Assembly (NCBI RefSeq): GCF_022539665.2
Contig: NC_081331.1
Location: 2,170,001-2,234,000 of the forward strand
DNA: 64,000 nt
Reading direction: 5' to 3'
DNA from: Daphnia carinata
Lineage: Eukaryota
Made by a program: the position numbers and the translations under genes
Notes under the pieces: model-generated
Database searches by the model: none
What the model was told of the DNA's origin: nothing
What the model saw: only the letters and a program-made list of their open reading frames with translations
In this document: positions 1-64,000 of the stretch, piece by piece
Numbering within the stretch: the stretch's first letter is position 1
Layout: each line of letters opens with the position of its first letter

Positions 1-1
1 G

Positions 2-109
2 CGACAGCTTCATGGAATGGCCTACAATCCGTTCACTAACAAATGGCATTGGTCCAAATGCACTAGTGTCAACTATGCTCTTCACGCTACAAAATCAGTT
101 CACAATTAG
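2..109 (+). CDS. COQ3: 3' end (last exon) of a COQ3-type ubiquinone O-methyltransferase paralog (COQ3a); gene starts upstream of the window
   Basis: Frame 2..109 reads RQLHGMAYNPFTNKWHWSKCTSVNYALHATKSVHN*. This aligns without gaps to the last exon of the COQ3 gene at 5618-5741 ([32 protein letters not shown]) and carries the YNP...W...(V/I)NY C-terminal signature of COQ3/UbiG. Too short for the ORF track. Confidence 0.85.
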   Translation, partial: RQLHGMAYNPFTNKWHWSKCTSVNYALHATKSVHN

Positions 110-523
110 CGTCTAACCTTACGAAAGATCTGGATTGTTATTGTTTTTCGAATACTAGGTTACCATTATGAACCTTAACGGTGGTTTGTGTTATATTTTA
201 TACTTAGTTGAACATCCGGCAATAGCTCATTGTTAATAAAAGAAAAAAATTGTTGAATGGAATACATGAGGTGCGTGGCATTAAAAAAACACTATTGTTT
301 TTTAGTAAATGGATGCAACTGCTTCAACATATGTTCACTTTGTCGTCTCGCGTTACAAGCGGTCAAATCAGGAAGAGCGCAGGGTTACATGAATTTCATT
401 TACGATACACTTCAGTTTGTTTAACGTGATGCGATTAAACTTTACCGTACAGCTTGGTGTTAAAAACCCCTTGATTCTTCGAATTTTCGCGCTGCCACGT
501 CAGCCAAGAGTTCCAGCAAAGAA

Positions 524-1382
524 TTAAATATCACGGGCTTTAATCGGTAATGCAGCACCGTAACGTTTTTTTGCCTCTGCTTTGTAAGCACTAACCATTT
601 CCCTTATAACTAGGTGTGAGAACATCTGTGAAATTTGCGTGTGCAATAACGAACGGAATTCATATGACAAGTAAAAGTCAAGCGTGCAAGTGTTAGGGTT
701 TCCGTTAAGTCCAGGACTGAATTTCCAGATTGTCACCATGTCTTTGAACAGACCCCCATCCACGCTCACCGACTTTACAAATGTTGGTGAAGCTAGCGTG
801 AAACTGCATGCACAACTTTCTGCTCCAAAAGGTGGAAATCTAAATGATAAATCGGCTGTCAGATGGTGAGGCGTTTTTTGGGATGTGACTACTGAACTTG
901 TACAGTACGGAATAAAATCCTTGTAATGCTCAACGTCAGAGACAATATTAAATAGTTGCTCCACAGAATACCTGCAAAAATGTATAATCTTCAATTAATA
1001 AAAAAAAATTGTTGGCCGACAAATTGTCTACCCTAATAATATTTTTTCAGAATAATTCTTTTTTCCGTTTTCCATTTGCAGCCCAACCGGTAGTTTAAAG
1101 CCACGGTTTGGGATAAATAGGTTCGTTGTTTTAAATTCTCTATGAAATAAACGTGAAGGGAAATTTTCCTCCTGCCATTGTCCAGCAGCTTGTGTTGCAA
1201 TGCATTGAGTATGAACGCATTTTCTACAGAAAATAAAAGGTAAAACTTTCAGCCAAGATATCGATTGAATGAAAAATGATTACAATAATTTACCTGGAAA
1301 ACGAAATCACGTTCTTCCTTGTTAGTTGCGTTTTACAACCATGAAAAATGACAGCTAGAGGTGAAGAGTAGCTTTTTAACAT
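524..1382 (-). CDS. COQ10: Coenzyme Q-binding protein COQ10 (START/polyketide cyclase fold), 3 coding exons (~1294-1382, ~1032-1223, 524-~971)
   Basis: ORF 524..994 has YSVEQLFNIVSDVEHYKDFIPYCTSSVV, LFKDMVTIWKFSPG, CTLDFYLSYEFRSLLH and MVSAYKAEAKKRYG, typical of COQ10/RatA. Two upstream GT-AG exons splice in frame to give MLKSYSSPLAVIFHGCKTQLTRKNVISFSR... (mitochondrial-presequence-like) and KKNYSEKILLG. Confidence 0.9.
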
Positions 1383-2721
1383 TTATTTTTTTTCACTAGC
1401 GATCAAGGCAAAAATATTGTTTTCCTGCAAATCGAGAAGCAATTTTTGGTTATAGAATATATTAACTCACACACTCCAGTTAAAATTCAGGGCTCTAATA
1501 TGACGTAGGCCTATTACATACACAGATAGGTAATGCAAAGCAGTCGAAACTGACACAAACTAGTAGTTTCCACGGTGCTGGTTGAAAAACGACTGACCAA
1601 TGCCTTTTTCCAATCAAGCCACTCAGTTCTCCAGCGTATCGTTTTATAAAAACCTGTACGAGCAGTAAAATGGATCCCACCTGATATGCACTCAGAAAGA
1701 GAACAGCGCTGGACTAAGAATAGAAATACAACAAAAAAGCTAACACGGCGGGTCAGATATCCTCTAGTGATATTCTCTCTTTTTCATGAAAAAATATTTG
1801 GTTGATCCAACAATTATTTTTCAAACTTTTTTAAGCTAGTAAAAAAAGGAACAAAAAAAGTGAACAACCGGTTGCTATCTGGGGCAACCTCGTCGTTCAG
1901 GACAGAACATTCAACTTGTGAACTTTCAGCCGTGTTCCCTTATAATTTTTACGGACAGAACGAATATTTGTTATTTAACTCAAGAGAGTGTTCCACGTGC
2001 AGTTGAAATTATGCTTAGGTATACTTTTACTTAAACAGGAATCAAGTTACAAGTTGTGCTACATAGGAACGTTGAGCAATGTTAGTAACTGGTTGTTACA
2101 AACTTGTTTTAAAAATAGAAGAAAGGTATGTTAGGCAGTTGGGCAATTGGGAGTTGGGAAGCTTTGCTTACTTTTTGGGTTTTCCCTATCGGGCAAAGGA
2201 TACAACTTAAATTCGAAAGATACGTTGGGCTAGGTTAGTGGTGGCTCACGGAGTCATACGTGTATGAAAAAGTAGAACATAAAGTAAAAAACAAAAAAAT
2301 ACAGGAACCATCTAGATCAGAGTAACTTTCATAGCTTTATTCATTGGATTTGTTTTGCAAAACCAACCTGCGGATACTGGATAGACGGAATTTTTAATGA
2401 GCATGAAACCGATTTTCACTCAAAACTTTCCAAAATCACGACATAACTATTTGGTTGCAGCAAGTTGTGAAATAAGAATACGTACGAAACGGACAATTTC
2501 CAGTTTATGTAGTGTTCTATGTAGATAAACGACTGAAGTTACCATATGTATTGATGCCAGCGCAAATATAAAATGTGCAATAAACCGATAGCTTGTCCGA
2601 CGACACAGTTGTTGGTTAAGCTTATTCAGAAACTTCATAATATTTAAGAACAAAGTTCCCCCTTAAATACTCCATTGTACAGTAGTCTTAGAATTAGGTA
2701 AAGAAAGAAATGTTTAGCGTG

Positions 2722-4112
2722 TTATAGTTTAATTGCTTTCAGAGTCAGGTTTTCTTCCTCGATCGAGCGAGCTAATGCCGTTACATTACCGGCTCCGAAT
2801 CCTCGCGCCCCTTTCCTCTGCATCACTTCCATGAAAAATGTTTCCTCGTTGAACAACGGTGTTGTAAAAATTTGCAGAAGATACCTGTCCGACACAGACA
2901 TAAGAATCATCCCTGCACGGCCACGTGAAGATCATAATATAAATTTACTTGTCACGACTAGTTATATCTGCGGTATCCGCTTCAGAATCAAGGAGAATAC
3001 CCAACCGCTGAAATTCGTCAATGCTATAACCTGCCGCTTGAATTTCTTTTCTTTTCCTTTCCTGAAAACAAACGAATTCCCGTCTAGTACATTAAAACTC
3101 AGGAAGGTATTTGCGTTCTTATGAATGTCATACATTTTGATAATAGGCTTTAGGTGGTGCCCGGAATTGAACTTGTTTGCGAATCATGGCATCTACGCAG
3201 CTTGTGACATCATTTGTGGCGAGCCCTATGTGTTGAAGACCCGGCCCACCATGACCTTCGAGAAAGGCACTGATATGAGCATTCTCTGTTTCAACATGCA
3301 TCAATATTTAAAAACGATTACATAACTCGTCCTAATGCACACTAACGAAAACAAATACCGTTCTCTGGAAGAGATTCAGCGATTACGATTTTTAATGACG
3401 TGTCGTCCATTGCGTCAGGATTTGCATTAGAAATTCCGGATTCGGCACAGGGCCAGTAATCCATAACGCGCAGTCTCATTCCCACTCCACCCTTGATTAC
3501 TAGACCCTCATTCAAGTCTTCGGTTGGATTCATTTGAAATTTTTGCATGCCGAGGCAATTCTGATACCATTTGATGATGTTCTGGGATTCACCGGGACGG
3601 CACACATAAGTCAGGTGATCAACATGTGTAAAAGGCTCTTCACCTCGGGCTGCAACAGATTCTTGAAATGTCGGAAGGAATGATCCCTGGTATTGCGATT
3701 TGTCCAGGAGAGTGTGGATGATATTGCCACAGCAGGATCCAACAATTGAATATCTTACTTTTCCCGCTTTGTCTTCTACTTCTGTTACCGGATGGAATAG
3801 CATTCCTCCATCTTTTTGCATTTTGTTTGTGACATGTTCCAGGTTTTTTACTTCCAACGCAACGTTAAAAACGGTATCAACCTGATTAACTGAGGACGAG
3901 AAATGAGAAAATGGCACAAATTCCGGACGATAAAGTTTCTTATTTTCTGTGACGAGGAAAATGGATTTATGGCTTCCGATCACCCACTGTGTGTTCACTG
4001 CTGTTTCTCTTCGACCTCTGAGAGAATATCCAAGTTTGTCCAAAAAATATGATGCGATTTTTTTTCCATTAGAAACGCCCAACTCGATGTGGTGTAACGC
4101 ACTTGACCGCAT
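2722..4112 (-). CDS. HPDL: 4-hydroxyphenylpyruvate dioxygenase-like protein (HPDL), 4 coding exons (3359-4112, 3134-3285, ~2949-3061, 2722-~2885); possible upstream in-frame exon from ATG 4322
   Basis: VOC-fold HPPD family with iron-ligand motifs HVDHLTYVC, GHGGPGLQHIGL and FFMEVMQR, plus C-terminal GFGAGNVTALARSI. DHLT..C, IVIAESLP and FRAPPKAYY resemble HPDL rather than canonical HPD (DHIVGN, GNF..LF). Confidence 0.85.
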
Positions 4113-4717
4113 CTTAAAAGAAAAGATGAAGAAACGTTAAACAAATCCTTGCTTTATTTGCTGCGTCTAAAATACTAATGTCTGGGCGACAGAAGCAACT
4201 TTTGGGACTGTCAGGAGTCTTGTAAAGCCATGTTTACAATTACGTGTTTCATAAACGAGTCCAGTTTTCTTCAAAAGGTCGTCCCGATTAGAACGGGATT
4301 TTTTTTTCTCAGCTTCACGCATTCGAAATAAGTTGGATGCCTGCGGTCATCCAACTTGCTTAACATTATTATTCTACACTGCTGGCGAAATAAAAGTTTT
4401 GGCTGTATCCAATTGGTTTGGACCAGTAGGTAAAGCATAAGCCACTTTCTATTCAATACGAAAAAACAGGCTGCAGTCATAGATTAACAACCCAAAGTAC
4501 CAAAAAATTAGATTTTTGTAAACAACCGAAAAAAAACCTGAATCGGAAAGCGACAATTTTTGTCATTTTCAGTTGTTGACTCCTTCTAGTCGGTCACGAG
4601 CAAGCATTTTCTTACTGTTACGTAATCCTTGCCTGTTGCTTTATACTGTTGTTGGGAAAAACGCAATCTGTTTCCCCACGTTTCTTCATTGTTATCGTTT
4701 TCAGCAAGAAATTTAAA

Positions 4718-5741
4718 ATGATGTGTTTTAAACGAGTGATAACTACAAATCAACGTTTCTGTAGAAATATTTCTCTGAAATCAACAGTAAGTGTTGAAGA
4801 GCTTCAAAAGTTCATGGCAAACAATTGGTGGGACGCTGACGGACCAGCCAAGCCCTTATACTCGTTCAATAAACTAAGGTGATTTATCGATACTATGTTT
4901 TAAAATATACCAACCCATGTAGAACTCTTTTTAAAAAATGTTTTCATTCCACAGAGTACCTTTTGTTGAACGAGGCATTCGGTCTTGTCAAAAATCAGTC
5001 GTGGCAAAGGCCACCTTGGAAAGCCCTTTAGTCGGATGCAAAATATTAGACGTCGGATGCGGTGCGGGCATTTTGAGCGAAAGTCTAAGTCGCTTAGGGG
5101 CGAATGTTACAGGAATTGATCCGAACGAAAATAGCATTGGTGTAGCTCTTGAACGCGCCCAAAAAATGAAGCTTAAAAATGTCTCTTATGCAGTCAAAAC
5201 TGTTGAAGATGTCAACCCGCCTAATGCTGTTTCACCAACTCTCTTTGACGCTATCGTCGCATCGGAAGTTATAGAACATGTGGAAAACCAAAAATTGTTT
5301 ATAAAGAAATGCATTGAACTCCTAAAGGTATTAGATTTCTGGAATCCCAATCGCTCTATTAGGAAATAAAAACGCCGATCCTTTGCTAAAGCCAGGAGGT
5401 TCTTTATTTGTAACCACCCAAAATAGGACTGCTGCTTCTTGGGTCTTCGTCATCTTTGGAGCGGAATACGTTCTTAATATCGTACCAAGAGGGACCCATG
5501 ACTGGGCAAAGTTTCTTACCCCGGACGAGCTCATTTTTGAAGCCGAAGAAAGTATACGATTCAAGAATATTTACTTTTAAAAATGGACTTAATTATATTT
5601 TGGCGTGATCTTTTAGATAATTGTCAACTACGACAGCTTCGGGGCTATTTCTACAATCCGATCGCTGATAACTGGACTTGGTCTAAAGACACAAGCATCA
5701 ATTATGCCCTACACGTACAAAAATCAAGTCATGGCAAGTGA
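4718..5741 (+). CDS. COQ3: Ubiquinone biosynthesis O-methyltransferase COQ3 (COQ3b), 4 exons (4718-4878, 4955-5327, 5392-5551, 5618-5741)
   Basis: [25 protein letters not shown] motif [78 protein letters not shown] and YNP..W..INY. GT-AG introns join these in frame. Confidence 0.92.
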
Positions 5742-7410
5742 TAAACAATGCATGGAAATGTCAAATAGTCTACGTGACCTCGGGGATGACAACCGCGAAA
5801 AACGATGATCATGAGTGATGGTCATTTTACAACTTCTGTGAAATAAATCACTTACGCTACGATTTTAAACCCCAATTCTAATTTTTTTGAAAGAGCTTCG
5901 GTGCTTAGCATAAACACATTCTAAGAAAAAATATATGGTTCTATGTCGTAACTGGTACAGGTGTACCGCACAAAAGTCCCGCTTTTGATGCTGAACTAGC
6001 ATCCGTTAGACTACTTTTTCAAATATCCGTTTTATCCGATGTTACGTAAGCGATCCAGCATCCGCGCTGTAATCCGCGTCAGCTCTCACACCCCATTTTA
6101 AACGAAAAATTACTACTTTCTTGTTGCTCAAAAATTTAGTGAGGGATAAGCATTGTCCTATCATAATTCATACAGAGAGCAACCATAGTCTACGTAACTT
6201 GAATGAAGAAGCAATCAGCATATCAGGGAATTTTTTTACTTACCGGAAAGAGTGGCGAGGAATCCTTTGTCGTGTGCAGCGCCGAGTACATCGGGTTTGA
6301 CGTCTCTGCGAGAGCTTAAGAGTTCCGCCTATGCTTCTCTGAAAAGACAAAATCATTAGAAACGGGCTTCAGAACATTCAACTGCTTTTAAAGACTTACA
6401 ATTTGCCTTCGGTGTACGAAACACGCGTTGAACAACAACAAAAATGTTGTTTATCAACCATCATGTCCTACATTCACAGATATAATCTTCCAGGCACGAA
6501 CTAGTACGCAATAATGTCTGCAAACTGGCAATGCAATGGAAAAGAAATTAGAATAGCCATATCACAGCACGAAATCACTGCCAGCATCTGCAATGTTGTT
6601 GCGTTTCTCTAACACAAGTGCAAAAAAACATGCCGATTTGCATTACACGTTTGACTGATATGTACCACAGATTCGGCACAAGACAAAGCAAATAACTATG
6701 AGCCCGACTGAAACACTGGCTGCAGCAGGACTAAAAAGTTGAATGACATTTTTGGAGTGTGAGACAAGGAGGCCAAGGTGGGGTAAGAAACTACTGCTTC
6801 AAACAAAAAAACGACACGTGTAGCCTATGTTTTTGTATTTTCCATTCCACAACTCTAAATTTTCATCGACACATGGTTTGCAAGGACACAGGTATGAACG
6901 ATAGGCGTGGAGGATGGGTGATCATTTTAAGGAAACGTAGGTCGTCGAAGCTTGAAAGTCACTAGAACACCTAAATTCGACTTCAGTTGCCATCGGCATC
7001 CCTGTGATCCATAACGTATTGAACGGTAACTTAACAGGCACTATATACATTAGCACTTGTTACAGGCCTGATTACTGACAATATAATTCCTACATTTGTC
7101 TGGTTGGTTTTTTTCTGACGATTGCTTTCACAGCTTTGCCCTCACGAAGTTTTACTGCAGACGGTTCGTGACGTGCACCAAATGCGTACCTAATGAAATT
7201 AATAGATTTATTGTGATTCTCAATAAGTACAAGGAGGACACAAAAAGAGATATCTGAAAGAAAGCATAAGGAACAAATCACGGCTTTACGTACGTTATAT
7301 TATATTATTTCAAAATGCCAAATTCTTTAAATAATTTACAATGGATAGTTACATAATACATTCATAATACATTAACTACTCGGTTATATTTACGAAGCGA
7401 ATTCATGGCA

Positions 7411-10400
7411 TCAAAACGATTTGTTCCACGGCATCTTCTTCGTCTCGTCTAACGCTGGACGTTGGATGCGATCCATACTGAGGAAAGAACGAGCCAATCG
7501 ATGGTTAATTGCTTCATTAAAAGTTCCAACAGGTAATAAGAGTTTTACCGGCTGCTGTTCTTCGGAAAACATCTCTTCAGCAGGAGCTATGAGATCCAGC
7601 GTTTGATGAGATAGCAATGACAAAGATCGAAGTAAAGGTGCCGTTGAATCTATCGAAAAATTAAGCGATGGAGGTCCACAGCTACACGCTCCCGGACAAC
7701 CGCAATCCGATTCTTTGGGAAGAAATTCGGTTTCATTAACCTCTGCAACCGGTGCATAATTACTACTCTCTCGTGTTGGCACCGCTGCGTCTTCTTCTAC
7801 CAATCGAACGATGTGGAACGGACTGTCAAGATTAATCTCATAAGGCGGTGGAGGACTGGTTGGAACGAAAGAATCAATGGTATGAAGACGACTCGGCAGA
7901 ACGGGAGACAAAAGCTGCACGGGGGTACGTCGGACCCGATTACGTTGTGGGGTTGAATTTCGTGAGCGAGCAGGTGTGGAAGACCTAGACGATGTCGGGG
8001 TAGCATTCAGCAATTCCGCTCCGCCCGTTGAACATCGAGAGTGCCTCATCAGCTCCCGTCGTCTTCTGTTACCAGGTGTTGGTGTCGGCATCACTGAAAC
8101 TCTTCCACTTTCGCAGATATTGCTACTTGTCCTGCAAATATCAGTAAACATCTTTTCTTAGTTTACCTAGAATCACAGTAATCGCTATCAAGTTTCACTT
8201 TTCCAACTCAGCCAGTTTGCCAATCTCTGCGTAATCGGGCGGTGCTTCGTAGCTTGGTGGGTTTTCTATTTCAACCTCACGCTCGTCTGAATTGTTGACT
8301 AGATTTGCAAGAAAATAACAATTTTAAGCAATTCGCCTTTCACTTCTAATACGTACTTATTTGGGAACGGATAAAATCTAGTCGGGCTTGTCGTTCTCTC
8401 ATCAGTTGTGAATGAGATGACATGCGATAGAGTAATGCCAATATGCTGGCAATAAAAAGAACGACACCTGTAACCAATTGATTTGATTACGTTTAATTTT
8501 ATGCTGAAACGTTGTTATGTTAACCTATACCTAAGGTGGCAACGAGGAGGACAAACGAAGTGGCACCAAAGTCACCGTAACTGCTTATTTTCGGAAAATA
8601 ATATTTCGGTGTATGTGTCATCCACCATGTAGGATCTTTTGAAGGCAACACGCAATCGAGTTAGGAGATAGTTAATCCATTTCAGCAATAATATTACGAC
8701 TAATATACCTTTATCGCTACAACTTGTTTGTTCGTCGCTGTCGTCTCCGCAATGGTTGAATCCATCACATCGCAAATCGGACGAAATGCAACGATGATTC
8801 AAACAGACAAAATCTTTCATGGCGAAGCATTCTGCGGATAACACGAATGGTCAAGATCAACTTTGTAATTTGTCTAAAGCTATTTGTGATATTATATTAG
8901 TACCGGTGTAACTAAAAACGGCGTAAGCAATGGCCATTTTGAATTCACTTGACAATCTTCCTCGCAATCGTATGTAGAAACCAACGTCTATTGGAATCAC
9001 GTATTCTGAATTCACGGACTGCGGGCTTATCTCAGTTGTTAAGGATTCCATCAACGGTGCCAGCGATATCAGCCCCTGACGGATTTCTAGCATCGTTCCT
9101 CGCTCTTTTTAAATGAGCAAACGATTACTTAGTATAGGACAGTTTTTTAAAAGAGAATTACAAAAATTATGTACCAAGACTGCTGAGTTGTTCTACTCGA
9201 ACGAGTAAATGAGATTTAGGAGTTTGCTGATAGTTTGGCACTGGTTTCATGAGCCAGATGCAGTCCTATAATAAAAAGTTTTTGTTTAATTATTTTATTG
9301 GTAAAAAGTACCGTTTAATGAAATTACATAAAGTTTGGCAGAATCCGGAGATGACATGTTGTACATGGTAATCACACCGCCATAGTCGTCCACCAACCCA
9401 CCGCAATCCGTAACAGGAATCTCGATTAACTCTGCGGATTCTATTCAAAGAAAGATGTCGTCAAAACGCTTTGTCATAGTTGATAACTTTGATAGCTTTA
9501 CCGTTAATGAATCTGTAGCTGGCTCGGTAACCGAAAGCCCTTCCGCCATTAGCGAAAAATCGGATGGTTAGCTGATTGCTGTGGATCAGGACGACTGGCG
9601 GTCGGAATAACGAACTGCCAAGTGCATACTGTCTGATTTCGTTAGCATCACTTATCTGAAAAACAAGGATAACCATTGTTCTTTATAGAAACAGCATTAA
9701 ACGAATAACAAGTCCTAATTTCAATACCTCGATGAACGATGACAATCCGAGCGCAAAATCGTCAAAAATGAGCATGATGGATCCCGTGAAAGAGGAGGAA
9801 TTGTTGTAATCGAGGTTTTGCAACTTGACTTCATTGCTGTAATCTTGCGGATAAACTGTCGGGAAATGCGGACTACTAATGTAGCCATTGTCGCCATGCC
9901 TGCCGCCAATCGTCCTTGTATTCACTGCAGCAAAGAATGTGATTAATTGTTCATCTTTCCTTTAGAGAAGGTGAAAGATCTTACCAACGGAAGCGAATTC
10001 AAGTAGGAAAGCGTAATCATAGCTACGACTAAAGACAAAATTTATCGTTAGCGTTCGGCCGACAGAATGATAATGATCCTGCGTGCGTGAATCATGCACC
10101 AACTTGAAGGACTTGCCACAAATCAGGCGTGGCGTCGAATAAAAGTTTTCTTTGATAAGTAAGTGATCGCATGCACTGTTACGAAAAGAAGGAGAAACGT
10201 ATTAATCTGTGAATTCGAGAACGATCCAGAACGAAGCCAAACAAATAGTACAAGATGGTTACGTAAACAAAAACTAATAGGATTCATTTTTAGCGTAAAA
10301 AAAAAAAAAAAATCAAGACCGTGCTATTCTTCGATAGTTTCCAAGACTTGTTCAAATTTCGTTAAGTTATTAGTTAATAGAAAGAAAAAAAAACTTACCT

Positions 10401-10877
10401 GCACCGGTTTGCGGCTGTAACATTGGCAGTGACTTCGCAACTGGGAAGATTGAGGATTTTCACTCGCATTTGAATAGAGCAAGCTGGACAAGTGGTCAGC
10501 TCTACTGAACAAAGGCGACTGTTTCCAATTCCGGCTTGCTGTTGACCATACATAGTAGAATAGTAACTGCGAGACGTGATAGAAACGATCCGGTCATAGT
10601 CGAGATTCTTGGCTATAATAGTGCCATTTTCTCCTTGGTCGAAGAAGAAACGTTTCGGTGCGTAAGGATTCTGAGTGCATATATCATGCAGCATCACATT
10701 GGTTGGAGTCGGTTGTTCCGGCAGTGCGGAACGGGCCGTAGATTTGCCTACTGTCCATAGCAGCAACAAACATCCTGATAAAAGACAATCAGTTAGTTGA
10801 AAACTATAAACAAATCGAGAAAGAAGATTCTTACCTAGAACAGACGCCAGTTTGGAATAGAACAAGCGTGTTGAGTA
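7411..10877 (-). CDS. Type I membrane protein with CUB domain(s), one LDL-receptor class A repeat, a TM helix and a long Pro/Ser/Arg-rich tail; multi-exon, start codon not located
   Basis: Signal-peptide-like LGCLLLLWTVGKSTA; CUB motifs GYISSPHFPTVYPQDY, IMLIFDDFAL, NQLTIRFFANG...GYRASYRF, DCGGLV...DCIWL; LDLa CFAMKDFVCLNHRCISSDLRCDGFNHCGDDSDE; hydrophobic segment ~8430-8560; tail ORF 7411..8151. Confidence 0.75.
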
Positions 10878-11542
10878 GCTTCAAGACAACTGAAACATCG
10901 ATGGAATATTTGCCTGCCTGATGGATGTCCACGTGAACAAAAAAAGAAAATCCAATTATCAACTCCCCAATTATTTAGCAACGGAAAAGGCCAACACCGC
11001 ATGAAATAGGCGCGTGTACCAAACTGCGCACGAAGCCAAAACAATGTCGTACGAGAAAATACCAAGCGAAATGAGTCACAGGCCAGAGGTACTCAGAATC
11101 ACAAAAAAACTGTATTTTCGCTATTGCTAATTTTAGAAACAAGACGCTGGTAATAAAAAGTTATTTCATCATTCGTTCTGAAAGAAGTTAGAATGAAAAT
11201 AATAAAAAATAAAAAATGTGTTCAGGAGGAGACAAAGATCAAATGACATGCATCAATTGTCTAGGTTGTTGCTCACAAGTCTCGCCATGGTAACTACAAT
11301 GGCACAAATACATTTGACAGTTTAATTGTGAGAAAAAAAAAAAATGATTAAAAAATAGGGAGGGGGCGTCGTGTGTTTGATTTACATCGAGAGAGAAAAC
11401 TAGACACAAAAGTGTGGACGGCATCATCATTATCGTTCAAACTGGCGAAAAGCATCAAGATCGTCAAAAGAGATACGTCGGAGAAAGATTTAATCCAATT
11501 AAGCAGTGGATAATCTCGTTAAGAAGGAAGGGAAACATTTGT

Positions 11543-14500
11543 TCATCGGTGATGTGCAGCCGTCAAGAGGAGAGAGATTAGGGCGGCAATCATTACCAGC
11601 GGAGAAGTCATTAAACCTTTGGGGGCGTGATTGTAGGTGGGACAATAGGTGCACTGATAACTGCCGCATACCTGGCAAATGTCCATAACGTAAAGTTCGT
11701 AAGTTTCGACGACCGTTTCGTTGAACCGCTCGGGAGCGTAGTAGTCGTAGACGCGGACGGGCAAGTAGCGAGTCATGTTGGCTACTGGAAGCCAGCGCTC
11801 GAATGTGAATTTGACACAAGTATCATCGCCGTCCAGGGCGTCAAAATAGAAGACGACTTTGTGGTCGAGGAATTTGGCCCGTCGCAGATTGCGGACCTTT
11901 CTAGAGAGGATGTACTCATCCAGCACCTGTTGTTGCATGTAGTAGCCCGTCGGGACGGCCACGTCCAGCACTGCCATGCCAGACTGGTTCGATTCCCGCT
12001 GGTTCGTCCAGCTCGAGCAAATGTCGTACGTGATGTGCGAGTTGTTGCGACCTGAGAAACTTAAGCGAGGCAACACGGAAAAGGCCTTCACCGCCGGCGG
12101 TGTTACGAAACGGTTGACGTCCACGTTGTACTGCAAAGAAAGCTGGGCGATGGCGTAACCGGCACCACGTGCTTGAATCTTGACAGTACCCCAAGCGTTT
12201 GGAATCTCCATAAACTGGGGTGTGGCCAGGTTCTGCTCCGTTATGTACATGGTCCGTTGTAACTGAGGATTTGACGTCGCCTCCACGTGAAGAGTTAGCG
12301 AGGTCACTTCACGAATACGGTGACGTACCGTATATTCAATCAAGGCCTATTAAGCAATATGCAAGAATTAAACTAAATTCTGTGTGTGTGAAAAAAAAAA
12401 AAAAATTATTAATTTATACCTGTGTAGCGATGATGGTATCTTGAGTGGAAGCCCAGCCCCCATCAGTCAACCGGTGCGTATTGAGCCATTTGACGATGGG
12501 TTCAACGAAAAGCTCTTGACGTCCAACATACGTCAGCAAAGCGTAAGCTGTAGTTTCGACATTGGTGGCGTCAAACGGATTAGGCAATCGGGGAAGGAGG
12601 AAAGGCCTTTGATTTTCAAGCCTTTGCGCTGGTAAGGGAACAGGTTCTCGACCCCAATAAATGTAACCACCATCTTCGCGAGCGTGTCGACGCAGAAGGC
12701 CAAAAGCCGCTTCCGCCGACGTACTCTTGGCCAACATCATGGCGTAGGCTACAATAGCCACTTCGTACGGATCACCAGCGCGATCCAGTAAGTTAAGATT
12801 ACGGTCGAGCCAAGAGATAGCGCGGGAACGGGAGACGGCCACTCTTGGGCCTAATTCTCCGGGCAAATCCCGAATGACCGTTAAGGCGATGACGACATGA
12901 GCCGTGAGAGATATGTTGCGATGTCGAATGGGGTCATTGAAGCCCCACGATGTCGTACTGTTCATTTTACGATCGGCGAAACGCGGCGCCACTTCGTAAA
13001 AGGCTCCTTCGGGCGACTGGAACTGGATCATCCAGTCGACCGCCTTTGCAATGACACCCGGATCGATGTACAAATAATTTTCCCACTCGTTGAAATTGGC
13101 TTCGGCCAATATACGGGCGCAGAAGGCCGTTAACCAAACGGATTTGGACGAATATTCCCAATCGGCTCGGAAATACGAAAAGGCGCCGTCTCTGTGCTGG
13201 AACGACAACTGACGTTGATACGCGATATTCAGATGGTAAAACGCCTGCAATACACATCCATCGATTAGAAGGTAATCCTGTTGAATACAAAGAACGAACA
13301 GTCGCTTACCTGACGATCGATTTCACGTTTCCTTTGGGTAGTTAAACGCATATACTTGACGGTGTAAAGATTAGCGGCGAAACTGAACATGTTCTGTTCG
13401 GCGCAATCCATCGGAAGGGTCAAGAGCGAAGTGGCATTAACGGGCATAGTGGGGAAAGCCGGGCCGACGACATCACCGACAACCGAAACTCGGGCTCTGT
13501 TAGAGCCAAAAACGTAGTAACGATCCTTCTCGTACGGAATGATGGGCGTTTCCGTGACGTTGACGTAAACGTATTGCAAGAACCAGGCGCGGTTACTCAA
13601 GTCAAGCATGACGGATGTGTGACGGAACTGCGGCACACCGTCAGCTTCCACTCGGACGCGACGGACGACTTGATCTTTGCGGATCAGCGATTTGGCCTGA
13701 ATAGTGACTTCGATATCGCCAAGTCTCGTTGGCACGATGGGAATATAAACCACCTGTTATACGAAAGGCGTTATTAATTAATGGTAAAAAAAAAAAAAAG
13801 GGAAAATGAAAAGAATTATTAACCTGAGAGCCTTGAGCTGGAATCCAGGTGAGATGCTGCTTTTCACCACGCGACGTTCTGGCTTCGTAAGATTTGACTT
13901 CACCAAACTCTTCGACGTGAACGAATTTGTAGTCGGGCGAATCGGCAAGCGTGACAACAACGTCGGCTTCGATGGTGGCGTAGTTGAAGAGGGTGATCCT
14001 GATACCGACTTGCTCACCTTGGCGACAATTGGTCGGCATTTCAACGTTCATGTAGAACGGCCGGTATCCGGCAAACTCGCGGACGTGCCTGACCAAACCG
14101 AAACCGTTTTTGGGGCTGACGGAAAAAGCCGAAACGACCCAATGAGTCGGAATTTCCGGAATCTGAACGGTAAAGATCGAGTGGCCGTGCGGGCCGATGT
14201 TGATGTCCTTCCACAGCCAAGAGTTCTCGTACATGCGGAGCAGACGATTGATTCGCTTCAAACGGTATTCGGCCAATTCTTGACGCTGATATGATGGACA
14301 ACCTGCTTCGTCAGATCTATCTTCGCAATCGTACTGGCCGTCGCAACGACGGTCCGATCGGTAACAAGATCCAGACATGCAAGCCAAAAGGCCGAGTGTG
14401 ATATTACAGGAATCCGGCCTTCGAATAACGTTGGCGTCGGTGAAGACGACCAAGGAAGCATATTCGAACGTGCGATTAGCATCAATGCCAAAGGTAGAAG

Positions 14501-17435
14501 CTGGATAATTAACCACCGTCTCAGCATCACCTTCGCGGGACGTCCAGTAATGCCTCAATGTTCCGTTAAGAGATTCATCAAATGACGTCATTTTCGTAAT
14601 GACTTCTGCGTAACTCAGTTCATTTCCAGCCTGAAATTTTTCCACATTAATTTGCAAATGAAATGAATATGAAAATTAGAATCTTCGATGATGCCTGCAT
14701 GTTGAAAAATCCCTTGTCGATAGCTGAAATTCCGACGTAGGCGCCAGGATCGCCGAGAACGACAACTTCGACCGTGTCGCCGGTTTTGTCTTTCATCGGG
14801 TTGAGAGTGAGCGTAAAGTTATTCCTGGAAATTCCGTTGACGGGGAAGGTGAGACTGTCGGCGACCACTTCGCCGTACTTGGCTACGTGGTAGATGACAA
14901 CCGTAGCGACTGGAGCCATCTCGGCGCTCAGAGGGATGGCCAGTGTCGTCACACTGGGCGAACTGCCATGAGAGCCCGTCAAAAGAACAATACCCTTGGA
15001 TATGACAATGTAATTGAAGGTCTCGGCGTAAAAGTTGGTCCTCACGTGCAGGATGAGGTATTCACCCACCTGGGAAAATAACATGACATTGTCAATGGAA
15101 TTCAAGAAGAAACAAAACAACGTGAGTGACATACTTTTGGGCCTCTGGTAGATGTGAGAACTTTGATATGTTTATCGCCAATTGAATAGTGAGTAAGGGC
15201 CAGTAATTCGGCAGAGGCCCGCTCTCCGTATCCGTCTTTATAGTTGGCCGTTAGTTTAAGGGCACTGATCTCATTTACTAAATCTTTAACGCGTTTATCG
15301 CCCGTCCCGACATTGCTTCCAGTACTCTGAGCAAGCTCGGACCGTAAATCAATCGTAAACTCCCAAATGCCCGGCTGTTCCGGCAAAGCTTTAGCCTCAC
15401 GGGCTTCTAGCGTGCGGGAAGCGCTCGAACGGAACTGCACCGTCGGCCGGATCTCTAATCGGTCGTATCTAAAACGTTCCGCAGGCAGGATCGATCCGTC
15501 GTGGAAAGACACGGCCAGCTGGAAAGAAAGAAGAAAATGAAAGAAATTTTCAAAATGGGCTTGCCATTATCCCACGGGTTGTTAAACATAGTAATTGCGA
15601 CGTACGAAACAAGTGAAAGGCATGGCCGGCTTGATGACTTGTGGACTTCCGCCAAGAAAGTTGAGCTTCAACGAAGAGTTGTAGATGCGAGCCGTTGAAA
15701 ATCCTTCGACGTAGTCTTCACGGTAGCGATCGCCGACGATGGCCGTAATACGCAATTCAATTCCATCCAGTTTGGGCACCATTCGTTGGAGTTCTGCCAT
15801 GGGGTATTTAAAAGTGTAGAAGCCTCGGAACTGCAACATAAACAAATTTGAATAAGAAAAAAAAAATTGAATGAAACAAGCAAGAGAAACGAGATTCAAC
15901 ATTTCTTTAAAAAAAACTTACATCTCTGAGGACTTCTGATCCCTCGCGGGTGTGTGGAGTGAACCATCCGCCTCGAACTTCCTTGAAGGTGAGATTACGT
16001 TCTATGACCGAGTCGCGAATGCCTGGGCGGCCTACGATCGGCGCGTTCAATCGGAGGGGTTTGAACGTGGCCTTAAGGGTCAGATTGCCTCGGACGGGCG
16101 CGCCGCTCGTGTAATTGGCCATGACAGTTCCATGGATAAAGTCATCCGAATCGAAATAAAAGGCCGGCATGGTGACGTTGACCTCGAATCGCGTCTGGTA
16201 GTATTCCTCAACGTGGAAATGCTCCTCCTCGGTCTGGCCCTGGGCCGTCACGCGGATCGTCCACTCGCCGAAGGTGGGCTGGTCAGACAGGGCGTAGTCC
16301 AGGCTGACGGCACCAAAGTTGGACTGCGGAAGGCATGAAAAGAATGGAAATGATCCAACGATGATGATGACGATAATTCATGTTGATTATTGTATTGTTA
16401 CCTGTCGAGAGAGCCAACGGCGTACGACGAACCCGCGGGGGTCAATCATGTACACGTCGACGGCATCATCGAACGCACGCAACTCCGTGTTGATCGGTAT
16501 CGTCCGGAACCTCACTATTATTGCACAAACGAATGGGAAAAAATCATTAACCAGATATACGAACAATGTCCAAAATGGCGACTACAAAAACCTCAAAATT
16601 TCCCTTTTCTATGTTGTATCGACAATCATGTAATTTGTATGAATCGTTGAAATGTTGCGTGATTTACCGATTTGGCTCTGGTGGTAGACGGGTTTTTCCG
16701 TTTGAATGAAAATCGTCATGGAACGTTGTGAAAAGTTGAGAATGGTTTCGTTGAGGAAGGCGGTGCCGCCCAGGGCTCGATCCGTGTTTCCTTCGACGCG
16801 GAGTCGGTACTGGCCTGGAACCGTTGTGCTCGGTATCTGTAGCGCCACGAACGGAATAACACACAGAGAAAAGGACATTAATATTTCATTGTTATGACTT
16901 CATTTTTACAAAAGAGAAAAAGAAAGCAAATGAAAACAAACTTTAATGAGAAGAGTTTCCGGAATGCCCGGCTTGCACTCTTGCGTGGCCGAGCCAATGT
17001 CCACGCCATTACGTAAAATGGAGGCACGGACCGACAGGGTGATCGGCGAGCTCAAAATCGAGACGGCAACTCGATAAATTTGGCTGGGCCGAACGATCCG
17101 ACTGGCCACGATGAAGTAAGTCCTTAAAACAAAACAAAACAACACAATGGCGAGGTATTAGTTTACACGGTGCAACTCAATTTTCCTGGTTTACAACTTA
17201 AACGATCATCTTACGGTTCTTCAAAGATAGCGTTTGTGTTGTCCCCAACGCCAAAAGGCCGGCGGGCGAACGGGTCAATATTGTTATTAAACAGATTTGG
17301 CCTTTGATTGTTGTCTCTGCTGGTATCCTGAAAGTTGATACGAGTCGGTTGCGTCGGGGCGCTCTGTTGGGCGGCTGTCGAATCCAGCAAAAGTAAAACA
17401 AAAAGGGACGATGCGGCACCGAAGAAAGGCTTCAT
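11543..17435 (-). CDS. Mcr: Macroglobulin complement-related protein (Mcr/TEP6-type thioester protein with internal LDLa repeat), ~13 exons
   Basis: Signal peptide MKPFFGAASSLFVLLLL; A2M MG domains (IFIQTEKPVY, FHVEEYYQTRFEV, SWLWKD, PFYMNVEMP); LDLa CMSGSCYRSDRRCDGQYDCEDRSDEAGC; thioester-domain motifs PMDCAEQNM, SVWLTAF, VETTAYALL, GGWASTQDT; receptor-binding domain SGMAVLDVAVPTGY, VRVYDYYAPE; C-terminal hydrophobic tail. Confidence 0.93.
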
Positions 17436-20400
17436 TGTTCCAAGAAATATTTATTTATGTTTAGCTGCTTTTTTCTTGGAGAATGGCGAGATCTATGCTT
17501 CTATCGCATCACTGGACAGCACACGCCTGTTAGAAAAGAAAAATCAAAACCAACAAAAATGTTAAGCTGTGTGGATTGACCCCGGTTCGCCATAAAAAAT
17601 ATTTAAAAAAAGAACGGGAACCAAACTAGAAAAAAAATAGAGAAGGATAAATAACCGGGAGAAACATGACACCAACAAATCCCAAGCCGGAAACGGAACT
17701 GTGGGGAGTCTTGTACGTTCGCTTATGATTCCCATGGCGTTATTATACGGGACAAGCCAAGAGAGAGTGATTCCATTCATAACTTCTTTTTTTTTTTCAT
17801 CATTGTTATAACATACCAGCAGCCGTGTTCCAAAAAAAAAAAGATGAACTGCGGCTATTACAGCCGCCTACATTCTATTGTACAGAAAACCTCTTTTCAA
17901 TTTCCACAAGGGAAAATATGGTTGCGGATGTAATCCAACCGGGATTGATGACAACAACATGAGAAATTCTCAATGAGCTTGGAGAAAAGTTGACATTTTA
18001 AGAAACAGTTTTTTTTTCCCGAGATTTTCGTGAATTTACTAGGCGCACGGGTTAGATTACATGGGATAAGATGGTATGCTAATCGCTTCGATTTCTAAAT
18101 GTCATTCCCTTTTTAGTATGCTAACCAAGCAGAGAAGAGGGAAGAATAACAATTCGAGTGATCCGTCTCTCTCGCCTGATGTAGAGACGGCCAGAACATT
18201 TACATTTTCTTTAGATAAACAAAAAATGAAATAGTCTTTTGTGTACGACGTGAGGGGGGAAAGAAAAAAGAAAACACACACGCTCCATCGAGTAAGGTCA
18301 CACTCGAGATTTATCTACGAAAATGCAGTGCCAGGGTGAACAAAAAAAATAATACTAGCGTCGAACTTTGTATTTATTTTTAAATATTGTTCCAGCAGCT
18401 GCCTAACTCAATGTTGGCCTTTTTTAATCTTCCATGGTAAGGGGTCCGGCATATGTTTTAACAGTGGGACGCATCCCCTCTTCACCACCACACTACCTTT
18501 CTGAAAAAATAGCAATGATTTCCGGAGTCTTTGTACTTCTGTTAAAAACGTCTATATTTATCCCGAACGGCGTGACCCTTTCGACCTCTTAAAAGCGTCT
18601 AATAACATTTTTTTCTCTTGTTTTAGTTGTATTTAATATTTTCGCCCGTTTACTCTCCCAGAAGAAGAAGAAGAAAAAAAAAAAAAATAATAACAAGAGA
18701 AAGATGAGGGGAACGTCATCCGCAAACACGCAGAGTTGACATGACAGGCTTCGTGATTTTTTTCCCCAAAAAATAGGGGAGCCTCTTCATATGATGCCTG
18801 TCAATGAACACACACGCGCGTCGCGCGATTGGATTACAGCAAATAAATCTCCCCCTCTTCACTGAAGAATGATAATGATGATGATGCAAAAATCAATCAT
18901 TACGTTCCATACAGAATCGGGAGAGAGGAAATAGGGGGAGAAAAAATCATTTCTGTCCGCATCTTACATTTGATATACGTATTCCCTGAATGCTTCGTCG
19001 AGTGTACAAAAGACTTTCCCAAAAACGAATAACACTACCGGCCGTCGCAATGGTCGATAATAGAGCACTTTTGATTTATGTTTTGTTCTGAAAACACCGG
19101 CCATTTGTCTACGCAATATGGCGTTAGTTTCTGTCAGGGCACGCGTGCAAGAGCCGGAAGCCGTCATTACCTTTCTACCTTTTAAATAACAGAAAATAAA
19201 AAAAAATATATACAAATAGAAGAAAGAAAAACTCTACTGGAGTTACCGAAGTCATAAACGGCTGTTTTAAACGGAGTTAGAATTCTCTGAAAGTCATTTA
19301 GAAAAAGGTACACGAAAAAAAAAATGCTTTGATTGGGCCATATAGTCGACGTTAATTCTATCTTTGTTGATACAGGAAACCTGCACCGTATGACGTTACA
19401 ACAAAAGAAAGAAAAGAGAGAAAAAAAAATATGTTTTTGTCGGAATGACGGGAAATTACCGGCTCGACGATGACCGGACGCACTATCGTAAATAAGCGGC
19501 AGAAACGCACACTGGATAGCGACGCACCTCCTAACACAAAACCTTATAAAATCCCGTCCGCACCTTGTGACACGAGCCCGTTGATGATTGAACACTCCTG
19601 TCACTGTCGTTGTCAACAAAATTCCATTACATTCAACACTTGACAGTTCTATCCGCTATTTTTACAATGACAAACGAAAATACTACGAAGAAAGTCTTTT
19701 TTTTTTTTAAAGAGGAGCACCAGAAGAGAACACAAATCCCAGCTGTAATACACACAAAAAAAACTATGACACATACAAAACTCTTGTGAACTTTACGGGA
19801 GACCGACTTTAGAGCAACTGCAGCTGGCAGCGTACAACACGGCATACCCAACACGGACCAGGCTGGCCCGGCGATATTAGGGGAGGAGCTGTTGATGGTC
19901 TTATACTTTTATAGTAGTAGCTTCCACTACTGTCTCTATACAGACTGTGTGAAAAAATAGGGTGTTCTCTTGTGTGTTTGAGATAACAAAAGACTTCCAA
20001 TAGCTTCGAAGGGGAACGTAAAACCGTATATCCGTATCGAGAGAGGGAAAAAATACGTTAGGAAAAGCTATTACGATAAAAAAAATGTACGAAAATCACA
20101 GTCAAGTGATCACACACACAAGTCGAGAAGGTAAACCGTTTTCCAAAAAAATATTGAATAGAGCGCATAAATTACTATTTACCTGACGGATGGAAGAGAA
20201 AAGGAGCTCATAAGGGACCCATCGCGCTACATTAGATTCAAAAGCGTCAATAGTCGCCTCGCATAGATACATAGATTGACTTAACAATTCCGTTTAAAAT
20301 GCCCGGCACGCTACTGTTTTCCATTTTCCAAAATCTGTTGGGGTTATATATTTTTTCCGGGAGTTCCAGGACATGGTAAAATGAAACTTTTAGGAACAAC

Positions 20401-22198
20401 AAGGGAGTCGTAACATTTGAAAGTGGAGAAAAATTCTTCCGCAAAATCCTCTGGAGACGAGCGCGTTTCCAGCGGGCCTCTCATTCCACATCGGTCCAAT
20501 CGTGGGAGCAATAGCGTTCCAGGAAAAAAAAAGATAACAAAGAACAAAAAAAGAAAAGCCATTTCCTGCTGTTTTCATTTAGTGCAGTTCAAATACTTGT
20601 GTTCTCTCACGAAAAGCTCTTGAAAAGAAAACGGAATGGGAAATCGAGTGTTGCATAGAAGTGCGTCCCCCTGCCAACAAAACACGCCAAATTGCTGACA
20701 ACTTCTTGATTGTTTTACACCATCCGTGTCGCTCCTCTCCTCACGTCTGGTGTTTTCGAAAGACATCTGGAACACATACTCCAGAGTGCTAGCTAATGAC
20801 GGAAATAACAATAGTGGCACGCGACATCCACGTTAAACATCACAAAAGTCTTTTTTTCTCCCCCGATGATGACTTTGTCCCTGTCAACACCCACAACACA
20901 CAAAAAATGACACGTCTTTGTCACAACGAGTAGCGACAGATGGGCATGAATGATCAGATAGAATTTTTCTTCATATAGGACAAAAAAAAGGGGTTACAAC
21001 GGCTGTTTTGGAACAAACATCTACTTCCAATCTACTGGATGTATGTTTCAGCATCTGGCGCGATATTTCGCCAGATCATCAAATCATTCATCGACGAGAC
21101 GATCAAAGTGTCGATCCCACGGGTCCGTGACCGATGACAACAACGTCCCCATTTGCTCATTCCCAGTCGACTATAGAGACGACAATAGGGGTGAAGAGCC
21201 GTACATGATGTCCGTTACGATGTGACCTGAACAATACACGCTTGACCCTCCCTTACCACTAGCTTGAATTTCAACCCCAAACAGGGTGCGTGGGAGGGTA
21301 CTTCATCCGCGACGGATTACCCTCAGTACCAGCAGCATAAAAAGTAGTAGTGATAGGCTCGTTCTTCACTTCTACTCGAGTGGATGAGTGTCCGAATCGT
21401 TTTTAGGAACGAAAAAAAAGAGATCAATAGAGACATCTGTCCAGGGATCCCTGCGTTTCACCTTAATTTTCGATGTTTGTCTCCCATCAAGAAACGTATT
21501 GATTGGGGGCCAAAAGTGTACGCTAAACACGCGAGACAGTGCTTAGTCGTCGTAACCCATCTGCTGATGTATTTAAAACGTTCAGTTCAGCAGGATCAGC
21601 ACGCAATGTGAAGCATTGCACAATAACACGCTCCTATAATTTCCCGCCCATCGAAAAAAGGGGAAAAAAACATACAAGTCCAGCTATTTATAGGGGACGA
21701 TAAATGATGACAGAGCACCTAGAAAACTAGACTTCATATTGAGAAGGATTATGCTCAATACTCATCGCATTTATCGGTTATAATTGGAAGGCGATGGATG
21801 AAAGATTAGTATTAACGTTATTTTACGTTGGAAACCTGACCGCAGCCAAATTCTTCACATAAACTCACGCGTACTAGGATTCACAATTTGGTACAAGACA
21901 CAAAAATACAATGCCACTTATAAGGATTCTTCGTTCTAAGTGATCAATGTTTCTATCACTACCTTCTTCCAAAACAACAACGTAAGGATTCGCCATCGAA
22001 AAATAAACGATGCTGAAATTTCACGGAAATTTCGCCACAAAATTTTGGAATAAATAACATGTGTTGAAAAAAGAACTGTTTTCTAGTTACTAGTTAAACA
22101 AAATGCAAAACTAACCCGAAATTTAGGCCTTTGAAATGTTGAGAAGAAAACAATGTCGTGGAACACGGCGTGGTTAGCTATTTCAGGGTGGGGCCCTC

Positions 22199-22217
22199 CA
22201 CACACACACACACACAC
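22199..22217. repeat. (CA)n microsatellite
   Basis: Run cacacacacacacacacac seen directly. Confidence 0.9.
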
Positions 22218-22777
22218 TTGCACACACCCCAATGTCTTAGAAATTGAGGAATGCCTTTAAGAAATTATGTACAAAACTGAAATTTGATCACGTTGGCATT
22301 GCACTAACACGTTGTCGAGTACCAAACGATTAATTGGTGAAAAGGTAAAAAAAAAAATGCAACTCAGACTGCTAGATATCGGCAAACTGTACACAACAAT
22401 CAGACTTGAAGCGTCAACAGTTACAAACTTTTTCAAACCAGTCTCTAAGGCTACCTGCAGAACCTGGTTAGACTCAGGTGATGCCCACCCCTCTTGTCAC
22501 AGGTGGCTCTAGGCGGAATTAAAGAAGAAAACCAATGCCACCTAGGGTTCACTGGAGTAACTTGTCACCATCTAGCGGCAACCATAACCACTATACTAGA
22601 TGCAATGCAACTCCCTACAGACAAAACTATGGGAAAGACAGACAGCAAGATTTCTTGTTGAGACAACAATCTTGTTATTGATTTCAATTAAGCGAGTTAA
22701 CAGCTTTTGGGACACTCAGATTAAGTATCAGGCGCTGCCTGGAAGTTCGTCGTCTTAGTGCAGAACGATAATTCAGC

Positions 22778-24468
22778 ATGGATTCGTACGTTAGCTCGCA
22801 TTTGCAAAAGGTGAAATCGGCATCAGTGACGATGTCGCAACTCGGAAAAAATGATTTTGATTGATCTCCATCTATTTTTAGTATTATAAAAACCCGGATA
22901 AAACCAAACGGGATGTACAGAACTTGCTTCAACACTATAGAGGCCTACAGCCTAAAGTGGAAACTTTTGGTAACATATTGCATGCTGGTGTCTTCTGTCA
23001 CTTTCAGTAAATTATATTTATCTGTTTTGACAGTTTTTAATGATGGTGCATCAAAACAGCTCCTGTGTCTCGGTGGAACAATTCCTGTTCATTACAAAGG
23101 TATTTTAATATCCAGTTCACCAGAGTAAAGAACGAAATGCATGGTAATTATTCTTTAGGAAGTGACTACAACATTCCTGTTGCTCTTTGGTTGTTGGAGA
23201 CCCATCCAATCAATGCCCCTATGGTCTTTGTCCGACCAACATCTGACATGAGACTGAGGATTTCCAAGCATGTGGACCACAATGGAAAAGTCTACATGCC
23301 TTATCTCCATGTTTGGTCAGCGGTAAGTTCTTAAAGACCTAAAAAAAAAAAAAAAAATTTTTATTACTAATTACTTTGCACATAGAATGAGTCAGATCTT
23401 GTTGCACTTGTACAAGTAATGATAATCATCTTCGGAGAACAGCCACCTGTGTATTCAGTAGCTGGACAACCCCAGACAAATCCCACAGCAGGATATCCAG
23501 GATCTTTGGCAGGTGGTAGTGTTTTTCTTCTACCTTGAGAAACTACTCACATTGTCTAAATCTATAGGTTATCCCCCGTACCCGACATCTGCCACTGCTT
23601 ACCCTCCTGCGACTCCGTATCCGCCATATCCTCCGGTGAATGGACCAAGCTCGAACTACCCAGCTTATTCAGGCGCATATCCGCCATATCCTGCTACTCC
23701 AGGGGCGATCACCGCTTCAGTATACCCACCGTATCCAACTTCAACTGGTGTACCAAGTACGCAGTCCACTGGAACCATCTCTGAAGATCATATCCGAGCC
23801 TCTTTGCTTTCAGCAGTTGAGGACAAGGTATACATAATCGGCTGATCGAATCATGGTAAAAATTTTATGTTTTTATCGTTCTCTAGGTTCGAAGACGTCT
23901 TAGTGAAATATTTGCCCAAGCTCAGGCTGAAATTGAGACGCTCAAAAAGACAGAAAATGAATTGCGGATGGGTCAAAGTAAACTAGAAGACTTGGGTAGA
24001 CGGTTGGACCAAGAACAGGTAACACTGAAATGAATAGTATTTGTTAGCGAACATTCAAAGGAATTACATTGATGAAATCAAGAGCGAAGTTGAACGTAGC
24101 ATCGCATCGCTTAGAGAGCGACATGCTGAACTGGAGGATTCCTTAGGAAAACTCAAGTCGCAAGATGCAAATTTCGACGTTGATGAAGCCGTCGTCACTA
24201 CGGCACCAATTTACAGACAGTGAGTTTCAATTTCAGGATTTTATTTTATTCATTATTTATATTAAAATCGAATTCATATAGACTACTCAATGCCTATGCC
24301 GAGGAAGCCGCAACAGAGGATGCTATTTACTATTTGGGAGAAGGCTTGAGGCGAGGTGTCATTGAATTGGACGTTTTTCTCAAAAATGTCCGTTCTCTTT
24401 CGCGTAAGCAGTTCATGTTGCGCGCGCTGATGGAACGGTGCCGACAACAAGCTGGATTATCTGCTTGA
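22778..24468 (+). CDS. TSG101: Tumor susceptibility gene 101 protein (ESCRT-I Vps23), multi-exon
   Basis: UEV domain (LCLGGTIPVHYKG, YNIPVALWLLETHPINAPMVFVRPT, HVDHNGKVYMPYLHVW), Pro/Tyr-rich linker, GTISEDHIRASLLSAVEDK, coiled coil, and steadiness box LLNAYAEEAATEDAIYYLGEGLRRGVIELDVFLKNVRSLSRKQF. Confidence 0.95.
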
Positions 24469-24789
24469 ACAATGTGGTTATTCAACATGACTATTATTAC
24501 TCCTAGTTTTAATGATCTTGGTTTTTCTGCCTTTGAAATTCATCAAATTTGATTTTGTTCTAAATACATTGTTAGCCCTGAATTTTTCCTTTATATTACT
24601 ATTATTTACTAACAGTTTAGACGTTTTTAAATATTGATTAATATAAATCATAAATTGATTAAAATCTTGTACCCTAACAATTGTTTAAGTTGCATGTTAA
24701 TTGTATAATTTTATGAAATATTGAAGACAATCAATTCAGGCACAAGTACTGTGTATTCAGTTTCCATCTTAAACAGTACAAAACCCGTT

Positions 24790-25532
24790 TTATTCCTTAT
24801 CTACCGCTGATTTTTCGGAGACGTAGATACCGTCAAGGAATTTTCGGATGTCCTTGTTCTTGACCTTAACACACTGTTGGATGAAAGCAGCTGTAAAGAG
24901 AAATACATTAGAATTTGTTAAGACATGGGTTGTTGCTAAAAATTTACCTGATTGGGAGACAGCTTCAATGTCATTTCCCTGGAGTATCAGCTCATCTTTT
25001 TGGCCAGCAGAGTTAACTACTGTAACTCCCTTCATCATCTTTACTTTTCTGATGAACTTTTCACCCAAGAAGTTACGGATTTCAATGACGGTGTTGTTCT
25101 CAGATGTGACACAGTTGATGGGGAAGTGAGCATAGACAGCACGCATCTTGTACTCGAAACCCTATAAATGTCAATTCCAGTTAACAGATCTGTCATTCGC
25201 AATTTTAGTTCCAAATCCTACCTTGGTTACTCCTCTGATCATGTTAGAGACATGAGAGCAGACAGTTCTGACGGCAGCGATCTCCTTCTTCTTACCAAAC
25301 CATTTGTTAACCTGGAGTTCATCTTTGGCGATCATCTGCGAATGGCAAACCTTTAGAATCCGGCATACCATAGTGACCAAACGGCATTGTTTACCTGCAT
25401 GTCAAGTGCCAAGTGTTTGAAGTCGCGCATCAACTTGCCGCGCGGTCCGACGACGGTAACTCGCCTGGCATTTACTTTAACAGTAACACCTTCCGGTACT
25501 TTGACGGTCTGGGACACCAAAATCTGCTTCAT
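24790..25532 (-). CDS. RpL9: 60S ribosomal protein L9 (uL6), coding exons 25395-25532, 25222-25335, 24948-25161, 24790-24890
   Basis: [71 protein letters not shown] and [22 protein letters not shown] introns in frame. Confidence 0.97.
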
Positions 25533-25726
25533 CTTAGCGGCCTGGTGGAACAAATATACAAAATTAAACAAAGATTGGGAACATTTCTAGGTAAAATAAT
25601 GTAAACTACAACAAATATAAGTTTCTAGAGAAACTATTGCTTACTAGAAAAACCGTAAAGTTCACCAGATGAATAACGATAAATAACTATACATACCTTG
25701 GGTTGCCTCCACGAAAATCGCCAACC

Positions 25727-25734
25727 AAAAAGAA
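25727..25734 (-). promoter_or_regulatory. TCT core promoter / 5'TOP start of RpL9 (predicted +1 C at 25732; non-coding exon 1 ~25697-25732)
   Basis: Minus strand TTCTTTTT matches the YYC(+1)TTTYY TCT motif of ribosomal protein genes. It is followed 36 nt later by the donor AAG|GTATGT, and the intron ends at CAG just before the ATG. Confidence 0.7.
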
Positions 25735-26725
25735 CTAAAACGAGGACTAAACAGCAACCACTTGGCCTTCTTTTCTAGAGCAAGAAACCGGGAACGCAGC
25801 CTTGCCAAATCGAAAGACACTCAAATGCGTATTTTCCGGCTTTGGCCTATCGAAGTGGAATGTATTGATCTCAGATGGATCTCATTTCTCTGTCATTTAT
25901 TAATTTTCCAGTGTTTTTTTTTAATTATTTGTAAAATATAATATCTCTCACAAATAATAATTAATCCTATTGATTGCACTTTCGTTATACAGCAACTGCA
26001 TGGGTTTTAACATTTTTTACAAGCAATTTTATAGCAAAAATATTCCAGATTTATTGAATAAGATAAAATTGCTAACTTTCTTTGCTACAAGATATTCTCA
26101 AAACATAATATTTTAAAATTTAAAATTACAAGTTCAAAAATGTGCTTTTTCAGAAAATGTCTTGTAGATGTTCCATAACTTATATTTGACATCGTTACCT
26201 CCGCCTCCCTTTTTCCACATTTTACATGTGGTAGTCGACAGGGTTTCCAGACAAAAATGAGAATAAGAAATGAAAAAATTTAATACAGTTTAAAGTATTG
26301 TATGCAACGAAAAAATATTGATTAACGATATATGGGAATTTTATAACGTTTAATGTAAATACGACAAATTTCATTACGTTGAAACGTCTCAGTTCCCAGG
26401 ATCCGGTCGGTTCTCGACCATGCCTGGCCCTCTGTCTGTAGACCGAGGTGTATGTCTGTATGCGCATACATACAGCGTATGTTGTTGATTCCGCGTGTCA
26501 GTTTTTGTCACGCACTCGCTTTTCCTCATTTCATTGAGCAGTGAAGGGGAGAAAACTCGCAGTGATCCATCGGATGGATGATGAAGAGTCATAGAAAATT
26601 GTTCGAGTGTATGTAAACATTCTACTAAGTTATTTATCAAAAGTCTGCATTATAAGATTATCTGTGACTGCTAATTGGAATCCACACGTGTCAGCCAGGC
26701 CAGTTGGTTAAGACGTAAAATAATC

Positions 26726-29700
26726 ATGGCGACCCTGACAGAGTCGACTGCCGTCGACTTGCCTTCGGCGAACGGTAATCATAAAGAAGCTATTAGCGAC
26801 ACACAAAAGTGTGGGCCTCCTTGCCAAGTAATCTCTCCCAAGAATCCCGATACCAATGATGAAAATGCCTGTTCCATTGAAAAAGCTACCGAAGAAGCAT
26901 TGAAGGAAGGAAGTGAGAATAAAAAATTTATTGAGGCCCCGATTCCTAAAGTAAATCCATGGACTGTCAATCGCACTGGTTCACACCAGGTTGGGCCAAG
27001 CAAGCCGCCATCAAGACATTTCCTAGGTAAGCACATTTCAATCCTTTCACTTTGCTCTGCCCTCATTCTGCACATGGTTTTCCCTGAGAGTAAACACAGT
27101 TGTTCATGCCAGTAAGTGCACACATGGCCATGTATGAGTAGCATAGCAGTGTGAGAGGCATCTTTTTCTTTACATAAAGGGATTGGTCTAAAACATTCAT
27201 TGTTTCATATAGGGAGACCCCTCCAGCAGCAAAGGCAGCAGCAACCTACAGTTGTTAAAGCCAATATAATGGATAGGAGAAAAGTCAATGTCAAGGTAAA
27301 ACAAAAAACTCAACAGTTGTCATCTTGATGCAAAGAGAAATATAAGTATAAGTAGGTTAAGATAAGACAAGGTGTTCAAAGTTTAGAAAGTATTGGTTTT
27401 TAACATCATATTGTAGGCAACGTAGCGACACCACGTGCGCTTTTTTTTGTTAAGTTAAACCAGTTAAACGTCATAGCGAATCTGGCGCAGTGGTAAGGAA
27501 TGGTTGCCTTAGGGAAGTTCCATTCCTCACCACCCGTTGCAGAACAAGGTAGTGCGATATAGTATTTTAGAATGTTTTTAAAGGAAAGGAAACCATGATG
27601 CCTGATTTATCAATAGGAATAATTTTTTATATTGTATCCGATGTGTCGAATTTTTTATCGTTTTCACTTGTAGTACTGGTCGCAGCGTTAGCCTTTATTT
27701 TTACTTGTTTACATGATAATCAGGCTAGCGATTTCAGTGACGTAGGAGACTGGCCGACCTTGGGCGAAGCTGCTCACGCAGCTGCAGTGGTACGACCGAA
27801 AGACGAAGTACCAACCGTTACGGTTTCGGTAATCAATAAGCCTCGCACCTGGGCAGATGAGGTATTGTATTCTCACATTTCCTCATCGATTTTCAGTCGA
27901 AGTTTATACATAATACAAATTAAAATATTCAGGTCATCGTCGAAGAATTGGAAGAGGGTGAAATTGTCGAGAATGATGAAGGGAAAAAGAAGCATGAAAT
28001 TACGAGTCGTGTGGAGAAAACCATTACACCTAAAAAGAATCTGCGCCGTTCCACTGGGGAAGAGTTAGAAGAAGGAGAAATAGTGAGCTCGGACGAGGAG
28101 GCTCATTTGCCTCAAGTAACTGTCCGGAAAACTGACAAAAAAATAACTCAGTCTAGCCCTAACAACGCAGCTTCAAACAATAAAGATAAACGAGGAGTAG
28201 AAAATAAAGAAAATCGCGCTGACAAAAAGAAAAAGGGTGGGTAGTTCTTAGACTTCGGGCATTCTGTAACATGTGTTAATATTTTTAATTTTCACAATAG
28301 GACCAAAACCCCGTTGGGTACCGCTCGATATCGAACCACCATCGGTACGACCAAAGTCCCAAAAAAATAAATCGTCTCGATCCCCAAAAGATGTATCTAA
28401 CAGTACTGCTCAAGATGGACGGAAAAGCGCTGCAAAAGGTTTTTTTTTGTTTTGTTTGCTTTATGCTTTCTTACACTCTTTCAAAATTGGTTATCAATGG
28501 ATGTTTTTGTTTGTTCACTTTCATCAAAATATTTTTTTAATCGTAGGAGAAGTTAAAGAAAAGAGAATCAACGGCGACCAACAAGAATCTGGTGGTCCTC
28601 AAAGGAATAACCGTGGAATGTCCGGCTCTGGTCGTGCAGGACGTGGACGTCATCGATCACGAGGGAATGCGCTTGGTCGCTCTCGATCAGCACCTCACGG
28701 CGATGGAATTATTGAATATTCAGATTTTATGGCACCCATATTCTCAGCTGGATTGGCAGATTATGGCACTCAAGACTCTCCATTTGTAACTCCGTTTGTT
28801 GGTATGGCTGTCGGTGGCGTTGGCCTGGGTCATGTCCCTACCAACGTGGCTCTTCTCGTTCCCGCTGTTCTACAGCCGCATACGAAACCAGTTGGAGATG
28901 CATCAGTCGTGAAAGATCTTGTGAGGAAACAAGTGTAAGTGAATATTTCCCGATCCCTGATGTCAAAGTTTAATCTTTTTTTTTTTTTTTTTTTTTATAT
29001 AACATATTACATATTACAGTGAATACTACTTCAGTGAGGACAATTTGCAAAGAGATTTTTTCTTACGTCGTAAAATGGACTCCGAAGGTTATCTACCTAT
29101 ATCGCTAATTGCATCCTTTCATCGCGTTCAAGCATTAACACAAGATGTCAGTCTCGTTATACAAGCACTTCAGCAATCCTCTTTGTTAAAAATCAAAGAC
29201 TTGGTGAAGGTATGTTAAGCTCTTTTTCTCCAGTAACTGATAGCTTACTTACATTTCTTGGTTCTTTCTGACAAGGTTCGAACTGTTAATGATCCTGAAA
29301 AATGGCCCATCCTTCCTGAAACGGTTAAAAGCGAAGAGCAACCAGAAACAATTGTGACATCCACAGGAGGCAATCTTGAAGAGAAATCTGTAAATATTGA
29401 GACACCTAATATCACGATGCCTGAACCCGAATCCGCTAAAGTGGAAGTGATAAAACCTGATACAACGAAAGTTGGTCCAGCCAAACCTAAATCACCGAAA
29501 AGTGGACCAACCAAATCTGAAGGTTTGCGAAGTTTAGCTGCACTGTCGTACTTTATAAAACAATGCGGTTTTATATATATCTTTTTTTTTTTGTTTTTTT
29601 AAGTCGTGACTACAAACGAAAATGCAAAGACTAGTCTTCCTAAAACAAACGAAGAAGAATGGAAAGAGGTGAGAATACTTCTGCTATTTATAATACTTGT

Positions 29701-31713
29701 TTCTTGTGTAATATATTCAATATCATAGGTCAAGCGCCGTGTTAGAGATAGGCAGTCATCAGTTTCATCCTCTAGTGGAACCTTACCCTACGAAGCGGCA
29801 GTGGAAGAGAAAATAGCTGGTCGATCGAGGCAGTCATCTGTTAGTTTGTCTAAAAACGCAATTGGTCCAAAATGTGAAGATAGGGAAGAACTCGATTTTC
29901 AATTCGACGAAGAATTGGACCGGCTACCGGTGGTGAAACAGAATACTTTTACCACTGATTGGTCTGATTCTGACGACGGTGAATACGATGAAGTCGGCGA
30001 TGATTTCATAAACAAGGTAAACATCAGTAGTTTCTTTCCCTTTACAGGTATTAGGAAGGCTATTTTTTTTTTAATCTACTTATTTTAGATTTTGATTGTC
30101 ACGCAAAGCAATCGGCCAACCAAACACGAAGGTTATGACCGAACTGGAGATTGGACAACGCGCACCAAAATCACACAAGAACTCGTGCACGACATAGAGG
30201 ATGGATTGCGTTATTATGAGCAAGACTTGTGGAACGATCACGAATGGGCTCCTTCGGTTAATCCCACCTCATCTTTCAAGGTAATGAACTTCCTATAGTT
30301 TTCAGATGGTTATCGTAAAAATCGTATTATTTTTTAGACTGTCAATTTGATATCGCGTGAAGATTTTGAAAAGATAGCACCGAAGTCGCAAAAACAGGAT
30401 ATACCTCAACCTCCTCCACCACCTCCACCTTCTCTAAGAATTTCTTCTATGCATAATCGAGGAAGAGGAAGAAAACCAGAAGTATTTTAAGCAACTTTAT
30501 TCCGTACAGCGTTCCGCGGCATTAATGTATTTTCCTGCTGTGTTTTCATTCTAGGTGCCACGCTTTTATCCGGTAACGAAAACGGATCCAATACATTTCG
30601 ATGAACGCACACCTCGCAAAAGAAAGACAAGGCATGGCGATAATCCACCTGTAGAGTGTCACGTTGGGTAATAGAACTACCTACTAGCTTACACTATTTG
30701 TTGAAAGGGTACATTGTTCTTTTCCGTGTGTTAGGTGGGTGGTAGACTCAAAAGAACACAGAGTACGAACAACCAGCGTAGGAAGCTGTGACTTGGGCAC
30801 TAGCCCTGCGGAAAAGAGTTCAATAGCAGGTAGCTACGGTAGCACACCTCAGTCGCTACCGACTTTCCAACATCCATCACACGCACTGCTAAAGGAAAAT
30901 GGTTTTACGCAACAAGTATACACCCGCTATCGTGCTCGATGTCTCAAAGGTAAATTTATACGATTTTTCTCCTTTACTTCTTAATGCTTAAGTTTAATTA
31001 TCATTTATTTGAAGAACGCAAACGTGTGGGAGTTGGTCAGTCACCCGAGATGAATACGCTGTTTCGTTTTTGGTCGTTTTTCCTTCGTGCCAACTTTAAC
31101 CGAAAAATGTTTGACGAGTTCCGTCGGCTTGCTCTTGAAGACGCGGCTGTTGGTTATCGTTACGGACTGGAGTGCCTCTTCCGTTACTTCTCGTACGGAT
31201 TGGAAAAACATTATCGCCAAGAACTCTACCAGGTTTTCCAGGAAGAAACAATTCGCGACTACGAAACGGGTCAACTTTACGGCCTTGAGAAATTTTGGGC
31301 CTTTTTAAAATACTACAAAAACGGCCGGAAACTCTCAGTCGACCCCAAACTTCAGGAATATTTGTCCAAGTTTAAAACTATCGAAGATTTCCGCGTCGTC
31401 CAGCCTCTTGATCAACGTAGATCCAAGGTAAGATTCTATCGATGTTTACGTTGAGGTACAGATCATTAAAGCATGTATTCTTCTTATTGGGTAACAGTCA
31501 CTAGGCAACAGAAAACGATCGGAATCTGAAAGCTTAGGCGATGCTCGCAGATTTACTAAGCAATCGTTCCATCATCAGATGACTAAGAGGTATGGCTCCG
31601 GAAGGATTGTTCATGTTTCTTCTGACGAACCAACAGCCAAAAACGTGAATACCGCTGTGAAAACCAATCGTCGAACGCGTTCACAGAGCTTTACTGACAA
31701 TTCGACCGCGTAG
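26726..31713 (+). CDS. LARP1: La-related protein 1 (La motif, PAM2-like motif, DM15 cap/TOP-binding repeats), multi-exon; alternative end at 31790 possible
   Basis: [26 protein letters not shown]; La motif [83 protein letters not shown]15 [46 protein letters not shown]. Confidence 0.95.
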
Positions 31714-33008
31714 GGAGAAAACCGGACTGAGAAGGGTGGGGAGGGATAATTCGACCTGATAAAGAAACACGAGTACAAAGCGCGAAATAATGAAAGTCGG
31801 TTAGTTTACTCAAAAAAGTCTGCCCAAATTTTTCAGATTTATCAATCCAGACAGACGTAACATCTTGAAAAAAACAACTATAAAAACAAAAAAAAATTTT
31901 ACGATATAGGACTCCAGTGAAGTAGTGTGTGCCTTTGGGTGGGTTGTAAACTTTTCTCTTTTCTCTTGTTTGCAAAAAAAAGAACCCACGCCTAAACGAA
32001 ACCATCACGCGAATTCATTTTGATTTATTAATATCCCTACGGTGCGCTCGAAAGACGCTTAAATTTAGTTATTTCACTTTCCGTGTGAGAATTTCTTCTG
32101 TATTCTGTTTTCTACGTCGTTTCTCTGGGTAAGAAGTATGGACTTTCTTTTTGTTTGTTCAATTGTCCTCGAGAAAAAAGAATGCTCGCTTTCGGGCATA
32201 TGTATAATTTTTTTCTTTTTTCATGGAAGACGTCTAGGGGAAACATCAACATTTCATATTTAGAACGTCTCAGTTTTTGAGAATCTTTCGTGTAAGACGT
32301 CTATGTTTGATGCTCGTAGATGTAGAATTTATCGAGGAATTCTTTTTTGGTTTTTACGATGCCAAAACAGCGATTCACTTCGTAATTGTTTAGAAACAGA
32401 AAATTTCCTTCTTGGAATGTCAAGCTTTTTCATTTTTCATAAAGTGCATGGTAAACGTGCGTGTCGTTTTTTTTTCGTGGGATTTTGGTAGGGATAATTT
32501 CATCTTCTATCTGTTTGTGGGGCTTTGACATACTTTTCAACCCTTTATTAATTCAAATGTGGCGACTCAAATGAAGAAAAAAAATGTATATCATACTATG
32601 TATTTTCTTACGCTCTTTTTTTGCACTTTCTTTCTTTGTTCATAAGTGACAAATAAATTAATTTAGCCCAACAAATGTTTTTTGGTATTTTCTTTCTTGT
32701 TAAGTTTTCTGATCAAACAAACAAATATGGAAATGAGCTAATAATCTAGCATTTGGCTTTTCTCAGCAAAAAGTCCATTATGTTTTCTTTTATAGTTCAC
32801 TAATGAATTGCTCACTGATGTCAGAATATATATAATTTGAGAGGTATTTGTATACACCTTGACCTGCAAAACACTCACTTGACACAACCGAGAACTAAAC
32901 TTGATAAGCACGATTCTAATCTTATAATGAAGAGGCTCAAAATGAAAACAACAAAAACAAAATATAAATAGCAGTCGCCGAGACTAGGTGGCCATTGGAA
33001 TGTCTCAA

Positions 33009-35077
33009 TTATAGGATGAAAATTTCTGCATAATGAGACAATATGTGCTCCGTTAGGGCATTAATGGGACCAATGGCCGCTAAAGACATTTGCTGGTTCT
33101 GAGACCAGACTAAATTGGGCCCAAACACCACAGCAAGATTGAAAGATGTCATTTTGTTAAGGTCGCTCCTGTCTTGAACCTATGACGCAATAGGATTATT
33201 GCTGTACGTATGTTTAGAAAGTGAAACATGGAAATCCTACTTTAGCAAGAAATTGTGCGAGGTATTTCAACAATATGTAATTATCTTCGGGCAACCGTTC
33301 CAAGATAAGCGTTTTCACCATTTGAGCACGCTCCTCCTTGTTTAAGCCTATTGACGACACGAAACTAAATTTGGATGATAGAGCTAAAAAATGACGTATG
33401 AAACAAAATAACTTACGCTGAAAATTGATGATATCATCGAACAAGTCAAAAGTCATAAGGGGTTCTTTTAGTTCCCGTAAAAACGTTTTTAACGTTACTG
33501 CAGCTAGATGATAATCACCAGGAAAGTCATGCTGAAAGTCAATGGTTTCACCCCGATTAATACGGGACTGGACATCACGAACCAATGTTACACTTGCTGA
33601 ACGGCGGAATAACCCTTCCGTTTCTAGAGCTGTAACATAAAGTTTACATTACAGTAATAGATTGCTTTCAGTATTATAACTCAGAGAATTACCATCCGGT
33701 TGGCTAAGAAATTCCACACATCGGCAAACTATCGGCGGAATCACCTGTCCGTTGTTGTGGTTCTTGATAAATTGCAGTGACACACCAAATTGTTGGGTGG
33801 GTAAAGGCTGGCTAGAGGACGCGGAATCCACTTGAGAATCCTGTCCAGATTTATTTGCATTTTTTGACACCAACATAGCATCATGTCTAAGGTTCCCCAG
33901 AAAAATTAACAATTAATAAGAAAATTTCCACATAAATCATTGCGATGTTGAATCTTTGGATTTTTTACGTCAGAACAGGAGGTGGTATGCAAACTTGATT
34001 TAGATGGATATGGTTTCCCAGTTCGCTGAGGTAATTGACGTACATCATTTTACGCCCGAATTTTATGCTGGAAATAAACTGTTATTCTGCTGAAAGCTGC
34101 AAATATTAAGAAGAGCTATACCTTATAAATGGCTTGAACAATTGCCAAATGACTCGAATGAAGTTCGTCGGATGTACGAGGTACAACGCTTTCAAGTTTT
34201 TTTTGTACTTGCGATCGAAAGCTCGATAAGCCTGCAAAAGCCATCGAAAAGATGGTTTGTTCTGACTGTTGAGACCATGATGGAAGTACACAACAGTGTA
34301 ATCAGTTTCAACATAATTGTCTAAAGTGTGCATCAGGTAGCTGAAAAAATGGCAGTGTTTAGAATATTGATACTTGTCCAAAGGAAATTTGCATACTGAT
34401 ATTACCTCAATAATCTATTATGATCCAACACTTTGTTACTTGGTAATCTGCATGCAGAAACAACTGAAATAAAAAGCCAAAGAAGTGTTTATGAACAATA
34501 CAGTCAGCATTTGTAATACTATAATAATAAATAACTATAGAATAAATATACACTAACCAATAACTTTACGTCCATAAGTGTCGTCACCCACCACATCCAC
34601 AATTCTATGTTGAGCAACATCAAGGAAATCATCTACAACTTCTTTTGAAAGTTCACCTAAAGCAGGAATTAGGGATGGATATTCTGGAATCAGAGACGGC
34701 AAGCCAAAAGCCTCTTCAAAATTTTCTTCAATGGTGCCATCAGACACAGGTGTTTCTAGAAATTCTTCTACTTCTATTCCACTGGCATCACCTATAGCAA
34801 GATAATGTTATTTTACAGTTCAGGTGATGCCGCAAGAACTATCGAATATACCTTCTGCATTTACTGGTTGTTGAAGTTCAGAATCATCAAATTCCAAATT
34901 TGGCTCATAATCATGTATATCTGAAAGGCTAGGATATGGATCTTCAGCATCTCCTACTAAATATGCTGTCACAAAAATGGTTTTTAAACTTAAAAAAAAA
35001 AATGCATCGAGATATATTAAAAGCCAAAAGTTACCAGGTATTGCAGACTTCGGTTTGCTGGGATTATCGCGATTCAT
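33009..35077 (-). CDS. ARHGAP1: Rho GTPase-activating protein with BCH/CRAL-TRIO and RhoGAP domains (ARHGAP1/p50RhoGAP, RhoGAP68F-like), multi-exon
   Basis: [91 protein letters not shown] (arginine finger), [33 protein letters not shown]. Confidence 0.92.
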
Positions 35078-35599
35078 TTCCTGACTCGTTGATGTGGCAT
35101 TTGATATTGGTTTCTCCAAAAGTTCTTTCGATAGATTAGAGAACAGTAACCTAGATAAAGCGATGTGCCAAATTGCAATCTAGAATTAACAAAAAACCAA
35201 TAATCGGTTCCCAAATACCTCAGAAAAAATTATACAATCTGAAGCGGAAGATCGTTTTTCTGTATGTAATCAATCTGTTGCTATAGCTTTTAGCCGCAGG
35301 CAGCTGTCAAACCCTCATAACAATACACACACGAATGGTGCCGACCTATGTAGTGTGTATGTGTACACCCCTTCATATGAGGAAGAGGAAACGAGCATTG
35401 TACAGTACACGATCGTAATACGGCAACCCTTTTGGTTTAAAAAAAGTTACGGTTGTTGAACCTTATGGCCCCGCGGTGTCTGAAAATGAATAAACGATAG
35501 CAGACGAAAATGCGATTGAATCTGCCAGGGTAAAATAGATGTATAGGAACTAAGAACCGCAATTGAATGAAAAAATTGTAGAATCTCATTAAAATTAAA

Positions 35600-38500
35600 A
35601 TGTTGTCTCCAAACAAAAAGTATTCTTTACCTAATTCTACTGGTTGCTATTCATTTTCAAACCACCCCTATGAAGATTTTCTAGAAGAATATCATGGTTT
35701 TTCAGACATCCCCATCAAGGTAACTCGTTGATGACATGATGACAAAGGCTGTTTTAAAATTTTTAAAACCAGATGTAACATTTTTTAGGTTTTAATTTTG
35801 TCCTGTGGGGATTTACCTTTTGCTGTATATTATACCTCTCTCTGTTCCAATCAGAGAATTACCAACATCACTGTTACAGATGTATCTTCTATCACAACAG
35901 CAAGAAATGTCTTGTTTGTGAAAATTATTAGTGATATTACGTTTGATCTTAATAGTGATGAAGATCTCCAATACTTATGGAATGTTTGGTATAATATGAA
36001 GTGGTCATCGAAAACTAAAAATAGATTTTTGAAAGATGTAACAGAATTATACACAGGGAAGCTCCCACACAACTTGAAAGTTCCAGTAAAAAGTGATATG
36101 GTTTTGCTACAGATTATTTGGGGTGCCTGGATTTCATCAGTTTCAGATATGAATCCAAACTCTATACAACAAATTTGCGACCAAAGGTATGTCGTAATAA
36201 TATATTGTATAAATATTTTTTTTTAATGTACCTTCTTTCAATAGATATGAATCAATTATCAACCACATCCAAGGGATTGTATCAAACAAAGTTCCAAAAC
36301 TGAAAAGCAATGTTTACAAACCAACATTGACTGAAGTTTGGGATTGGATGATTACTGTGACCAAAGATCACACTGACCATAAATCAACAAAAAATGCCAA
36401 GGAAATTCGTACCTATTTTGAAACAGGGAATTGTTGCGAAAGCCAAGATCTGAAGGCCTGCATTAATCCAACATTTTTAAATCCAAAAACTGGTCGATGG
36501 GCACTGGATTCTTCCGTTTCTCCTTTTGAAACATATTTCAATCTCAAGCAGTTGACTCATCACGATTTTGAGAACGATTTTCTTAACTCATGCAAGAGAG
36601 GCTTATACAATCAAGTTGAAAACTTCCAAAAGTGGTTGTCGAACGGCACGTTGTCGTTAAATATTGGCGATCCCTTAGAACTTTGCCTTCGCAAGACGTG
36701 GACAGATCTATTTAACATTGTAGACTGTTCCAAACTGCCGGATCATGTTGGATTGGCAAACATTCTCAATGCTGCACGGCTCGCATTGGTCGACGAACCT
36801 CACGCAATTCTTTTAACTCGTTCATCCCCGTGGCGGGACAATACTACAGGTGTGCGCTACGATTCCGTCAAGGAGTTTATTGAAGAATCTCTCTGTTCTT
36901 CTATAAAAATGATACCAAGTTTGTATGGTTTGATGTTAATTAATCATGTTCATCTGGGTAACCCTTTACCACTTCGAACAAGCTGGCGCCCATCTGCCCG
37001 CCTTCAATGGACGCACAGCTTAAGCTTCAAAAACATGCACATTGAATGCGGTGGCGCCATTAACGATTTTTTTGAAACTCTTCAAGCAAAGAGTTTTTGC
37101 AATCTAGAGTCGGAGAACAAAAATGCATGTGAATCCTCATTTACTCCCCTTTCCTATTGTTATTTGGTAAGCTCCTTTACCGCACGAGTGGAACTTGTTG
37201 AAACCAATCGTGAATGTCTGGAACATCCGCTTCTTCCGCCATCACTGCAACTTGGGTGGAATACTCTTCAAGCCTGGATGAAGGGAGAAAGGGTCCTCCA
37301 TATGAAAATTAAACTTTTACACACAAATAAAGAAGATGGGCCGTTACGGCTAGTATTGGCTCCTCAAAGTGACGCAACTGCGCAGTATATCGATAGCTTT
37401 GAACTGAGCTGCGATGGATGTAATATAGAAGTATCCTTTATGCTTTTGGAAAGTCACAATCTTGACCTAAAAACTACGGCTGTGTATCTTACAAGTGGCA
37501 TAGCGCGAACAGTGATTTCGTCGTATTGTTTTCTGGCTGATGCTTCCTCTACACTCTTCCATTTTCCACCGCCATTCAGAGCCAAGGAAAATTCAACAGC
37601 TTTTCTAACATGCCTCGAGTTTGAAGAGTTTTATCATGTTGATTTACCAGGAATTGCACAGGACGGTAATTACATACGCGTATAACTGAAGAATCAAACA
37701 TTTAACTGCTAACTTACCATCGTCTGTTTAGACATTATCTTGTCAACAGACAGGGAGCCACCGTCTGAAGCGGGGCATCGTGTGACACTTGTAGCTGGCG
37801 CGATTTGTCAGGAATTGACATTCCCATGGCCATTTAAAGAAGCTGGTGTTCACACTTCCTGCGATGAGGACGACAGCCGTGTTCGCCTAATCTTACCAAA
37901 GTCGATGAACGAGCCGCATCCCTTCGAGTGGAAGGATCGTAGAAAATGGGACATCAGCTTATTAAATCCATGGAATCCCGAAACTCTGTTGAAAGACCTT
38001 AACTTCCATCTTAGCGCTCAATTTGACTGTTGTGAGTTGAAGCGTCAGATGTTGAATGAGGCAGACAATGATACAATTAGCCCTAGCTCGTTTCTCAAAG
38101 GAGTAAGAGAAATAATTCGAACGCTTTTCCAGTCCACCATATTGGATGGTAATCTTCTATACGTTATACGATCTAAGGTAAACATTTTCTTTAAAAGAAG
38201 AAATTATTTTGTCTAATAATTGCGGAAACCAATAATTTTTCAGAACGACCCTAAACTGAAAAATCTGTGGTTCATCCGAGTGCATCTTCCAATACTTGTT
38301 TCCCCGTCATTGGCTCCAATATTACTGTTGACTGCCAATGACCATCGTTTGGCACAGAAGTTGGTTGATTGCGGGAAACTGGAGCAAACCACTGCTACAG
38401 AAGACTTTAAACGTATTTTTGTTGAAGGAGTGTCATCCTCCGAAGTATGTCCTATCTTCGTCAAATCAGAGGAAGAAGAAAGTGTTCTGCGCTATTTACT

Positions 38501-38849
38501 GCGCGTTAATGCTACCAAAGTATTCACAAATGCATGGCCCATCAAGCAGATACCTGTCGGGGAAACTAGTCCATGGCTTTGTACTTTTGTTTCTCCGAGC
38601 TATGCAGATCAAACAGGAACTGACGCTGAAATGGAGGAGTTAGTGGCTGCTACCAATAAGGTTTCCATCCAGACACAGGAGGAGAAAAATATTTTGTTTC
38701 AAGAGCGTTCGCTAGCATCGAGCGTATGTTCAAGATGTAAACAGACTAAGGAAAATCTCAAGCGTTGCTCACGATGCAGATCAGTAAAGTATTGCAGTGT
38801 CGATTGTCAACGGTCAGATTGGTCATCACACAAAGCGTCATGTCTCTAG
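35600..38849 (+). CDS. DUF4470-like (methyltransferase-fold) protein with C-terminal MYND zinc finger, ~5 exons
   Basis: N-terminal FSNHPYEDFL...K|VLILSCGDL...TARNVLF and internal FNIVDCSKLPDHVGLANIL resemble DUF4470-MYND proteins (recognised from memory, not searched). C-terminal CSRC..LKRCSRCRSVKYCSVDCQRSDWSSHKASC is a clear MYND finger. Confidence 0.75.
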
Positions 38850-38962
38850 CACGCAGTCTTGGTCGCCAATAAACTTACTGTATGTATTTTCGGTTATCTT
38901 TTCAATTGTATTGTCCCTTAGTTACAAACACCCGAGGGAGATGTGCAAGGCTGATGCAAGAT

Positions 38963-40779
38963 TTTATTTCTTTTTGGCGTCTTTCCCAGCAGTGAGACCA
39001 GCCCCGGCATTGAACTTAAACAAGATAATATCTCCATCTTCAACGACGTAAAGCTTGCCTTGTTGTCGATACTTTCCTGCTGCCTATTTTTAAAAATACA
39101 GGTAATTACCAAGATATATATATATATGCACTTCACAATTACTTTGACAGCTGCCTCACTGCCTTCCTCTTTTAAGTCGTTGAATTTAAAAACTTCCGCC
39201 ATTATAAAGCCTTTCTCGAAATCAGAATGGATACGTCCTGCCGCCTGTGGAGCCTTAGTTCCTTTCTGAAGAACGAAAAAAGAAGAAAACATGGAGCGAA
39301 AAAAATCCGGTTATCAAGAAGTGTTAAAAATAAAAATACAACCAAGGTGTAAGAAGAAGTAACGAACCTGAATGGACCAAGCTTTTACTTCATCGTGACC
39401 CGCAGTGAAGAAGTACATCAATTGCAGGACCTTATAGCCTTGCACGATAATCTTCTCGAATGTACTGTTCGCTTTATTTTCTTCGCAGAAAGCTTTCCTT
39501 GCATCAGCATCCATGTCGGCTATTTTTCCTTCGAAGGCACCAGAAAACGGAATCATCATTGCGCCAGGGTCGTTGGCATCAATCCATTCTTTGAGCTTCG
39601 GTAACCTATGGAAACATCAATGAGAAGTCAGCGATAGCCATTAGGTAGGCATAGTCTCAAGCACCATTTGTTCTTCTTCCGGATGTAATCTTTTTCTGCC
39701 ATGTTAACGAGATAAACCACAGGTTTCGATGTGATGAACAAGTGCTTATTCAAGACTTCAATCTATAATGAAACGATTTAGAAACACTTAATTTCTGGAT
39801 ACCATTAAACATATTATCATTTATCGTTCATTTTCTTTACTTCCTGTACGTTCCAGTCACCATACCGAATATGCTTTGCCTGATCAACAAGGTGCGCCTT
39901 AACTTTGCACAAAATATCCTAAGAGCGAAACAATGTTACAAAACAGACATGTGATAAGTATAATTTCTATTACGTATTCTGTCTTCATTTTTTTATCGCT
40001 ACGCATTAACGATTCCGTTTTTTTTATGGTGGCCAAAAGATATTCTTCATCTTTTAACCTGAGTTCTTCGTTAATGATTTCAATGTCGCGAACAGGGTTG
40101 ACGTCGCCTTCAACGTGGGTAATTTCTTCACTTTCAAACGTACCTTTTTATTCAAAAATGTTCTTAGTACCTTTATTGGTGTGATTTTCTACATTTTGCG
40201 ATTACTTACGACAAAGATGAAAAATCGCATCGACACCTCGGATATGAGAAAGAAAAGCATTTCCCAGTCCTTGACCTTCATGAGCTCCTTTTACTAACCC
40301 AGCAATATCCACAATATTAAGATAAGCTTGGACTTTACTATGTAGAAAATGAACAATAATTGAGAGAACTTTGATAAGGAAATCCTATTTCTAAATCTTA
40401 CCTAGCTGGTTTGTAGTGTTCACAAAGCCAATCAAACCTCTCATCAGGAACTGCTACCCTACGTACAAGAAAAAAATCAAAGTTTAATATCAGCTTTAAA
40501 TGATTTTTTATAAATTCAAAACTAAAAAAAAGACTTATTTTCATTAGGATCAATGGTACAAAACGGGAAATTTTCTGCAGGTGCTGAACTTTTGGTCAAA
40601 ATATTGAAGAAGGTGGATTTTCCTGTGTATACATAAAAATTTGGTTACTATCCACTTTACAGAAAATCATGTAGTGACTAACCAACATTTGGGAGTCCGA
40701 CAATCCCAATTTTAAGACTAGTACCAACACGTCCAATGAGAGGTTTAGGTTCTGGAGCAGCTTCTTTCTTTGGTGGCAT
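38963..40779 (-). CDS. OLA1: Obg-like ATPase 1 (YchF), copy A, ~10 exons
   Basis: MPPKK...[126 protein letters not shown]. Confidence 0.95.
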
Positions 40780-41133
40780 TTTTACCTACAAAATGTACAG
40801 CAAAAAAAAATTACAATTAATGAGCACATGGGCTGCAGGGCAACTACGTGACAGATATTCAAATATATTAATTATTCTTTGCTGCTGAAGGATCTCAGCA
40901 CCACAGTAAGACTGAGATTTTGAGCTTGTAATAAAATATTAATGAAATTAGAAACAAAAAACACTTTACAAACCTAGAAGAAAAATTTCACGAAGTTGAT
41001 TCCAGTAAAACTAAAACAAAACCAAACCGGTTAAAGTAGGTATAGCCCCAGAAGAGGGCTTAAGCGTAGGTGATGTGTATATTCGAACCGCTAGATGCCT
41101 CAGTTGCGGGTACGGAAACAACCAACATCGGGA

Positions 41134-42740
41134 GCCCTGCGCTGGTACGTACTAGCGTGCCAACTTATGTTTTTTTACAGTTTTTGCCCGAATATTCGGT
41201 GTAATTCAAAAATGGCTAATTTGAGAAGAAAACGAATGGCCTTTTTTGAATCAGCGTAAAATTTTGATTATACTGTGTGATTTTTATCGAATTACAAGTG
41301 ATGTCATTTTTGGCCGATTTTGACAAAAAAATGAAAAAGTGAGAAGGCTATAGCCTTCTCACTTTTCTCTCACTCTCACGAAAAAAATGAAAATGAAAAT
41401 GAAAAAAAAAGAAAGAAAATGAAAATGAAAATTTTTGACAAAATTTTAAATTTCGCTTAAAATACATGATTTCGGTTTAGAATTGTATGCTTATTACGAA
41501 AATCCAATTTATTTTTCAATTGGCTTTATGGTTTTTTAATTAAACGTAAAAAACGAAAAAATAAGGAAAGTCGGGCTTACTATTTAGTCGGGCTTAAAAA
41601 TTATTTCTGCAAAATATGACAGTCACCGAAATTGGTTGAATATCACAGGATATACTCAAAATTGAATGCTGATTCTGGGAAAATTGCTATTTTTTCCGTT
41701 AAGTCAATCGTTTTTGAGATACACCGAATATTTAGAAAAGTAATAGCGCGCCAGTACGCACCAGCGCAAGCGCGATGCAGCACAAATATTCAATGTATTT
41801 CAAAAACGGTTGGCCCAATGAAAAAAGTAACGACATATTTGTAATTCTCCTTTAATTTCGAATCAAATTCATATATTTTTATAGCTAAAATTAGATGTAA
41901 AAAAAAATCTAAATCAAAATTAAGCCCGACAAAATAAGTCGGGCTTAATTTTGAGTATGCTGAAATTCGGCTTTGTAATTTTGAAATTAGATTTGATTTG
42001 AATTAACCTAAAATAAAACGCAAATTTCATGGGAAATATTTGTTTTCTCGTCAAACCAGCCGTTTTGTAATAAATGGAATTAACGCGCTGCTGGCGCGCA
42101 AACATTTATCACCCGTTTTTTCCGTTTATTAATAAAGCTATAACCCCAAAGTAAAAACAAACTTCATTTTTGTGATTCTCGTTCAATTTTGAATCGAAAT
42201 CATGTATTTTTAATCAAATTTATATTTTGGCCAAAAATGGAAAAGTGGAAAGGCTATAGCCTTCCTACTTTTGTCAAAATCAACAAAAAATAAAAACTCT
42301 TAGAATCCGATAAAAATCACACGGAACAAGCAAAATTAAACGTTGATTTTGAAAAAGTGGTTTATTTTTGTGTCAAATCAATCGATTTTGAATTATACCC
42401 AATATTCAATGGAATGCTAAGGCGGCAGTACGACCAGCGCTAGCGCGCCAGTACGCACCAGCACAAATATTCGGTGATGCAGCCCAAATATTCGGTGTAT
42501 TTCAAAAATGGTTGTTCCAATGAAAAAATGAACGACATATATGTGATTATCGTTTAATTTCGAATCAAGGCCATGTATTTTTATAGCTATACCTATAAAA
42601 AAGTCTTATCTAAAAATAAGCCCGAAAAAGTCGGGCTTAATTTTCGGTATGGCAGAAATTCAGTTTGTAATTTTAACATTAAATTTGATGTAAATTAACC
42701 TAAAACGCTGATGCCAGAAAAAATATTTGTTTTTTCGTTT
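41134..42740. mobile_element. Non-coding AT-rich foldback/MITE-like repeat made of inverted and direct modules with palindromes
   Basis: ~41188-41560 recurs inverted and diverged at ~42110-42410; ~41743-42015 recurs directly at ~42441-42705. Perfect 32-bp palindrome at 41335-41366, with a degenerate copy at ~42241-42272. Hairpins AAGCCCGA...TCGGGCTT at ~41916-41952 and ~42617-42644. No coding homology recognised. Confidence 0.65.
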
Positions 42741-42804
42741 GTATTTAATTTTCCGGGTGTACCCATGGTTCGACGTCGGGAAAAATATAAACGCAACAAA
42801 AGGA

Positions 42805-44616
42805 TCATTTCTTTTTTACATCTTTTCCAACTGTGAGACCAGCCCCAGCATTGAACTTGAACAAAATTATATCTCCATCTTCTACAACATAAAGTTTTCC
42901 TTGTTGTCGGTACTTCCCTGCAGCCTAGACAAAACATGTTAACATTGATTAAAATTACCAAAAAAAAAAAATGCCTATAAATTACTTTAACGGCTGCCTC
43001 ACTGCCTTCTTCTTTCAGGTCAGCAAATTTAAATACCTCTGCCATAATGAAACCTTTTTCAAAATCTGAATGAATTCGACCACCTGCCTGTGGTGCCTTG
43101 GTTCCTTTCTGTAACAAGCAGGTAAAAATTTGGTTTGAGAATTGTTTTTGTTTACAAGCATGTGTGTGACTGACTTGAATGGTCCAAGCTTTGACCTCAT
43201 TAGGGCCCGCGGTGAAGAAGTACATTAAATTCAAAGACTTATAGCCCTGAGCAATAATCTTATTGAAAGCACTGCTAGTTTTCTTTTCTTCACAAAAAGC
43301 ATTACTTGTGTTGGCATCCATATCAGCTAGCTTGGCTTCCAAGGTCCCGGAAAACGGTAACATAATGGCACCTGGATCATTTATATCGATCCATTCTTTG
43401 AGCTTTGGTAACCTATGGAAGAATAAGAAGTAACTTGCCTGTCCATTAATTTAATATATAGTAATATTAATTACGCACCACTTATTCTTCTTCCGGATAT
43501 AATCGGCTTCTGCCATGTTAACCAGATAAATAACAGGTTTAGATGTGATAAACAAATGCTTGTTCAGAACATCGATCTAGATCACCACAAATAGTTTTAA
43601 TTCCGGGTTTGTGAGGAAAACTCAGAATTTGGAACTTTATTTATTTCTTACTTCTTGCACGTTCCAATCTCCGTAACGAATGTGTTTTCCTTGGTCAACA
43701 AGATGAGTCTTAATTTTGCAAAGAATATCCTAAAAATGAGAGCGCATATTACACAAACTCACAGTCTGAATACTATAATTTGGTTACGTATTCTGTCTTC
43801 ATCTTTTTATCTGTACGCATAAGTGATTCCACTTTTTTAATTGCAGCCGTCAGAGATTCTTCATCTTTCAACCTAAGTTCTTCATTGATGATTTCAATAT
43901 CTCGCACAGGATTGACGTCGCCTTCCACATGAGTTACCTCTTCACTCTCAAAAGTACCTGTTTTTGTTCAAAGAATCAAAATTAACAATTGGGAGTTTCC
44001 CCGATCAGTAGTATAGTTTCTCATGACTATTGCTTACGGCATAGATGAAAAATCGCATCGACGCTCCTTATGTGAGAAAGAAATGCATTTCCCAAACCTT
44101 GGCCTTCATGAGCTCCTTTTACTAATCCGGCAATATCCACTATGTTTAGGTAAGCTTCAATTTTGGGACTGTGATAAAGCTAGAAAATGAAGAACAATCA
44201 AGAATACAAAGGATGGATGATATGATTCTTCAAACTTTACCTTGAAGGTTTATAATGCTGAAGCAGCCAATCAAACCTTTCATCAGGGACTGCTACCTTA
44301 CGTGAACACCAAACCAAAAGTTTAATATGACAGTAAGCAAAAATTTTGTTCTTAATCACTAAAACAACACTTATTTTCATTCGGATCAATGGTGCAAAAT
44401 GGAAAATTCTCTGCAGGTGCTGCACTTTTTGTCAGCACATTGAAGAAGGTAGATTTGCCTATGCAAAGTTGAAAGGTGAGACCATATGTCATGATTATTG
44501 GAAGAACACACTTACTTACCAACATTTGGGAGTCCAACAATTCCTATTTTCAGACTTGTACCAATACGTCCAATAAGAGGTTTCTGTTCTTGAGCAGCTT
44601 CTTTTTTAGGGGGCAT
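42805..44616 (-). CDS. OLA1: Obg-like ATPase 1 (YchF), copy B (tandem paralog with the same exon layout)
   Basis: [104 protein letters not shown]. Intron positions match copy A; no frameshift or stop seen. Confidence 0.93.
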
Positions 44617-45188
44617 TGCAGTCTCTGTATATTAAAGAAATGGTTATAAATGTGCATATATCTCAAACCATTGTCAGTCATATCATGAAGTAGACTTCAA
44701 CTTTATGTGATAAACAGAAAAAAATGACAGCTTTGACAAATATGCCTTCTGTCGACAGCTTATTCTTTCTGTTTGACGATTTCGATGTTTAATGCAAGAT
44801 ATTATTTCACTACATCTAGTAATATCAAATACACGGCACAAGATTTCAGGATACCTTGAACAACAAGTCACGAAATCGGTACAACCCACCGGCACTGTGG
44901 CAAGTGGCAAGTACGTTGCAGACTAGAAACGGTGGCAAGGCTAGAACGTTGCCAGACTGGGGACATAAATCCCTATTTAAAAAAAATAAAATCCCCGCGC
45001 CTAAAACTGCATTGCCAGAGGGGCGTAATACCCCAAACCGAGCTCCACTTTCCACTGTTTGGTAACGAATGCAGAATTGAAATGTGTGGGAAAAAAAGTG
45101 GAAAAATAAAGTGGAACCTAGTGCGGCCAGCTGGAAAGGGAAAAAAGAAATGACTGAGGCTAGATTCGAACTCGGGTCTCCAGCTTAT

Positions 45189-45302
45189 GTATAGCTTGTT
45201 ATATTGTATATATATAATATATTGTATATATAGTTGTTATATTGTTATATAGTTGTTATATATATGTTATATATTGTTATATTGTTATATATATATATAT
45301 AT
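45189..45302. repeat. TA-rich low-complexity / (TA)n microsatellite
   Basis: Degenerate gttatatatt repeats ending in a pure (ta)n run. Confidence 0.85.
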
Positions 45303-45802
45303 GTCTCTGCCTCGCAACACTAACACACCCTAATGGTGTTAGGGTGTTAAACGGTGGCAAAAACTTACGGGTAGCGAATTGGGTCACATATCCCGATGAT
45401 AAGCTGCCTGCATCCACGAGCCGTCTTTCAGGCCGTGGGGAGGCTAACGAACAGCCTACGTTCAACGATCACCTCTTCTCTACCTTTCAGCTTGTGGTTC
45501 GATCTTCAAGGTAGTGAACAGTACTACAGATCGATTTTTAGCCTGTCAAGGCTGTTTTTGCCATTTTTAGCCTGGCAAGGCTTTTTTTTGGTGTGCCATT
45601 TAGCCCCTTTATAGTAGGCAAGGCTCTTCTTTTTTCTCTTTTCTTTTCTTCTTCTTTTTTCTTTCTTTCTTTCTTCCATCTTCTTTTTTTCTTTCTTGAG
45701 GGCGTAGAATCTTGCGTCTTGATCTGTTGTAGAAGCTTGCGTAATCCGATGAATCTTGCGTATCTTGAATGAAGATTTGGAGGGAAAGGGAGGGGGGGAA
45801 AT

Positions 45803-45875
45803 TGGCGGTGTCGGGACTTGAACCCGGGGCCTTCAGAATGCGAAGCGAAGGTGGTAACCACTGTGCCAGGACCGC
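45803..45875 (-). pseudogene. Degenerate tRNA-like sequence (Ala-CGC-like); pseudogene or SINE-type head
   Basis: Minus strand GCGGTCCTGGCACAGTGGTTACCACCTTCGCTTCGCATTCTGAAGGCCCCGGGTTCAAGTCCCGACACCGCCA has an A-box-like TGGCACAGTGG, B box GGTTCAAGTCC, a near-intact T stem and loop TT-CGC-AT. The D stem does not pair and the acceptor stem has mismatches. Confidence 0.65.
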
Positions 45876-47076
45876 ACATCTCAAACAAATTTATTTTTCA
45901 TCGACCTTCGTTCTAATACCGGAGCTATATAATATATGACTAATAGTGGTGTCGCGCTGTGGTAGGGCGCTGTGGTATAGCACTGAGATCATACGTCGAC
46001 TGTCCGTGTTCGGTTCTTATAGACGCCATTGCTTCAAATTTTTTTTAATTATTTTTATAAATGTAAATAAAAAAAATAAAATAACCCATTTTATTTATTT
46101 TAGAACAGTATTAAATCGAACACATTTTTAAAGCAATTAACCAGTGCCCGTCAAAGCCAAACAAGTTACCAGAAAAATTTAAATTGGCTATGGAAATAAA
46201 ACCATCGGATTGCCCCATCATATTTGTTTAGTTAAGCAATAAAGATATGGTTTTTTCCAAAAATAATTGTCATCGAACTTTCAACGTTATAAAGCCTCAA
46301 GAGAATCACAGCGTTTCCCAATGAACAGTGTGTTGCTCACCTAGATAACAAAATTGTGTGAGAGGCCTCGGGTTCATCATGTCTCAACAACAAATTGTTC
46401 ATCATGGTTCAACAAAATAGATTCGTAATTCCTACGTATATATTCAAGGAACTCTCCCCAGCTTTTGCAATTGGGTCAAGTGCTTGTCAGAAATTCAGTC
46501 GGAGACTTGAGTCTTAAAAAATTCGGCGTGCGATATGTTTGGCACAGACGTTTGGAGGATCAAATGGAGTTCGTGGTGTATCCTAGTCAGTGTTACTTTC
46601 TGAAAAGCGTACCGTTCACCATTGTCCGCTTGGTGGCTCTTATTGAGGAACATTTTACATTTGAAGTTGCATAGAAGCGCCAAAAGCAACAGCGGTTTGG
46701 CCAAAAATCTCAAAATCCCGAGAAATCCCCAGAAAATTAAATAGGCCCTGGATAATCCCGGAAACCCTAGATTTCCATAACTGCACCCTAGATTCCAAAA
46801 ATTTTCCTTAAATCCCCCTAAATAGGGTAATATCCCTAGAAGTGGAATGGCTGGGCACAAGTGATGTGGCCTAAAAGCTACGAAAGAGTCGTCACTTTGA
46901 AGTGTACGAAACACCAACTAGGTGTCCAAATAATTGAAGCGGGAATTTTGGTTTTATTTGACTTCGTTTATTTGATGACGAAATGAGTTTTGCTGGTTTT
47001 GTCACAAACTTTCGCACAGAATGTGGAAATCTTGGCCACACCTCTCAGTATGATTTTTAACTTTCCCAGAGTATTT

Positions 47077-50000
47077 TCAAGACAAGGAGACGGAACCACA
47101 GTCCTGAAACACCATGGCAAAATGAAAATTCAACTATTCTTTATGACACACACAACCATGTGAACAATAAAAGATGCCATCACAATTATTTCTTTTTTTA
47201 ATCTATTCATAAAAGGGAAATTAGTTGATTGGTTACTTACTTCGTCGGCAGTAGAAAATCTATGAAAAACAGTGCTGTCTCTAAGTTCTTCGACAGGCAT
47301 TTCCATGGGTCGCGAAACAGTGTCTAATGCATTAGTGAGCAGGCTAACAAGCGTTCCAAGTACAATGACAATAAGCATTCCAATCACTGTGTACCACAGA
47401 TAAGAAATTCTTAGCAGAATAAAGACTTCCTCCTGTCTGAACAGAAAAACTAAAATTACCATTAAATAAACAAAGAAAGACCAGGCATGCAGTTTAAGTA
47501 CTCATCGGGAATCGACGAATTGCCCAAGTTTGGGTTTACAGATAATGAACCGAAACTTTCGTTATAATAAGCGGAACAATTTTCTATGCTAAAAGATTTG
47601 GTTTGATTGTTGTAGACAACTCCAGTGGATTTAGCGATTTGCGCACTTAACCCGAGCCACATCATAAATCCAAATGCAGTAAGCATGCCCACTCCAGCTC
47701 CCTTTGGAAAATGAAACAAAGCGTAACGCCAAATCTAATTTTGCACTACATAGCTAAATTGAGCGGTTACTTACGATGGCGTTAGCACAGGGAACGAAGA
47801 TGCCAAGAGTAAATACTCCTAAAATCGATCCAGCCACAGCGCCATCAAAACTCAAAGTTGCCTGTTCGGAAGTCATAAGCAAATCGAATGAAGTGGAAAA
47901 ATATAAATTAAGTGAGCTGCAATAAAATATATGCTTACGCTATACATACGTCTAAGATAGTTTTGATTTGAGCTACAACAAAAACCATGCTGAAACTAAG
48001 AACTCCAAATACGAATGACACTCCTTTGACAACACCGGTAGCGGTCCGCTCTCGCATATTTGGGAAGACGGGTCGAATGAAATCCTCCAGAACTATAAGG
48101 GCTACTGCATTAAGGACGCTTGACAAAGTGCTACACGAAGGACGTAAACATTGCATAAGTTCCAGGTGTTTGTGTACGACTTGAAAATAGTCACATTAGC
48201 CCATGTATACGTTGAATTCTTAACTTTGACGATGAAAAATGTAATCAGTAGGCTTACCTGAGCGCACCGCTGAAAATCCCAGCAACAAAAAGCCCTGGAA
48301 GCCCCGGAAAATCACCAAGCACATCCATGACAAAGAATGGCACAATTTGGTCTGCTTTATCGATAACCTGTTGATAAAAAGTTGCCAGATTAATGCATCA
48401 TTACTACGTATGGTGCCTCAGTACGTTGAAGACGAAAATTTCTAGTGAATATGTTTTAGCCCTATTTTTGGAATTTACTTACCTTGGCAGTTAACGGATC
48501 ACAATCAAAGTACTTCGAGTACATGACTAGCCCAACCACACCACAAAGAAGAATGATGCCACACACAGCGACCAAATTGCTCCACATGGATCTGACGAGA
48601 ATGATTGTAGATTGGCAGTAAATATTATATAACGCTCAACGCTATGAAAATTGTGAAAGGGCATGCTCAGTTATACATTTTTGCTTTACGAAGGGTTTTC
48701 ATCACAAGAAAACGCTGGACAGTGGTCTGATCAACTGCATACCAACTCATCCAGTAGAAGAAGCCTCCAATAACAAGCGACCAAACCTATGATATAGAAT
48801 CGTCAGCTGAATAGTAAACGATACAAAGGGATTCGTAAAAAAAACAGTTTACCGTATGCGGAGTTGTGGGGTCGATATCAATGCTGTAAAACAATAAACA
48901 GTGCAAGAAATGAATTGGTACATTCCTCTAAAAGATTGCCTACTTCAATAGCTCCATACGGGACGTGTTGTAATTACGCTCCCAAACTGGTCCCCAACCT
49001 CCAACGTCGAATACTCCTTTGATTATGAGAATGATAATCGAGCCATACATCATTACAAATTGGATGGTATCCGTCCATACAACAGCTTTGATTCCACCCT
49101 ATAAGCCCAGTTTTTTTAGAGTAAAAAAATTGCAATCAATGCTTAATTTCATGTTTGAAAATTTACTATTGCTGTGTAAAACGTGCAGACGGCGAATAAA
49201 ATGCCAACTGACGCCAAGGTATGAATTCCGGTGACTAGATCAATAAAATAGGGAAAATATAAAGAAAAACTGAATGGAAAAATGTGTGAAAAAATCAAGA
49301 GTGCTACCTTGTCTGAGGGCCCAAGAAGGTCCAATTGCCACAATGGATAAGTATAACAACTGAAACAAATTACACTACGCGTTTAATTTTTGACTTTACG
49401 GTACTGCACAAACTTATTGCGGATCGTTTACCTGCTTTACCACGAATAACATTGATGCGAGGCGTCTTATTATCAGGTTGAATCGTACTTCTAAATACTA
49501 AAATTGAAGCGCCAATGAGGTAAAACATAGTTGATTCAAATCACAGGTGAATTCGAAAGTTACCTGATTTGCTGAAACAATTTTCAATCGATAGAAAATG
49601 GGTAAATACACATGAGTTGCAGCAGCGATAGAGAGAACTGCAGATACAGTTAACCAAACATACATCGTTCCATTAAGGTAAACCTCTGTGGGTGCGCCTA
49701 GAAGTGTCGTCGCAGAGATTGAGCTATAAAAAACGGAAAATATTTCATTAATATCCCGTCAATAGATTGCCCTTTGTAGAAAATTTTTTTGTTAGGTTTG
49801 AGCTCCGCTAGCGCATTTTGAATAAACAGCGGACCAGAATTTCTGTTTTGTAAGATCAACTTTAACACATTGTGAATGATAAACGCTTGTTTGATCCCAC
49901 AGCCAGGAAATACGTCAAACGCAAGCAATAACATCATCACGGATTCATAGATGATACTCTATTCTCCAAGTAAGGAGAGACAGGTTCTTGTGCGATGGAA

Positions 50001-50234
50001 ACTTAAAAGCTGGAAAACGTGAAAATGCTGAAAATAATACCTGGCGGCAAGAGACATAGCTACAGGGAATATAGGCATCTTTCTTCCCCCCATCAGGTAG
50101 TTGGAGGTCGAATCACTGGCGCCTTGCCAAGCGTGGTAAATACCAACCAGTGACGACACCAGCAGAGTCAAAGCGAATAGAAGGTAATCGACCCAGGTGA
50201 AGAGTTTTGGCCATGAATCTGATGTCGTCGCCAT
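47077..50234 (-). CDS. SLC5 sodium:solute symporter (SMCT/SMVT-like), copy A, multi-exon
   Basis: DYLLFALTLLVSSLVGIYHA, YLMGGRKMPIFPVAMSLAA, TTLLGAPTEVYLNG, YLEVRFN, YTAI|GGIKAVVWTDTIQF, YAVDQTTVQRF, DFPGLPGLFVAGIFSGAL|STLSSVLNA, ILGVFTLGIF, ISYLWYTVIG. Confidence 0.9.
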
Positions 50235-50722
50235 GGCTTTTGCATACGCAGAAATTTCTGTTGCAACGAAATGAATTGTTGGAAAACACTAAGCAACTAT
50301 AAGGAAACCAAGAAACACTTTTTTCGATCTTCAAGTCTTTAAACTCTCTGTTGCAATGCGTTTGGGATTGGATGTGACCGTTACTGCCAAACCTGAATTA
50401 GGTGACTGCCATTCTTTTCTCCAGGCCACAACTCTTGGGTTCGCTGCAGCCTCTTTTCGTCGTTGAGCGTTTCTCTTTTTATTCTTTTCCATGTCTCTCC
50501 ATGTGCCTGCTTCCAATACAAGCTGCGCCGTACATGGACATTGTGCCATCTTTCCCTAAATGGAGTTACTTTATTGAATGTTTTAGCTTCTCTTACTTTT
50601 TTTTATTTTGCGCTTTGCGTTTCAATTTCGCAAGTTTGTAGAAATGATGTATTTACAAATGAGCTACAAACCGGCCCTATAAAGTGAAAGCAATTTCTGG
50701 TTTTATTGTGAACACATTCACT

Positions 50723-53669
50723 CTACTGAGGCAGTTCGTTTAATGCAAACACTTCATTGACGTGCACCTGTTGTGAGGATCGAACGATTCCAATTGATTA
50801 CGTGGAACCAGTAATCGAGACAAAAATGATCATTAATATTAATAAATGGGTTTTTGAAATATGATTTTGGTCAATATAGACTTACGCGATCGTTGGAAGT
50901 ATTTTTTGGACAAACGGCATCATCATTGAGCTGTTCAGTAGACATTTGCACAGGACTTGTTACACAATTGAATGCTTTAACCAATAGGCTGACTAATGTT
51001 CCAATCGTAATGACGATGATCACACCAATGAACGTGTACCACAAATAGGAAATCCTTAGCAAAATAAAGGGTTCTTCCGGCCTAAAATAAACCATGTAAC
51101 CCCATGTAACCAGAGTTTACTTTTTTAACGCAACACCATACTCGTCAGAAAACGTAGAATTCAGGTGTAAGGAAGATGACGTTCCGTTAAAGGCAAGACA
51201 ATTATCAACGCTGAAAGGTTTCACTTGACTGTTTTGGACAATTCCACTGGATTTCGCAATCTGCGTGCTTAGCAAGAGCCATATCATCAATCCAAAGGTG
51301 GTTAACATGCCTACTCCAGCTCCCTTAATACAAAACGTAAACAGATGTAGGATATAGAGAACCATGAATCTACTTACGATGGAATTGGCACACGGAACAA
51401 AAATGCCAAGAGTAAACACGCCCAATATCGATCCAGCTACGGCGCCATCGAAACTCACTGTTGCCTGCATAAAAATGAAAGGCATTTGAGAGAAAACGTG
51501 TGGCCATTAAAAGGGAAATCGCGATTGAATTTCGTACGTCTAAAATGGTCTTCACTTGAGCTACCAGGAAAACCATGCTAAAGCTGAGGCCGCTAAATAG
51601 TAGGGACACTCCTTTAACAAGTCGAGTGGCCTTTTGATCACGTAAGTTTGGGAAGAAAGGCCGTACGAAATCTTCGTAAACGACAAGTGCCACCGCATTC
51701 AGGACGCTTGATATCGTGCTGGAGTAGAAATAGGGAAAGATAACCTTTAAACTCGTTTGTGGCGACATGTAGCGATCGTAGGTTGTGCTTGATCCGCTTA
51801 ATGGTAATTGTATTTGTGGACCTTAGCGCACCGCTTAAGACGCCGGCAACGAAGAGCCCTGGAAGTCCCGGATAATCACCAAGCACATCCATGACGTAAA
51901 ATGGAAGTATTTGGTCTGCTTTATCAATAATCTAATAGGGTACAACCATCTATTTACTAGACAAGTTAAGATAGTCAATATAAATTTGGTAATTACCTCA
52001 GAAGTTAACGGATCACAGTCGAAATAATGGGCGTACATGACGAGCCCGACGATACCGCAGAGGAAGATTATTCCGCATACGAAGGCCATGTTAATCCACA
52101 TTGATCTGTCATTTTTAAGGAATACGAAAATCATATTTCAACTGCAAAATTTAACATTTGTAAGGTAAAGGCGATTTACATTTGCGCAGTTCGTAATGTT
52201 GGCATGGCAAGTGAACGTTGGACAACAGTTTGATCCACTGCATACCAACTCAGCCAGTAAAATACGCCTCCAATCGAAAAAGACCACACCTGTTGGAATG
52301 TCAACACATTATTTGTTAACCGAGGCAAAGAAATGTTGATGGAATGTTTAACCGTATGCGGAGTCGTAGGATCCGTGTCAATGCTACGAATAATGGAATA
52401 AATTATATGCGAAAAAAAAAACTAAAACTATTGAAAACGCAAATACTTAAAAATTTCGATACGGGAGGAATTATAATTACGCTCCCAAACGATTCCTAGG
52501 CCATCGACATCTGTCACTCCTTTAATTATTAAGGTTATAATTGAGCCGAAGATCAATACAATTTGTAGAGTATCTGTCCAGACAACGGCTTTAATTCCAC
52601 CCTGTATAAACGGTTAATCCAGCGGTAGTATAGCCAATTTGATTTGTTCTTCTCTACGTACGATTGCTGTATAAAAGGTGCAGACGGCGAATAGAATGCT
52701 GACAGATATCAGTGCATTGATTCCAGTGACTAAAGAGAACAGGTACAGGTAAATTATAGCACCATGATAAACGCGAGAGCGCATTAAAAGCTATTCCCAC
52801 CTTGGCTGAGAGCTAACGAAGGTCCATAAGCCACAATTGAAAGATACAATAGCTAGTAAAAAAAAATATTCATAAATAAATATAAAATATGAGGCTTTAT
52901 TATGATGATGTTCGCTTTGTACCTGCTTTACTATGAAAAGAATTGAGGCGATGCGTCGGACGAAACGATTAAAGCGTATCTCTAAATACTGCCCGATAAA
53001 ACCTAGTAAACGATTTCACTTGGCACGAAGAAATTAAGGTACATGAACTTACCTGATTTGCTGATACAATTTGCAGTCGATGAAAAACAGGTAAGTAAAC
53101 GTAACTGGCAATCGGCGTGCATAAAGCCACGGAGAAAATAAACCACAAGTACATTGTGCCATTCATATACACGTCAGTTGGGCCACCGAGAAGTGTAGTC
53201 GCTGAAAAGGAACTGCAATAAACGAACGGGAAAATGTGAATTGATTAACTATTCCGCTTCCCAATAACCTTTAAATTTCAGAAAATGTCCATCCATCCAC
53301 ATTTCCGTTTAAACATTTCTCAACTCATACCTTCATTGGCCATTTGTGGCCAAATTTCACAAATAAGAATCCAACAATTTCATTATCGTCAACGTGTCCT
53401 GTTCTGTTCATAGTTTTGGGTTTCGGTCATCGTGCGATTCAAAACATAACACACACCAATGTAAACAACAACACATACCTGGCGGCAAGAGACAAAGCGA
53501 CAGGTAAAATGGGCATCTTCTTTCCACCCATTAGGTAGTCAGAAGTCGAACCGCTAGAGCCTCGCCAAGCGTGATAAATCCCAACTAACGAGGACACTAG
53601 CAGAGTCAAAGCAAAAAGAAGGTAATCGACCCAGGTGAAGAGTTTTGGCCATGAATTTGATATTGCCAT
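50723..53669 (-). CDS. SLC5 sodium:solute symporter (SMCT/SMVT-like), copy B (tandem paralog)
   Basis: Same motifs and exon layout as copy A: DYLLFALTLLVSSLVGIYHA, GGIKAVVWTDTLQI, YAVDQTVVQRS, DYPGLPGLFVAGVLSGAL|STISSVLNA, ISYLWYTFIG. Last exon (50723-50767) inferred from splice signals. Confidence 0.9.
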
Positions 53670-56600
53670 GGCTTTCGTGAATGTCGAAACTTCTGCTGCC
53701 GCAAATCAAAAATTAATTGTTTGAAAATATGTTTGTTAAGATGACGATAAGTTTTGTCATGAAGTACTATTTCATACCGTTCTTTACTGTTGCGAAGATC
53801 CTTTCTCTCCAATCTACCTTTGTTGACTGCCATGGATTTCCCGGACCCAGACCTCCGGCGTTTTCTGCCAAAGGTGCAGCTGCTCTTTGAGTTGTTCCAC
53901 TTATCAAAATTTTTCATCTCTCCACACATAGTCCAGCTTTTGAGTAACCTGGTCTCTATAGGTATGGATGTTTTCTCTGTCCTTTGCCATGGCCTATAAA
54001 TATTTTTGTAGTATAGTTGACCCATTTAGATCTTACAGAAACTACTCCAATCATTTCTTTTTACTAACCCTGACTAAGCTAATTACAATCAAAGTATGCA
54101 TGCAATAAAGACAGCAAAAAGGAATCACACTGGTTATACAATAATAATCGGGATTCAGCCAGGTCGAACACTGACTAACCTTTCGAATAAAAATTTCCAT
54201 ATCCAGAGTGCTGCGTTTGAAGCTATCCTCCAGAGTTGTGCATAATCCGTTATAGCCCATGGCGACAATGGCTATAAGTTATAAACACAGGTAGATCCAA
54301 CGAACGACTGACACTATGTTTACTTGGGCTTTCTTCGCTAGGGAGTGCCGCCACCTTTGGAGTTGGTTTTAAACGTTTCTTCTCCTATTTACGTCACTCT
54401 GTTGTGTAACAAGAGTTTAGGCGATGGACGGCTTTCCCATCGTAGAGGGAAACTAGTGACTTATTGGCTTCGTTACGTCCAACAGCCACGAAAGGAATGA
54501 AGATGACAAGTCGATTTCTCACCTGAATTTACGTAATCAGGTGGTAGAATCTTTAAGCTCGGCCAAGGAGTTTGTAGCAACTGGTAGTTACTGTTGTCAT
54601 ATCGTAACTGTGACACACCAGGTAGTGCTACTTGACTCACCAAAGTCAGCCGCCTTTATAATAAGCACAGCAAGACGAAAACTTTAAATGGTTTCTTGGA
54701 AACGCATCTATAGGCGCCAAAAATGAATTGCAAGTTCATAGCTGATAAGCATGAAGGTTGCTACGTGGGTAGTAAATTGCTACGTAAATTAAAAATAGTG
54801 TCTCGTCATCGCACAAAATGTCCACACCAGCAATGACTTCATGGTGTCCTTTTCGTTTTACAAAAGACAGCCATTTTTCTATAATGTAGCGTGAAAATGA
54901 ATAAAAAATAAGCTGGTTCCTAGTTCAATACGATTCAACACTAAAAAAATAATCAATATTTTAATGATTAAAACTTTGGCAAGGGATCCTTGAAGGTGCT
55001 ACTAGTCGAAATTTTTAGAGTGCGCTTTACTTGCTAAATTCGGGAAAAAGAAAACCCATATTAAAATCCAGCAAATGATGACGACCATCTCGATTACGTA
55101 CCAATGAAAAGTATGAATAGCTGATGAGCTTTGACGTGCATTTTTGTTTTCTCGCCAATTCGTATAAGATGCTTTTTTTTCCCTTTAAGGTGCGGTACTG
55201 TATGTGTACTTTCTATTTTGCCCTCATCTTCTACGTTTGTTATTGCGATTGTTTCAATAGTGAAGGGTTTTACTTTCTCTATCCTTTATTTTGGGGGGTC
55301 CGTGCTCGAGCTGTGAGGCCTGCTCTGGTAATTTGTGGGGTAATTAAATGGTGCGTATAGTTCACCCCCGTTCTATAGTAGATAGGGCTCGCTTTGTTTC
55401 TTTTCTCGCCTCCAAAAAGTCTCAACAAACAAGTCAGAATAGATATAGATAGACATATAGAGCCAGCCTTGTTGATGGCTGTCTGCTGAACGCACCAGAT
55501 TTAGAGCCTATAAGTTTTTTTCGGCTTGCTCTGTCGGTACATACAGACGGCCACTTTTTTTTCTTCATCTTTTCCTCCTCCCTTATTTATCCAAACCCAA
55601 AGATGTCGGTTCTTCTCCCTTTTTTTTAACTTTTTCTCCGTGTGTATACACATTCGAAGGCGCCGATACTTGTCAGCAATTACAGGCCGCTCTCTATAGT
55701 TCTTTTTCATGTAGTCTCTGTCCCGCTACATGTGTATACACACCTATATACAACAGAAAGAGTGGGAGGTTCCTCAGGGTCTTTTGTTTTCCTTTGATCT
55801 TCCTTTTTTTTTTTAGAGAGACTTGTCCGCTCACACTCTAGAACATCTCGATCCGCCTCCAAACCGCTTTTTCTTTTACCCTCCACCGGTAGAAACATAA
55901 AGCTTTTACACGTATGCTGCTGCGTCTAATATAGACTCCATATATACATATACCTCCCTGCTAGACTTTCTTTGAAAGCCGAGAGATAACGGCAAATACA
56001 CATCAAATGTAAAGAGTGTTTGTCGGCGCCCGCCGAGAAAAAGAAATGATCAAAGAAAATGCAGCCCTTTTTTTTGACTCGTGCTACGAGCGGCTCGCGC
56101 TATATAGCTGCAATAGGTGGTACTTCATCAACACTCAATTATATAGCGGTGTCTTACTGTATCTATATAGGTCTTTCTATTGTTTCTTTCTCTACAAGGA
56201 GACATCCTATACGGAGTGTCTGGGTAAACTGTCTTAAAAGTTGATTGGTAGAGGTCTAAATATACATGTAGAAATCGAATTGAAAGGGACGAAAAAAAAA
56301 AAAACCAAATTGGCTATGAATGTTAAAAAAAAAAAATTCAATGTTGGACGATGAGTAACAAAAAAAGAATGATTTCGTCGGGAAGGATCAACGAAAGAGG
56401 TCGTTAGATGTGCGTCTCGACGGCGGCAGAGTTATATTGTTTGGTCGCGTCGGATGAATTTTTTTTTCTTTTTCCAGCTAAGGTAAAGTCAGTGAGGATG
56501 CGGTTGTTTTTACATAGGTAGATGCATGTAAAAAAGGGGAAAAAAAGAATGAAGAAAAATAAAGGACTTGCGCGCTCTATTGCGGTCCTGTCATTACCAG

Positions 56601-59600
56601 CCGATATAGTCCACCACGTTCGGCCTGTAATTTACTCCGAACTGGTCAAATTGTTATTACCTACAAAAAAAAAAGAGGAGGATTCGTTTTTCTTTTTCAT
56701 TCTTACAGTTGAAAAGGCCCAGCGTGACACAGCGTCGCCGCCGCCATACGAAAGGTACACAACAAAAAAAGGGGCAAAAACAACAGATATGTGTAAAGAA
56801 TGATGAAGATTTCACCTGCTGTTAGTCTAAAGACTTTCAGACACACATGTTCACAGACATTTCAAACCTGACAGCAGATGATGATTCTCCCTTTTTTCTT
56901 TCTTTTCATGAAAATCTTTTGCTTTGACCTGTACATTCAACAGTCATTCAGTAACCCTCTCCCCTTATGTTTCTGTGTTCCAGTAGCTAGTGAAAAGACA
57001 ACATCGTGGGAAGCGTTTTTTCTTTTCTTTAGCGTACAGTTAACTGTTAATATTATCCAACGCACCACTTGAAATCGTTCAAAAGGGAAAGGCACTCTTT
57101 GATTTTTAGCATTGATGATCCCTGTGAATTATGGGCGTTTTGAATATTCCCTTTACCCCGAGTGCCGCTATTTTGGAATTTATAGACCCAGCCGCTCCAC
57201 GAAACATTGGCAACATTCTGCAGTCAGTCTAACAAAGATGAATCGGTTGACTTTGTCTTTATTTTTGGAACGAGAAAAGAAACATACCTCAACACGCTAA
57301 TCATCAATCGCAACAAGTCACGTTTGGCTTCATCGTGCCGGTAGGTAACAATCATCCTTTTCTCTTTAATGACATTGACTTATCGACATGCTTTGAAAAA
57401 AAAAGAAAAACAATTGAATAGTTCTCCATCTGTAGTTGGTTTACTGCGCTCGGTGTATTTTATTAAGTCCAGCGCAGCGGTTTTAACTTAACTAGGCCTA
57501 AAGCTATTGAATTTGTACAAGGAAATATAGGCTTAGTGTATTAATAGACATCTTGCGCCTCTCTCAGCCTCTTCTTTTTTTAACCGCCGCCAAAGCCGTC
57601 TTTTGAGACCCAATAAGTTCAAGTGAAAAAAAAATCTATTGCTCCTCTCTGTTTCTTTTAAAACACGAAAAAATGAAAAAAAGGGAGGGGGGGTAAATTT
57701 AAAGGGTATATCGTCTAGCAGAGCAGAGTCCAACATCGACGGCAAGTATTAGTTTTCTCTTTTATTTAAAGGAAAATAAGGGAGGGAAAAAAACATTGTG
57801 CAATGTGATTAAATGAACTAGCACGAAACGGTTGAACTCGTATAACCATTTGACCCCACGCGCGGGAGTTTATACAGAGCGCACTATAAAACTGTAGATA
57901 CCTATTTTTATATCCATATGGGCAGTTGTATGTGTGTATATAAGTATATATAGTTGTATACGAATGATAGGGAATGATCGCGAGCCACGTAAGATATTGA
58001 CCCCTCTTATAGAGAATCTATCTTTTAATCTTCTCACCCCTCATCATCTCTCCCCTCTCTGGTTGGCTTTCTCTCTCTCCACATAAAAAGAAGAAAATAG
58101 CTCTAGGTTCATCCCCTTAAATCGGTTTGATCACGATATCTTTCACCATGATGCAGTTCACGATAGACCCGTATCAGAACCCCCTTTTGAAACCTGTATA
58201 CAATAAGATCTATAAAGTCAGCTCGCGATAAAGGCAATGAATTTCCTTTTTCCTTAACTGATACATAACAAAATGGTAAACAATTGTCCGTACAGGCCTA
58301 GGCTTATGTGGTGGAGCCATAAAATCTTGCGCAATTTCTACACAGTTCCAAGAGTAATTCATTTGCTTTATAGCGCAGAGGGAAAGCCAAGCTAGACGGC
58401 CACCTTTGTTTGAGGCCACTTTGTTATGCTAAATGGAAGGTCAACTTACAAGTTATCAATGACAGATTTATTCAATCTAAAAAAAAAAATAATTGTGGCT
58501 TCTTTGGTTACTTTTTTCATCCCCTTTTGTGCAACCAATAACAATACGAGCATAGGCCTAGATATAGACTTTTCTGCCCGTTAAACAGATGGTTAGCTTT
58601 TGACTCTTGACACACGGCAGTGAAAAGGAATACGTAATCTCTCTAGTTGTATTCATCGCCATCATTGTGGTGCTCTGCCATGACATTGGCAGTCAGTTAA
58701 CAATAGAGCTGCTGATGATACACTTTATCTTAAAAGGGAGAGAATAAAAAATGGAACGGCATACTGTGCTCTTGTTGCTTTTTCCTGGCAGACTCTGTTG
58801 TCCGCCGTCAGCAGCTAATCAAGCTGGAACATGTCACCATATAGGCAATCTCTCTTCACATCCCTATCCCCCCATTCTGTTGTGGTAGCCTTGTCAGGGC
58901 AGACTTGCATAATAGTGTAGACCCCCTCTTTACGTGGTTTGACAAGCACGGCTGGAAATTATTCATCCGCAATTCATCTGTTGGCTAAAAAACCAGTTGG
59001 GACACATTTTTTTCTGATCCTTTTATGAAAAAATAACCATCATCCTTGCATTGATATTAATTTATAGAATCATCATCGTGACATTGTAGATAGAGTTACG
59101 TTGCATGTGTTAATAACCTCGTTAAACTCCCGTCTTTCTGGCCTAGTTACTAGGAGAACAAAATAACGAGGGACCTCATTTTGTCATCTGAGAATATCTA
59201 TTTGATATTGGCTAATACTTACTGCGAATGACCAGCTGCTCATTACAGAAATGCTGGGCAATCGTTACAGAATCAGATGACTGACGTGGAAAAATAGCCG
59301 GAAACAAGGAAACAGGGCGTGCATCGTGGTGTTCCATGGAATCGTAGGCCTGCACTGGTTTCCGATTTCATCTGCAGGTGTACAAACACATCCAGCGGAT
59401 GACACCGTCAACAGATTATTTCACCACCGTCGCAGTGGTTAGAAGCTTTTAATGCTATCCTGTTTACTCGTAACTCGCTAGAACGCCAATGAAGGCCGAA
59501 AATAGAAAGAAACAATCCGGATAGCAAAGAAGAAGTTTGTTACTGTGCTTTACAGTGAACCTTGCATATATTTAAGCAGAAACGAAAAAGGCAAATACAT

Positions 59601-62600
59601 TCCCGCATAGCCTGTCAAACGTATTATTGAGTTTTTAATAGTAATACACCGTAATGATACATTTAGATACACCGTAAGAACTGCCAGTGAAAAACCATTC
59701 CGTCTGGAATCATAATAATTTGGTTTTTTAGTTGGTTGAAAATTCATTTTGTGTTACGGGATGATATACGCACGACGTCGTCTTTGACGTAGATGATTAA
59801 ACTTGATTTCTTATAACAGGCCCCACCCTTTATTCGGGAATGTTACGTGGCATTAGCGAGAAGCTTCATCATCATCATGGGTTTGTTTTTGTATACCTTT
59901 AAAAGCCTCGGCCCGCCCTGAAGCAAAGCGCCATTTTTTTTTTCCTCTTCTAAAAGCCACAACGTAATGAGAAGGAAAGTTTTTGTTATTCCATTCATTG
60001 CCTTTTTGTTGTCTATGGTCTGATTATATGCACGCTCAGAAGATGAAACGATACAGTTTCGCTATAGAATCTCGAAAATTAGATTGACCTCAGCGCCATT
60101 TCGTCTACCTTTCAAATGAAAAAAAAAGTTAACGACTGTGATTATCATTCGTGAGCCAATAAATGTAAAGAACTATTTTTCTACCTCATCTTTTGATGAC
60201 TATTCATTTTCGCCTGCAATTTCTATAACGCATAGAGAGTTAACTCACAGTCATGGCATGTTTTTCAATAATTTCAGCCCTTGTCTGTGGTTTTCCATGC
60301 AGCTATATACCTGGCGGTTTGGTTTGATTCTTTACTTCACTCTGCAGCACGATAATGTTTTCCCTCAAGAAAAAAAAATACATTTAGTTGGCCAAAAAGA
60401 AATACGGTAAACTAGTTATACAATGTCAGTTGAAATGAAGGGGAGAAAAAGAAACGATTGACAGAGAGATGATGATAATCATTAGACTAAAGAAGGAATA
60501 AAAGGGCTTGTAACTCCGTAAATCTTTAGGACAAACCGCGAGACACTCCTTCGTTTTCTTGTTCAGTCATGACACTTCATTAGAAACTGCGAATATTTTC
60601 GTGGGTGGTCCTTCTACTCAATGGACGGCATTCTTGGCTCTATACCAACGATAGGATTCCGTCAAAAACAAGAGATCGGTGAAGCATTTATTAAGATTGC
60701 CTTCCTGATGGATATCAGAGCATCATGCAAACAACGATCTAGTAACAAGGAATATTTAAATAACGATATCTCGCGTCACTATAAGTCACGTCCCTTGCCA
60801 CGACAAACCAAAATAGGACAAACCCTGCTGTTTTTACGTTTGAAACTCTTCTTATCTCTCTTTCCTTCTTCGTTGAACATTGCCGAACTCTCGACAGAAA
60901 GTTTCCTCCCATCTCGTCAAGACCGCAGCAGAGTGACAAGCAGCGATGTGCCCTTTTTTTGCTTATAGATTATCACCATCATTTCTAAAAATGTCTAAGT
61001 CTACTCATTCACTGCAGGTTAACTATATTAGCATATCCATTCGTGTATCCCTATTGGAGTTACTAAAGACACCATCTTTAAAAGATTCAAACTTTGAAAA
61101 GGGGTGTATACATCCTAGATATCTAATGAATATCATGCAAATGTATAGACAAATGCAATTCATATTCGAATTGCTGGAAGAAACTTGAGTCAAGACAATA
61201 CAGTTGAATTACGGATATATTTAATAACGGGTTTCGTGCGTACGTTCCAATCGAGAAGGTTATCATTCATTCGATTCGTAAGAAAAAAAAAACAGGATAA
61301 ATACGAAAAAAGAAACAGAAAAATAAACGAATAGAAAGAGAGAGAGAAAACGAGAAATTCATTACTAGAACGGACTGTTGTGTGTATATCCGTTCTAAAC
61401 CAGGAGGGAAAAAAAATCGGGGTGTGTCTCCAGGACTGGTGAAGTTGGATGATGGAGCAGCAGATGATGATGGGCAGGACGAGCAATGTCCTTTTTTGGA
61501 GGGGAAGTTGCTGCATGATCCCACTGATGTATAGGCTATCCCCAACGAGGAGGGGAATCTATCGAGGACCATTGAAGATGGATCAGCAGAGACTCTTGTA
61601 CAAGAGTTCTCCGTGGATACGTTCGAAAACTTGGCAGTCGTTCAAAACATGCTATTCTACCGAAGGGGTTTCTTATTGGATTTGTTTTGCGGGCTATAAA
61701 AGTATAGACGGAAGCTATTGGAGACATTAGACTATCATAGCAAAAACAAAAAAAACCATGTACCTATGGGCTGCTTGTATTGATCCAGTCCGGTATATAG
61801 GTCTAGGAAAGAATTAAAGGCAATGGAAGAAAATGGTTAGGACCGGTAGGCGTGGCTGTTCTATAGTCGTTCGGTCCTTTAAAAAGAAAAGGGGGAAAGC
61901 AATAAATACATGTTAGTATTTATTTTCAAACATCGTGCGTGCCAATAAAAAGGCTGGTCACGCAAAATGCGATCGACTCGTCTAACGTGCGTACGTAAAT
62001 GTAACAACTGGTGTTGCAGTTCACGCTAAATTTGCATGCGGGAGTACTGCCGATGGTCCATCGTGTCGACTGTCTTTTTAACGAGTCCCTTTATTCTACT
62101 GTCACGTAAAATGCGATCGATGAGGAGCTTTCATTAATGTGGTGAATTTGGTGGCAAGTCCCATTTTTTCTTGTGTTGCCTTCTGAAAAAAACAAACGGA
62201 GAAACACAAAAACTTGGTTTAATTAAAATGGCGTTAAAATGAAATGACACATCAAACGTGAGATTATGGTGGGGTTTTGTCTCGTCGTCCAGACGGCGAA
62301 GAAACCTTTTAAAATAGATGTGACTGAGCGCTCGCTGACGACTGATTTCCAGATGTCCTAGGCCTAACCAGAAAATTCTGGTCACAAAGGATTTTGTTTC
62401 ATTCGACGCGGACTACAACAGAGGGTAGGGTGCCCTTTTCCATAGTTTCTTTTTCTTTTTTGTATCCACCTGACAGTTTCGAAAACGTTTCGTTCTGATT
62501 CCAGTTAGAAAAACGATGGGAGAGGTATAGAAAAAGTCCCATAGTTGGTCATTTTCCACACTATATGGCCTGTGGCAGAACCCTTGCAAAAGAAAACGTA

Positions 62601-64000
62601 ATTGCGATGTGACAGTGTTGCGAGTTTAATTCATTTGGAAATTTGTGTAAATTACAACAGCGATTTAGCACGTGGAAATCTGAAGACGGAGTGGGGTGAA
62701 GCCGACGTCATTTCTGTTCTCGCCATAGGAATTTCGTAAGGGCCTTATTCTAATGAGAGACGAAAAAAATGGTACACTTTTATTGTTTTAAAGTTAAAGA
62801 CAATAGAAAAGCGAATGATGGAAACGGTCTTCTCTTTACAACAGGATTTTTATGGAGTGGAACACTGATGGAGAATGGGAAGTCGGCGGAGATGGAAGGC
62901 CGGATGCACAAGACGCATACGCCATAAGTCTAATACGCACAGACATAATCAAAACTTACAACTAGTAGTTTTCTTTTTTATGTTAAGAAAAAAATATATG
63001 TAGGCATCCGCCTATTTCATTCTTTTCTAGTTGGATAAAAAAAAACAGAATCTGCCCAGCAAACATGAATTCTACCATGGAAATACATTAATAAGTTTTA
63101 AAGTCTCTTTCTCTCTATAGTTACACGTCAATATAAACTTCCGACAATCAACTTTTTCCTTTTTTACTTTGGCTTTATAGCGTCGGTGTACCCATTTTCA
63201 CGGATGCATCATGTCCTTTGTGTGTGAACATTCACGTCGGGAGGGTCACGTTCATCTTTGTTTCTCATTGGGTTTAACGTGGCCTCACGTATTAAGGTCT
63301 ATGGGAACGAAATATAAAAAGAACCCAACAAGAGACTTTCGAAATAAGCCAACGCACTTAGAAAACATCCTATTCAAAACGCTCAAAATTTTTTATCGGG
63401 ACTTATTTCACGTTAGATTGCGTGATTACTTGCGATGTCGCTTTTTTGATCAATAAACAACATGAAAAAGAAGAAACAAAACTTCGCTGGCTGTATTATC
63501 TACTGGCGGCGGGAGGGAGGACTCCTCCCTCAACTTTTTTTTTTCTGTTCCAAAACAAAAAGTTCTTTTTCCTTTTTTGATCCAAAATATAGATTATCTT
63601 TTTTCGTATAATAAATTTTCTTTTTTGTTCTTCTCCTCTCTAGCTGTCCCACCCCTTTTTTTAGGGCGAAGGAAATACGAAAGAATGCGTAGCAAAAGAG
63701 ACAGAGAAAAAGTACACGCACGCGGAAATCACGAACGACAACGACGTAAAAGGGGGAAAAAGAAGAGGACTATTTTTTTCTTTCTTTTTGTTAATCACGT
63801 GAGTGCGTATGGCTTTTTTTCGTGCCGCTATCGTTCGTCCATGCCGTTTGCTATCTCGAGCCCAGACTTGTTTTTCTTTTCTTTTTTTTTTTTTTTTTTT
63901 ACCTACACCGTAGGATATAGCGAGAGAGGGTGGGCAAGAAAAAACAAAACAAAAAAAGATGGCGTCGCCGACGCTTACGATTGGCCAGCGCACCTGAAAA

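Follow-up and report, generated by a model that had tools for sequence, protein, structure and literature searches.

A likely small coenzyme Q gene cluster in Daphnia, with one COQ3 gene nested in an HPDL intron

Here we report that COQ3a, COQ10, HPDL and COQ3b, four genes from three unrelated coenzyme Q (CoQ) families, lie next to one another in Daphnia carinata, and that gene numbering indicates a four-gene order common to five Daphnia species. On balance we regard them as likely to form a small CoQ cluster, which duplication and relocation would have brought together in or close to the Daphnia ancestor, and which would be kept by shared regulation and by the interlocking of its genes. As such it is likely a rare metabolic gene cluster in an animal; our search of the literature found no description of a Daphnia CoQ cluster.

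Results

Layout of the locus

The window, that is, the whole stretch of DNA analysed (64,000 nt of contig NC_081331.1), opens inside COQ3a, and the tail of this gene, COQ10, HPDL and COQ3b are all intact and neighbouring (Table 1). Their introns are 60-76 nt long with GT-AG ends and their frames are open, the one exception in length being the first coding intron of HPDL (2131 nt). The first-pass annotation, which had placed these four genes of non-homologous families side by side, was right on that point and on their identities, COQ3 by TIGR01983, COQ10 by PF03364, and HPDL by tree, bit score and pocket residues. It had ended the feature (2..5741) too early, since HPDL has an exon at 6244-6291 and the feature reaches at least about 6400; because of a probable 61-nt intron in the 5' UTR, HPDL transcription would start upstream of 6400. 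At least three adjacent non-homologous genes of one pathway, the mark of a eukaryotic metabolic gene cluster, are present, with roles taken from the literature and COQ10 counted as a carrier, not an enzyme.

Table 1. Features of the D. carinata locus (window positions)
Feature	Position	Strand	Details
COQ3a 3' end	2..109	+	last coding exon, gene cut by window edge; TIGR01983 match on tail E 1.2e-4
COQ3a-COQ10 gap	110..523		414 nt between convergent stops
COQ10	524..1382	-	3 exons: 1382-1294, 1223-1032, 971-524; 242 aa
HPDL (clustered paralog), coding exons 2-5	2722..4112	-	4112-3359, 3285-3134, 3061-2949, 2884-2722
HPDL exon 2 to COQ3b start	4113..4717		605 nt; candidate divergent promoter
COQ3b O-methyltransferase	4718..5741	+	4 exons: 4718-4878, 4955-5327, 5392-5551, 5617-5741; 272 aa
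HPDL first coding exon	6244..6291	-	16 codons, then GTAAGT donor
Probable HPDL 5' UTR intron	6339..6399	-	61 nt, ends GTAAGT...TTTCAG

The remaining COQ genes are absent from the part of the cluster that the window covers. Twelve selected frames between the clustered genes matched no Pfam family, and no other CoQ family was found to the right in 147 + 13 frames, taken largely from 210 stop-to-stop frames of at least 70 aa and omitting mostly frames opposite known exons. The next gene on that side carries an LDL-receptor class A domain. Spliceosomal introns and animal trees exclude bacterial contamination or recent horizontal transfer, and an assembly artefact is excluded by the same order in other species and by COQ3 paralogs that are 62% identical.

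Identity of the four genes

The COQ3a tail is the C-terminus of protein P0186 (270 aa) and shares 62% identity with the last COQ3b exon. Against TIGR01983 (cut-off 102.95) whole P0186 scored 289.6 bits and COQ3b 258.6, the model of the latter being NCBI XP_057371728.1 (P0046) letter for letter. Both proteins group with animal COQ3 and keep the invariant methyltransferase motifs of the COQ3/UbiG family; COQ3a is the better conserved, and carinata COQ3b has a His-to-Tyr change and a 2-residue deletion near the N-terminal motif. There are two COQ3 paralogs per species, and since COQ3a and COQ3b are the only proteins of the Daphnia clade in a tree of 121 rows, the essential COQ3 probably sits in the cluster.

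COQ10 has the START fold of a CoQ-binding protein and zero internal stops (Pfam PF03364, E 6e-17, 62.6 bits); it is 73% identical to D. magna COQ10, its nearest named relatives are likewise COQ10, and its basic, presequence-like N-terminus has no acidic residue in the first 30. An AATAAA lies at 235 on the + strand of the COQ3a-COQ10 gap, and the - strand there lacks AATAAA and ATTAAA, offering only TATAAA/AATATA at about 197-202; the 3' UTRs of the two genes probably overlap.

The dioxygenase is an HPDL, as had been proposed at the outset, and not a canonical HPD; tree, profile score and pocket residues agree on this. In a tree of 35 rows, whose vertebrate reference is a lizard HPDL so named by NCBI, human HPDL being absent, the clustered protein groups with vertebrate and chelicerate HPDL and is split 100/100 from three HPD-type proteins. 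Its TIGR01263 score of 190 bits, like that of lizard HPDL (223), falls below the cut-off of 277, while the HPD types score 395-445. The iron triad H182/H286/E375 is intact and is invariant in 20/20 rows. At the HPD pocket positions S226/P239/N241, whose role is described in the part of PMC13260116 consulted, all 17 HPDL rows have L/V/A; among the three HPD-type rows S and P occur in every one and N in two. Arthropod HPDL has His where vertebrate HPDL and HPD have Gln. A fold search returned the HPPD/HMS fold with TM 0.71-0.76 to both HPD- and HMS-type structures, values that do not discriminate the chemistry. The N-terminus of the clustered HPDL, whose first 30 residues include 2 basic and 2 acidic ones, is unlike a typical presequence, and neither Daphnia HPDL copy has a clear basic N-terminal targeting peptide.

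Conservation of gene order

Linkage in relatives had been set beforehand as a test, and by numbering it is seen in 4/4 other Daphnia species with usable accessions, spanning both subgenera. COQ3a, COQ10, HPDL and COQ3b correspond to KZS21428/29/30/31 in D. magna, to GHT06_007977/78/79/80 in D. sinensis and to E9HTS9/S8/S7/S6 in D. pulex, the last all on one scaffold of 95,211 nt; in D. pulicaria HPDL, both COQ3 and COQ10 fall within XP_046644391-397 on one contig. Order in these species was read from consecutive accessions or locus tags and common contig sizes, not from DNA. The subgenera are dated as having split 131 or 145 My ago in the portion of PMC9820869 available to us, and D. pulex and D. 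magna have been described as showing "rapidly decaying microsynteny" (bioRxiv 2024.09.05.611358).

Outside Daphnia we found no support for linkage in the material covered, namely Tachypleus contigs and four short metagenome HPDL loci. In Tachypleus, a horseshoe crab, HPDL and COQ3 are on different contigs (161.3 and 59.4 Mb), and none of the four metagenome loci has COQ3 or COQ10 in its flanks, which extend only 0-2.2 kb.

Nesting of COQ3b and the role of chance

The five HPDL coding exons reproduce NCBI XP_057371717.1 (P0001) letter for letter, and the whole COQ3b gene lies on the opposite strand inside the first coding intron (4113-6243). The second HPDL coding exon itself begins with ATG. 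N-terminal extensions like that of carinata HPDL occur in D. magna P0250 and in the Logan proteins P0003 and P0254; the D. pulex, D. pulicaria and D. sinensis models have no upstream coding exon, and coding-level nesting may therefore be confined to part of the genus.

Such nesting offers a mechanical reason for the gene order to last, and together with the probable 3' overlap of COQ3a and COQ10 it could hold that order without selection on the pathway. In a genome that is compact and rich in duplications, the genes may then have met by chance and been frozen in place as nested and overlapping units, each doing its ordinary job with no pathway co-regulation. This account, which we think rather unlikely though it deserves serious weight, agrees with the other local duplications present elsewhere in the window, and with a motif count in which none of the six promoter motifs examined stood out as common to the genes; some adjacent pair of CoQ genes, moreover, has by itself a P of about 0.4-2.5%. 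It requires, however, two coincidences, COQ3 beside COQ10 and then HPDL beside both. The COQ10-HPDL junction, 1339 nt without visible overlap, is also retained in all five species by numbering, and coding-level nesting may cover only some of them.

If gene order is modelled as random, with gene and pathway sizes assumed, a run of three different CoQ genes has a P of about 1e-6 to 3e-5, which becomes 4e-4 to 9e-3 once 300 pathways are allowed for. A relocated copy would land next to a gene of its own pathway with P of about 1e-3, again on assumed sizes, and with very many windows scanned a 1e-3 coincidence will occur somewhere. All four genes are represented in Logan assemblies by spliced proteins of full length and D. 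magna type, which points to transcripts of each.

Two HPDL copies and the origin of the clustered one

Each Daphnia species has two HPDL genes, one clustered and one unclustered, and both copies are present in D. galeata. A restriction of the clustered copy to the magna group, considered at first, was rejected. Both copies fall within a Daphnia-only clade (96/92 in one tree, 87/84 in another); the clustered copies are monophyletic in one tree (87/85) and not in three others, with a p-AU of 0.24 when forced. Retroposition is ruled out, as the unclustered-copy locus (L001) and the window have three introns in common.

Flanking DNA suggests which site is the older. An outgroup locus, L002, shares with L001 a non-coding block downstream of HPDL with a score of 85, reached by 0/100 shuffles (maximum 42); against the flank in the window L002 scored 28, the block not being shared. 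On the upstream side, the flank of L002 (123 nt) did not tell the two sites apart, 10/100 shuffles attaining its score. Among the 12 flank comparisons a single one reached a marginal score on the opposite strand, 45 against a shuffle maximum of 43, which we regard as chance. The ancestral site is thus probably that of the unclustered HPDL. Joining L002 with the unclustered copy was not rejected (p-AU 0.16), so the direction of the move is no more than probable. That result, and the shortness of the outgroup contigs, leave some room for the reverse history, in which the COQ site was the original HPDL home, a remnant of ancient arthropod or branchiopod linkage, and the unclustered copy moved away. 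We consider this very improbable, given the DNA that L002 has in common with the unclustered site, the metagenome flanks free of COQ3 and COQ10, and the separate Tachypleus contigs. The HPDL-alignment scan counted 4 of 138 as relatives in metagenome contigs, all on contigs under 4.4 kb, 0/8 candidate stretches in genome contigs and 0/50 in viral contigs; Rfam gave no match in L001-L004.

Between carinata and pulex the clustered genes are 72, 62, 46 and 73% identical vs 85% for the unclustered HPDL. All four thus change more rapidly than that gene, and of the two HPDL duplicates the clustered one is, on these comparisons, the faster-evolving. The longer branches of clustered HPDL, COQ3b and COQ10, and the N-terminal exon gained by clustered HPDL in some species, would also suit a specialised offshoot of the pathway. 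In it these three proteins would produce or process a modified quinone, or else a mandelate or benzoate that is methylated, leaving housekeeping CoQ to the unclustered HPDL, COQ3a and perhaps another COQ10. There is a cladoceran-like COQ10 with a more conservative sequence (P0218), but no second Daphnia COQ10 was among 9 matches in a search that covered 15 candidates. COQ3b, for its part, retains its methyltransferase motifs and exceeds the TIGR01983 cut-off, and the two Daphnia HPDL paralogs agree at all 12 positions examined, among them the iron triad and the pocket residues of HPDL type. We judge such specialisation improbable.

Discussion

We favour assembly by duplication and relocation. 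COQ3 would have duplicated around COQ10 before the two subgenera parted. An HPDL duplicate made at the DNA level, with the same three downstream introns, would have arrived from a position hundreds of genes distant, while the other copy stayed at the original site. The clustered HPDL is predicted to make 4-hydroxymandelate from 4-hydroxyphenylpyruvate on the way to the CoQ head group; ring O-methylation would fall to the two COQ3 enzymes, COQ10 would carry the product, and the compact locus would permit joint switching of all four genes. We make no argument from channelling, because the roles of HPDL, COQ3 and COQ10 lie at opposite ends of the pathway, and because COQ10, as described in the text seen of PMC12938788, is outside the core complex.

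A stronger version, to which we give tentative and somewhat less than even credence, is that the cluster was selected for co-regulation, the HPDL duplicate having settled beside COQ3 and COQ10 with the second COQ3 nested in it; it would then parallel the yeast DAL cluster in an animal, for a pathway at the core of mitochondrial metabolism, and its context would be evidence that HPDL feeds arthropod CoQ. An earlier claim that genomic context supports a role of invertebrate HPDL in head-group synthesis applies to the clustered Daphnia copy, and not directly to invertebrates generally, there being two paralogs.

One-pathway clusters of unrelated genes are well known in fungi and plants. Human HPDL, COQ3 and COQ10A/B are on different chromosomes. 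Small pathway pairs or operons do occur in animals, such as the divergent human PPAT-PAICS pair and the C. elegans coq-3 operon, which resemble the Daphnia locus in being close neighbours with common promoter DNA or transcription units; unlike an operon, the Daphnia cluster has genes on both strands and three unrelated families of one pathway. Closest in kind is the yeast DAL (allantoin) cluster, in which, according to the excerpt of PMC2776167 used here, non-homologous genes of one pathway were also gathered in one lineage, and DAL4 and DAL7 are duplicates whose progenitors were left at the old site, as we infer for Daphnia HPDL. DAL, however, holds 6/8 pathway genes, with co-regulation shown and a tie to a known metabolic shift (PMC2776167, same excerpt), while the putative Daphnia cluster comprises three families from a longer biosynthetic pathway, belongs to an animal and has nested genes. 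The animal clusters named in that excerpt of the review are immune and developmental (PMC2776167).

Mammalian HPDL makes 4-hydroxymandelate from 4-hydroxyphenylpyruvate for the CoQ head group, as stated in the passages seen of PMC13111500 and PMC12938788, and Daphnia HPDL shares its clade, iron triad, HPDL-type pocket residues and HPPD/HMS fold. It differs in being duplicated and intron-containing and in lacking a clear basic targeting peptide, and its activity is predicted from sequence.

If the four-gene CoQ block is indeed kept genus-wide, Daphnia would provide a tractable animal case for studying how gene clusters form and persist. In the literature cited, the route through HPDL to the head group of CoQ has so far been shown in mammals; Daphnia makes it directly testable in invertebrates, as the clustered and unclustered HPDL can be knocked down separately, and the two COQ3 paralogs might divide the two O-methylation steps between them.

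The gene cluster

Here we report that four coenzyme Q (CoQ)-related genes, COQ3a, COQ10, HPDL and COQ3b, adjoin one another at the left end of the window, as the first-pass annotation had claimed and as the window gene models and family matches bear out. The span it proposed, 2..5741, holds the genes in place but falls short, as HPDL extends to a further coding exon with which alone its model equals the NCBI protein, and the entire COQ3b gene is nested within an HPDL intron. Proteins of the window and NCBI records of Daphnia carinata show 100% matches. An N-terminal extension resembling that of the D. carinata HPDL is present in D. magna HPDL (the stored protein P0250) and in full-length Logan proteins, the latter encoded on 1.5-1.6 kb contigs that are probably transcripts, and is absent from the D. 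sinensis, D. pulex and D. pulicaria models. The stops of COQ3a and COQ10 lie 414 nt apart; 1339 nt separate the HPDL stop from the COQ10 start, and 605 nt the second HPDL coding exon from the COQ3b start. The cluster ends on its right side, where Pfam scans of 147 + 13 window frames detected no CoQ families, the domains there being LDLa, alpha-2-macroglobulin, UEV/Vps23, ribosomal L6, La/LARP1, RhoGAP, MYND and YchF.

Features of the window and of metagenome loci carrying HPDL (L001-L003)
Feature	Position	Strand	Description
COQ3a 3' end	2-109	+	stored as P0186
COQ10	1382-524	-	three exons, 242 aa, intact
HPDL intron	4113-6243	-	contains COQ3b on the opposite strand
COQ3b	4718-5741	+	four exons, 272 aa; gene model identical to XP_057371728.1
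HPDL fifth, upstream coding exon	6291-6244	-	needed for identity with XP_057371717.1
LDLa-domain gene	about 7411-10880		adjoins the next gene
Alpha-2-macroglobulin-family gene	11546-16377	-	with LDLa domain
YchF/OLA1-type GTPase gene pair	38966-40780 and 42807-44617		duplicated, 71% identical
Inverted and direct repeats	about 41190-42740		between the GTPase copies
Membrane-transporter-like gene	47341-50286 and 50986-53727		tandem duplicate, 65-80% identical
BTB/POZ + pentapeptide-repeat gene	L001, ~150-1200	-	head to head with unclustered HPDL
Conserved non-coding DNA	L001, ~3750-4030; L002, ~1770-2045		about 270 nt, downstream of HPDL
HPDL of L003	L003, 94-1281		aligned in one piece over 399 columns; apparently intronless

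Among the other genes of the window, the alpha-2-macroglobulin-family gene is presumably of the macroglobulin complement-related type. The transporter-like duplicate gave no Pfam match on single frames; we take it to resemble a sodium-solute symporter.

The first reading of the dioxygenase as HPDL rather than the canonical 4-hydroxyphenylpyruvate dioxygenase type (HPD) was upheld. In a tree of 35 rows (LG+G4, with long-branch warnings) it joins HPDL-named proteins of lizard, horseshoe crab and prawn, split from three HPD-type proteins at 100/100, and against TIGR01263 (cut-off 277) it scores 190 bits, with lizard HPDL at 223 and HPD types at 395-445. The iron triad is invariant, and the columns of human HPD S226, P239 and N241, linked to homogentisate formation in the available part of PMC13260116, hold L, V and A in 17/17 HPDL rows. 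COQ3a and COQ3b both exceed the TIGR01983 cut-off. Together with their orthologs they make up a single Daphnia clade, divided into a and b branches with both subgenera in each; no further sequence joined it in a FastTree analysis of 121 rows (the best 120 of 2356 hits, plus P0186). COQ10 matches PF03364, and the relatives that bear a name are themselves COQ10. One contig encodes a COQ10 (P0218) of a conservative, cladoceran-like kind, which may be an outgroup ortholog or the sign of a second COQ10 copy.

Gene order in Daphnia and beyond

Order in relatives was read from accession numbering and shared contig sizes in cluster listings rather than from DNA; we infer that consecutive numbers denote neighbouring genes, consistent with the D. 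carinata DNA. By this numbering the linkage held within Daphnia: the four genes follow in the same order in D. magna (KZS21428, 29, 30, 31), D. sinensis (GHT06_007977 to 007980) and D. pulex (E9HTS9, S8, S7, S6, on a single 95,211-nt scaffold), and the first three in a second D. magna assembly (KAK4019718, 19, 20). All four lie on one contig, with RefSeq numbers close together, in a second D. pulex assembly; the D. pulicaria cluster genes are numbered XP_046644391 to 397, and a Logan contig size of 28,029 nt recurs among pieces of COQ10, HPDL and COQ3b. The pulex-magna split is put at 131 or 145 My (PMC9820869; bioRxiv 2025.09.08.674940), and microsynteny between the two is described, qualitatively, as rapidly decaying while macrosynteny is kept (bioRxiv 2024.09.05.611358, in part).

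Outside Daphnia the linkage found no support: HPDL and COQ3 of Tachypleus occupy contigs of different size (one copy of each gene compared), and COQ3 or COQ10 matches occur in the flanks, at most 2.2 kb, of none of the four metagenome HPDL loci. On present evidence the cluster looks specific to Daphnia, and we regard an ancient linkage as very improbable.

With 15,000-30,000 genes and 12-20 CoQ genes assumed, three different pathway genes would fall in a row by chance with P 1.5e-6 to 3e-5, which becomes 4e-4 to 9e-3 once 300 pathways are taken into account, and a relocated copy would land beside a pathway gene with P 7e-4 to 2.5e-3. As this model omits housekeeping-gene crowding and the number of genomes scanned, a chance origin can be called no more than unlikely. 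The main rival to a functional unit is such a chance meeting, afterwards frozen by nesting and overlap, which we consider possible but rather doubtful.

Two HPDL genes

Each of D. carinata, D. sinensis, D. magna, D. pulex, D. pulicaria and D. galeata has two HPDL proteins. The distance of the second from the clustered copy is 588 locus tags in D. sinensis and 360 accessions in D. magna; one D. pulex assembly and D. pulicaria have it on a different scaffold or contig. Three trees (96/92, 99/98, 87/84) place the two copies within a Daphnia-only clade. Clustered copies are monophyletic in a tree built from the main exon under a mixture model (87/85), a grouping not recovered in three other trees, where forcing it was not rejected (p-AU 0.24). 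Introns are common to both copies, indicating duplication at the DNA level. The clustered copy evolves faster (carinata-pulex identity 72% vs 85% for the unclustered).

L001 encodes an unclustered-type HPDL, adjoining a BTB and pentapeptide-repeat gene that is presumably KCTD9-like, and L002 an HPDL placed outside the Daphnia clade. Downstream of HPDL the two loci align with each other (score 85, against at most 42 in 100 shuffles), and a same-orientation comparison with the window gave no alignment for either (28 and 33). This suggests that the unclustered site is the ancestral one and that a copy moved to the COQ site; the direction is tentative, since L002 may be orthologous to the unclustered copy alone (p-AU 0.16). 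The conserved non-coding DNA of these loci has no Rfam match and may represent a regulatory element, or else an RNA or exon absent from the annotation.

Lineage-unique substitutions in D. carinata vs D. magna (five tests, p values uncorrected) numbered 16 vs 3 for COQ10 (p 0.004) and 12 vs 1 for clustered HPDL (p 0.003); COQ3a (7 vs 3), COQ3b (10 vs 6) and unclustered HPDL (5 vs 2) gave no significant difference. Relaxed or shifted selection on the genes at 524-5741 in D. carinata is possible.

Proposed function

The individual genes are already known, as annotated by NCBI. A description of the Daphnia CoQ locus was not found in full-text literature, judged mostly from listings that cover few subscription papers; conserved clustering, nesting and HPDL duplication appear undescribed so far. 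The nearest described system is the DAL cluster of yeast (PMC2776167), which was built in part out of duplicates with progenitors left behind.

The AlphaFold model of HPDL (pLDDT 82.8) matched HPPD and hydroxymandelate synthase about equally, so the fold leaves the chemistry undecided. A specialised offshoot pathway seems improbable to us. Six promoter motifs were counted across three intergenic regions, with no clear outcome either way. It is established for mammals that HPDL makes 4-hydroxymandelate as an intermediate towards the CoQ head group (PMC13111500, PMC12422950), that COQ3 performs both O-methylations, and that COQ10 acts outside the core complex (PMC12938788). We lean, by a little, towards mammal-like roles combined with expression coupling through the layout of the locus: Daphnia HPDL, COQ3 and COQ10 would do the same jobs as their mammalian counterparts, and a candidate divergent promoter in the DNA separating HPDL from COQ3b would couple expression, to which the same-strand HPDL-COQ10 pair and the convergent, probably overlapping ends of COQ3a and COQ10 would add, making the cluster a putative co-regulated unit.
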